Origin: Macrostomum lignano
Taxonomy: Eukaryota
DNA length: 64,000 nt
Direction: 5' to 3'
NCBI GenBank assembly: GCA_002269645.1
Contig: NIVC01000640.1
Location: 434,001 to 498,000 of the forward strand
Positions within the stretch are counted from its first letter, which is position 1. The number at the start of each line of letters is the position of its first letter. The position numbers were made by a program, and so were the translations under genes. Shown piece after piece: positions 1-64,000 of this stretch. Under the pieces are notes generated by a model. That model saw only the letters and a program-made list of their open reading frames with translations, ran no database searches and was not told the DNA's origin.

Positions 1-295
1 GCTGTCTACTTTATCTCGGCTGTCTACTTTATCTCGGCTGTCTACTCTATCTCCGCTGTCTACTTTATTGTTTCCGCTGTCTACTTTATCTCCGCTGTCT
101 ACTCTTTCTCGGCTGTCTACTCTATCTCGGCTGTCTACTTTATCTCGGCTGTCTACTTTATCTCCGCTGTCTACTCTATCGTCTCCGCTGTCTACTTTAT
201 CTCCGCTGTCTACTCTATCTCGGCTGTCTACTTTATCTCCGCTGTCTACTCTATTGTCTCCGCTGTCTACTTATCTCCGCTGTCTACTCTGTCGC
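1..295. repeat. 18-bp minisatellite (CTCCGCTGTCTACTTTAT)n
   Basis: Direct tandem repetition with minor variants; runs off the left edge of the window. Confidence 0.95.
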
Positions 296-1084
296 CTCTC
301 ATTACATACTCATTACATACTCATTACATAAAGAACATATCGTTTCAAGTGAAATCATTAATCAAATAAGAGTATTTAGACTTAGAGTGGGAATTACTGA
401 GAAAATGATAAGTGTTGGGTAACACTCCATCAATAACGGTGTAGAAGCGATACGTAAATACAACAGCATTAGCGCCTATTGCAGAACAATGTTAAATCAC
501 AGTCAATAGAATGCTTGACAGCCAGACAGTGCATCATTATTGAAATGCTTTGGGATCGCGCGAGAGTGGCGCTTGATTTCAAATTCCGTAGCAAAGAAAT
601 TCCGCAGCATCTCGTTCGATTCAGTTTAATCGATAAACGATAAACGATTACAAACTGAGTGGGAGGAGAGAAGTATTTCTCTCTGTTTATCCCCCATGTC
701 TAAATATCCCAACCGATGCGACCGGCTCGCAGGGGCCCTCGCCCAAAACTCCAGCGCGGGGCCGCTCCATTTGATTTTCTTAGAAAACACGGAAGATCCA
801 TCAATGTTGGCCTTCAGTTCTGGCATTTCGGTGAAGGGAGAAGAGAAGAGCCGCAAATATAAGCCGCAGTTTCAGTTGGCTGCATGACAGGTGACAGGCA
901 ACACACAGAAAGCCAGCAGAAGCAGCAAATAAGCGGCAGTTTTTCAGTGATGACGGAGATTGCTGGAAGCTGCAGAAGCAGAAGGTTAAAATGGTTCGAA
1001 TCTTAATCGATTCTGAGTTTCTAGGATATTGCAGCGAAGATGGGAAAGTTAAAGTTTGAAGTATGAAGTATGAATTCTTCTCTA

Positions 1085-1195
1085 GAATTTGATGCATGAA
1101 ATATGAAATGTGAAATATGAAATATGAAATATGAAATATGAAGTATGACATATGAAATATGACATATGAAATATGAATCGTGAATCGTGAATCAG
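1085..1195. repeat. (TGAAATA)n heptamer repeat, ending in TGAATCG units
   Basis: Visible tandem units. Confidence 0.85.
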
Positions 1196-2608
1196 GATGT
1201 ATTTAAAATAAAATTTCATAAAATTTTACAAAGTTACTTTCGGTTGAACGGGTTGAATTCTTGCTCGAACTTCTTAAAACAACAATCAGAACTTGTTAAC
1301 CGAAGGGCAAGGGTCAGCGCACCTATACAATATGAAAGTGAAATCGGCACCCCGCAATAAATTCACTATTAGATTCTGTTTTCAACAATACGCGATCGGA
1401 TGGTTGCAGGAACTTCCCCAGTATTTTTGTATTGTTGCCATGGGCTAAGCAGGTTCACCCGAGAGGGGCAGGTTGGCCGGCACCGGGGGTCTGCCCCCCC
1501 CCCCCAGTGCGGCGCTGACAGTAAAGCCCGTGATTGAGGGCTTGGGCGCATTGGATATGACAGGTCATGTTTACTGGGCTAGGCTTAAGCCAGGAGGCCC
1601 CGTGCAAAGTCTTCTAGCGGGCATAATCTTCTTGCATCGCATTCTTCATCTGGGGCCGGAGAGGCTGCGGCATCTCCTACCCCTAACCCTCCCAGCCTCC
1701 ATCCGCGTGTCTGCTTGGAAACAAAAATCGTCTTGTTGCAAAATCTTTCCTTCCGGCTTCCTTATACAGTCGCTGGCGCCTGTAATCCCCCTTTACTGAG
1801 AGGCTCTCCCCCCTCTCTCTTCCCAGCTGGATAGCCTCCTGAAAGATATGCGGATAGGCGGATATGCACCTGACTTTGTCAAGTTCCTCAACCAGCAGCA
1901 GCCGCCTTGGTGATAGGAAGTGGGGGATCGAGGGGGGAGGGTCGCCACCGCTTGCACAGACTGCGGCCGTGTCGGCGGTCATCGCTTTATGACTGCTTTA
2001 TGATCCATTGGAGAATCGTGGTCCCTGGCAAGCGTCTTCTTTAAGCCTGCAACCCCCCCCCGGCCCAAAAAACTTGTGCGGCAAGAAGGCAGTAAAAGCT
2101 GATGCCGTGCTGCGAAGGCACCGGGTGGAGATATTGCAGATAACGGATAGATGAGGCGCAAAAAGACTTTGCGGGAGTCTGTCTGGGCCGCGATTAAGCT
2201 CGCCACCCCTTCACGTTCGATCTCTTACAGTCAGTTTCCTGATTTCTTGCAACACGAGGCGCCAGCAGAAACCCGGCCCAGACTTAGATTGTTTTGCCTC
2301 TTTTTCATCTGGTGTAACTCCTGCCTGCTTTATTGTTTCTGCTACTCTGTAAAAATACAGGTAGGGGGACAAGGAGGGCCCAGAAACACGAGTCTGGAGC
2401 AGCAACACTTCCCCAAGACCCCATATTTTCATAATATTTTATACCAACATTCGACAGATTGGCTTGTGTATTTGAAAATCGGTCAATGAGTAACATACTT
2501 CAGTATTACCCAACCATTTCTGCAGTGCACCATTTATGCCATCTAGTTTGAAAATATGAATTTTTTTGTTTTTTGAATACTTTTGTGGAAACTAGCTTGC
2601 AGGTTTTT

Positions 2609-2818
2609 GCTGTTCAGTCCAAGGACTGGGGGGGGGGGTCGCCAAACACAGCCTCAATTACCCCAGCTAATGCTGGCACCCATTTTACAGCTGGGTGAAC
2701 TGAAGCAATGCAGAGTTAAGTGTCTTGCTCAAGGACACAAATTGTTCCGAGTGGGTCGAGAATCGAACCCCTGACCTTTCAGTCGTGAGTCCGACGCTCT
2801 GACCACTAGGCTGCAACC
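2609..2818 (-). mobile_element. tRNA-derived CORE-SINE, copy 1 (3'-truncated)
   Basis: Minus strand: A box TAGTGGTCAGAGC, B box GGTTCGATTC, then CCTTGAGCAAGACACTTAACTCT...TTCACCCAGCTGTAAAATGGG, which resembles the MIR/CORE-SINE core. Shares sequence with the copies at 45376 and 50321 up to GGACTGAACAGC. Confidence 0.85.
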
Positions 2819-3419
2819 TTCTAGCCGCCAAAGCTTACTGAGGGGAATTTATGGCACAGACTTATTTCTGCTGACAGGCTGGGTCTATGGCGCGATACCG
2901 ACTTTCGGTTGACAATTCGTGATGCATATTCTATGGGAAAACCTGTCCTAAAAAAGACGGCCAAACACACACACACACACACCTTTACAAAGTAGATCCG
3001 TTATCGCCTGTAGCATTCAATCATCAGTATGTTTGATCCCCCGGGCCCAGATTCCCGTGGCGCGTGCTCCGCCTCTTGACCATTGGGTGACGGGGCGTCG
3101 GTAAAGCAGCGGGTGAAGTGGACCTGCGCGGTTGTCGAGTGGGCGGGTTGTGGATAAGTGGGCAAGAAAGAATACCAAACTCGGCGGCCTCTGAGACTCG
3201 CCACTTATCAGTCTGTGGGATCTACTTTGGGGGGATTTTTCGGACCCTCCGGGGTGGACGTAGGGGAGCAACAGGGTTGGGAAGATTTACAAGGGGAATG
3301 CGAGCGGGTGGGTCGGATACTGAAGGATTTAGCAGAGTATGATCAACCCTGGTTATGAAATTCACTCACTGTAGCTAGTAAGCCGAGAGGGGACCATGCT
3401 GAGAGGGAGAGCGGAGCTG

Positions 3420-5050
3420 GAGAAGAAAAATGAGAGGGAGAGTGAAGATAGAGAGAAGGAGAATGAGAGGGAGAGTGAAGATAGAGAGAAGGAGAATGAG
3501 AGGGAGAGTGAAGATAGAGAGAAGGAGAATGAGAGGGAGAGTGAAGATAGAGAGAAGGAGAATGAGAGGGCCAGTGAGAGGAGACAGATCTAGAGAGAAG
3601 TAGAATGAGAGGGCCAGTGAGAGGAGACAGATCTAGAGAGAAGTAGAATGAGAGGGCCAGTGAGAGGAGACAGAGAGAAGTAGAATGAGAGGGCCAGTGA
3701 GAGGAGACAGAGAGAAGTAGAATGAGAGGGCCAGTGAGAGGAGACAGAGAGAAGTAGAATGAGAGGGCCAGTGAGAGGAGATAGAGAGAAGTAGAATGAG
3801 AGGGCCAGTGAGAGGAGATAGAGAGAAGTAGAATGAGAGGGCCAGTGAGAGGAGACAGATCTAGAGAGAAGTAGAATGAGAGGGCCAGTGAGAGGAGACA
3901 GATCTAGAGAGAAGTAGAATGAGAGGGCCAGTGAGAGGAGATAGAGAGAAGTAGAATGAGAGGGCCAGTGAGAGGAGACAGATCTAGAGAGAAGTAGAAT
4001 GAGAGGGCCAGTGAGAGGAGACAGATCTAGAGAGAAGTAGAATGAGAGGGCCAGTGAGAGGAGACAGATCTAGAGAGAAGTAGAATGAGAGGGCCAGTGA
4101 GAGGAGACAGATCTAGAGAGAAGTAGAATGAGAGGGCCAGTGAGACGAGACAGATCTAGAGAGAAGTAGAATGAGAGGGCCAGTGAGAGGAGACAGAGAG
4201 AAGTGGCATGAGAGGGCCGGTGAGAGGAGACAGAGAGAAGTAGAATGAGAGGGCCGGTGAGAGGAGACAGAGAGAAGTGGCATGAGAGGGCCAGTGAGAG
4301 GAGACAGAGAGAAGTGGAATGAGAGGGCCAGTGAGAGGAGACAGAGAGAAGTGGCATGAGAGGGCCGGTGAGAGGAGACAGAGAGAAGTGGCATGAGAGG
4401 GCCGGTGAGAGGAGACAGAGAGAAGTGGCATGAGAGGGCCGGTGAGAGGAGACAGAGAGAAGTGGCATGAGAGGGCCGGTGAGAGGAGACAGAGAGAAGT
4501 GGCATGAGAGGGCCGGTGAGAGGAGACAGAGAGAAGTGGCATGAGAGGGCCGGTGAGAGGAGACAGAGAGAAGTGGCATGAGAGGGCCAGTGAGAGGAGA
4601 CAGAGAGAAGTGGCATGAGAGGGCCGGTGAGAGGAGACAGAGAGAAGTGGCATGAGAGGGCCGGTGAGAGGAGACAGAGAGAAGTGGCATGAGAGGGCCG
4701 GTGAGAGGAGACAGAGAGAAGTGGCATGAGAGGGCCAGTGAGAGGAGACAGAGAGAAGTGGCATGAGAGGGCCAGTGAGAGGAGACAGAGAGAAGTGGCA
4801 TGAGAGGGCCAGTGAGAGGAGACAGAGAGAAGTAGAATGAGAGGGCCAGTGAGAGGAGACAGAGAGAAGTGGCATGAGAGGGCCGGTGAGAGGAGACAGA
4901 GAGAAGTGGCATGAGAGGGCCGGTGAGAGGAGACAGAGAGAAGTGGCATGAGAGGGCCAGTGAGAGGAGACAGAGAGAAGTGGCATGAGAGGGCCGGTGA
5001 GAGGAGACAGAGAGAAGTAGAATGAGAGGGCCAGTGAGAGGAGACAGAGA
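3420..5050. repeat. GA-rich minisatellite: 33-bp block, then 37/43-bp units (GAGAGGGCCAGTGAGAGGAGACAGAGAGAAGTAGAAT)
   Basis: Direct tandem repetition; explains the SLSPLTGPL... ORFs. Confidence 0.95.
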
Positions 5051-6181
5051 ATAATAGAGAGGCCAGACTCGGGCAAAGGCCGGAAGATGTTCAGGAGACT
5101 GGCAGGCAAAGAATGGCAGCCAGAATACGAGACGCAGATAAATGCCGATGAAGTTCGACACACAGCGGACCAGCTTGCTTGTTACACCTATCGTTGTTAC
5201 ACAAGTAGGCGCTGAAGCTGCATTGCATCGCAAATTCTGCAACCTCGGTGGTTCAAATTCCAAGGCGCCTTGCCCAGATATGCTGGGGCACCACCGCTTG
5301 GCGTGTTGCACGCGAGAAAGACACAATGTTTCCACACGGTGTCGCGTTACACTGGGCCTCCCCGGAGAGGTAGGAGGGGCAGCTTTCCCACAGCTCCCCA
5401 TGCCTTATCCTCATCAGCGATGCTTATCAAATCCCAACAGCGGATAGAGGAGTCGAGGCTACAAAGTGAGGGGTCGGCCAGTGAAAACAGACAGTGGGAT
5501 CCCCATTCCTCAAATATCCCCTTCCCGTTTTGTATTTTTGAAAACTTTCCAAAACTCCACCGTTACTCGAGGCCGAAAAGTTTCGGGGGGGGGGGATAAA
5601 AGGAATGAGGATCATGGGGAGTAGGTCCCCCCTCCCGGATCCCCCTCGTCCTTTCGTGTCGCTGTTTCTTTCGCCGAAAGAAGAAGAAGAAGGCAGCAAG
5701 ATAAAGAAGCCAGCGGCTGCCTGCATCTCCTTGGCGCTATCGCTGCGCGGGAATTTCGAGTTTTCGAGCTCACTAACGAGCTGCGGCCGGCCGGCAAATG
5801 AAAGCGCATAAAACAGAGGAGGAAGGGAGCTGTTAAACAGACAGGGGGCCTGGGGCCATGATGCTGGATGCTGGGCGCAAGTGTTAAGATCCTGTTTTTT
5901 ATATCCTTGACTTTCTTTCCAGGGCCAGGGGATTTCGCAATTACGGGAGCAAATATTGCCAGAATCCGGGTGCCCGGCGAGCCTTTGAATTTGTAATATA
6001 AAAACAACAGCAAATTTGTTAAGGATTGATGCCTGCTTGTAAAACTGCTGGCACCATGAAATACGTATGAAAACCCCGCAGCAGTAATAAAAAATATGTT
6101 CGTAGCACTGAGTCAGCCGGTTGCGGTGAATGACACTTTCATTCGGGTATTCTGGGTGCTCCTCTATCCTCTATTGTCCCG

Positions 6182-6375
6182 TTCTTGTCCTGTCCTGTTC
6201 TGCCTTGTCCTGTCTTATCCTGTCTTATCCTGTCTTATCCTGTCTTATCCTGTCTTATCCTGTCTTATCCTGTCTTATCCTGTCTTATCCTGTCTTATCC
6301 TGTCCTGTCTTATCCTGTCTTATCCTGTCTTATTCTGTCCTGTCCTGTCTTATCCTGTCTTATCCTGTCTTATCC
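6182..6375. repeat. 10-bp repeat (TTATCCTGTC)n just upstream of the Lhx LIM exon acceptor
   Basis: Visible tandem units. Confidence 0.9.
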
Positions 6376-6418
6376 CGTCCCGCCCCGTCCTACACAGCCA
6401 GCAACTCCCATCCCGCAG

Positions 6419-9400
6419 TCTGTTCAGCGCCCGGCAGTCGTGCACCCGCTGCGGCGGCTGCCTGCACCCGGCGGACCTGGTGATGAAGGCACGCGAGCAC
6501 CATTTCCACCTGGGCTGCTTCACCTGCCACTGGCCCGCCTGCGACCGCCGGTTCTCGCCTGGCGACGAGTTCGGCCTGAGCCTCGGCGGTGCCGTCTTCT
6601 GCCGGCTGCACCTGCAGCATCAGCAGCACCTGCCGCCGCCGCCGCCGCTGCTGCCGCCGCCACCGCCGCCGCAGTTCCTTCTGTCCGACTCGCTGGAAAC
6701 AGCAGAGGCGGCCACCGCGGCGGCGAAATCAGCGACCCAGTCGGAGATGGGCGGCGGCGCCGGCGGCAAGCAGGCGAGCCGCGCTGGCAAGGGTCGGCCG
6801 CGAAAGTCGAAGAAATTAGCGGAGCCACCGGCGACGTCACAGGCTACCCAGCATCCGGTGGCGCTTCATCAGCCGCATTCTCAGCCAGATGAGCTGGGTA
6901 TTGTTCAGCAGCCTCACCTGCAGCTGCAGCATCAGATTGCCTGTGGCTTTTCCAACTGCATTGTCAAGGAGGAGCTGCCGATGACTGCCTCGACAGCGGA
7001 GACCACACCAACGACCGTGACGCTGGCGTCGACACTCGCTGGAGACGCGATGGACAGCTCCCTGGTGGACCTGGCCACCGTGCAGGGCTCCGCCGTGTTC
7101 GGCGTCGGTGGCGACCCGCTGGAGCAACTGGGTGAGCTGGATGACCTTGGCTGACTGACTGACACTAGCTGACTGACTGACACTAGCTGACTGACTGACA
7201 CTAGCTGACTGACTGACACTAGCTGACTGACTGACACTAGCTGACTGACTGACACTAGCTGACTGACTGACACTAGCTGACTGATTGACACTAGCTAACT
7301 GACTGACACTAGCTGACTGACTGACACTAGCTGACTGACTGACACTAGCTGACTGATTGACACTAGCTGACTGACTGACACTAGCTGACTGATTGACACT
7401 AGCTAACTGACTGACACTAGCTCACTGACTGACACTAGCTGACTGATTGACACTAGCTGACTGACTGACACTAGCTGACTGATTGACACTAGCTGACTGA
7501 CTGACACTAGCTCACTGACTGACACTAGCTGACTGATTGACACTAGCTGACTGACTGACACTAGCTGACTGACTGACACTAGCTGACTGACTGACACTAG
7601 CTGACTGATTGACACTAGCTGACTGACTGACACTAGCTCACTGACTGACACTAGCTGACTGATTGACACTAGCTGACTGACTGACACTAGCTGACTGACT
7701 GACACTAGCTGACTGACTGACACTAGCTGACTGACTGACACTAACTGGTTGTTGCTGAAATAACAATCGTAAACAAAAAAGCACCTCCAATTGTATCGCC
7801 AGCCATTTAGCAGTGTCAGAGTCCACCGGACAGACATTCAAGATTCCACTGATTTAAGCAAACTGATGAACAAGCAAAATCCGTGTGCTCGCTCCGCGGG
7901 ACCGGCTTGCGGAAAATTTTGAGCAGGAAAAAAACTTCTTGCATGCACAGGGCGCCTCAATAATAATAGCTGGTTGCAAACTTTCCCACAGGGCTTCCCT
8001 ACCCTCCACTCTGAATGCTGAAGCCTTGAAATAAAGATTGCTTTTTATTGTCTACAAGGAGGAACGGATAAGAAGGGATGGAATTGAGGAAGAAAATGGG
8101 GAAGACAAAAGGAGGAGATGCAGCGGTGCGGAAGGCGCAGTTTCTGCTTGGGAAACTGTTTGGGGAAGCAAGTGGCGCGGGCGGGGGGGGGGCAACTCAA
8201 TGGCGCAAAAAAGTTTCAAACCGACTTTTTTCTATCTAGCTATCTTTCATCACCGCCAGGATGTGCAGGGGGGGCTTTTCTTTGAGTGGCTTGTTAGAAA
8301 TGTTAGCAACTCCCCACACCCACCTCTGCTCACTCAAATAATCCCATTCAAACAGGCGGGAGATCCGTTGGGCAAATAATCCCTGAATTTGCGTCCCCGG
8401 CAATCAGCCAGTGTAGTCCTGTTTGAGGCGGCTGGGGTGAGCATTCTCCCCCGATGCCAGATTCCGAAGTTCACAGGCAGCTTCCTTCGTCTGGGCAAAC
8501 ACCGCCTGGAATGCGCCACTCTTCAGCTTGAAATTTGTGTCATTTTTTATTGCCCCCCCCCCCCGAGTTTTGCCTGCTGGTCGGAAGAAGAAGTTTCCCG
8601 GCCTCGGGTTGCGCAAGGAGGAACAGGCGCAGGTAGAAATACAAGCTACTGCCCGGCAAGTCCCTTTGAGCTCTCGAACTATAGCCACTCGACTATATTG
8701 AGTACTCGTTGGGGCTTCTCTCTCTCTGTCTCTCTTTAGACCTCCAGTTGGCGCAGCGGGGAGCCCTGCTTAATGAGGCGGACCGGCCCATCAGGCCAGC
8801 CGGCTTATTTTGGAGCTCCCATTCCGACGCAAGAGCTCGCCAACTGCGACTACAAGATGGAGTAGGGGAATCTGGACAATCCACTGGATGAAACAATCAT
8901 CGTTTTAAAAACTGTCCCTTCCCTGGAGGCTAATAGAGATGGGGATAGACGGAGGAGGCTGACTTCTCTCTCTCCTCAGGCCGTTCTACTCATAGTAGGG
9001 ATCACCGGCTGCCGCTGGGTAATTGGCGGCCGCCACTTTGGAGCTGCCTGGGGGCGAACTCCCCCTCCCCCATTCGTGTTTGTTGAGCTGCAGTTGAGTT
9101 GATGTAAAAAATTAGCGTGGTGTTAATTTGTCTGTCCGGCCGGCAGGATAACTGATGGGTCTGAGCAGCGACAACTTTTTGTAATAAAATTTTGAAGCTG
9201 GAAACTGAGAAGAGACTTACAGATTCACTGACAGATTCACTGACAGATTCACTGACAGATTCACTGACAGACTCACTGACAGACTCACTGACAGACTCAC
9301 TGACAGACTCGCTGACAGACTCACTGACAGATTCACTGACAGAATCACTGGCAGACTCACTGACAGAATCACTGACAGACTCACTGACAGAATCACTGGC

Positions 9401-10461
9401 AGACTCACTGACAGAATCTGACAGACCCTCTCAAAGACACTGAATGCTATTTCCTCAACTCAACCCCGCCCCGCAGGCTCTGAGATGGCCAGCGATGCGT
9501 GCTGCCAGTCGCCAAATTCTGCCAGCAGCGGTTGCGGCGGTGTCGGAGGAGGCGGCGGAGGCAGCCTCGTCGCTGGCGACGGCGGTGACGGAGGCGTCGG
9601 GGGCGGCTCGTCCTCGGTGACGTCTGGGACGCCAGGCCAGCGGCAGAAGCGAGTCCGCACCAGCTTTAAGCACCACCAGCTGCGCACTATGAAGAGCTAC
9701 TTCATTATCAACCACAATCCGGACAGCAAAGACCTGAAGCAGCTGGCCCAGAAGACTGGACTGAGCAAGCGGGTGCTGCAGGTGAGCCTGCTGACTTTTG
9801 TAGCTTAAAATTAAAGCGGCATCAAAATTCGTATTTTTACAAAAACTACTGAACTGTCTACTGGCTGCAGTAGTATACTGAAATATTCAAAAAATTCTAG
9901 GTCTGGTTTCAAAACGCCCGAGCCAAATATCGGCGCTCTCTCCTCAAGCAGCAGCAGCAGCAGCAGCAGCCTCAGCATCAGCAGCAATTGCAGCAGCAGC
10001 AGCAGCCGCCACTGCAGCCCCCGGACGAAGCCGCCTCGGCTGCTCACGCGGCAATGCTGAGCAGCGCAGCGGCGGGCCACCAGAAGTCCGCCAGTCTGCA
10101 CGTCGCCTCTCCAGACGACATGTCCGACCTGTCCAGCACGGGCTCCGTGCCGGAGTTCAGCCACCACCACCAGCATCATAATCATCACCTGCAGCAGCAT
10201 CATCACCAGGCTCAGCATCTTCAGTATCAGCTGCAGCAGCAGCCGGCGTCCGTCAGTTCAGCAATCGAGTCGGCGATCTGCCAGTCTGCTGGCGGCGGCT
10301 ACTGCGGCGGCGGCGGCGTCGGCGGAGTCGATGTCATCAACAGCGGCGGCGGAAGCAGCGGCGGCGTGGGAGGCACCCTCGGCATGGAGACGTCACTGGA
10401 AGGTTCCCCATCTGGCGGGGCAGACTACTTTGCCATGCAGAATGTGAACTGCCTGGCCTGA
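6419..10461 (+). CDS. lhx2/9: LIM-homeobox transcription factor of the Lhx2/9 (apterous) class, 5'-partial; exons 6419-7131, 9477-9781, 9901-10461
   Basis: Exon 1 encodes a LIM domain (CTRC...HLGCFTCHWPAC...FCRLH). Exons 2-3 encode the homeodomain KRVRTSFKHHQLRTMKSYFIINHNPDSKDLKQLAQKTGLSKRVLQ|VWFQNARAKYRR, near-identical to apterous/Lhx2/9. GT-AG introns 7132-9476 (phase 1) and 9782-9900 (phase 0) keep the frame. TGA at 10459-10461 and AATAAA near 10521. No LIM1 exon was found in the window. Confidence 0.93.
7150..7745. repeat. 18-bp intronic minisatellite (GACTGACTGACACTAGCT)n
   Basis: Direct tandem repetition starting ~20 nt after the Lhx donor site. Confidence 0.95.
9215..9425. repeat. 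12-bp intronic minisatellite (ACTGACAGATTC)n
   Basis: Direct tandem repetition just before the homeobox exon. Confidence 0.9.
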
Positions 10462-11466
10462 CAGAGGCACTCACTGCCAATCAGTGCAATCAATCAGTCA
10501 AGACAATCAGTTAACTGTTTAATAAATGATAAATTTATGCGTTGCTCGCTTATTTTGGACACTTTGTGCACCTCATTCTATCTTCGATTTGCTAAAGCTT
10601 GCCCGCAAACAGGTGTGTCTGTACATAAATTGTAACCTCAGCCGCTGTTAGGTCCGCAGGGTCCTGCCAACTGCACACATTATTGTTGCAATTTGTGTGC
10701 GAGTCCTGGGTCCTCGTACCAGTTGTGCTTATATTAATCAATATTTACTGCCTCAGATTTGGACTTCTCATGCTACTGCAACAATGTCACTAGTAGAAAA
10801 TTAGGGCTAGACATTGTTGTTATTAATCCACGTTAATAATGCTTTCTATCACAGTCTGTCAATTTGGTCGCAGAAAAATCGATGAAGCACTATAGACTTT
10901 TGCTCCCGCGACTCCCGTGTGTTCACCTCCCTCCCTAATTGACCTTGACCAGCTAATGTCCAGCTGACCAAATTCACTAGCAAGTCAAACGAGTTCACAA
11001 AAATAAAATTATGAAGCCTGCAAAAAAGTTTGCTGAATTTTGTCGAGTCCTTTCTAATTTGTTTTCGTGCTCTGTAGGCTACGGGTTGTTCATAATTTGA
11101 GTAGGAAAAGCTGACCAAGTCAGGCTCGCACACAGAGGAGGGGAAAGCTTGTTACACATAGCGAAACAGAAACTGAGATTGAATGAAGCAGACACGCGGA
11201 AGAACAGAAAAGAGAAAGAGCGCCAGACACACCCTGTGCTGGTCCACTGTACGATAAGAGAGAAAGTACACAGCCTACTTTGAATGCCGGAGTCGAAAGC
11301 AAATGAGGAAATGCTGTAAAATATTGCTCCAAATATAGGAAGCAGATTGAGTAAGAACTTGAGCAGGACAAGAAACTAATCTAGCATGAGCACAGTTTGG
11401 TCATAAAGTATACAGACAAAATTAGCTCAAGTTCTGACAAAAAAATTAATATCGAAATTGCCGAAT

Positions 11467-25061
<13,595 letters not shown>

Positions 25062-26092
25062 GCCTGAATAGCTCCCAACTGAAGCTCCCCCCGGTTAAGC
25101 GGAGTGCAGTATGAGGAAGAGACAATGTAAGACCTACTTACTAATATTAATAAAGCAGTTAGTTTCCGCTAGCCAAATGCGAAGCTGCAGCATATAGCAT
25201 AATAAAATGTGCACGCTAGTCAAAGCTTATAACTATCGCTCGTACAGTCGGTCTTGGCCATAGAATATCCAGCGGCGCGGATTTGGGCGCGTTTAAAACT
25301 TATTTTTAATTCAGCTTTTGGCGAGCATTGAAATATAATAAAAATGCTAGATGTGCTACTTTCCTCACTCGGACTCTAGTAGTCTATAAAGAAAATGTTT
25401 CTTTGACAATCTGGTGTTAGCATTGATGCGAAATGAAAATTTTAAACAAAATTCCTTTGTTTAGGACTTGTTTTCTAGCAAGCATTTGAGTATGATTATT
25501 GTTGTATTTAAGTCGAATTCTTGCACAGCCGAAAATGTATAAAATATTATTTTTTCTAAAAAGTATGAATACATGTACTCGTACACAGTAAAATATTAAT
25601 TGATTGAATTTCAATTAGCTTTGATTGACATTTATACTTCGAATTCGTCTCTTTGGTGGGGAGACTATACCGTATTTACACTAGCAGACAGAAGCGACAA
25701 GAAAATGCATCGCTCTTTGGAGGCTGGGTTGGATGATGGAGCAAGATGCTGCTTATTCGGCGTGTGTTTTGGGGTCCGATAAACGTGCAATGAACTAAAA
25801 TCTGAACTGTTCTAGACTATACATTGTATTACAATGCAAGGCCTTGAGGCGAAATGTGTAAAGCAAAGCAATGGTCACTAGGTCATCATGTAGGGGTCAG
25901 TGGTTGTTTAATTAAGTGTACACAAGGGCAGGCATGCAAGAAAGGATATGTTTCATGGGAAAGTTCATCTTTTGGGTATATGCAGCTTAAAAACTTTGAT
26001 GGAGCAGGCCGCCTGATTGCAGACAGCAAATGTTGCATATTCTAAAATTGTCTCGATCCAGAATGTTTAATCTAGAAAAATAGCCCGAAGCA

Positions 26093-29000
26093 TCACAGGT
26101 CGCTGTGCTGCTTTAACGGCCGTCTTTGCTGCGGCACCGGGTGCGACGGCTCCAGGTTGGAACGCGGCGTGTACCAGTAGGGCGACTGCTGGCTGGCCGA
26201 AAGAGAGGCCGAGACGCCGCCGACGCTGCCGCCTCCAACGCTGCTGCCGCCGATGCTGTTGCCGCCGACGCTTGCATTGGAGCCGCGTCGATAGGGCGCC
26301 GGAGGCTGCGACTGCACCGGGATCGGGAAGTTCGTGTTGACGGGCTTCGTCACCGTTGGAGTGGCCGGCAGTCGGCGCTGCTGCTGACGCTGGTTGGCCG
26401 CGTAGACAGCGGCTGCGGCTGTGTCGGCCGATTGGATCGCGCTGGCGGCGTCGGCCTCGGCCAGCAGATTGCCCATGGAGTTGGAACGGCGCCACTTGGA
26501 GCCGGCGCGGGCGTTCGGACCGAGGTTGGAGCGGCGAGGTACAATTGGCGGCGGCTGCAACTGCTGCTGCTGCTGCTGCTGCTGTTGTCGGTGCTGCTGC
26601 GGCTGGTTTTGGTGGCTGCCCAGGATGCAGCTGCTCACGCTCCTGGGTTGGATGAGGACTGGCGTTGTTAACTAAGGCATGCGGTGAATAAATCTGGACA
26701 ATTTTGATACACTTGCTCAGTGTATTTTCATGAGTGATGGGTTAAGCTTGCTCTATTCTCATATTCTGTGGTAGCAACACTATCCTAACTTACGGCGCAT
26801 TGGCGGACGCTGCCGACCGGACAGACGATTCGCGGCTGAGGTCGGACACGAGGCTGCGGGCGTCGTACACCTGTCCGGAGAGCAGCTGAGGGGTTTAGGT
26901 AGAGGAAATTCGATGAACAGCGATGAAATGCGATGAAATAGCATGCATGTAAATGCTAATCACTAATCAGTCTACTCACAGACTCGGAGCAGTAGTCAGT
27001 AGAAGACGTATTTCTAGGACTGCTGCTATGGTAGGCGGAGGACACGGACCCGGCAACGGAGCAGGTATCCGGGCCGCCTTGACTAGTGAAACCGGCACCC
27101 GCGCCCGCTCCGTTGATGTAGGCGAAGCTGGACGAATGCGACAGGGTGTCCTCGTCGAACCAGTCGGCGCTGGACATCTGGTCCCGGATGTAGCGGGCCC
27201 TCAGGTTTAGCTGAGACAGCTGCGAAGTTCAAATGGTGGAGTTCCATTTTAAACTACGGTTCAGTTACTTCAGGTCCAGGATGTTTCTAAACTTTAAGAC
27301 AGCTCATGGTTGGTAAGTTATTCCTCACCTTCTCCAGCGCCAGCTGGTAGTCCGCAGCTCGTTGCTTTTTCACGTGCCTCGGCTGTCGAGTGGCCTTGGC
27401 CTCGCGAAGCAGCCGGACGTGCGCGTCCACCATGGCCTTCTGGACGGAGATTTCCTGCTTCACCGATTCCATCTGCAATTGTGCAGGGTTCGGAGATTGG
27501 GGCAGCTTTGTTATTGATTGACTTGGACTTATATAGGATCAGAGACAAGCTCAGCTCACCTCAACAGATAGCACTGAGTCCGTGTCTGTGCCAATGGCGT
27601 CGGTGTCAACTGCCACCAGGAATTGAGTTGGCAGGCACAACGTGCTCCCGAGACCGCCTGGTCGTAACCTCTGCTGCTGCTGTTGCTGCTGCTGCTGCTG
27701 TCTTTGAGGTTGCTGCTGGAGATGCTGCGTCTGCTGCATCTGTTTGCCTGTGAGTTCCTGCGCGTTCAGAAAATTGATTTACTCGTAACTGTTAAAGTCT
27801 GAACAGCTGTAGGCGCTAGTTACAGGTACTTACCTTCAGCCAGCAGTTAACCTTAATGCTGGCACAGCGCAGGTCATACGGGGTCACTTCCGGAGGGTCG
27901 AGCATGATATTATTCACCTAGATACTAGCCTAATTTTTGCTTGCTACTATCGACTGCTGAGTATTTCTCTGTATCCTAGCGAAAGTAAGTTTTTATTATT
28001 CGATTAGGGCTCTGTAATTCGAACTGACACAAAGAGAAATATAGCAGAGGAACCTTAAGCGAGGGTAACAAAGAATCTATATAGTATAACGAGGCGTTTT
28101 GCCGGGGGAGTGGTGGGGGAGGGCAAGACCCAGACAAGACTGTGTTTGGGGTGGGGCCTGTGGGGCGCTATAGGGATGAGTCACCGCGAGCGCAGAGCAG
28201 TGAAGAGAAGCATAGGGGACAGAAAGGTAGAGTGTAAAACAGGGGTAGGTGTGCTGGAGCAGGAGAGGGAAGAGAGAACCCCGTCAAATCCAGCACCCAC
28301 CACCCCATGTGCGGAAAGAGGCATGGGGTGGTGGAGCCTGTCCTGTTTTTTTCTCTCTCCTATCCCCTCTCCTCTCCCCTCTGCGCGCTCTCTCTCTCTC
28401 TCTCTGCTTGCTTATCTTTCTCTCGTTCGTTAATAATCCAACACGCGACAGCGACGACAATGCATGGACTGGTATTTAGGTCTAGGGTTAGGGTTAGGGT
28501 TAGGGGAGAGGACGTCTGAGTCACCACTGGACGGCCACAGGCTTAAGGCCCAAACTACACGCACTAAAGCGGAAAGCAGTGAAAAAGAGGAGGGGAGGCC
28601 GGAGGGCGCTTCTTTCCAATTTACAGTGGTTCCATGCCGCCCTGGGGCTGAATTGATAATCGTAAAAACTGCGGAAAGAGCATACGGCCTTGTGTTCTTA
28701 TCTTCTTCGATTAGAGAAAAGCGGCGGGGTGGTGGCGCTGTATCAGTTTAACAAATTTATAACCCTGTTAGAGGGAGACTACCGGTTTGGCCTTGCGAGA
28801 ATTGGGAAAATAGGCTCACTGCGCAGTATACTACTAATAAGCAATTCCCCCCATTCTAAACTGACCTGTCCTCTCCTGACCCTGACCCCTGACCTGACCT
28901 TATGAAGACAGGCGACAGGTATGGAAACAAATTGTGCCAGCGACTGGACAAGACAGTACAGATTATAGGTCCAGGGTGCTGTAGGAATGATATAAATGTG

Positions 29001-32000
29001 ACAGATGCAAGGGACTGTAGAAAACTTAGGGTAGAAAATGGCCAGTGACGGACAGGGAGTGACTGGAGAGTGACATGTAGGAGTGATGGAGAGTGACATG
29101 TAGAAGTGATGGAGAGTGACATGTAGGAGTGATGGAGAGTGACATGTAGGAGTGATGGAGAGTGACATGTTGGAGTGATGGAGAGTGACATGTTGGAGTG
29201 ATGGAGAGTGACATATAGAAGTGACATGTAGGAGTGATTCACACTCCTGAGAGTGACATGTAGGAGTGATGGAGAGTGACATGTAGAAGTGACTGTAGAG
29301 GGACATATAGAAGTGACATGTAGGAGTGATGGAGAGTGACATGTAGGAGTGATGGAGAGTGACATGTAAAAGTGACTGGAGAGTGACATATAGAAGTGAC
29401 ATGTAGGAGTGATGGAGAGTGACATGTAGGAGTGATGGAGAGTGACATGTAGAAGTGACTGTAGAGGGACATATAGAAGTGACATGTAGGAGTGATGGAG
29501 AGTGACATGTAGGAGTGATGGAGAGTGACATGTACAAGTGACTGGAGAGTGACATATAGAAGTGACATGTAGGAGTGATGGAGAGTGACATGTAGAGGTT
29601 ATTGGAAAAGGACATGCGGAAGTGACGGACAGGGACATGTAAGAGTGACATGTAGAAGTGACGGAGAGTGAATTGTACATGAAGGAGTGACAGATTAGAG
29701 ACTGACATACTGTATAGGAGCGACTGAAACTGAAGCATTAACCTGAACAACAAGTAATAATAGGAGAAGCGTCTCACCCGTTCCCTAGCCAGCAGCGCCT
29801 GCAGCTGAGCCTCCTTTGCAGATTTCTGCTCGCGCAGTTCGGCCAACAGTTCGCGCAGCTCCAAGTAGCGCTGCTGCATCCGGGCTCGCTCCGCCGGGTC
29901 CTGCATTTTCTGGCTCAGCGCCAGCATCATCCGACTGCCGCTATGCACGGTGAGGTAGCCGCTCTCCTTTGAGGCGGCCGAGCCGCGCGATCCCGACAGC
30001 AGCTCCGAGGAGCCGCGCCGACTGCCGAACAGCAGGTTCAACGGGCCGCCCGAACTTCGGCGGCGCTGCTGCGCTGAGGCCGGCTCTGCCGACGCTGCTG
30101 GCGCAGCAGCGATGCCGATAGGGTGCAGGTCTCGGCCTGCAGGCTTCTTGCTGCGGACTGGAAAGCAGATGATGCAGAAATCCTGACTGTGTGTGGATCA
30201 CAGCCCTTTTGCCCCCCTGATTGCATAACCCTGTAACCTTACCAACACTTTTAAAGGGCCTGGATGCTTCTCTTTTGCTTGTCCTCTTTTCTAAAGACAA
30301 CTTGATATTCTGGATAGCTATGTGCCCTGGTTAGAGACATCTAGTGACCCTGGCTTCTAGCTAGAGACCCTGTTCTCCATCTAGAGACCCTGGCTTCCAG
30401 CTAGAGACCCTGTTCTCCATCTAGAGACCTCTGGCTTCCAGCTAGAGACCCTGTTCTCCATCTAGAGACCTTTGGCTTCCAGCTAGAGACCCTGTTCTCC
30501 ATCTAGAGACCTTTGGCTTCCAGCTAGAGACCCTGTTCTCCATCTAGAGACCCTGTTGTGACGTTGTCAGTTTAAGGTGGTCCCGAAAAGGGCCGTTGGA
30601 CTGCTGGTTTTCCATAGTCATTCAACCCTTCAGTTTCACCGCTTCAACTAAACTTTTCCATTCGTTTATTGCGACGTTTACTTGTAGTAGTGCCCAACGA
30701 TTTTGTGGCAATTTCTAATTCACTGTATATTTTGCTATCCTCTCTCGCGACCGTATAAAATTGGCACGATCGATAATTTTAAGTTCTCTCGCCAGCCAAT
30801 GAAATCACTCGTGCTCGCGCTACCCCCCTCTGCGCTCTTTTATTAAACCCCCCGCCTGGCGGCGGGCACCCCTCACGCTTTTTCGTCTCTCCCCGCCTGT
30901 CCCTTGTTTCCTTCCCTGCGGCCTCTTAGCTGTCTTATCTGTTTGTCTGGCTGCCTCGAGCCTCCTTATTTCTCACCACGGCCCTTCTGTCTGGGCCAGC
31001 CTGCTCACACACTTACTTGACTGTTTCACGCCACGACCGACGCCAAACTCGCCACTACGTTTCACTGCCTTCACTGTGCTCATAGCCACTGCTCACGTCA
31101 CGTCGCCATTGTGTCATTCGCCTGCCACTTGACTTCATATCCAATTTATATTCAACCCATTGCTGCAGCCGCCAGTGCCCAGAAAGCTATAGTCTGTTTA
31201 TTGCCAGTAACAACCAAACTTAATACTGATATTAACAATAAAGACAACTACGGCAGTCCCTGCCTTTATCGCCAAGTGCTCCGCTACAAAATCCGCTTTA
31301 CAAGAATTGACTTCAACTTATTTTGGGACTAAAACGGCCCTTTTAAGGGTCACCGCATAGCTGGCCGCTACGCCAATAACGTGACACTGTTCTCCATCTA
31401 GAGACCATGTTCTCCATTTAGAGACCCTGTTCCCCATCTTGAGACCCTGCTCTCGATATAGAGATCCTGGAGTACCATTTAGAAACTATAGCACATTTCT
31501 GGGCCTTAAAGAATTCCGTTTGTAGTACAAGCGTAGAGCTGCTGACACCCTCTGTAGAGACCGCTAGCCCAATTCCGTTGCAGAAAAATATGCATTCTTC
31601 AATGTTAATTTATATTCATTGTGTGCTTACTGAGAATTTTTTAGTTTTGCACAGTAAGTCTGCTTGTGATTTTGAAGCTAAAATATCAGTGGCGTCTCTG
31701 AGATCCAGCTGTGCGTCAGGGAAATGGGTCAACTACAGCGAGTACGCTTGAGCACGTACAATTCACAGACAACGGAGGTGGTTGAGAATCCTCTCATTAA
31801 TTTCTGTCCCCAGTTTGCCTAGGCTTTCTGTTGCTATTTTTAGTAACAAGCTAAATAGCTTTCAGAGCTGAGACCTCACGTTTTCCTGTGTATTCCGCGA
31901 CATTTCTCTTTCATATTAGCACTATTCTACTCACATGAGTAGACAGGCTCGATCGTTCAGATATATTTTCTCTCTCACTAAATCGAATCTTTTTTTAAAG

Positions 32001-33952
32001 GATTACAGCGGGAATAATTCGAGTATGAAACAGTTTTCTTGTAGCCAAATATTTGCGCAAATGTAAGCCCCGTGAAAATGATCGTAAATCATGGCTGGAG
32101 TTCGCAACGGAATTGCTTGTTGGGCGTGCTAGTGTTGGTGCATTGAATCGCATGCCAAAAGCATAATTTGTATGCGAATCAAATAACGCCTATCGTTTTG
32201 GTTGTAGCCTATGCTTGGAACAAGAATTAGGTGTGCAGTTCGGAGTCTAAGTGCGAGAACTGAAGTCTTCGGTGTGAGGAATCGGGTACTCAGTATGAGG
32301 AATCGGGTACTCAGTGTGAGGAATCGGATACTCAATATGAGGAATCGGGTACTCAGTGTGAGGAATCGGATACTCAATATGAGGAATCGGGTACTCAGTG
32401 TGAGAAATCGGGTACTCAGTGTGAGGAATCGGGTACTCAGTGTGAGGAATCGGGTACTCAGTGTGAGGAATCGGGTAATCGGGTACTCAGTGTGAGGAAT
32501 CGGGTACTCAGTGTGAGGAATCGGGTAATCGGGTACTCAGTGTGAGGAATCGGGTACTCAGTGTGAGGAATCGGGTAATCGGGTACTCAGTGTGAGGAAT
32601 CGGGTACTCAGTGTGAGGAATCGGGTACTCAGTGTGAAGAATCGGGTAATCGGGTACTCAGTGTGAGGAATCGGGTACTCAGTGTGAGGAATCGGGTACT
32701 CAGTGTGAGGAATCGGGTACTCAGTGTGAGGAATCGGGTACTCAGTGTGAGCCTGTCGCCAAGACTTACTCTGCGGTGACCCTGACCGCGCCCCGCCACC
32801 AGCGCTGAGCTCCAGCGAGTCCGCCCTGTCCCGGCTGACCGCGCTGACTCCGGCTGGAGCTGTCTGCACCGAGCTGCTGCTGCCGAACTCAGCAGGTCCG
32901 CCTACTCTGAAGCCGTTGAGATTTGCAGCTTCTCGGCTGGGTGAAGGATTTGCCCGATCAGGAGCCGCAGTTGCCGCTGCTGCTGCCGCTGCTGCTGCCG
33001 CAGCCTTATTATGGAATTCTTTCAGGTCAGTCTGTCGTGTAGAAGTTTGGGATGCAATCAGATAAAGTAGGTTGTGTGAATATTAGGGTTGTAGTTTTAG
33101 ATTAAGCTTGGAGATGAGGCTGATGTAAGATTGAGACGTGGCTGATGTAAGATCGAGACGTGGCTGATGTAAGATCGAGACGTGGCTGATGTAAGATCGA
33201 GACGTGGCTGATATAAGATTGAGACGTGGCTGATGTAAGATCGAGACGTGGCTGATGTAAGATCGAGACGTGGCTGATGTAAGATCGAGACGTGGCTGAT
33301 GTAAGATCGAGACGTGGCTGATGTAAGATCGAGACGTGGCTGATGTAAGATTGAGACGTGGCTGATATAAGATTGAGACGTGGCTGATGTAAGATCGAGA
33401 CGTGGCTGATGTAAGATCGAGACGTGGCTGATGTAAGATCGAGACGTGGCTGATGTAAGATCGAGACGTGGCTGATGTAAGATCGAGACGTGGCTGATGT
33501 AAGATCGAGACGTGGCTGATGTAAGATCGAGACGTGGCTGATGTAAGATCGAGACGTGGCTGATGTAAGATCGAGACGTGGCTGATGTAAGATTGAGACG
33601 TGGCTGATGTAAGATTGAGACGTGGCTGATATAAGATTGAGACGCGGCTGATGTAAGATTGAGACGTGGCTGATGTAAGATTGAGACGTGGCTGATTTGA
33701 GCCTGAGATGAGGCCTAAGTGAAGCGAGTACTCAGCCAAAGATGCGATGACGAGTCAAGAAAACTGTTCCGTCACGTCCAAAACTACATGACGCCAGTCA
33801 CGATTGCAACCAGATTAAAGTCAGTTGGGTTAATGCAATGAATAGCTACAGCTCACCAAGTTATTGTCCGAGTGGAACCTGGACCCCTTCTCCCTGACGG
33901 ACAGGTAGACCTGTCGGCTGTCCCTCCGTTTCGACAACCGCTTGGATGACAT
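26093..33952 (-). CDS. CUPID-domain protein (FRMD4/CCDC120/INAVA family), ~650-678 aa; exons 33952-33857, 33031-32770, 30157-29778, [27917-27834 possible cassette], 27757-27560, 27472-27329, 27210-26980, 26885-26794, 26642-26093
   Basis: LRELLAELREQKSAKEAQLQALLARER|ELTGK and VKQEISVQKAMVDAHVRLL...KKQRAADYQLALEK|L match the FRMD4 CUPID motifs LCLREAELTGKLP and FAIQSQITEAARRLA...KKQRKTSYLNALKKL. All introns are GT-AG and phase-consistent. Long low-complexity Ser/Gln-rich C-terminus; TGA at 26093. The start codon is uncertain. Confidence 0.72.
29055..29700. repeat. 23-bp minisatellite (GAGTGACATGTAGGAGTGATGGA)n with variants
   Basis: Direct tandem repetition in a CUPID-gene intron. Confidence 0.92.
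30340..30556. repeat. ~20-bp repeat (TAGAGACCCTGTTCTCCATC); resumes at 31387-31460 after the solo LTR
   Basis: Units on both sides of the insertion. Confidence 0.85.
30557..31386. mobile_element. Solo LTR (830 bp), probably Gypsy-type
   Basis: Ends TGTGACGTT...AACGTGACA (imperfect 9-bp inverted termini, TG...CA). Flanked by a 4-bp TSD, CTGT (30553-30556, 31387-31390), and interrupts a minisatellite. No coding capacity. Minus-strand AATAAA near 30665 hints at minus orientation. Confidence 0.78.
32272..32750. repeat. 21-bp minisatellite (GAGGAATCGGGTACTCAGTGT)n
   Basis: Direct tandem repetition next to the donor at 32769. Confidence 0.95.
33110..33697. repeat. 22-bp minisatellite (GAGACGTGGCTGATGTAAGATC)n
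   Basis: Direct tandem repetition. Confidence 0.95.
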
Positions 33953-34548
33953 GAGCTCGGCGGTTGAGAAAAATCTCAGCTAAGTTGAGAACTGGGCAAT
34001 TAACAAAGCAGCCGCTTACGCCCCCACCATCTGTCCGTCAATACGCAGTCAGGTCTTCGAGGCGGTCGCTATCTCTGTGTCTACTCGTAGTATCGCGTCT
34101 CAGCTCGTATCTTGTCCTGTCGCAGGTTTTTGACTCTTTACCAAAAAGCCCTTTAATTGCGACACCGCAATGTCGCATGCACTTAGCTGTCTTTCTGACC
34201 GCCCGCTCAGGCCCGACTGTGCGCTCTCTTATTGCACAGAAACTGCAGCCAAGTGCGACGGAGGTTGGGGCGGTCTGAGCTGCGCAAATTCGTGTCGTCG
34301 AATGTCTCTCCGTTCGGTGCGCGCGCTCCTCCTACCCGCAGATCACTGCGACCCTGTTTGACCCTGCTTGGAGTAGCAATTCAGACTCTGTATTTATGAG
34401 CCTTGCAAAGACACGCAGAAATATTCTGCCACAGATGAAACGAGCATAAGAGATGCTGAGTGCTTGCACAATAGGAGGACGGGTCGTACTGGCGATTCCT
34501 GCCTCGAGGCGGTTTTTCTGCGCTCACAAAAGACGTTTTTTACGAATT

Positions 34549-34580
<32 letters not shown>

Positions 34581-34879
34581 CAGTCTTAGCTGCCCGATAC
34601 GGGGAGAGAGAATCAGAGAGAGGGCCCAAGCCCCAACTGCTCAAGATTTCGGTCGGTCTACTACTAAATTTGGCAGATAGCTGGGGTAAAGTTGTACGCC
34701 AAGAATCTCGAGTAAACTGCCCATATGCGAGCTGGGTGCCGAGCGCCTTTCTCGCCTGTCTTAGCAAGAGCTGCTCCACATGCAGAGATAGCCTCTACAT
34801 GTAGCAGATCCCGAGCCAGTCACACAGAGAAAAGTCACACTAGTTTGAAAATGTTGGAGTAATTAAATTGGTGATGATC

Positions 34880-37805
34880 CTTGCAGTTTGGATATCAGTG
34901 CAAATCATTGTAGTTTTTGGGGATCAGTGCAAATCCTTGTAGTTTTTGGGAATCAGTGCAAATCCTTGTAGTTTTTGGGGATCAGTGCAAATCCTTGTAG
35001 TTTTTGGGGATCAGTGCAAATCCTTGTAGTTTTTGGGGATCAGTGCAAATCCTTGTAGTTTTTGGGAATCAGTGCAAATCCTTGTAGTTTTTGGGAATCA
35101 GTGCAAATCCTTGTAGTTTTTGGGGATCAGTGCAAATCCTTGTAGTTTTTGGGGATCAGTGCAAATCCTTGTAGTTTTTGGGGATCAGTGCAAATCCTTG
35201 TAGGTTGGGGATCAGTGCAAATCCTTGTAGTTTTTGGGGATCAGTGCAAATCCTTGTAGTTTTTGGGGATCAGTGCAAATCCTTGTAGTTTTTGGGGATC
35301 AGTGCAAATCCTTGTAGTTTTTGGGGATCAGTGCAAATCCTTGTAGTTTTTGGGGATCAGTGCAAATCCTTGTAGTTTTTGGGGATCAGTGCAAATCCTT
35401 GTAGTTTTTGGGGATCAGTGCAAATCCTTGTAGTTTTTGGGGATCAGTGCAAATCCTTGTAGTTTTTGGGGATCAGTGCAAATCCTTGTAGTTTTTGGGG
35501 ATCAGTGCAAATCCTTGTAGTTTTTGGGGATCAGTGCAAATCCTTGTAGTTTTTGGGGATCAGTGCAAATCCTTGTAGTTTGGGGATCAGTGCAAATCCT
35601 TGTAGGTTGGGGATCAGTGCAAATCCTTGTAGTTTTTGGGGATCAGTGCAAATCCTTGTAGGTTGGGGATCAGTGCAAATCCTTGTAGTTTTTGGGGATC
35701 AGTGCAAATCCTTGTAGTTTTTGGGGATCAGTGCAAATCCTTGTAGTTTTTGGGGATCAGTGCAAATCCTTGTAGTTTTTGGGGATCAGTGCAAATCCTT
35801 GTAGCTTGGGGATCAGTGCAAATCCTTGTAGTTTGGGGATCAGTGCAAATCCTTGTAGGTTGGGGATCAGTGCAAATCCTTGTAGGTTGGGGATCAGTGC
35901 AAATCCTTGTAGTTTTTGGGGATCAGTGCAAATCCTTGTAGGTTGGGGATCAGTGCAAATCCTTGTAGGTTGGGGATCAGTGCAAATCCTTGTAGTTTGG
36001 GGATCAGTGCAAATCCTTGTAGGTTGGGGATCAGTGCAAATCCTTGTAGTTTTTGGGGATCAGTGCAAATCCTTGTAGTTTTTGGGGATCAGTGCAAATC
36101 CTTGTAGTTTAGAGGGATCAGTGCAAATCCTTGTAGGTTGGGGATCAGTGCAAATCCTTGTAGTTTTTGGGGATCAGTGCAAATCCTTGTAGTTTAGAGG
36201 GATCAGTGCAAATCCTTGTAGGTTGGGGATCAGTGCAAATCCTTGTAGTTTTTGGGGATCAGTGCAAATCCTTGTAGGTTGGGGATCAGTGCAAATCCTT
36301 GTAGTTTGGGGATCAGTGCAAATCCTTGTAGTTTTTGGGGATCAGTGCAAATCCTTGTAGTTTTTGGGGATCAGTGCAAATCCTTGTAGTTTGGGGATCA
36401 GTGCAAATCCTTGTAGTTTTTGGGGATCAGTGCAAATCCTTGTAGTTTTTGGGGATCAGTGCAAATCCTTGTAGGTTGGGGATCAGTGCAAATCCTTGTA
36501 GTTTGGGGATCAGTACAAATCCTTGTAGTTTGGGGATCAGTGCAAATCCTTGTAGGTTGAAGATCAGTGCAAATCCTTGTAGGTTGGGGATCAGTGCAAA
36601 TCCTTGTAGGTTGGGGATCAGTGCAAATCCTTGTAGTTTGGGGATCAGTGCAAATCCTTGTAGTTTTTGGGGATCAGTGCAAATCCTTGTAGTTTAGAGG
36701 GATCAGTGCAAATCCTTGTAGGTTGGGGATCAGTGCAAATCATTGTAGGTTGAAGATCAGTGCAAATCCTTGTAGGTTGAAGATCAGTGCAAATCCTTGT
36801 AGTTTAGAGGGATCAGTGCAAATCCTTGTAGGTTGAAGATCAGTGCAAATCCTTGTAGGTTGAAGATCAGTGCAAATCCTTGTAGGTTGGGGATCAGTGC
36901 AAATCCTTGTAGGTTGGGGATCAGTGCAAATCCTTGTAGGTTGAAGATCAGTGCAAATCCTTGTAGGTTGAAGATCAGTGCAAATCCTTGTAGGTTGGGG
37001 ATCAGTGCAAATCCTTGTAGGTTGGGGATCAGTGCAAATCCTTGTAGGTTGAAGATCAGTGCAAATCCTTGTAGCTTAGGGATTCAGTGCAAATCCTTGT
37101 AGTTTGGGGATCAGTGCAAATCCTTGTAGTTTGGGGATCAGTGCAAATCCTTGTAGGTTGGGGATCAGTGCAAATCCTTGTAGGTTGGGGATCAGTGCAA
37201 ATCCTTGTAGGTTGGGGATCAGTGCAAATCCTTGTAGGTTGGGGATCAGTGCAAATCCTTGTAGTTTAGAGGGATCAGTGCAAATCCTTGTAGGTTGGGG
37301 ATCAGTGCAAATCCTTGTAGTTTGGGGATCAGTGCAAATCCTTGTAGGTTGGGGATCAGTGCAAATCCTTGTAGGTTGGGGATCAGTGCAAATCCTTGTA
37401 GGTTGGGGATCAGTGCAAATCCTTGTAGGTTGGGGATCAGTGCAAATCCTTGTAGTTTAGAGGGATCAGTGCAAATCCTTGTAGGTTGGGGATCAGTGCA
37501 AATCCTTGTAGTTTTTGGGGATCAGTGCAAATCCTTGTAGTTTGGGGATCAGTGCAAATCCTTGTAGTTTGGGGATCAGTGCAAATCCTTGTAGTTTGGG
37601 GATCAGTGCGAATCCTTGTAAGGTTGGGGGGTCAGTGCAAATCTTTGCAGTTTACGGATCAGTGCGAATCCTTGTAGTTTGGAGATCAGTGCAAATCCTC
37701 GTAGTTTTTGGGGATCAGTGCAAATCCTTGTAGTTTGGGGATCAGTGCAAATCCTTGTAGTTTTTGGGGATCAGTGCAAATCCTTGTAGTTTTTTGGGGA
37801 TCAGC
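34880..37805. repeat. 27-29-bp minisatellite (GGGGATCAGTGCAAATCCTTGTAGTTT)n, locus 2
   Basis: About 2.9 kb of the same unit as 12688-13947, in the same orientation. Confidence 0.97.
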
Positions 37806-39488
37806 GCAAACCCGTAGCAGACAGACTGGGGATACTGAAGCGCAAGCATGAAATTGTGATTGAATGGCATGTGAAGCTGTGAGTCCTCAGCTACAGAGGC
37901 AAACCGAGGCGAAGGAATTATCTATTAAAATCTAGAAACTAGAAAAACCCGCATATTTTGCTACTCAAAGTAGCAGAAAAAGAGTTATTTCACACTCTAA
38001 CTAGCTAAATATTGCTTTAAAAGGTGAGACGCTTGAAAATGAAGTCAAGCCAGTCTTAATTTGCATCTAAGCTATTGCAATAAATTCAGAGAGAAAGCTC
38101 AATTGACTTTCTGCCTTGCGTCTGACCTAAAAAATGCGCCTCTTTGTCCGCTTGCATTTCTGCATTTTCAGTCTCAATCAAGCGGTCGCAGGTTGAATAG
38201 TGTCGAGTGTGGGAGAGGGCGAGTGAGGGCTCAAGGCTCCGTTCGGATTGTCTCAAATTACAGCAACATTCGGCCGCGTGTCAGGCTGGGCAGTCTTGCA
38301 TTCGAAATTAGTTTGAATTCGAACTAATTGGTCGCCTCTGGCCCTCTTGATTTCCTGTAGCCTTTTGCAATGCTATTTTAGGATATTATAAGCATCATAT
38401 TGTTGTCTGACTGTCTGAAACTTCAATAACACATTTTTAAATTAACAGCTTAACTAGCAGATTATATTATAAGTTCGATCGGTAACGCAGCACTCGACTA
38501 GCACAGCAACTGACTTGCTGGCAGATCTCGGTCGCAATCCTTGCCCACCAGCCCCTGGCTGAAACTGCGCAGTCCCCAAAGTTGTTGTTGGTGCAGCGCC
38601 CTCTGTTTTCGTTAAAGCCGAATTGCTCTTCGCTACAAACCAGCCGATTCCCAGGCAGCAGAAGCAGCAGCAGTAATTGAATACAGTAAAAAAAGAAGCA
38701 GAAAAAGTTTCAGACCCCCCAAGTAAAGAAGTGAGAGGTGGAGAACCAGAGAAAAGCAGCACTTGCCCGCCGCGGAGAGCCCGAAAAGCTGTGCAAAGCC
38801 CCCGTCTCCACCGGACTGGAACCAGCCGAACGGAAATGAAAGAAGAAACAAAGCCAAGGAAGAAGAAGAAGAAGAAAACGCATATAAATAGGCGTCAGTT
38901 TTAGAGACGACCAGGCGAGAGCGGCGGCGGCGGAGGCGCGCATTCCGAGGACAGCTTGGCGAGCTGACTGTCTGCAGATGGTGAGAGCACCGGCTATAGT
39001 TGTAGAGTTGAACCCGAAGGGGAGCTGCTTGAACTGACACACCGCCTGACAGCACTGTGTCATGGAGCTGCTCTCTTGCTGGTTCCTCTTCTGTCTTCAG
39101 GCCAACCCGCAGTTCTCTGATCCCAGTTCGCATGGTACAAATAAACTACCTTTTGCATGCTCAGCATGTTTTAAAATTGCCTTTTCGATTTGTCTTTTTT
39201 ATTTGTGTGTAATTGAGAGGGGCGCAGATACAACTGGGAAAGGGAGGAAAATATTTACAGTATAGCAAGTGATTGTCACTAAAAAGTTAATCTCCTCGGG
39301 CATTATACGAGCGATAAGAAAGTGTTTGATTATTGAATAGGTTAGTGTAAAAGGTGACACCGCAGGTGCACTGCATGATTTAAAACAATTTTACATACAC
39401 ATGGAGCAATCCGCCATTAGCTTTGCTACATAATCTAAGTGAGTTACCAGTAGCACACAGCCGGAGGCTGAGAAAGATACATGAAAGC

Positions 39489-42400
39489 TCAAATGGCCCA
39501 CCAGCGACATCCGTCGCCAGACATGGTCACTGTTGCCGCCTCGCCGTCGTCGCCTTCGCCTTCACCGTCGCTGTCCGGTCCACTAGAAAACTGGGCATCG
39601 GCTTCGTCTCTGCCCTTGTACTCAAAGCTGGCGCTTCTGTCTTCTTGTCTCTCACTGCCCGAGCTCCAGCTGCCAACAAATCCAGTTTCGATGCTCCCGG
39701 CTTTGCTGCTACCGACAAATCCTGCTGGATCCTTGTCTGATCCGTCTTGCATCTCGTTGCTGCTCGATTCTTTATTGCATCGCTCTTTGATCTTGCCGAC
39801 ATTGTCGTTGAGCTCACCAGTTGTGGATTGCTTGCCGCTGGCCAGGGTGACTGCCGCGCTCTCTTCGTTGTCCAGCTCGGCCAGGAATTGCTCGACTTTG
39901 CTCCGGCCCAGAATGCGAGCGCAGTCAAGCGCCGTGAGGTCCCAGCGATCGCGCAGGCGTCGGTCGACGCGGCAGACGCTGCAGAGGAACTGAACAGCGG
40001 CCAGGCGGCCCTCCGACGCGGCCACGTGTAGAGGGGTGCGGCTGTCGTAGTCACAGGAGTTTATGTCGTGGCCCTGTGACGGAGTGGACAGCACTGTCAA
40101 TGTTAGCCTTCAGCCAAATTCCCCTCATGGAATTCCCTTCATGGAACTCCCACACGGAACTCCCACATGGAATTCCCCACATGGAATTCCCTTCATAAAA
40201 TTTTCTTCATGGAATTCCCCTCATCGAATTCCCCTTATGGAATTCCCCTAATGGAATTCCTCTAATGGAACTCCCCTCACCGAATTCCCCTCACCGAATT
40301 CCCCTCACCGAATTCCCCTCACCGAATTCCCCTCACCGAATTCCCCTCACCGAATTCCCCTCACCGAATTCCCCTCACCGAATTCCCCTCACCGAATTCC
40401 CCTCACCGAATTCCCCTCACCGAATCCCCCTCACCGAATTCCCCTCACCGAATTCCCCTCTCCGAATTCCCCTCACCGAATTCCCCTCTCCGAATTCCCC
40501 TCACCGAATTCCCCTCACAGAATTCCCCTCACCGAATTCCCCTCACAAAATTCCCCTCACCGAATTCCCCTCACAAAATTCCCCTCACAGAATTCCCCTC
40601 ACAGAATTCCCCTCACCGAATTCCCCTCACAGAATTCCCCTCACAGAATTCCCCTCACCGAATGCCGAATTCCCCTCACCGAATGCCGAATTCCCCTCAC
40701 CGAATGCCGAATTCCCCATTCTTCACTTCTAGGCATACCCAGACTGAATCCCCCGCTAGCTCCTCACCGTCAAGTAGAACCGCCGCAGGCAGGCGATGTC
40801 GCCGTCTCTAGCCGCGTACAGCATGGTGGAGACAGCGTCGAACCTGGCTCTGCCCGAGTCGGCCAGCCGGCCAGTCGGGTCCAGCTTCCTGTTGTGCAGC
40901 AGCGAGTCGTACAGGTGAAAGCTGTACTGCCGCACCAGCAGCTCGCAGAAGTGCAGCGACCTGGCGGACACGCGGCCCTGCAGCAGCCGCGGGGAGTACA
41001 GGCAGAGGCCCATGACATTCGGCAGCACAGCCAAGAGGCAGCCGCTGACGCCCGCGGTGGCCGGTAAGCCGCATTTGAAGGCGAATCGGCCAGAGTGCCG
41101 GCCAAGCCCGCAGCTGTGCATCACCGACAGGGTGCTGCGGGTGGCAGCCGGGCTGAGCACCCGGTCCTCGGTCAGGGGGCAGACTCCGCCGTTAGCCAGG
41201 GCAGCCGCGATCAGGGCCCCGGCCTTGAATTGGAGAATTGGGGATCGGGTCTGCTTGACTCCATTGTGCTTGATTGGCCCATTCTTTGCACTCTCCACAC
41301 CCCTAATTTCCAACTTCATTTTCCTCTTTGTCTTCCTCTCTGTCTCCCCCTCTCTGTCTCCCTACTCTCTCTCTCCCCTCTTTGTCTCCCTTTCTCTCTG
41401 TCTCCCCTCTCTGTCTCCCTTTCTCTCTGTCTCCCACTCTGTCTCCCACTCTCTGTCTCCCACTCTCTGTCTCCCACTCTCTGTCTCCCACTCTCTGTCT
41501 CCCTTTCTCTCTGTCTCCCCCCTCTCTGTCTCCCCCTCTCTGTCTCCCCCCCTCTCTGTCTCCCACTCTGTCTCCCACTCTCTGTCCCTTGCCTCACTCC
41601 ACCTCACAACCTCTCGCCTCATGTGTTATCTCCGGTAGTATTAGTGAACTGATTTTAGAAATTTGGCGAATGCATTCTACACAAATTCGCCGAATAGGTA
41701 AATAAGTAGTCAAAACGAGCATGAGTTATATAATTTCTCTACGTTAGCAAAACCTAACAAAATCCGCACCTGACAGTCAATAGAGAAGGACGCCAACTGC
41801 AGGTGCAAATCCATGGCGTCTGCAGCCTGTGCACCGGGCGGGAAGGCGCCCAGCTCCATCAGGCGGTAGGCGGCAGCCCAGTTGTGATAATTGGCCTCCC
41901 GCTGCGACAGGTACGAGCCCGTGTGCACCGACACGGAGCCTCCGGCCAGCAGGCGGCTGTAGACACGGCACAGGGCGGAGAACCGAGCGGAGAGCGGGTC
42001 CTGCGGCGAGCCGATCAGGGCGGCGGTGAGCAGCGCGCCGGAGCCCGTCAGCGGGTTGAATGGCTTGCCATCCGGACCGATCTCTAAGCCTTCGTGGTGT
42101 ACACCTGTTTGGATTCACCATTCTCTCATGCTGTCATTCTGTTGTAATTTTGCAAATCTGTAATGCTGACATTCTGTTATTCAGCCATTCTGCCATTCTG
42201 CCATTCTGCCATTCTGCCATTCTGCCATTTTGCCATTCTACCATTTTGCCATTTTGCCATATTGCCATTTTGCCATTCGGCCATTTTGCCATTCTGCCAT
42301 TTTGCTATTCTGTCACTCTGCTATTCTGCCATTCTGCCATTCTGCTATTTTGCCATTCTGCCATTTTTATATTTTTCAGTTTTCTATTCTGCCATTCTGC

Positions 42401-45400
42401 CATTTTGCCATTCTGCCATTCTGCCATTCTGCTATTCTGCCATTCTGCCATTCTGCCATTCTGCCATTTTGCCATATTGCCATATTGCCATTCGGCCATT
42501 TTGCCATTCTGCCATTTTGCCATTCTGCCATTCTGCCATTCTGCTATTCTGCCATTCTGCCATTCTGCCATTCTGCCATTTTGCCATATTGCCATTTTGC
42601 CATTCGGCCATTTTGCCATTCTGCCATTTTGCTATTCTGTCACTCTGCTATTCTGCCATTCTGCCATTCTGCTATTTTGCCATTCTGCCATTTTTATATT
42701 TTTCAGTTTTCTATTCTGCCATTCTGCCATTTTGCCATTCTGCCATTCTGCCATTCTGCTATTCTGCCATTCTGCCATTCTGCCATTCTGCCATTCTGCC
42801 ATTTTGCCATTCTGCCATTCTGCTATTCTGCCATTCTGCTATTCTGCCATTCTGCCATTCTGCCATTTTGCCATTCTTTCATGCCGTCATTCCGTCATTC
42901 TGCAGCAGAAATGAATGAACAATTGCTCACCAACTGGCTCATAGCCAACAAATTGGTGCACAACAACCGGTCCCTTCTCCGTCAGCGCCACAGCATAGAT
43001 GATTGGCTGGCTGCAGTCCTGCAGGCAGAAGGCCGCTCGAGAATCGCCAAGCGACAGCCGCTGACCGTCCACGGTGCACAGCGAGATGCCCCACAAGTCG
43101 GGGTCGGCCTGGGTGAGCTCTGGGGTCAGGCAGCTCACCTCACCGACGTTACACTCTTGCCGCGCTTGCCTGAGCGGGTGGATTAAGTGCATTATCGCTT
43201 GCTGGCCCAGTCACCGGAAGCTAGTGTCACAATGGAAGCTGCTGTCACAATGGAAGCTAGTGTCACAATGGAAGCTAGTGTCACAATGGAAGCTAGTGCC
43301 ACAGTGGAAGCTGCTGTCACAATGGAAGCTAGTGTCACAGTGTAAGCTAGTGTCACAATGGAAGCTAGTGTCACAGTGGAAGCTAGTGTCACAGTGGAAG
43401 CTAGTGTCACAGTGGAAGCTAGTGTCACAGTGGAAGCTAGTGTCACAATAGAAGCTAGTGACACAATGGAAGCTGCTGTCACAATAGAAGCTAGTGTCAC
43501 AATGGAAGCTAGTGTCACAGTGGAAGCTAGTGTCACAATAGAAGCTAGTGACACAATGGAAGCTGCTGTCACAATAGAAGCTAGTGTCACAATGGAAGCT
43601 AGTGTCACAATGGAAGCTAGTGTCCCAATGGAAGCTAGTGTCACAATGGAAGCTAGTGTCACAGTGGAAGCTGCTGTCACAATGGAAGCTGCTGTCACAA
43701 TGGAAGCTAGTGTCACAATGGAAGCTTATGTCACAATGGAAGCTAGTGTCACAATGGAAGCTAGTGTCACAATGGAAGTTAGTGTCCCAAAGGAAGCTAG
43801 TGTCACAATGGAAGCTAGTGTCACAATGGAAGCTGCTGTCACAATGGAAGCTAGTGTCACAATGGAAGCTAGTGTCACAATGGAAGCTAGTGTCACAATG
43901 GAAGCTAGTGTCACAATGGAAGCTGCTGTCACAATGGAAGCTAGTGTCACAATGAAAGCTAGTGTTCCAATGGAAGCTTGTGTCACAATGGAAGCTAGTG
44001 TCACAATGGAAGCTAGTGTCACAGTGGAAGCTATTGTCACAATGGAAGCTTATGTCACAATGGAAGCTAGTGTCACAGTGGAAGCTGCTGTCACAATGGA
44101 AGCTGCTGTCCCAATGGAAGCTAGTGTCCCCATGGAAGCTAGTGTCACAATGGAAGCTTATGTCACAATGGAAGCTAGTGTCACAATGGAAGCTAGTGTC
44201 ACAATGGAAGCTAGTGTCACAATGGAAGCTAGTGTCACAATGGAAGCTAGTGTCACAATGGAATCTAGTGTCACAATGGAAGCTAGTGTCACAATGGAAG
44301 CTAGTGTCACAGTGTAAGCTAGTGTCACAATGGAAGCTAGTGTCACAGTGGAAGCTAGTGTCACAGTGGAAGCTAGTGTCACAATAGAAGCTAGTGACAC
44401 AATGGAAGCTGCTGTCACAATAGAAGCTAGTGTCACAATGGAAGCTAGTGTCACAATGGAAGCTAGTGTCCCAATGGAAGCTAGTGTCACAATGGAAGCT
44501 AGTGTCACAGTGGAAGCTGCTGTCACAATGGAAGCTGCTGTCACAATGGAAGCTAGTGTCACAATGGAAGCTTATGTCACAATGGAAGCTAGTGTCACAA
44601 TGGAAGCTAGTGTCACAATGGAAGTTAGTGTCCCAATGGAAGCTAGTGTCACAATGGAAGCTAGTGTCACAATGGAAGCTAGTGTCACAATGGAAGCTGC
44701 TGTCACAATGGAAGCTAGTGTCACAATGGAAGCTAGTGTCACAATGGAAGCTAGTGTCACAATGGAAGCTAGTGTCACAATGGAAGCTGCTGTCACAATG
44801 GAAGCTAGTGTCACAATGAAAGCTAGTGTTCCAATGGAAGCTTGTGTCACAATGGAAGCTAGTGTCACAATGGAAGCTAGTGTCACAGTGGAAGCTAGTG
44901 TCACAATGGAAGCTTATGTCACAATGGAAGCTAGTGTCACAGTGGAAGCTGCTGTCACAATGGAAGCTGCTGTCCCAATGGAAGCTAGTGTCCCCATGGA
45001 AGCTAGTGTCACAATGGAAGCTTATGTCACAATGGAAGCTAGTGTCACAATGGAAGCTTGTGTCACAATGGAAGCTAGTGTCACAATGGAAGCTAGTGTC
45101 ACAATGGAAGCTTGTGTCACAATGGAAGCTTATGTCACAATGGAAGCTAGTGTCCTGGTATCATACCGAAAGCTTCGGTTTCAAGCCAGGGACCACTGTA
45201 GTATAACAGGACGAAAAACTAAAAAATCGTGTCCTGAAAAAATACACTGCGGAGATAGGGAAAAATCGTTTTTTCATCACAACATAAATGATTGCACTTT
45301 CTCTGGGGCAGTGAAGATGACTATTTCTTAAATTTATTATGCACAGCATGTAAATCTGTTGCATTTTACATATAAGGGGTTATAGACAAGTGGATAGGGT

Positions 45401-46738
45401 TTCGGACACATGACTGAAAGTTCGGGAGTTCGATTCCCGATCCCACTGGAACAATTTGTGTCCTTGAGTAAGACACTTAACTCTGCATTGCTTCAGTTCA
45501 CCCAACTGTAAAATGGGTGCCAGCATTAGCTGGGGTAACTGAGGCTGTGTGTGGCGACCCCCCAGTCCTTGGACTGAACAGCCGTACGCAGCCTTCAGAT
45601 GCGCCGCGCAATAGCTGCGGCTGAGCTGTCGGTTGCACATCTGGCCCAATTGGGACAGGTGTAATCAAATAATGTCAGAAATTTTCACTACACAGCTACA
45701 TAAAATACAACAGAGTAACATGTTTTGCATGCTTAGTTAAAAGAATGTTAATATTCAATGTCCCAGATCAAATGCAATCATTGATTTTGTGATGAGAGAA
45801 TGATTTTTCCCTATCTCCGCAGTGCATTTTTCCACTGCTTGCTATCTGGGGGTGCTTGCTATCTGGGGGATGCTTGCTATCTGGGGGATGCTTGCTATCT
45901 GGGGGGGGGAGTGCTGGCTACCTTGGGGGTGCTTGCTATCTGGGAGGGGGTGCTTGCTATCTGCGGGATGCTTGCTATCTGGGGATGCTTGCTATCTGGG
46001 GGGGTGCTTGCTATCTGGGGGGTGCTTGCTATCTGGGGGGGGGTGCTTGCTATCTGCGGGGTGCTTGCTATCTGGGGGGGGTGCTTGCTATCTGGGGGGG
46101 GGTGCTTGCTATCTGGGGGGGGGGGGTTGCTTGCTATCTGAGGGATGCTTGCTATCTTTTTGTGAAGGCTTTATTTTGTTGTGACCTTTTGTTACTATAG
46201 AAAGAAAGAGCTTTATAGCAAACATCTTTGTCCGTGACAATTTTACTCGAATAAGGTGATTTATAATACTGAAGAAGGAATTTGTTCTTAAGAAAATGTG
46301 CTTTTTAATGGATTTGCATGAATAATTTTTGCTCCTTGCTTATTGGGCGCCCCGAAGGGGGGCACTAGATTGCTAGTCAAATACTAAAAGCAACCAAACA
46401 AAAATTACCACTCACTCAAACAGCATCTCGATAGTCTGCGCAAATCCGACAAAGTCGCGCACAATGAGCTCATTGCGCAGCACCTTGAGCAGAAAGACGC
46501 TGCCAGTGGCCGAGAAGATTCGCTCAACCGACTCTTTGCTGAAGGCGGCCTCGCCCTCATTGTCTGACATTGCGGCCAGCAGCTGCTGCAGGTTGGCCTT
46601 GATGCGCGGGTCCCGCTTGTCGATGCCCTCGGTGCGCAGCCAGGCGGTCAGCTTGGCGGCCCGGATCAGGCCGAGGTCCTCGGCGCTGTAGCGGACAGCC
46701 GAAGGCGCTGCTACCTGCGAGACAGTTTGAGTCTGCAT
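39489..46738 (-). CDS. gls-like: Glutaminase (GLS)-like protein with N-terminal EF-hand-like domain and C-terminal ankyrin repeats, ~645 aa, catalytically degenerate; exons 46738(or 46714)-46416, 43169-42931, 42104-41770, 41223-40768, 40073-39489
   Basis: Collinear GLS motifs: DPRIK, DPDLWGISLCTVDGQR, VGYEP, KPFNP, AAALANGGVCPLT, MHSCG, FAFKCGLPA, LPNVMG, KLDP, DYDSRTPLHVAASEG, RDRW. Introns are GT-AG and phase-consistent (1938 nt from ATG 46738). The true first exon is uncertain. Confidence 0.9.
40110..40715. repeat. 14-bp minisatellite (GAATTCCCCTCACC)n
   Basis: Direct tandem repetition in a gls-like intron. Confidence 0.93.
41335..41590. repeat. TC-rich ~14-bp repeat (CTCTGTCTCCCACT)
   Basis: Low-complexity tandem units in an intron. 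Confidence 0.8.
42170..42885. repeat. 8-bp repeat (CTGCCATT)n
   Basis: Direct tandem repetition in an intron. Confidence 0.93.
43215..45153. repeat. 18-bp minisatellite (GAAGCTAGTGTCACAATG)n
   Basis: Direct tandem repetition in an intron. Confidence 0.96.
45376..45673 (+). mobile_element. tRNA-derived CORE-SINE, copy 2 (full length)
   Basis: Degenerate A box, B box GAGTTCGATTCC, CORE segment, and a 3' tail GCCGTACGCAGCCTTCAGATGCG...CAGGTGTAATCAAATAAT shared with copy 3. Confidence 0.87.
45835..46157. repeat. ~17-bp G-run repeat (GGGGGTGCTTGCTATCT)n
   Basis: Direct tandem repetition with variable G-run length. Confidence 0.9.
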
Positions 46739-47319
46739 TGCTCAGCTTGGGAGAGGAGAAGACAGTTCTGTGCTGTGTCTGTAAAACCGTGCCAGAAAAT
46801 TGATTATATTCTCTTGAGACTGCGTTTGTTTATTGCGTAATGCAAATATTAGCACTATCGCACCACGCACCACGGCTGGGTGAGTGAGTTTCAATTTAAA
46901 CTCAATTAATTGCGTGCAAAGCGCGATGAACCCTAGTTGGGCCCGCCCCCTGAGATGTCTCTGTGATGCAATCTTACAAGAACACAAGAAGGTCATCAAA
47001 ATTTTATAAGCGACGAAGTAAACCTTCGTGAAAGCTAATAACTTCAACGATTCAATATAGAGAAACAGATTTGCTCAAAGTAGCCCCCAGTAGCAACAAG
47101 ATTACATCATAGCCAAGGCCTCAAAACCAACTATAACTTTAAACGCTGCATAGAACGTACAGATTCTCACGCACAGACTGGGTAATTTTTCTAACTCTCC
47201 ACAATGCCCCAATTTCATAATAATTTCGTCAGTAAAGCAATAAAGCTATAACAACTCACACTACTGCCAGTAAGCTTCGCGGGTTAAAGATTCCATTCTT
47301 AGTGTGGTTGAGTCACTTA

Positions 47320-47605
<286 letters not shown>

Positions 47606-48660
47606 CTTTTACTCTGCAAGTTCGACAAGAACTCGGAAATACACCGTTAACAGAAATAACTGTGTGGCTGACTATATCCTGGTATTTTAGTGTGCAATGG
47701 CAGAAATGATTTTTATCTATCTGCTTTGTAGACCATTTTATTGACTAAACGCATTTTAATATCTCAGCCGCGCAATGATATTAGCGATAGAAATATAGAT
47801 AGACAACACACTTAAGACACTGCACACTGGGCTACTTGCAGTAGGTAGGCTAGAAAGATAACTGTGCATTAATCAGAGACTATAGCATAAGGAATTGATA
47901 GCGTTGCAGTTACTCTTAAGGATTAATTAACTTAACGGATTAAATATATCTAAGTAAAATTTATTACATACCAATACGCTCGTACAACATAATTATTTAA
48001 ATTACTATTATGCAGTGGCAGAATAAAATCATTTATAACAGCTTGCATACGTGATGCTACTCACTAATATATGGCATTAGTCGTTATGACATGGTGTAAC
48101 AGCTTGTAATAAGCTACAGTTAAAACTTGAAGGTAAAATCGCAAGGAGATTCTTGTCAGCCAAAAAGACGCAAAGTGCGCAATGCTACGACATTGTCGCT
48201 GAGGTATGCACGAGAATTTGATAGATCTAGCATTTTGAGCTATCATGGTTCCCGTCCTTACTTGTGACACTACCTCAGATCAGACTCATAGCTCGCACAG
48301 CTTCAAATGATTTAGGAAAGTTCAGGAGGTCAGGAGACAATCATGTCAACGAAGGTTAAAAAAATCCGGAAAGTTCCTATTTCTCCGATTTGATTATAGA
48401 GAGTCAAGGTACGATTAGATTAGAAAGTCAGGGCGTGCACCCCGTGTGAGCTGTGTGTGAGCATGTGCCTGAGTACAGTATCAACGCGCTTGTATGTGGT
48501 CAGGAGTCAGCGGAATGTGCTGAATCGCCTCAGCGTTGGTTGTTGGGACGATGTCTGCGTCCTAATAAGTGGTGCAGTGCAAAGCTGTCAGTGAGGCGTT
48601 GTGCCCTCCCAGTTAGTTGAGCTGTCAGCTCAGAACACGCCATCCGCAATGCGTCAGCAC

Positions 48661-51600
48661 TCAGATGTGCCTGTTGGCCAACTCATCGAAAGAATCATCG
48701 CCGAACGCTCGTCTGTTCCGCTGCTGTGAGTGCACAGTGAAGCTGCTCTGCTGCTGCTGCTGCTGCTCGAATGTTCCATCATGAGCAGCCAACTCGAATC
48801 CGGCATCACCCTGCCAAAACTGCTCCTGCGGCTGCTGCTGCTGCTGCCTACTCTGCATTGGCATCGTCTCCTCCTTCTTAGGCATTAGCCGGGCAAAAAA
48901 TCCCGAACGAAGAAAGCTATCAAAGCGACTCTCGTTGAACTGCGATTTCTTTGTTTGGTAGCCCAGGCTCACGAAAAAGAAGCAGAGAATGACAGCAATC
49001 ACCACGAACACGGAGTAGAATATCGGATAGGCGATTGGGTGGATCTTGTTCATCACCTGGAATGGAAGATGGACAGATGCTGTAGTCTGGTGTGCGTGAG
49101 GCCTGAGCCAATCAGGCTGGGGCTGTGATGCTCCACCAAGCTGACAACTACTGTAGTCTGGTGTGCGTGAGGCCTGAACCAATCAGGCTGGGGCTGTGAT
49201 ACTCCACCAAGCTGACAACTACTGTAGTCTGGTGTGCGTGAGGCCTGAGCCAATCAGGCTGGGGCTGTGATGCTCCACCAAGCTGACAACTACTGTAGTC
49301 TGGTGTGCGTGAGGCCTGAGCCAATCAGGCTGGGGCTGTGATACTCCACCAAGCTGACAACTACTGTAGTCTGGTGTGCGTGAGGCCTGAGCCAATCAGG
49401 CTGGGGCTGTGATGCTCCACCAAGCTGACAACTACTGTAGTCTGGTGTGCGTGAGGCCTGAGCCAATCAGGCTGGGGCTGTGATACTCCACCAAGCTGAC
49501 AACTACTGTAGTCTGGTGTGCGTGAGGCCTGAGCCAATCAGGCTGGGGCTGTGATACTCCACCAAGCTGACAACTACTGTAGTCTGGTGTGCGTGAGGCC
49601 TGAGCCAATCAGGCTGGGGCAGCAAGTACCTTGTGTTTGTTCAAAGCTAACTGATGATTTCAAGCAAGCTGAGCCCTTACCGCAGCCATTAGCACGGGCA
49701 GAACAGCTTCGCCAAAGGCTGCGGAGGCAACCAGAGAAGTGGCTCGGTCCCCTGAAAATGTTTATTTTTCGAATTTGCAATTAGCGAAAGCCGCATGTAG
49801 GAGAACAGTCTTACAGCACAAGTTCTACTCCGCCAAAAGACTCACTGGTTACTTGAATGAACTGCTCAGTGAGAGCCAGCAGGGCTGGCATGCAGTGGCT
49901 AATGAAGAAGCCCGTGAGCATGGTGCTCAAGAACAGAACAGCCATACTTTTCTGGCCAATCATAAACAGCGTAGCTGAGAACACAAGTCCAACCTGTTAA
50001 AATTCAAATAAACAGTTTAAATCCAAATTCTCCGGAACCGAATATTTGAGCACGGGCCTCACCAAGTCCAGAAATATTATGTGGACGCTGGACAGGCGAG
50101 CAGTGATGAAGATGCCTAACAGGCGACCAATCAGCGTGAAGCCCTGAAATAAATACATCGTAAAAATTGAGTACTAAGAATTTCCGAAATGGCTTTTATG
50201 GTTATTAATAATGGCGGGAGAGCTGCGAAGACCCTGGCGCAACGCCTTCATCGACATCGTCCCACAACCAGCACTGACGGCGATTCTGCCAGTTCCGCTG
50301 ACTATTGAGCACTGTACTCAGGCACCCCCTTATAGTGGTTAAAGCGTCGGGCTTACAACTTGAAGGTCGGGGGTTCGATTCTCAACCCACTTGGAACAAT
50401 TTTTGCCCTTGTGAGCAAAGACGTGTAACTCTGCATTGCTTCAGTTCACCCAGCTGTAAAATGGGTGCCAGCATTAGCTGGGGTAATTGAGGCTGTGTTT
50501 GGTGACCCCCAGTCCTTGGACTGAACAGCCGTACGCAGCCTTCAGATGCGCCGCGCAATAGCTGCGGCTGAGCTGTCGGTTGCACATCTGGCCATTAAGG
50601 CAGGTGTAATCAATTATTAATTATTAATGGCATGTTGTATCTCTAATAGATAATCGGCTTAGCTTAATAATCCGCTCAGTCGCGGTGGCCGTCTTCAGTA
50701 TATTTGCATACAATTGTCACGCATATAATTGTCTATGGCCAAAGCCGCACAACTAAGGCTGGGAATACACCAACGCTCACACAGGGTGTACATTGGCTCT
50801 GAATGTCTAACCATCAGGCATGTACACCCTCTGTGCCTTGGGGCTGGCCATCAAGGCTGTGCATCGCACGACAACCTCCCTCCCGGGCCAATTTTCGTGT
50901 ACGGAACTCTCTTAGCGCGAGAGTCAGCTGCTCTGGGCCTTCCCGAAATAGCTCTACATCGATTAGCATTTGGGCTGGGTGAGCTCGCTGGGGCAGCTTC
51001 AGCATCAGGGAGGGCAGCCTGCTCTGCTGGATGAAACAAGGCCTCAGCCTTTGATGCTGCCTTCCCGAGAGAAAATCTCACTACGATTTCCCGTTCCATT
51101 TTCTTTCTGAGAAATCCCTCCACTACCCCCTCCCTTAGGAGGGCTGAGTGAGTCTCGAGTTCGCTCCGCCGCTAATCTCTACTGACAGGTCGCTCGGTCG
51201 GGCTCCTCACTTGTGGCTTGGCCCGGGACTACTCACTCGCTTCTCTGCCTCATCATGGGAAAGCTTTTTGCTTCCTCCGCGCCCCCAGAGCTGGCAAGTC
51301 ATCTCTTTCTCCTTCCTCTAGAGGAAGCCAGAGCGATGCACTCCCGCCTACAGGCTGTCGCCTTCCCTGTCAGATCGCGTTGAATGTCTACTATGACGAC
51401 GATAACGATACAAGAACGATATGAGCTATATCACTCACGAACTACAGTGTACTTGAGTCGGATAAAATCGTGTCAGTTATATAGCTAAAAGTTTAGTCAC
51501 CTTTCTCCTTTTCTAGATAGCACAAGTGCAGTTATTTTGAAATACGGCCAAATTAATTGTGCTATAACTTCATATCTTCGACAAGCTTAACCACAACCCT

Positions 51601-54600
51601 AACCCTAACGGAGATATGAAGTGTCGGAGATGTGAAGTGTCGGAGATATGAAGTGTCGGAGATGTGAAGTATCGGAGATGTGAAGTGCCGGAGATATGAA
51701 GTGTCGGAGATGTGAAGTATCGGAGATGTGAAGTGTCGGAGATATGAAGTGTCGGAGATGTGAAGTGTCAGAGATATGAAATGTCGGAGATATGAGGCGT
51801 CAGAGATATGAATTGTCGGAGATATGAGGCGTCGGAGATATGAGGCGTCAGAGATATGAATTGTCGGAGGTATGAAGTGTCGGCTTACCCAGAAGGTGGC
51901 CGGCAGGTAGGCAGCGCGGGCCTCGCTGTCCACAGACTGGACTGAGTGAGTCGAGAACGTGTAGATCAGGCCGCTGAAGGCGCCCTTCAAAGTAATTGAT
52001 TTGGGTGGGCAGCTGCTAGAGTGCTTCGATTACAATAGTGCCTTGAAAACCTACTGGCAAACACTCGATGACTGCCAACTAATTGAACGAGAAGGCCTCT
52101 GTCTATCAGGCTAATAACTTATAAAAAGCTGCAATTCGATCAACTGGAAGATTGGATGTTGTAGAAAAGTGTTGTAGACCCGCAGTTAGCAATTCAGCCA
52201 GCTCGAGAACCCCTGACACAGATACGTGCGCAGCTGGCATGCGCTACGACCGGAGTGTACTGCGGCCCTCGCTTCCACCCCTCCCCCTCATTCGAAAGCT
52301 CGGAATTTCACAAGATAGACATTCATATCATCAACATTTCAAGTTTCAAGTACACCAGCAAAACTTCTTGACGGCGTGAAATTTCGAGTTATTAGGTCTC
52401 ATGGGTGTCAGTGCTCGGACAGGATCCCGTCTGAAATTCCGATGTCAGGAAATCCCGATTAACAGTACATTCCTGCTGTTTTCTAATCGTTTTATTTTAT
52501 ATTACTAGATTTAGATTTAGATAATTAGATTTTAATGGAGTGCAAGAAGGAAAATGATGTTCTGATTGTGACTATTTTTCAAATCCCATTCCAACTTGTC
52601 CCGGGATTCCCATTCCGACTTGTCCCGAGATCCCCGTCCCGAATTGTCCCGAGATCCCGTCCGGAATTTTCTCGAGATCCCGTCCCGACTTGTCCCCAGA
52701 TCCCATCCCGACCTTTCCCGAGATCCCGTCCCGACTTGTCCCCAGATCCCATCCCGACCTTTCCCGAGATCCCGTCCCGACTTGTCCCGAGATCCCCGTC
52801 CCGAATTGTCTCGAGATCCCCGTCCGGAATTTTCTCGAGATCCCCGTCCCGAATTGTCCCGAGATCCCCCGTCCGGAATTTTCTCGAGATCCCGTCCCGA
52901 CCTTTCCCGAGATCCCGTCCCGACTTGTCCCGAGATCCCATTCCGACTTGTCCCCAGTCGCACGGCAAGTCGAGGCACGAACCACTAAAGTAATGCGGCC
53001 GCGACCGGAAGTGCTTGACAAACTCGGGTATAGAAGCTGTCTGCATGGCTACAAAGCATCGGCAACCTACCAGAAGCCCGTCCAGGGTGAAGGCGCAGGC
53101 GGAAGCGAAGGCCAGCACGAGGTAGGCGGAAGGACCCTCTTCGCGTCTGTCTTCCAGCTCATCTGCAATGGGTGCAGCAGTGCGGCATTGAGAATATGCA
53201 TGTAGGCTAACCAATAGTGATATCAATTTTCACGGCAAACTTTCAACCATCGATAACTGTACCTTCTTGTTCGGTGCCACGAGAGACCTCCTGGGTCCAG
53301 CCTTCCTTGTAGGACAGGTAGAACATCGACAGCATGATGGGGATCTGCGGTTGCAATTGAGTTGTGTGTAGATTCTTTCTCATCGGTTAGCATAAAATCT
53401 AGCCTGTTATTTACAACCCGACTTTGTCCCTGTCTCCACCTCACTCATTGTCTCTCTACCTCACTCCCTGTCTCTCCAGCCCACTCCCTGTCTTTCCACC
53501 TCACTAATTGTTTCTCCAGCCCACTCCCTGTCTCTCCACCTCACTCCCTGTCTCTCCACCTCACTCCCTGTCTCTCCACCTCACTCCCTGTCTCTCCAGC
53601 CCACTCTCTATCTTTCCACCTCACTAATTGTTTCTCCATCCCACTCCCTGTCTCTCCACCTCACTCCCTGTCTCTCCACCTCACTCCTTGTCTCTCCACC
53701 TCACTCCCTGTCTCTCCAGCCCACTCCCTGTCTCTCCACCTCACTCCCTGTCTCTCCAGCCCACTCCCTGTCTCTCCACCTCACTCCCTGTCTCTCCACC
53801 CCACTCCCTGTCTCTCCACCTCACTCCGTCTCTCCACCCCACTCTCTGTCTCTCCACCTCACTCCCTGTCTCTCCACCCCACTCTCTATCTTTCCACCTC
53901 ACTCCCTGTCTCTCCAGCCCACTCCCTGTCTCTCCACCTCACTCCCTGTCTCTCCAGCCCACTCCCTATCTTTCCACCTCACTCCTTGTCTCTCCACCTC
54001 ACTCTCTGTCTCTCCACCTCACTCCCTGTCTCTCCACCCCACTCTCTATCTTTCCACCTCACTAACTGTCTCTCCACCCCACTCCCTGTCTCTCCACCTC
54101 ACTCCCTGTCTCTCCAGCCCACTCCCTATCTTTCCACCTCACTCCTTGTCTCTCCACCTCACTCTCTGTCTCTCCACCCCATCTCATTCCAGTCTCCAAG
54201 CCAGCCTCCCTGCGCCCACCTGTAGGACAGCGATGACGTAGAACGGATACCGGACGCGAGACAGCATCTCGCCCAGAGCCGGGTCCCTCTGCACAATGTC
54301 GCTAAGTGACTCGGCAGAGATGGCGGACTCCAGCTCCTCGGGCAGGGAGCAGTTGCTCCACTGGCGGAACAGCGGCTTTGACATGAAGCTGCCGATAATC
54401 AGCGGTGACACCAGCGCGCCGACGCTCTGGCTGAAGAACATCGCCTGCAGGAAGGGCCCGGAGCTGCCCCTGTAGAGAAAGATCATCTGCGTGTTGCAGA
54501 AGAACTCCAGGCAGCCCTCGGCCAGGCCCATCAGGCTGAAGATGAAGGCCATGCTTGGCAGGCTGGTGCAGAAGGTCACCAGCACGAAGCAGGTGGGCAC

Positions 54601-54640
54601 CAGCACGGACACTGCTGTCATCACAAGATTGGCCGGCACC
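48661..54640 (-). CDS. mfsd4-like: MFS transporter, MFSD4/NaGLT1-like, 5'-partial; exons 54640-54220, 53344-53263, 53162-53071, 51984-51889, 50143-50063, 49993-49846, 49751-49681, 49056-48661
   Basis: Multi-TM segments with family-like motifs: GLAEGCLEFFCNTQMIFLY...FLQAMFFSQSVGALVSPLI, DGLL|GAFSGLIYTF, LPATFW|GFTLIGRLLGI, FFISHCMPALLALTE, FGEAVLPVLM. Phase-consistent GT-AG introns; TGA at 48661. N-terminal exons were not found within the window. Confidence 0.82.
49079..49620. repeat. 71-bp minisatellite containing GAGCCAATCAGG
   Basis: About 7.5 near-identical units in the last MFS intron. Confidence 0.95.
50321..50628 (+). mobile_element. tRNA-derived CORE-SINE, copy 3 (full length, ATTA-repeat tail)
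   Basis: A box TAGTGGTTAAAGC, B box GGTTCGATTCT, CORE segment, tail shared with copy 2, ends CAATTATTAATTATTAAT. Confidence 0.87.
51605..51885. repeat. 16-bp repeat (TGAAGTGTCGGAGATR)n
   Basis: Direct tandem repetition next to the donor at 51888. Confidence 0.9.
52575..52955. repeat. Degenerate repeat built from TCCCGAGATCCCGTCCCGACTTG
   Basis: Imperfect tandem units in an intron. Confidence 0.8.
53425..54180. repeat. 20-bp minisatellite (CACTCCCTGTCTCTCCACCT)n
   Basis: Direct tandem repetition in an intron. Confidence 0.92.
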
Positions 54641-54924
54641 CTGGGCATTGGGGAAGGCAAATCATTCGGTAATTAAGTAGGACGGGGACTTTGTTTCTTA
54701 GAAAAATTTTGAAGGCTGGCCGAGAGCAAAAATGGAATTACCAAGATAGATAATTTTCTTCTTGATTTCAATTTGATCGACTTTGCCAGTGTCATTGCGT
54801 CATTGGTTCGTGCACTAAATAAACATTCGCTTCTTTGCCCCAACGTGTCCCAATATCTAAACGGAAAAAGTACTTTTACAACGACTTCGGGTGAGTCCAA
54901 ATACTTCCACAGCGCTACTGCGCG

Positions 54925-55120
54925 CTTGTGACAATGCGCGATTATGATTCTGCGCACTTTTGATTCTGCGCGCTTGTGACACTGCGCGCTTATGATGCTG
55001 CGCGCTTATGACACTGCGCACTTATGGTTCTGCGCGCTTATGACACTGCGCACTTATGGTTCTGCGTGCTTATGATGACACTGCGCACTTATGATTCTGC
55101 GCGCTTATAACACTGCGCTC
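54925..55120. repeat. 16-bp repeat (CTGCGCGCTTATGACA/GATT)n
   Basis: Imperfect tandem units. Confidence 0.8.
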
Positions 55121-55536
55121 TTCGTACCTTACCTAAATTTGGGAAATTTGACACAGTTAGCAAACTATTGAAGATTTTAGTAAAATAAAACGTAGATGTA
55201 GAATTTCAGCTCTCGCATCTCGTATGGACGTTCTGGACAAAAAATTCTGATTAGAGAGACAGATAATCAGTTTAGAAGATGATGTAGATTCAGCTTCTGC
55301 ACGCACAGACAGACAGACAGACAGAGGGGCTTGCTTACTAAACTCAATTAGGGAAATGGGAAAACAGAGCTATTCAAAGAGTTCCCTCGTATTATGGACA
55401 AGCCGACCCTGTCCTAATCCAGCCCGTCTCACACAGAGTCCGCGAGTCCGAAAGTCATTCAGTTGGGAATTGCGAAATCTTAAAAAGCCGAGTTTTTTCG
55501 ATTTCCATCCTGTCAGAATGAAGCCGAATTGCATTT

Positions 55537-55710
<174 letters not shown>

Positions 55711-55933
55711 AGAGAGGCAACCCAGTCTGTCCTTCAGTGTGTGGGTGTGTGGGATCAAGGAAATTCCGCTATTTAAAGCCCTGGTCTCTGGACCCAGCCA
55801 GTCAGTCTGGCTGGAGCCCATTGTTTGATTTATCCCCAATTCCTTTGTCGGATAAAATTGCAGCATTTTACGAGTGAAGTGGTTGCTTGTACTTTCCTCG
55901 ATAGCGTCTAGAGGTGGCCTGGTAGGTCTTTGA

Positions 55934-55951
55934 ATCCCACCGCTGCCACCA
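55934..55951 (-). other. Primer-binding site complementary to the tRNA-Leu 3' end
   Basis: Minus strand TGGTGGCAGCGGTGGGAT lies 1 nt after the LTR-terminal CA. The plus strand reads GAATCCCACCGCTGCCACCA, the 3' end (with CCA) of eukaryotic tRNA-Leu(AAG/TAG). Confidence 0.85.
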
Positions 55952-55952
55952 G

Positions 55953-56984
55953 TGAAGTACTCTGTTATTCCGGCTACTTCCCTGTCAGTCACGTGAGCTG
56001 CCTACTTTGAGCTCTTGGTAGACTCTCCCAGGAAGTCTTCTAGCAATCCTTGGTAGTGTTGGTAGTGCTGCCACCAGCTCGCTCGGATCTTGTCCTTCGG
56101 TGAGGGAGACTCCGGGCTGAGCGAAAGAAACGAGACACGAGAACTCAGCACGTCGTGCAGATTTGACCGTTTGTACCGGTGCACACCTCGTCAGCGGTCC
56201 TGCCGGGCTCAAGTGTGGGGATGAGGAACTGTGCTAGTCTCTGTTAGTTCGGTTGGGATTTAGCACACTCGAGGACACACAGCCGCAGATGGATCAGAAA
56301 TCAGATAGGTTGGCTAAGGCCTAGCGCAAGCTGCGCTGGACTTCCAACAGAGCAGTTATCAGAAGAATTAACGCACAGGTAAACGAGAGGTTTCACAGAG
56401 GGGGGCGGTTGCCAAACAGAGGCACGAGAGGCCCGTACTTATAGGGTAGCGGATCGATTTCACCATACCGTGCAACACCCCATTGCGCCAGAGTGCGCAA
56501 GGCCGCTCTCACTGCCCCCAATCTGGCGTGAATCAGTTCTATTTTTAGAAACAGGCGCGGAACCCTCAATTTGAGAGGCAAGGACGCCATTCCTAATTTA
56601 GAGCCTGACACCCGAGATTGCACAAGGCAGCGCAAGAAAAGGACAGAGCGCCGGGGCACGTGATCCGCTCCCGTACGGCCAGACAGAGAGTACAGCCAGA
56701 ACTGGCTGGACTCGAGCCAAGAGAACGCAGCCACACAAAAAGGGGGAAGGAGACAGACAAAGAATGAAACAAGGACAGGCTGAGCGGAGAAGCTCAGACG
56801 CTGGGAACGCAAACGAACCGGAAAAAGGGGGGGACAAAAGGGAGCGCAGGCAGACAAAAGGACAACGAGGGAGGGAGAGGGAGAGAGGGAGGGAGAGCTG
56901 CGGCCAGCGGCAGCCAACAGCTCAGGAGGGCGCAGGGCACAGCTGACAAAGGGGGCACCTAACACTAAACTAGTGCTCACTTCA
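55953..56984 (-). mobile_element. LTR (1032 bp) of the Gypsy element
   Basis: Perfect 6-bp inverted termini TGAAGT...ACTTCA. Immediately preceded on - by the polypurine tract GAACGGGGAGAG (56996-56985) and followed by the tRNA-Leu PBS. Confidence 0.8.
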
Positions 56985-57553
56985 CTCTCCCCGTTCAAAT
57001 GATGAGGCGGAGTGCAAGCGTAGCCGCTTTATTTAAAACAAACAAGTTAAATTGTACTTTAACAAAATATAAACTTCGGCGTTAATTTGAGTTTAGGCAG
57101 CATAAAGATGGTAGAGATTGTACCTGAAGGATAAGCATAAAATGCATTAGTGTCGGATTAATACCGGCTGACCTGATTGAATGCAAAACGCGGCAATGTT
57201 AAGTAGGCGAGTTTGCTGTTCGAAATGCGGGCTGACGCCCTACTAAATGCCTATAGCCATGATGGGGGCGTCGGCCCACTAATAGAGTAAAACAAAGGAC
57301 GCCTAAATAAGTTGGTGGGATGCCGGGAGTCAAATGGCAGAGCCCGGGAGAAGGCGCATGCGGCGAGAGGAGAAAATAAAATAATGCAGTTGCGCGCGAC
57401 TTGCGCTTGCCTGGAGGGGGCCCTACCCTCTTTAGAGTTCAAAGTAAGGGCCAGGTTCAGCGTGGCATCAAGCAAAGAGGTGGGTGCGTCCTGGCGACGG
57501 CCGACCCAGCGGCGAGCACACCTGTCAGCGTCAAGGCTACCAGATCGGGCGGC

Positions 57554-60500
57554 TCAGGGCCAGGTGGCCTGGGCGATGCGGTCGGGCAAGTCCGGGACTC
57601 GGCCGGCCATCACACGGGCGATACGGCGGGCCACCGCCCTAAGCACAGCCGGGTGTTCAGGATGGCGGACCGCGGCACCGGCGATGTCCGCACCGTGGTC
57701 CATCGCGGCTTGGCGCTCGATGTCATCAAGAGCCCGCATCTCGGCCCAGATGGGCTCGTTGAAGGAGGGCCATTCGCCATCTTGAGCCGCCGCCACAAAA
57801 CAGCCGGCGAGATGCTCGGCGACGGTGTGGGCTAAGCTGATGGGCACACTCGGTGTCGGCTGGAGGTCGGCGTCATGCGGGTTGGCTGCCTGAATGTATG
57901 CGTCGGCCCTGGATGGGCCCTCAGCCTGGGTGGCGGCATCGATGCAGCGGGGCTCGGCCGGGGAGTTGGGCGGGGCCTGCGGCAGAGCGAGCCGGAGCTC
58001 CTCGGCGAGGTCGCTCCAGCTATACGTAATCTCGTTGGCGTCGCTGAATTCAGCCTCGGAGGTCTGGGTGCCCATGGTCACCGATGTCGGAGCCCTGTTG
58101 GCCCCGGTCACAATCAGCTTTGCGGCCGCTGCTGCAGTTTTACCCGGGGGATCTTCCCGCGGCTGACTGGCGATGGGCTCCAGCGTCTCCGGAGTGGAAG
58201 ACCCAGCCGTAGGGCCGTCTGCACCGAACGCGGCCGCAAAAGCGGCGAAGCTGGTTGGGCCTCCGGGTAGATGCGAGGGCGCGGCCGCCGATGGCCTTGC
58301 AGTGGTCACCGGATCGACAGGTCGTCGGGGATGTCGCTGCCGGTGAGCCTCTGGTCCCGAGCTGTCCCGTGGGTCATCATGACTCTGGTGGCTCGCCGAG
58401 GACCGCAAACGGCGGATCCGGGTAACGGAGTCTTCGCCCGTGAGGTCAATGACCTCCGGCTGCGAGTTCTCCCGTCGCTGGCGATGCCGTCCGCGTCCTC
58501 GGCGACGTCGCGGTCGCGAGGCGTCCCTTGACCGAGGCGTCTCGTCGTTACGGCGTCGGTCCGGCGGCGGCGATCGTCGATTGGGCGGCGGGGACGGGGA
58601 CCGACTATACGGAGTCTGGCCGAGACGCAATCTGGGATGTACGCGCTGGACCCAGGGAGGCCGGGGCGCACTTTCCCATTGGCCGGCAGCCGCGCCGATG
58701 GCGGGGCCAGCATCGGCGGGGCAGAACAGCTGTCTGCGCTGCGCTGTCGCTCGCTCGTCGGAGCTTGAGCGGTCCGTTCGCTTTGGCGGGCGAGATTGGT
58801 GCATTTCTGCGCTGAAATGGTTGAAATTTTGTGTGCGCATGCGGGCGGTGCGACTAGCGTACGTTTGCGCCCTAGTGTCGCTAATAAGAAGCCTCTCTGG
58901 AGGCCTACGATCCCTAGCTAGCCTACCGAAACCTACAGGCTCTACAGGCGCTTCCACCGGAGTGGTGCATGGCGATGGTACACGAGACTGTACCGCAGAA
59001 AAAGGTTCGGGGGGAGTAGGGACATGGACGGGCGAAAAGGAAGCAGCAGGCACAGATGCATTAGAAACAGGCTCACGCAAGTGGCATTCACCATACGGCA
59101 CTGGCTCACGCCGAAGTGCACTTGCCTGGTTCGCTGGTGTCGTGTTCGGTCCACCTCCTGGCTGCACCTCCGGGATTGCCAGAGGCCGGAAGTACCACCA
59201 GAGAGCCGGCCTCACATCATCGTCCTCGTTGTCATCGGGATCTTCGAGCTCTTCCTCGGGAACCGGTGGCAGGGTCGCGGGTCCTGCACCGTCAGGATCA
59301 TCTGGCTGCCGTCTGCGCTTCTTCGCCTTCTCGACTTCGGGATCTGAAATCATCGCGTAGTCAGCGTCAGGAACGTGGAGCAGGTTGCGGCGATGAACAA
59401 CAAGTTCATCCCGTCGGGCTCGCGGGTTGGGCAGTCTACGGCGAATCTTGTAGACTACCTCGCCTTTGGGTTTTACGACTTCGTAGAGTGCTTTGCGGGG
59501 TCGATGAAACTTCGCCGCCTCGTCCGGTTCGAGCACCGGGTTGTTGAGGAAAACTAGGTCACCGGGCTTGAGCTTCTTGGCCTTCGGCAGGTTGGAGTAG
59601 TGCTCGTCTCGAAGTTGCTGATGCAGATGCAGGCGTTCTTTAGCTAGCTCAGTCGCTTCGTCTAATCGGCGCTGGAAGTCCTTGACATAGTCGGGCAGAT
59701 CGGCATACTCCGGCAGCTTCTTGATCGCGTTGTCAATCGGCAGTCGGAAGTCACGGCCAAACACCAGGTAGTGGGGCGTGAATCCAGTCACCGGGTGTAC
59801 ACTGGAGCGGAGAGCCATCAGGCAGGCTGGAAGGAAGGTGTCCCAGTCGTTGTGGTTTCGCTCGAGGAGGCAGGTGAGAACGCTCTTCAGCTGCTTGTTG
59901 AGGTTCTCGACTTGACCATTGGAAGCTGGGTTGTACGGAGTTGTTGTAGTATGTCGAATGCCAAACAGGTTGCAAAACTTCTTGAAAGCTGAGCCAGTGA
60001 AATTGGTTCCTTGATCAGTGTGTATCCAGCATGGTACACCAAAGTCAGGGATCAAGCGCTCCTGCAGGATCTTGATGACCGTCTTGGCTTTCTGGTTCCT
60101 CATCGGATAGGCGAACGGGTACTTCGACGTCGCGTCGCACAAGGTCAATATGTAGCGGTTCCCACTCTTGCTCCTCTGGGCAATAGGGCCTACTACATCG
60201 CAGTGTACTCTTCCTAGTACTTCGCAGACTGGGAAGCTTTGAACTGGAACTTTGTCTCGCCTTCGCGATTTGCTTTCGAGACAGGCACGGCATCTGCTGA
60301 TAAAATTCTCGGTGACACGGGCTAATCCGGGCCGCCAGAATCGTTCTCGCAGTCGTTTCAGCGTTTTTGTCTGGCCTAGGTGTCCACACAGTGGCGAACT
60401 GTGGAGCTCCTGGAGCACCTGGGCATCGAGGGCTTCGGGCAGGACAACCTTCGGGGACTGCTGGCCATCAGTCAGGTCGATCATCAGCAAGTCGTCCTCC

Positions 60501-61303
60501 ACTCGCAAATTCTCAAAATAACCGAGCAGGTTCCGCTGCTCCTTCGACAGGCGCAATCGGGCATCAAACTCTGGCTTCGGGGCTTCGTTCTTAACCAGAT
60601 TGAGCACGTAGCTGATAGCTCGGTCGGCGCGCTGCGCGTCGACAAACTGTTGCCGCGTCATCGGCAACCTCAGAAAATCCGTGAGCACAGCGCGGCATGG
60701 CTGAGGGGTCATGACTCCCGCAGTCTCCGCTTCGGTGGCTCGCCGTTGATCACGCGACTCCGTCTTGTCGGCGTCAGGATTAGGTCGCTCCGAGGGACTT
60801 TGTCTCACAACGTCGGCGTACGATCGCTGATCCCGTTTCGAAGTTCTCATCGTCGCTCTCTTGACAGGAATTTCTGCAGCTGGAGCAGTGCACTTGCCTC
60901 CACTGCACAGCCCAGGCGACTCTTGGCTGTAGGGCGAGACGCAACACGTGAAGCACGCCTCGTCGCAGGCAGCCGTAGCCGTCGGCTCGATCATCGTCGT
61001 CATTGGGTGAGTCTTCTCCTGCACTGGGCGGTGTCGCAAAGGGGGACTCGACTTTCCGCACAGGCGATGAGCAGCTGTCTGTCGGCTCGGGGGACAGAGC
61101 GTTGACCTTGCAGCCGTCGCGAGAGTCTGGCCTCTGTCAACACGGCGAGAACTCTCAGCGCAAAACTCCGGGGAGTTGAACTTACATTGCTGGTCTGGAT
61201 TCGCGTTGTGGGCTGTCATCAGGAGGGCTGCTTGTTCAGTGGCCTCTGAGTCGTGGTCCATGGGCGTCCAGGTTCCGAGATCCGCAGTCTTGGACATCAT
61301 CAA
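57554..61303 (-). CDS. Open 1249-codon ORF: pol tether + integrase + in-frame ~416-aa accessory ORF (from ATG 58804)
   Basis: From the ORF track. Intact HHCC and DDE motifs. A typical integrase tail RLARDRRPPERL near 58900 is followed by a further 416 codons. Confidence 0.8.
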   Translation of the reverse strand: MMMSKTADLGTWTPMDHDSEATEQAALLMTAHNANPDQQCKFNSPEFCAESSRRVDRGQTLATAARSTLCPPSRQTAAHRLCGKSSPPLRHRPVQEKTHPMTTMIEPTATAACDEACFTCCVSPYSQESPGLCSGGKCTAPAAEIPVKRATMRTSKRDQRSYADVVRQSPSERPNPDADKTESRDQRRATEAETAGVMTPQPCRAVLTDFLRLPMTRQQFVDAQRADRAISYVLNLVKNEAPKPEFDARLRLSKEQRNLLGYFENLRVEDDLLMIDLTDGQQSPKVVLPEALDAQVLQELHSSPLCGHLGQTKTLKRLRERFWRPGLARVTENFISRCRACLESKSRRRDKVPVQSFPVCEVLGRVHCDVVGPIAQRSKSGNRYILTLCDATSKYPFAYPMRNQKAKTVIKILQERLIPDFGVPCWIHTDQGTNFTGSAFKKFCNLFGIRHTTTTPYNPASNGQVENLNKQLKSVLTCLLERNHNDWDTFLPACLMALRSSVHPVTGFTPHYLVFGRDFRLPIDNAIKKLPEYADLPDYVKDFQRRLDEATELAKERLHLHQQLRDEHYSNLPKAKKLKPGDLVFLNNPVLEPDEAAKFHRPRKALYEVVKPKGEVVYKIRRRLPNPRARRDELVVHRRNLLHVPDADYAMISDPEVEKAKKRRRQPDDPDGAGPATLPPVPEEELEDPDDNEDDDVRPALWWYFRPLAIPEVQPGGGPNTTPANQASALRREPVPYGECHLREPVSNASVPAASFSPVHVPTPPEPFSAVQSRVPSPCTTPVEAPVEPVGFGRLARDRRPPERLLISDTRAQTYASRTARMRTQNFNHFSAEMHQSRPPKRTDRSSSDERATAQRRQLFCPADAGPAIGAAAGQWESAPRPPWVQRVHPRLRLGQTPYSRSPSPPPNRRSPPPDRRRNDETPRSRDASRPRRRRGRGRHRQRRENSQPEVIDLTGEDSVTRIRRLRSSASHQSHDDPRDSSGPEAHRQRHPRRPVDPVTTARPSAAAPSHLPGGPTSFAAFAAAFGADGPTAGSSTPETLEPIASQPREDPPGKTAAAAAKLIVTGANRAPTSVTMGTQTSEAEFSDANEITYSWSDLAEELRLALPQAPPNSPAEPRCIDAATQAEGPSRADAYIQAANPHDADLQPTPSVPISLAHTVAEHLAGCFVAAAQDGEWPSFNEPIWAEMRALDDIERQAAMDHGADIAGAAVRHPEHPAVLRAVARRIARVMAGRVPDLPDRIAQATWP

Positions 61304-62495
61304 GGAGGTCTACGTCAGCAGTGGCCTCCGAGGTTTTGTCCGGGCGAATCTCCAAGTAACAGCAGTCGGCGTGGGCGTCGCTGCGGAGGGCTGAGGGGTC
61401 AGTGGCCTCCGGGTTGGTGTCCAAACCGGTCTCCAGGCGTTGACTGCAGCGATGGTCGTCGTGCTGAAGGGCTGCTGGCGCGGTGGCCTTCAGGTCTTCG
61501 GCCAGGGCAGTCTTGGCCTCCTTGTTGCGAGTGCGGACCTTCTTCGAAAGGGCTGGTCTTGCAGTGGCCTTCCGGGTGGTGTCCAAGTCCGGCTCCAAGC
61601 TGGTGTCATCATCGTGTCGGGCTGCAGAATCGGGATGCTCAAGCAGCCGGCCGTGCTCAAAGTCGACCGGTGGTGTCTCCGGGCGTCTTGACAGGGCGTC
61701 AGCGTTGGCGTGGTCCTTGCCTTTGCGATGGTGAAGCTGGAAGCGGAACTCGCTCAGTCGCTCAATCCAACGGCCCAAGATGCCTGTGACCTGCGTCTGG
61801 TTCAGCAGCCACAGCAAGGCTCGATGGTCAGAACGAACTTCAAACTTCTTGCCAATTAAATAATGACGGAAATGTCGCATAGCGTCCACGATTGCAAGCA
61901 GCTCTTTCTTCGTGACCGTGTAGCGCTTCTCAGGATCACGAAGTTTCCGGCTAAAGAATGCAATTGGACGCTCGACGCCGTCGGATTGCCGTTGTCCAAG
62001 ACAAGCGCCTATGCGAATGTCTGAGGCATCAGTGTCTAGGACAAACTTCACGTCAGGATCTGAGTTAAACTCAGGCAGAGCGAGAACTTCAGTCGAACAC
62101 AACTTCTTCTTCATCGTGTCGAACGCTACCTGGTGCTCATCAGTCCAATGCTGCCGCAGGCTGCCGATGTCCTTTCGAGTCAGGGCATGCAGCGGCGCAG
62201 CAAATCCAGCGTAGCCGTTGACAAACTTGTGGTAGTAATTGGCGAGGCCTAGGAATTGTCTCAGTTGAGTAACGGACTGTGGCACGGGCCAATCACGGAT
62301 CTGCGCAATCTTGTCCTCACAGGTCTTCAGGCCGTCGGGAGTCACGACGTGGCCTAGATAATGCAGCTCCTTGAGGAACAAATGGCACTTCTTCGGCTTG
62401 ACCTTGAGGTTGGCTGCGATAATCCGCTGGAGTACAGTCCGCAGGTTGTCCAGCTGCTCCTCGAAGGTCACAGAGTGCACCACGATGTCATCCAT
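61236..62495 (-). CDS. RT thumb/connection and RNase H segment of Gypsy pol
   Basis: MDDIVVHS...KPKKC...YLGHVV...LRQFLGLANYY...FVLDTDAS...RPIAFFSRKL...KKELLAIV...SDHRAL...HRKGKDHANADALSR. Confidence 0.9.
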   Translation of the reverse strand: MDDIVVHSVTFEEQLDNLRTVLQRIIAANLKVKPKKCHLFLKELHYLGHVVTPDGLKTCEDKIAQIRDWPVPQSVTQLRQFLGLANYYHKFVNGYAGFAAPLHALTRKDIGSLRQHWTDEHQVAFDTMKKKLCSTEVLALPEFNSDPDVKFVLDTDASDIRIGACLGQRQSDGVERPIAFFSRKLRDPEKRYTVTKKELLAIVDAMRHFRHYLIGKKFEVRSDHRALLWLLNQTQVTGILGRWIERLSEFRFQLHHRKGKDHANADALSRRPETPPVDFEHGRLLEHPDSAARHDDDTSLEPDLDTTRKATARPALSKKVRTRNKEAKTALAEDLKATAPAALQHDDHRCSQRLETGLDTNPEATDPSALRSDAHADCCYLEIRPDKTSEATADVDLLDDVQDCGSRNLDAHGPRLRGH

Positions 62496-64000
62496 GTAGC
62501 CAAGCGCAGTCTTTGGCGTCAGGCCGTCCAGGAGCTTATTGATGCAACGCTGAAAGCTGCCTGGACTATCGTGGAGACCATCGGTAGAACATTGAAACAG
62601 AATTGTCCGCGGTCAATCACAGAGAACGCCGTCAGGTGCTGATCGCAGTCGCGCAGGGGATCTGCCAGAATCCTTGAGCGAGATCCAAGCTAGAGTACCA
62701 CTGGGCACACGCAGCTTCGCGAAGGTCTCCTGAATGTGCGGCAGCGGGTACGGGTGGTACACACACTTGTCGTTGAGAGCTCTGAAGTCATGCACCAGCC
62801 TGATGTTGCCGTCCTTCTTGGGCACTATCAGCATTGGCGAGTTGTAGCTAGAATAAGCGGGCGAATGATGTGCTTCGCCAGCATCTCGTCTAGCAGGCGT
62901 CTAGCTTGTCCTTCAGATGAGGCGGGATCCTGCGCGGTGGTAGCGCAACTGGTGTCCGATCCTTCAGGATGATCTCGTGGGTCACCAGGTGTGTCAGGCC
63001 AGCGTCTAGCAGATGCTTCGAGAAGGCTGCTTGACACTCAACTAGTAGATCTCGCACTCTCTGTCGTTGATCTTCGGACAGCTCGCTGTTGATCTCGACT
63101 TCCTCTAGCCAAGCTGTGCTGGACTCTTCAGGGCTCCTTGGCAAATGTCGCACTTCAGGTTCCGGCGTCTCTTCCAGGTACATCAGGTCGGCAGTTCTAA
63201 GTGGTGTCGCAACACCAACGCGGATGCCCGACTGCAGGAACACCTCGCAGTCAGCAGTGTTGACGACCTCGATGTAGCCTCGACCTTCAGGCATCGTCAT
63301 CAGAGCTGGAGCTGCTTCCAGAGTGTTGCAGCTGGGGTGCAGTCTCGACTTCACCAGCTCGACGATTGATGGCGATCCTCGGTTCTCGGGTGGCCGACAT
63401 CCAACTGGACGGCCAACAGCGCTGAGCTTCTCGGCGGCAGAGTGCACTTCTCGGAGGTGTACACCCGGCATGATTGAAGCTCACGGCGCGAATATCGAAC
63501 GGGAATGCACGCGCCATTGTTGAACTTTAGCATTCCTTGAGCGAAGTCCAAGTTCTGGCAGTGCTCACGCATGAAATTAATACCAAGCAAATTTTCACAA
63601 TCGGTGACCGTGACCAGGAATTCGGTGTCCGCGACGACATCACCGAACTCCACCGGGATGATCACCTTACACGCAAGGGTAGCTGCGTACCGTCGTACAT
63701 GGTCACGCAATCCGGGATAGCATGCGATATAATACAACGAGGCATCCGACGTCTAACATTGGCCCAGGTCGACGCTCCAAGAAAGTTTTTCCGACTGCCG
63801 CTGTCTAGTAGGAAAGGGACTTCTCGGCCCGCCAATCGGCCGGTGACGTACGGATCGGCCTCACGCGCATGGATTTTTGATCATCGGAGGTGTCACGAAA
63901 CCTCCGGGCTCCGCGCCACTTACTGACGAGCGACTGTCGGACTGGGCATTGGCGCCTGCGCAGCCGACATCCTCTTCTTCTCGTGACCTCTCGGAGTCTG

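What the first reader, a model, noticed from the sequence alone, without database searches (positions are those of the whole stretch)
39489..46738. Intact glutaminase-ankyrin gene with nearly the whole catalytic machinery replaced: a pseudo-glutaminase
Seen in sequence: five exons splice in frame with no stops and keep the EF-hand-like, glutaminase and ankyrin domains. Mapped to human GLS numbering (recalled): the SxxK nucleophile motif LQS286CVK289 reads LQDCSQ (Asp codon GAC at 43018-43016, Gln at 43009-43007). Also Y249->L (VSCLTP), N335->G (NPLTGSG), E381->Q (LSQRE), Y414->H (DLHLQ), Y466->G (SCGLG) and PAKSGV->PATAGV; only N388 is retained. Ser->GAC needs two base changes, and the losses are scattered across the active site while scaffold motifs are kept, so sequencing error is unlikely. 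It also carries a long acidic Ser/Gly/Asp-rich tail. Inference: purifying selection on the fold but not on catalysis suggests a scaffold, a metabolite sensor, or a regulator that hetero-oligomerises with the active GLS tetramer. I do not recall a described metazoan pseudo-glutaminase.
Basis: partly seen in the sequence, partly recalled or inferred. Interest (0 to 1): 0.82.

Follow-up and report, generated by a model that had tools for sequence, protein, structure and literature searches.

The report
Catalytically dead glutaminase paralogue in flatworm
This is a real, intact and apparently transcribed gene of the flatworm Macrostomum lignano that keeps the whole shape of the enzyme glutaminase but has lost almost every residue needed for catalysis, so it most likely works by binding rather than by chemistry; such dead glutaminases have not been described in papers, although I found several more in sequence databases.

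Summary
On the minus strand, five GT-AG exons (46738-46416, 43169-42931, 42104-41770, 41223-40768, 40073-39489) give a 645-aa protein. It is identical to GenBank PAA79345 (BOX15_Mlig015753g2, Macrostomum lignano), whose annotation is transcript-based.

Alignment to human GLS confirms every claimed substitution: Y249L, S286D, K289Q, N335G, E381Q, Y414H, Y466G, K481T and S482A. The phosphate/activation-loop residues are also lost.

It is not a decaying pseudogene:
- Three genomic copies are all intact.
- dN/dS between the copies is 0.20-0.29 (8 non-synonymous against 10 synonymous changes, p = 0.005).
- 79 of 102 near-invariant family columns are kept, and the losses are enriched at the active site (p = 2e-4).
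- The N-terminal and ankyrin domains are as conserved as in active flatworm enzymes.
- The predicted fold matches human GAC (TM 0.92).

No orthologue was found outside M. lignano among 1.84 billion representative proteins.

The same search showed that the gene is not unique. Dyad-less glutaminase domains recur independently in a second M. lignano paralogue, in Caligus and Romanomermis, in protist proteins that fuse one active-type and one dead domain, and in one bacterial-looking contig. No paper describing these was found.

The function is inferred, not shown. The most likely reading is a non-catalytic binding or scaffolding protein.

The parts
46416..46738 (-). Exon 1 (codons 1-108, phase-2 donor): start codon and the N-terminal helical, EF-hand-like domain
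   Evidence: GT donor GTGAGT. (EF-hand_14, residues 17-93, 22.2 bits, just under the cut-off). (helices, pLDDT 75-98).
42931..43169 (-). Exon 2: start of the glutaminase domain, with the lid residue L122 (human Y249) and the former Ser-x-x-Lys motif, which now reads D159-C-S-Q162
   Evidence: Codons GAC at 43018-43016 and CAG at 43009-43007.
41770..42104 (-). Exon 3: degenerate activation loop (VHHEGLEIGP), G208 (N335), Q255 (E381), N262 (N388, retained), altered dimer-dimer/phosphate helix, H288 (Y414)
40768..41223 (-). Exon 4: end of the glutaminase domain with G340 (Y466), R341 (D467) and LPATAGV (human LPAKSGV), followed by the linker and the first ankyrin helix
39489..40073 (-). Exon 5: ankyrin repeats (to residue 518), then a 126-residue acidic Ser/Gly-rich tail predicted to be disordered, ending ...CRWWAI and the stop codon
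   Evidence: Ank_2/Ank_4, residues 434-518. (pLDDT below 50 for residues 537-645). (composition).
43170..46415 (-). Intron 1 (3246 bp). It holds an 18-bp satellite of about 108 copies (43216-45154), an 18-bp G-rich array (45836-46120) and an interspersed repeat of about 250 bp (about 45400-45670).
   Evidence: The length differs among the three gene copies (3246, 1524 and 1627 bp).
40074..42930 (-). The stretch from intron 2 to intron 4 (it also contains exons 3 and 4). Introns 2-4 (826, 546 and 694 bp) are each dominated by a different tandem array: an 8-bp unit with 92 copies, a 14-bp CT-rich unit, and a 14-bp unit with 39 copies.

Best explanation
The locus is a functional, non-catalytic paralogue of mitochondrial-type glutaminase (the GLS/GLS2 family, Pfam PF04960) in Macrostomum lignano. 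In other words, it is a pseudoenzyme.

Shown:
- The gene is intact in three genomic copies.
- Its exon model equals a transcript-derived annotation.
- The three-domain architecture is kept (N-terminal helical domain, glutaminase fold, ankyrin repeats).
- The nucleophile Ser286, the general base Lys289, Tyr466, Tyr249 and the residues that hold the substrate's carboxylate and amino groups are replaced.
- The phosphate-binding activation loop is also replaced.

Inferred:
- It cannot hydrolyse glutamine and is not phosphate-activated.
- Selection maintains the fold and especially the two flanking interaction domains. It therefore most likely acts by binding, as a scaffold or adaptor that uses the ankyrin repeats and the new acidic disordered tail. 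This would resemble the catalysis-independent interactions reported for the C-terminal region of human GLS2.
- It arose by duplication inside the flatworm lineage, followed by about two-fold faster evolution confined to the catalytic domain.
For: Identity and architecture.

Catalytic loss:
- Searches show the substitutions.
- The roles of Ser286/Lys289/Tyr466/Tyr249 and of N335, E381 and Y414 as ligand contacts come from PMC4929687. That paper also reports that the Y249A, S286A, K289A and Y466A mutants lose most activity.
- The roles of R317, F318, K320, E325, R387, Y394 and K398 in phosphate activation come from PMC9949068. All of these are changed in this protein.

Not a pseudogene:
- Three copies (window, L001, L002) each have a 1938-nt open frame and GT-AG junctions.
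- dN/dS is 0.20-0.29, from 8 non-synonymous against 10 synonymous changes where 75% non-synonymous would be expected (binomial p = 0.005).
- Exons are 99.1-99.4% identical between copies, against about 97% for the flanks and 90-95% for the introns.
- In a simulation without selection, only 0.7% of runs stay free of stop codons by 20% amino-acid divergence.

Scaffold kept, active site lost:
- 79 of 102 columns that are at least 97% conserved are retained. Eight of 11 active-site columns are changed, against 15 of 91 others (Fisher p = 2e-4).
- Mean identity to active homologues is normal for the N-terminal domain (0.25, against 0.27-0.29 for active flatworm enzymes) and for the ankyrin domain (0.42, against 0.42-0.48). 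It is lowered only in the catalytic domain (0.42, against 0.52-0.56).

Fold: the AlphaFold2 model has pLDDT above 90 for 347 residues, and matches human GAC with a target-normalised TM-score of 0.92-0.93 and an rmsd of about 2 A.

Transcription: the GenBank gene models of assembly Mlig_3_7 are built only from RNA-seq and transcriptome assemblies (PMC5730564), and that model equals mine.

Precedent for non-catalytic roles: the GLS2 C-terminus binds Rac1, and GLS2 stabilises Dicer independently of its enzyme activity (review PMC10705333).
Against: - No direct expression, localisation, binding or activity data were found. Searches of five supplementary data sets for Mlig015753 returned nothing.
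- The dN/dS estimate rests on only 18 substitutions between very recent copies. It ignores transition bias and possible gene conversion.
- No orthologue in another species is available, so long-term constraint since the inactivation cannot be measured.
- The structure prediction used an alignment of canonical enzymes, so it is not independent evidence of fold retention.
- The scaffold/adaptor mechanism is an inference from which domains are conserved, not a result.
Confidence: 0.62

Rival explanations
1. It is a regulatory subunit of the active enzyme. The dead protein would co-assemble with the active M. lignano glutaminase (Mlig006689/Mlig026033) and tune or poison its dimer, tetramer or filament.
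For: - Glutaminases work as dimers, tetramers and filaments (PMC9949068).
- Among 38 two-domain glutaminase proteins recovered here, 30 fuse one canonical domain to one dyad-less domain. These come from Rhodelphis, Aphanomyces invadans, Andalucia godoyi and unnamed metagenomic eukaryotes. This is a Rosetta-stone-type hint that active and dead domains pair.
- Much of the core fold is kept.
Against: - The residues of the canonical dimer-dimer helix and the activation loop are replaced: D386Y, R387H, Y394R, K396M, K398L, R317H, F318H, K320G, E325P.
- The protein lacks the roughly 57 extra N-terminal residues of the active paralogue. Position 108 of this protein aligns with position 165 of P0014. 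Co-localisation is therefore not assured.
- The fused protist dead domains keep most ligand contacts, whereas this protein does not.
- The monomer-monomer interface was not assessed.
Confidence: 0.17
2. It is a small-molecule sensor or binding protein. The remodelled pocket would bind glutamine, glutamate or a new ligand without turnover and pass the signal on through the ankyrin domain or the tail.
For: - The pocket scaffold is kept: Q285, N388, G483, V484 and many structural glycines and prolines.
- The same replacements recur in independent dead homologues. Ser286 to Asp is seen in Caligus, P0332, P0292 and P0377. N335 to Gly, with the motif NPLTGSGALL, is shared with a bacterial-looking protein. 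This could reflect a common new constraint on the pocket.
Against: - Six of the nine side chains that contact the substrate analogue DON are changed (Y249, S286, N335, E381, Y414, Y466; contact list from PMC4929687; changes). This includes both carboxylate contacts.
- The recurrence may simply reflect which replacements the fold tolerates.
Confidence: 0.1
3. It is a young unprocessed pseudogene, or a neutrally drifting duplicate that happens still to be open in this highly duplicated genome.
For: - The M. lignano assembly is highly redundant, with 180 Mb in duplicated blocks (PMC5730564).
- No orthologue is known elsewhere.
- Direct expression data were not found.
- A second dyad-less paralogue (P0306/P0400) is absent from the transcript-based annotation.
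Against: - All three copies keep the frame and all splice sites.
- dN/dS is 0.2-0.3, p = 0.005.
- The branch is long (0.68-0.73 against 0.26-0.34 for the active paralogues) yet has no stop codon. The neutral simulation leaves 0.7% of sequences open at 20% divergence.
- The ankyrin and N-terminal domains are as conserved as in active enzymes.
- The gene model derives from transcripts.
Confidence: 0.07
4. It is an enzyme with new chemistry. Asp159 or another residue would take over as nucleophile or base for a different substrate.
For: Ser to Asp at the nucleophile position recurs in unrelated dead homologues. The pocket backbone (G483, V484) is kept.
Against: The general base Lys289, Tyr466 and Tyr249 are all lost and no obvious replacement triad is present. 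No precedent was found in the literature searches.
Confidence: 0.04

Closest known systems
Human GLS (KGA/GAC) and GLS2, with the active M. lignano glutaminases Mlig006689/Mlig026033 (P0014, P0020) and A0A1I8HF79 (P0504)
   Same: Homologous over the whole length apart from the added tail. The architecture is the same: N-terminal helical domain, PF04960 glutaminase fold and ankyrin repeats. Identity is 37-41%. The predicted core superposes on GAC with TM 0.92. 79 of 102 near-invariant columns are kept.
   Different: The Ser286-Lys289 dyad, Tyr249, Tyr466, N335, E381, Y414, K481 and S482 are replaced, as are the phosphate/activation-loop residues. The N-terminus is shorter. A 126-residue acidic disordered tail has been added. 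The catalytic-domain branch is about twice as long.
Pseudoenzymes in general (dead paralogues of enzymes, such as pseudokinases, PDX1.2 or viral pseudo-glutamine-amidotransferases)
   Same: An enzyme fold is retained under selection while the catalytic residues are lost. The expected mode of action is binding, scaffolding or allosteric control of an active relative (PMC7605207 and PMC6829848, listed).
   Different: Those examples belong to other folds. Class I glutamine amidotransferases and the inactive glutaminase domain of CPS1 are unrelated to the serine-dependent PF04960 fold. No GLS-family example was found in the literature.
Catalysis-independent functions of human GLS2
   Same: The C-terminal, ankyrin-containing region of GLS2 binds Rac1, and GLS2 stabilises Dicer without needing enzyme activity (PMC10705333). 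This shows that the scaffold can act by binding alone.
   Different: GLS2 is still an active enzyme. Here catalysis appears to be abolished altogether, and no partners are known.
Other dyad-less GLS homologues found here: M. lignano A0A1I8IAW9/A0A1I8JE34, Caligus rogercresseyi, Romanomermis culicivorax A0A915LB80, Sphaerothecum destruens, protist proteins that fuse an active and a dead domain, and the bacterial-looking P0214
   Same: Ser286 and/or Lys289 are lost while the fold and usually the ankyrin repeats are kept. Some replacements recur (Ser to Asp or Ala, N335 to Gly, M333 to Leu).
   Different: For most of them the nearest relatives are canonical enzymes of their own taxon, so they are independent events and not orthologues. 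Most keep more of the substrate pocket than this protein does. Only the second M. lignano type may share ancestry with it (58-62% bootstrap support, with a long-branch caveat).

Membership tests
Glutaminase family by descent (Pfam PF04960, GLS/GLS2 type with ankyrin repeats) | Significant profile match over the full glutaminase domain | tested here: met
   PF04960 at residues 117-404, covering profile positions 1-286 of 286, E = 4e-69, 233 bits against a cut-off of 27. E = 3e-114 to human KGA chains.
Glutaminase family by descent (Pfam PF04960, GLS/GLS2 type with ankyrin repeats) | Eukaryotic three-domain architecture: N-terminal EF-hand-like helical domain, glutaminase domain, C-terminal ankyrin repeats | tested here: met
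   Ank_2/Ank_4 at residues 434-518, above their cut-offs. EF-hand_14 scores 22.2 bits, just below its 23.7 cut-off. However, the alignment to human GLS starts at residue 25 and the model shows a confident helical N-terminal domain.
Glutaminase family by descent (Pfam PF04960, GLS/GLS2 type with ankyrin repeats) | Serine-beta-lactamase-like glutaminase fold | tested here: met
   The predicted model matches human and mouse GAC crystal structures with a target-normalised TM-score of 0.91-0.93 and an rmsd of about 2 A over about 400 residues. This is a prediction only, and it was guided by an alignment of canonical enzymes.
Glutaminase as an enzyme (EC 3.5.1.2) | Catalytic dyad Ser286-x-x-Lys289 | tested here: not met
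   The motif reads Asp159-Cys-Ser-Gln162 in all three gene copies. Among the 123 active homologues of the first search, every residue aligned at these two columns is Ser and Lys respectively.
Glutaminase as an enzyme (EC 3.5.1.2) | Substrate-contact residues Y249, Q285, N335, E381, N388, Y414, Y466, V484 (list from PMC4929687) | tested here: not met
   Only Q285, N388 and V484 are kept. The changes are Y249L, N335G, E381Q, Y414H and Y466G.
Glutaminase as an enzyme (EC 3.5.1.2) | Activation loop and phosphate site (R317, F318, K320, E325, R387, Y394, K398) | tested here: not met
   All seven are changed: H, H, G, P, H, R and L. Their roles are from PMC9949068. Several of these positions also vary among active invertebrate enzymes, so this criterion is weaker than the dyad.
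Glutaminase as an enzyme (EC 3.5.1.2) | Hydrolysis of glutamine to glutamate | not testable with these tools
   This needs a recombinant protein assay.
Pseudoenzyme | Homologue of an enzyme that lacks residues essential for catalysis | tested here: met
   Alanine mutants of four of the lost residues lose most activity in human KGA (PMC4929687).
Pseudoenzyme | Maintained by purifying selection (intact frame, dN/dS below 1) | tested here: met
   Three intact copies. dN/dS is 0.20-0.29, p = 0.005 on 18 changes. Exons are more conserved than flanks and introns. This measures only recent constraint among in-genome copies.
Pseudoenzyme | Expressed as RNA and protein | tested here: inconclusive
   The evidence is indirect. 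The identical GenBank model comes from an annotation built solely from RNA-seq and transcript assemblies (PMC5730564). No expression values, in situ data or peptides were found.
Unprocessed pseudogene | Disabling lesions (stop codons, frameshifts, broken splice sites) | tested here: not met
   None in any of the three copies.
Unprocessed pseudogene | Neutral evolution (dN/dS about 1, exons no better conserved than introns) | tested here: not met

The most novel reading that the evidence does not exclude
This gene may be one visible member of a widespread, undescribed class of GLS-family pseudoenzymes. Under this reading, dead glutaminase domains have arisen repeatedly in animals, protists and bacteria, with recurring replacements (Ser286 to Asp or Ala, N335 to Gly). 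They would normally operate as non-catalytic partner or regulatory subunits of an active glutaminase. In many protists the two would be fused in one polypeptide, and in M. lignano they would be encoded separately. If so, glutaminase regulation by dead paralogues would be a general principle rather than a flatworm oddity.
Probability: 0.2. Interest if true: 0.75.

Novelty: new variant of a known kind. Interest (0 to 1): 0.5.

Why it matters
Glutaminase is a central enzyme of nitrogen and neurotransmitter metabolism and a cancer drug target. Its non-catalytic ("moonlighting") roles are debated, because they are hard to separate from catalysis. A naturally dead but selectively maintained paralogue would be a natural separation-of-function allele. 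Whatever it does, it does through the fold, the ankyrin repeats or the tail. M. lignano is transgenic- and RNAi-tractable, so this is testable.

There is also a practical point. UniProt names this protein and several similar ones "glutaminase". That name would inflate metabolic reconstructions.

The survey result, that dyad-less GLS domains recur and are often fused to an active one, suggests a neglected pseudoenzyme class worth a systematic census.

Tried and rejected
1. P0002 (91% identical) looked like a divergent paralogue suitable for dN/dS. Its sequence shows it is the same gene, mis-predicted with frame errors in the older assembly. I used the three GenBank copies instead.

2. I searched for expression or orthogroup data on Mlig015753 in the full text of the library and in the supplements of five M. 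lignano papers. Nothing was found.

3. P0214 shares the 10-residue motif NPLTGSGALL and LPAT with this protein, so I considered it as an orthologue. I rejected that for two reasons. Its contig has Shine-Dalgarno-like sites and tightly packed downstream ankyrin and asparaginase genes. Its nearest relatives are other microbial sequences at 45% identity.

4. The first small NJ tree placed the protein next to trematode enzymes (165 of 200 bootstraps). With broader sampling it moved next to the second dyad-less M. lignano paralogue (58-62 of 100), with all long branches clustering together. I therefore treat its exact origin as unresolved, apart from its sitting among flatworm and other metazoan GLS.

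5. Intron positions are not shared with the active paralogue, which has one intron at a different site. This rules out a retrocopy but says nothing about age.

6. No tRNA or Rfam family was found in the window, and no second glutaminase fragment.

7. The neighbouring MFS transporter was considered as a functional clue (for example a glutamate carrier). Only a faint MFS_1 match exists, so no inference was drawn.

Full report
**1. What is there**

I read the minus strand of 39000-47300 and enumerated the GT/AG junctions that keep a single open frame. I resolved the remaining ambiguity by homology to human GLS. This gives five exons: 46738-46416, 43169-42931, 42104-41770, 41223-40768 and 40073-39489.

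- All junctions are canonical GT-AG.
- Exons are 60-68% G+C and introns 42-53%.
- A TGA lies in frame two codons before the ATG.
- The product has 645 residues and is 100% identical over its whole length to GenBank PAA79345.1, BOX15_Mlig015753g2, of Macrostomum lignano.
- The window is part of contig NIVC01000640.1 of assembly Mlig_3_7.

That assembly's GenBank annotation was built only from RNA-seq (StringTie/TACO) and a de novo transcriptome, with ORFs called by TransDecoder (PMC5730564). The identical model is therefore indirect evidence that the four introns are spliced in vivo.

**2. The substitutions are real**

Pfam finds a full-length glutaminase domain (residues 117-404, E = 4e-69). 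It also finds ankyrin repeats (434-518) and an EF-hand_14 match just under threshold.

The HMMER alignment to full-length human KGA (8gwr_B, native numbering) is gap-poor around every motif. It gives Y249L, S286D, K289Q, N335G, E381Q, Y414H, Y466G, K481T and S482A. Q285, N388, G483 and V484 are retained.

The literature assigns roles to these residues (PMC4929687):
- Ser286-Lys289 is the catalytic dyad.
- Tyr466 takes part in proton transfer.
- N335 and Y414 hold the alpha-carboxylate.
- Q285 and E381 hold the amino group.
- Y249A, S286A, K289A and Y466A lose most activity.

The activation machinery described for GAC and GLS2 filaments is also gone (roles from PMC9949068). That machinery comprises the R317-E325 salt bridge, the F318 lock, and phosphate bound by K320, R387, Y394 and K398.

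Among the 123 active homologues of the first search, every residue aligned at columns 286 and 289 is Ser and Lys respectively. Only the Mlig015753 entries carry different residues there; a few fragmentary models show gaps.

**3. A gene under selection, not a decaying copy**

M. lignano carries three copies (g1, g2 in this window, g3). In each, an MFS-type gene lies immediately upstream.

- All three copies keep the 1938-nt frame and all splice sites.
- Pairwise dN/dS is 0.20-0.29. Across the three copies there are 8 non-synonymous and 10 synonymous changes, where neutrality predicts about 75% non-synonymous (p = 0.005).
- Exons are 99.1-99.4% identical, the 2-kb flanks about 97% and the introns 90-95%.
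- The protein sits on a long branch (0.68-0.73, against 0.26-0.34 for the active M. lignano paralogues) but has no stop codon. In a substitution-only neutral simulation, 0.7% of sequences remain open at 20% amino-acid divergence.

The divergence is patterned:
- Of 102 columns that are at least 97% conserved among active homologues, 79 are kept. The 23 that changed include 8 of 11 active-site columns, against 15 of 91 others (p = 2e-4).
- By domain, identity to active homologues is ordinary for the N-terminal domain and the ankyrin domain. It is reduced only in the catalytic domain.
- An AlphaFold2 model is confident over the three domains and disordered for residues 537-645. Its core superposes on human GAC at TM 0.92 and an rmsd of about 2 A. 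The caveat is that the input alignment was made of canonical enzymes.

**4. Origin and distribution**

Neither the word-indexed searches nor an exhaustive HMMER scan of 1.84 billion representative proteins finds anything above 47% identity outside M. lignano. The gene is therefore either restricted to Macrostomum or its orthologues are not in these databases.

It has four introns, whereas the active paralogue has one at another position. It is therefore not a retrocopy.

NJ trees place it among flatworm and other metazoan glutaminases, but its sister changes with sampling. I regard its age as unresolved.

**5. It is not alone**

Checking the dyad columns in all retrieved proteins revealed many other PF04960 domains without Ser286 and/or Lys289:

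- A second M. lignano type (A0A1I8IAW9 and A0A1I8JE34). It reads MQASQF and has N335G, and the rest of the pocket is kept. It is present only in the older annotation.
- Caligus rogercresseyi: LRDLCK, with E381Q, Y414N, Y466H and K481M.
- Romanomermis culicivorax: K289A and Y466N.
- Sphaerothecum destruens.
- Several metagenomic proteins.
- A bacterial-looking protein, P0214, in an operon-like contig with an ankyrin protein and an asparaginase.

Among 38 two-domain proteins, 30 combine one canonical domain with one dyad-less domain. These come from Rhodelphis, Aphanomyces invadans, Andalucia godoyi and unnamed sources.

For most of the dead proteins examined, the nearest relatives are canonical enzymes of their own group. 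These are therefore repeated, independent inactivations. Some replacements recur, notably Ser to Asp and N335 to Gly.

I found no paper that describes any GLS-family pseudoenzyme. The only "inactive glutaminase" in the literature is the unrelated amidotransferase domain of CPS1.

**6. How it most likely works**

What is shown is loss of the catalytic and activation residues, together with retention and constraint of the fold, the N-terminal domain and the ankyrin repeats.

What is inferred:
- No glutaminase activity and no phosphate control.
- Action by binding, most plausibly through the ankyrin repeats and the new acidic disordered tail. The precedent is the catalysis-independent interactions of the human GLS2 C-terminus with Rac1, and of GLS2 with Dicer (PMC10705333).

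The rivals:
- The hetero-oligomer idea gains indirect support from the protist active-plus-dead fusions. It is weakened by the replaced dimer-dimer helix and activation loop, and by the shorter N-terminus.
- A glutamine or glutamate sensor is unlikely given the lost ligand contacts, although a different ligand is possible.
- Neutral decay and new chemistry are the least supported readings.

**7. Verdict**

The core interpretation, a selectively maintained pseudo-glutaminase, is supported. The specific functional proposals remain untested. The uniqueness claim needs tempering, because similar dead homologues exist in databases even though they are undescribed in the papers I could search.

The finding is a new variant of a known kind: a pseudoenzyme in a family where none has been reported. 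Interest is moderate. It would rise if the recurrent active-plus-dead pairing proves to be a general regulatory principle.

Noticed in passing
window 40117-46120 (introns 1-4 of the gene): Each intron is dominated by a different tandem array: an 18-bp unit with about 108 copies (43216-45154), an 18-bp G-rich unit (45836-46120), an 8-bp unit with 92 copies (42166-42903), and 14-bp units (41335-41586 and 40117-40663). Intron lengths differ among the three gene copies; intron 1 is 3246, 1524 and 1627 bp.
   Followed up: partly
window about 45400-45670; also 50363-50613 and 2609-2794: An interspersed repeat of about 250 bp (90-91% identical copies) lies in intron 1, in the neighbouring MFS gene and far upstream in the window. 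ARAGORN and Rfam call no tRNA or RNA family in it.
   Followed up: partly
window about 48661-54648 (minus strand): The upstream neighbour is a 464-aa gene with a faint MFS_1 match. The same neighbour precedes all three copies of the dead glutaminase (L001, L002, L004), so the duplication was segmental or genome-wide.
   Followed up: partly
window about 56190-62500 (minus strand): LTR-retrotransposon pol remnants: reverse transcriptase/RNase H (61236-62495) and integrase (ORF 57554-61303).
   Followed up: partly
window 14557-22833: A block of about 8 kb has very long overlapping ORFs in several frames on both strands and only low-complexity Pfam hits (Cornifin, PEP_C). It looks like a large coding-like tandem repeat or a low-complexity gene.
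   Followed up: no
window 6096-7154 (+): A 352-aa ORF with a LIM-domain match (E = 6e-6).
   Followed up: no
proteins P0306 and P0400 (UniRef A0A1I8IAW9, A0A1I8JE34; M. lignano, not in this window): This is a second kind of dyad-less glutaminase paralogue in the same species: S286A, K289F and N335G, with the rest of the pocket kept. It is found only in the older assembly's annotation, and no DNA was obtainable. It is possibly a sister of the gene studied here (58-62% bootstrap support, with a long-branch caveat).
   Followed up: partly
proteins P0369/P0398 (Caligus rogercresseyi), P0293 (Romanomermis culicivorax), P0295 (Sphaerothecum destruens), P0332 (JGI metagenome): These are independent GLS homologues that lack Ser286 and/or Lys289. 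Ser to Asp recurs. Where a source names them (Romanomermis in UniRef), the name is "glutaminase"; the others carry only transcript identifiers or no name.
   Followed up: partly
proteins P0003, P0004, P0005, P0247, P0248, P0251 and others (Rhodelphis marinus, Aphanomyces invadans XP_008864740, Andalucia godoyi, metagenomes): These are two-domain glutaminase proteins. 30 of 38 pair one canonical domain with one dyad-less domain, 6 have two canonical domains and 2 have two degenerate domains.
   Followed up: partly
L005 1-2808 (Logan SRR22388054): A bacterial-looking contig carries a dyad-less EF-hand/glutaminase/ankyrin protein (663-2222, RETAE in place of QSCVK). An AGGAG-preceded 100-aa ankyrin protein follows, and then the start of an asparaginase-like gene (MSKPTRIYVLNTGGTLGM). 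The protein shares the exact 10-mer NPLTGSGALL with the flatworm protein, apparently by convergence.
   Followed up: partly
protein P0014 / L003 3001-5502 (active M. lignano paralogue): The presumably active paralogue has Cys at the lid position Y249, so this residue is not universally required (6% of the active homologues in the alignment also have Cys here). Its gene has a single intron, against four in the dead paralogue.
   Followed up: partly

What the first reader, a model, noticed from the sequence alone, without database searches (positions are those of the whole stretch)
57554..58830. Gypsy element with an env-position accessory ORF: Arg/Ser-rich, SUMO-interaction-like motif, its own splice acceptor and poly(A) signal
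Seen in sequence: the integrase ends in the usual RLARDRRPPERL-type tail (~58900), but the frame stays open through an AT-rich, acceptor-like stretch AAATTTCAACCATTTCAG|CGCAG|AAATG (58829-58802). It then encodes 416 aa (MHQSRPP...IAQATWP*). That protein has RS/RP runs (SRSPSPPPNRRSPPP), a basic cluster (RPRRRRGRGRHRQRRE, ~58520-58470), a PIAS-type SIM-like EVIDLT (~58455-58438) and an apparently folded helical C-terminus (WPSFNEPIWAEMRALDDIE...). It has no signal peptide or TM segment, so it is not an Env. An AATAAA (~57033-57028, minus strand) lies just before the PPT. Established: errantiviruses express ORF3 from a spliced subgenomic RNA. Inference: this is a separately expressed nuclear accessory protein, either a Rev-like RNA-export factor or an antagonist of SUMO-dependent piRNA/heterochromatin silencing.
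Basis: partly seen in the sequence, partly recalled or inferred. Interest (0 to 1): 0.75.

Follow-up and report, generated by a model that had tools for sequence, protein, structure and literature searches.

The report
Flatworm retrotransposon with trans-spliced accessory gene
A gypsy-type jumping gene of the flatworm Macrostomum lignano carries an extra, conserved 416-residue protein of no known family behind its integrase; it is likely made from its own message cut out by the worm's spliced-leader trans-splicing, and it may help the element's unspliced RNA leave the nucleus.

Summary
The ORF is real: 416 codons, in frame with integrase, no membrane segment, acceptor 7 nt before its ATG. It is an accessory module of a Macrostomum lignano Ty3/gypsy group. 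Four versions exist, 33-48% identical, with conserved motif blocks and a predicted helical C-terminal domain; no relative was found outside this species.

New evidence points to separate expression. All 4 stand-alone public records begin within two codons of the acceptor. One begins at the first codon after the AG; another begins at His-2 without Met, which fits the ATG that ends the worm's spliced leader. An integrase record identical to the window ends at a unique GC donor (59125) and continues as if spliced to a unique acceptor in the 3' LTR (56199), which removes ORF3 from pol mRNA.

Best model: ORF3 is released by internal SL trans-splicing (about 0.6) and works like a Rev/CERV/ICP27 export adaptor (about 0.4). 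It has an invariant RLG (ALYREF-ligand-like), a basic cluster, an LC8-type xQT motif, and a SIM in 3 of 4 versions. No SL read, 3' end or binding was observed. 'RS-rich' is overstated and the AATAAA is unproven.

The parts
57554..58804 (-). ORF3, 416 aa accessory protein, in frame with integrase
   Evidence: relatives
58805..58817 (-). ORF3 acceptor TTTCAG (first exonic base 58811) and second AG (first exonic base 58806); inferred SL trans-splice site
   Evidence: record P0005 starts at 58810, P0003 at 58804; FSAEM identical in P0011; motif in PMC8629364
58679..58708 (-). conserved block GPAIGAAAGQ, function unknown
   Evidence: 8 of 12 columns (residues 33-44) invariant in 4 versions
58619..58645 (-). 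RVHPRLRLG, best-conserved block; partial match to ALYREF-binding phi-x-x-RLG ligands
   Evidence: 6 of 9 columns invariant; motif
58472..58516 (-). arginine cluster, candidate NLS or RNA-binding stretch
   Evidence: present in 4 of 4 versions; role inferred
58439..58456 (-). EVIDLT, SIM-like (PIAS-type label recalled)
   Evidence: identical in 3 of 4 versions; 53 of 5,000 shuffles hold such a motif
58055..58081 (-). VTMGTQTSE, LC8 (dynein light chain) recognition-type motif
   Evidence: QT invariant in 4 of 4: TQT, TQT, IQT, CQT; motif rules in PMC6607443
57959..58027 (-). short conserved helix plus PPNSP
   Evidence: 10 of 23 columns invariant; helix in models
57572..57844 (-). predicted four-helix C-terminal domain of no known family
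   Evidence: 14 of 91 columns invariant
58889..58924 (-). RLARDRRPPERL integrase-tail motif, upstream of the acceptor
   Evidence: RPARNRRQPERL in P0011
59118..59128 (-). GC splice donor CAG|GCAAGT (intron starts 59125), the only CAG|GYAAGT in 56985-64000
   Evidence: record P0009 is identical for 709 of 711 aa and leaves the window exactly here
56200..59125 (-). inferred 2,926-nt GC-AG intron holding the integrase tail, ORF3, 3' UTR, PPT and most of the LTR
56191..56225 (-). acceptor in the 3' LTR (first exonic base 56199) followed by Asp-Arg-stop; branch-like CTAAC and CTCAT 48 and 26 nt upstream
   Evidence: only AG-Asp-Arg-stop on the window's minus strand; 10 of 1,000 shuffles
59384..60439 (-). 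integrase: H2C2 zinc finger, rve core, weak C-terminal domain match
   Evidence: Pfam E 2e-15, 2e-15, 0.011
61236..62612 (-). reverse transcriptase (3' part) and RNase H
   Evidence: Pfam; best solved relatives are Ty3 proteins, E 7.5e-43
57028..57033 (-). AATAAA upstream of the PPT, candidate 3' end signal for ORF3 mRNA (unproven)
56985..56995 (-). polypurine tract
55875..56984 (-). 3' LTR, 1,110 nt, TGAAGTG...CACTTCA ends, TATA-like CTATAAG near 56443, no canonical heat-shock element
   Evidence: a run X3 contig continues into a PBS-like sequence after 55874
55932..55962 (-). second LTR-end plus PBS-like unit inside U5 (tRNA-Leu match is recalled)

Best explanation
ORF3 is a conserved accessory module of a Macrostomum lignano gypsy group, in frame with pol, that is likely released as its own mRNA by spliced-leader trans-splicing at the acceptor before its ATG and is predicted to act as a nuclear adaptor that helps export the element's unspliced RNA. 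Shown: open frame, four diverged versions, motif conservation, record boundaries. Inferred: one LTR transcript gives (1) unspliced genomic RNA encoding Pol fused to ORF3, (2) a pol mRNA from which a GC-AG intron (59125-56200) removes ORF3 and the PPT, and (3) an SL-capped ORF3 mRNA, in one version using the leader's own AUG as start. Because the genomic RNA keeps these splice signals it would need export help. ORF3 would bind RNA or enter the nucleus through its arginine cluster, recruit ALYREF through RLG, and oligomerise through LC8 and its helical domain. Odds: selected protein 0.95; separate mRNA from this acceptor 0.8; by SL trans-splicing 0.6; export function 0.4.
For: Selection: versions P0004, P0007, P0011 are 178/371, 156/359 and 102/312 identical to ORF3, with many indels, yet blocks reach 0.64-0.81 pairwise identity against 0.11-0.17 in linkers; P0011's integrase is 97% identical over 133 aa. 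Record starts: 4 of 4 stand-alone records begin within two codons of the Met. P0005 starts at 58810, the first full codon after the AG; P0003 and P0004 start at the Met, P0003 ignoring an in-frame ATG 12 codons upstream; P0007 starts at His-2, labelled partial. The GenBank gene set was cut at experimentally mapped SL sites (PMC5730564). The M. lignano SL ends in ATG and its acceptor motif is [T/C]TNCAG (PMC8629364); flatworm SL ATG can provide a start codon (PMC12582326). FSAEM, which spans acceptor and ATG, is 5 of 5 identical in P0011 against 22 of 37 before it, and the upstream Met is not kept. Pol splice: P0009 matches for 709 of 711 aa, ends at the only CAG|GYAAGT, and its last two residues match the only AG-Asp-Arg between 59125 and 55750, which a stop follows. 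Function: RLG invariant in 4 of 4; phi-x-x-RLG binds the ALYREF RRM, as does ICP27 SVWSRLGA, followed by an NLS. Precedent: Cer1 CERV comes from a spliced, partly SL1-capped mRNA and is needed for genomic RNA export.
Against: All RNA evidence is second-hand, read from protein record ends; the DNA behind P0004, P0007, P0009 and P0011 was not available, and P0005's origin is withheld. Partial starts can be arbitrary: P0009 begins at a codon with no AG before it. For the window's version the SL AUG would be out of frame (offsets 7 and 2), opening 68- or 166-codon frames, so leaky scanning is needed. A donor lies 314 nt upstream, and cis donors are said to out-compete SL (PMC4558846). Internal SL sites in flatworms are often noise. 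No AATAAA precedes the acceptor, unlike an ordinary operon. The frame is open into ORF3 in 2 of 2 readable versions, which a Pol-tail role explains directly. The phi position of the RLG motif is Pro in all four versions. Contigs of runs X1, X3 and X5 bridge the acceptor or the AATAAA without a break, showing that unprocessed sequence exists there (their RNA status is a guess).
Confidence: 0.5

Rival explanations
1. ORF3 is only a long C-terminal extension of integrase that steers or licenses integration (nuclear entry, SUMO-marked chromatin, LC8/dynein transport); record starts reflect splicing noise or annotation artefacts.
For: Frame open from integrase into ORF3 in the window and in model P0011, with a one-codon indel between them. 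NLS-like, SIM-like and LC8-like motifs suit a pre-integration complex. Fused records may be missing because repeat-overlapping transcripts were excluded from GenBank.
Against: 4 of 4 stand-alone records start at the acceptor; the ORF3 Met and FSAE are conserved while the upstream Met is not; record P0009 shows integrase ending without ORF3 through a precise splice.
Confidence: 0.2
2. ORF3 is separately expressed but works as an anti-silencing factor that competes for SUMO and LC8, both used in piRNA-guided co-transcriptional silencing.
For: EVIDLT identical in 3 of 4 versions, xQT in 4 of 4. Drosophila Panoramix has an NLS and two TQT motifs needed for silencing, and a SUMO ligase acts in that pathway (PMC7861614). 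ORF3 diverges much faster than integrase, as in host conflicts.
Against: The SIM is missing in P0011, while IG/SAAAGQ and LRLG are kept; SIM- and LC8-like patterns arise in 53 and 405 of 5,000 shuffles; whether Macrostomum has a Panoramix-like pathway was not tested.
Confidence: 0.17
3. ORF3 has its own mRNA, but made by cis-splicing from a donor near the 5' LTR (errantivirus env type) or from an internal promoter in pol (Oikopleura Tor3b/4b type).
For: Both routes are documented (PMC4402516). Cis and trans splicing often share acceptors in flatworms. The 5' end of this element lies outside the window.
Against: A cis-spliced model would carry an upstream exon rather than start at Ala-Glu or His-2; a promoter need not start at the base after an AG; the Met-less P0007 start fits the SL AUG. 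The GC donor gives only out-of-frame products at either ORF3 acceptor.
Confidence: 0.1
4. ORF3 is a neutral GC-rich open frame or a captured host exon.
For: GC 0.62-0.72 at all codon positions lowers stop frequency; an automated model (P0006) reads a near copy in two frames, so broken copies probably exist.
Against: 1 of 2,000 shuffles open; four versions at 33-48% identity with block-wise conservation; no host or foreign relative among 1.84 billion representatives or in Pfam above cut-off.
Confidence: 0.03

Closest known systems
CERV of C. elegans Cer1 (PMC3315495, PMC10309623; passages read)
   Same: Gypsy-related element; non-Env accessory protein from a processed subgenomic mRNA found with and without SL1; the genomic RNA must skip consensus splice sites; nuclear export role.
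   Different: CERV mRNA is cis-spliced, shares exons with Gag and takes SL1 near the 5' end; it has a Cys loop. ORF3 lies behind integrase in the pol frame, would be released by an internal SL site and has no conserved Cys cluster. No direct sequence comparison with CERV was run.
Errantivirus env (ORF3) and Oikopleura Tor env (PMC4402516, passages read)
   Same: Third coding unit between pol and the 3' LTR with an upstream acceptor.
   Different: Env proteins are membrane glycoproteins in a separate frame, made by cis-splicing or an internal promoter; this protein is soluble, mostly disordered and in frame with pol.
HSV-1 ICP27 and other phi-x-x-RLG ALYREF ligands (PMC3017119; bioRxiv 10.64898/2026.07.03.735260)
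   Same: Invariant RLG in a disordered N-terminus upstream of a basic cluster, with a folded helical C-terminal part.
   Different: Pro at the phi position and no Trp; no homology shown; binding untested.
SL trans-spliced genes and operons of M. lignano (PMC8629364, PMC5730564)
   Same: [T/C]TNCAG acceptor a few bases before the start codon; gene records cut at that point.
   Different: The site lies inside an open reading frame and inside an inferred cis intron of a retrotransposon, with no upstream poly(A) signal.
Extra ORFs of plant Ty3/gypsy elements such as Retand (search listing only)
   Same: Lineage-restricted ORF of unknown function between pol and the 3' LTR.
   Different: Plants lack SL trans-splicing (recalled); no sequence relation found.

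Membership tests
Ty3/gypsy LTR retrotransposon | RT-RNase H upstream of integrase | tested here: met
   Pfam order; Ty3 RT is the best solved relative
Ty3/gypsy LTR retrotransposon | PPT and LTR with TG...CA ends | tested here: met
   56995-56985; LTR 56984-55875 with 7-nt inverted ends
Ty3/gypsy LTR retrotransposon | matching 5' LTR and target-site duplication | not testable with these tools
   5' end lies outside the window; no genome held
Ty3/gypsy LTR retrotransposon | clade (Mag, CsRN1, Gmr1/Osvaldo, Mdg3/Micropia) | not tested
   no reference RT set at hand; six 13-20-nt probes found no match in the supplements of PMC12801592
Env (errantivirus ORF3) | signal peptide and transmembrane anchor | tested here: not met
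   highest 19-residue hydropathy 0.95-1.31 in four versions; N-termini are charged
Env (errantivirus ORF3) | ORF separate from pol | tested here: not met
   in frame in the window and in P0011
SL trans-spliced gene | [T/C]TNCAG acceptor before the start codon | tested here: met
   TTTCAG 58817-58812; common motif, 25 in the element
SL trans-spliced gene | mRNA 5' end at the acceptor | tested here: inconclusive
   indirect: 4 of 4 records start within two codons
SL trans-spliced gene | reads joining SL to the acceptor | not testable with these tools
   only contigs were served
Operon downstream gene | poly(A) signal of the upstream gene shortly before the acceptor | tested here: not met
   no AATAAA or ATTAAA on the minus strand upstream of the acceptor
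Rev/CERV-like export factor | encoded by a processed subgenomic mRNA | tested here: inconclusive
   as above
Rev/CERV-like export factor | nuclear, binds genomic RNA, required for its export | not testable with these tools
   motifs only
CERV family | conserved Cys loop and exons shared with Gag | tested here: not met
   no Cys is invariant in the four versions; ORF3 records hold no Gag sequence
ALYREF phi-x-x-RLG ligand | RLG core | tested here: met
   invariant in 4 of 4
ALYREF phi-x-x-RLG ligand | hydrophobic residue three before Arg | tested here: not met
   Pro in 4 of 4; Val or Ile two places earlier
LC8 recognition motif | TQT-type anchor in a disordered region without prolines just before it | tested here: met
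   TMGTQTSE, DMATQTSE, EVGIQTEE, EAACQTED; many anchors do not bind
SUMO-interacting motif (pattern recalled) | hydrophobic core with acidic flank, conserved | tested here: inconclusive
   EVIDLT plus (E)DS in 3 of 4, absent in P0011
any known protein fold | significant structural match of the C-terminal domain | tested here: inconclusive
   best Z 8.0, rmsd 3.2, 79 aligned, within the range common for helical bundles

The most novel reading that the evidence does not exclude
A flatworm retrotransposon runs a three-way RNA programme on the host's spliced leader: internal SL trans-splicing cuts an accessory gene out of the pol frame (in one family taking its start codon from the leader), a GC-AG intron ending in the 3' LTR strips that gene from pol mRNA, and the released protein is an ICP27-like ALYREF adaptor of a new family that exports the unspliced genome.
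Probability: 0.27. Interest if true: 0.87.

Novelty: new variant of a known kind. Interest (0 to 1): 0.7.

Why it matters
How LTR elements make subgenomic messages and export intron-containing genomes is known for few animal elements; CERV is the gypsy-related case found here. This element would add another route, using the host's spliced leader as an internal gene separator and possibly as a start-codon donor, and a protein family with no known relative. It is testable at once: SL and 3'-end read tracks exist for M. lignano, and the worm has transgenesis and RNAi. It also suggests that some 'hypothetical' genes in SL-using animals are transposon accessory genes.

Tried and rejected
No genome is held, so copies, dN/dS and flanks could not be examined. 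Sequencing runs: no RNA holder listed on record; 14 holders are guessed RNA. Four runs were laid as contigs: no joint or loose end was listed at 58811, 58806, 59126 or 56199, but 180 loose ends were not shown and contigs drop minor forms, so this is no evidence either way; depth was not used. Homology: Pfam nothing above cut-off; PDB sequence nothing useful; ESM Atlas no usable hit; metagenome contigs 0 of 600 pattern matches confirmed. Foldseek found nothing at E<=0.001 in PDB or BFVD; the wide VIA search gave only generic bundles. P0008 (E 5e-6, 127 aa) was dropped as a composition match. P0006, P0010 and P0012 are chimeric automated models and were not counted as ORF3 versions or as splice evidence; P0011 is also automated and was used only where colinear with the window. 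No Pol-ORF3 fusion was found among transcript-type records, but repeat-overlapping transcripts were excluded from that set. No structured RNA element: z 0.39 for 59140-58760 and -1.18 for the 3' UTR. A first reading of the LTR as the start of a tandem copy was rejected. Gene ids Mlig002074, Mlig025026 and Mlig008663 were not found in the supplements searched; those of PMC8629364 and PMC5946080 could not be read and may hold SL flags or expression data. Earlier scan findings: none.
Full report
OBSERVATION. The minus strand holds the 3' part of a Ty3/gypsy element: RT and RNase H (61236-62612), integrase (60439-59384), a linker, the 416-codon ORF (58804-57554), a 569-nt 3' UTR, the PPT and a 1,110-nt LTR (56984-55875). 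ORF3 is in frame with integrase: 1 stop from 59401 against 11 and 30 in the other frames, and 1 of 2,000 shuffles is open. No membrane segment. The acceptor motif and AATAAA are common by chance (25 motifs in the element; 296 of 5,000 shuffles), and RS content is not conserved.

HOST AND FAMILY. Named hits place it in Macrostomum lignano. One search gave 2 hits among 8,000 candidates: PAA48053.1 (P0003, one residue different) and PAA89952.1 (P0004). A profile search of 1.84 billion representatives gave 5 hits: these two, PAA74962.1 (P0007), an automated model with a near copy (P0006), and P0008, dropped as a composition match. (5 hits among 6,889) added P0011, an automated model with a fourth version behind an integrase 97% identical over 133 aa. 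Identities to ORF3 are 178/371, 156/359 and 102/312. Conservation comes in blocks: residues 33-44 0.78, 54-62 0.81, 260-282 0.64, domain 321-411 0.36, linkers 0.17 and 0.11. This is the pattern of a selected, fast-evolving protein. AlphaFold2 predicts disorder plus a four-helix domain (pLDDT 65-83 with 4 sequences) with no telling structural match.

EVIDENCE FOR ITS OWN mRNA. All 4 stand-alone records start within two codons of the Met. P0005, an NCBI-held record identical to the window whose name is withheld, starts Ala-Glu-Met at 58810, the first full codon after TTTCAG|C. P0003 starts at the Met although an in-frame ATG lies 12 codons upstream; the one run X1 contig listed across it (58704-59093) shows no difference there. 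P0007 starts at His-2 and is labelled partial. The GenBank set of the M. lignano assembly was built from transcripts cut at mapped SL and poly(A) sites, with SL trimmed and ORFs called by TransDecoder (PMC5730564, section 31 read). That the BOX15_Mlig records belong to that set is my inference from the ids; that TransDecoder begins a 5'-partial ORF at the first full codon is recalled. The SL ends in ATG, 30% of genes carry it, and its acceptor motif is [T/C]TNCAG (PMC8629364, part 2 of 4 read). A Met-less start at residue 2 is what a trimmed leader supplying the AUG would leave (PMC12582326, passages; Cheng 2006 seen only as a citation). In P0011 FSAEM is 5 of 5 identical against 22 of 37 before it, and the upstream Met is Ile.

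A SECOND SPLICE. P0009 (Mlig008663g1, partial) equals the window for 709 of 711 residues, stops matching at 59126 and ends Asp-Arg. The window reads CAG|GCAAGT there, the only CAG|GYAAGT in 56985-64000. The only AG-Asp-Arg between 59125 and 55750 is at 56199 in the LTR, and a stop follows; it is the only AG-Asp-Arg-stop on the whole minus strand, and 10 of 1,000 shuffles hold one. The simplest reading is a 2,926-nt GC-AG intron that removes the integrase tail, ORF3 and PPT. That mRNA would encode Pol alone and could not be copied back. ORF3's acceptor and the AATAAA both lie inside this intron.

RESULTS AGAINST. No SL read or junction read was seen; the evidence is record ends. P0009's own 5' start is arbitrary. 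For the window's version the SL AUG would be out of frame (68 or 166 codons). A donor lies 314 nt upstream and cis donors are said to win over SL (PMC4558846, passages). Internal SL sites are often noise. The frame is open into ORF3 in 2 of 2 readable versions, so a Pol fusion is encoded and may matter. Contigs of X1, X3 and X5 bridge the acceptor or the AATAAA unbroken, which shows unprocessed sequence only.

MECHANISM. An unspliced genome with a perfect donor, an LTR acceptor and an internal acceptor needs export help (reasoning as for Cer1; PMC3315495 and PMC10309623, passages). The best-kept block ends in RLG, invariant in 4 of 4. Phi-x-x-RLG ligands bind the ALYREF RRM (bioRxiv 10.64898/2026.07.03.735260, section 15 and passages, figures and supplements not seen), like ICP27 SVWSRLGA, which is followed by an NLS (PMC3017119, passages). 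The fit is imperfect: Pro stands at phi. An arginine cluster follows. An LC8-type xQT is kept in 4 of 4 (rules in PMC6607443, passages; many such anchors do not bind). I put export at 0.4. The SIM (3 of 4) with LC8 recalls the piRNA silencing machinery (PMC7861614, passages) and keeps anti-silencing alive; an integrase-tail role, cis-splicing and an internal promoter (PMC4402516, passages) are the other rivals.

NOVELTY. Accessory ORFs, a Rev-like gypsy protein and SL on a retrotransposon mRNA are all known (Cer1). Searches of the open library turned up no description of this ORF or of an internal SL site releasing an ORF from a pol frame; I judged mostly from listings. The recent paper on M. 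lignano LTR families (PMC12801592, parts 1-3 of 6 read, supplements searched) does not mention extra ORFs in what I read. Earlier classification papers by that group and subscription journals were not seen. The LTR has no canonical heat-shock element.

VERDICT. Observation confirmed, interpretation partly supported and sharpened. New variant of a known kind; interest 0.7. The expression model can be settled with existing read data.

Noticed in passing
window 55932-55962 and 55875 (-): U5 holds a second LTR-end plus PBS-like unit 78 nt before the true end; contigs of all four runs show go-back joints here (55954-55961 to 55913), so related elements seem to carry tandem PBS units.
   Followed up: partly
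window 61236-63752 (-): Pol is split over several frames in the window; contigs of the four runs differ from the window by small indels in this region, so the breaks may be sequencing errors and the family may be intact.
   Followed up: partly
window about 60700-61650 (-): A long spacer of roughly 300 codons between RNase H and integrase, with an imperfect repeat of about 30 residues (LE.DLD...ATA), also in models P0010-P0012.
   Followed up: no
window 59086-59098 (-): A GT donor where automated models P0006 and P0012 leave the frame; joined to 58806 it would keep the ORF3 frame and shorten the linker. No RNA evidence.
   Followed up: partly
window 58365: One coding difference (Asp/Val 147): runs X1, X3 and X5 show the letter that fits P0003; run X15 shows both.
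   Followed up: partly
window 54184-54672 (-): 162-codon hydrophobic open frame that looks like an exon of a membrane transporter (recalled resemblance; no Pfam hit).
   Followed up: no
window 6060-7151 (+): Open frame with a LIM domain, E 6e-6.
   Followed up: no
window 14527-20700, 43214-45160, 55539-55709: A 24-nt satellite of about 240 copies, a repeat frame scoring as LED repeat, and a (TC)n run next to the LTR end.
   Followed up: no
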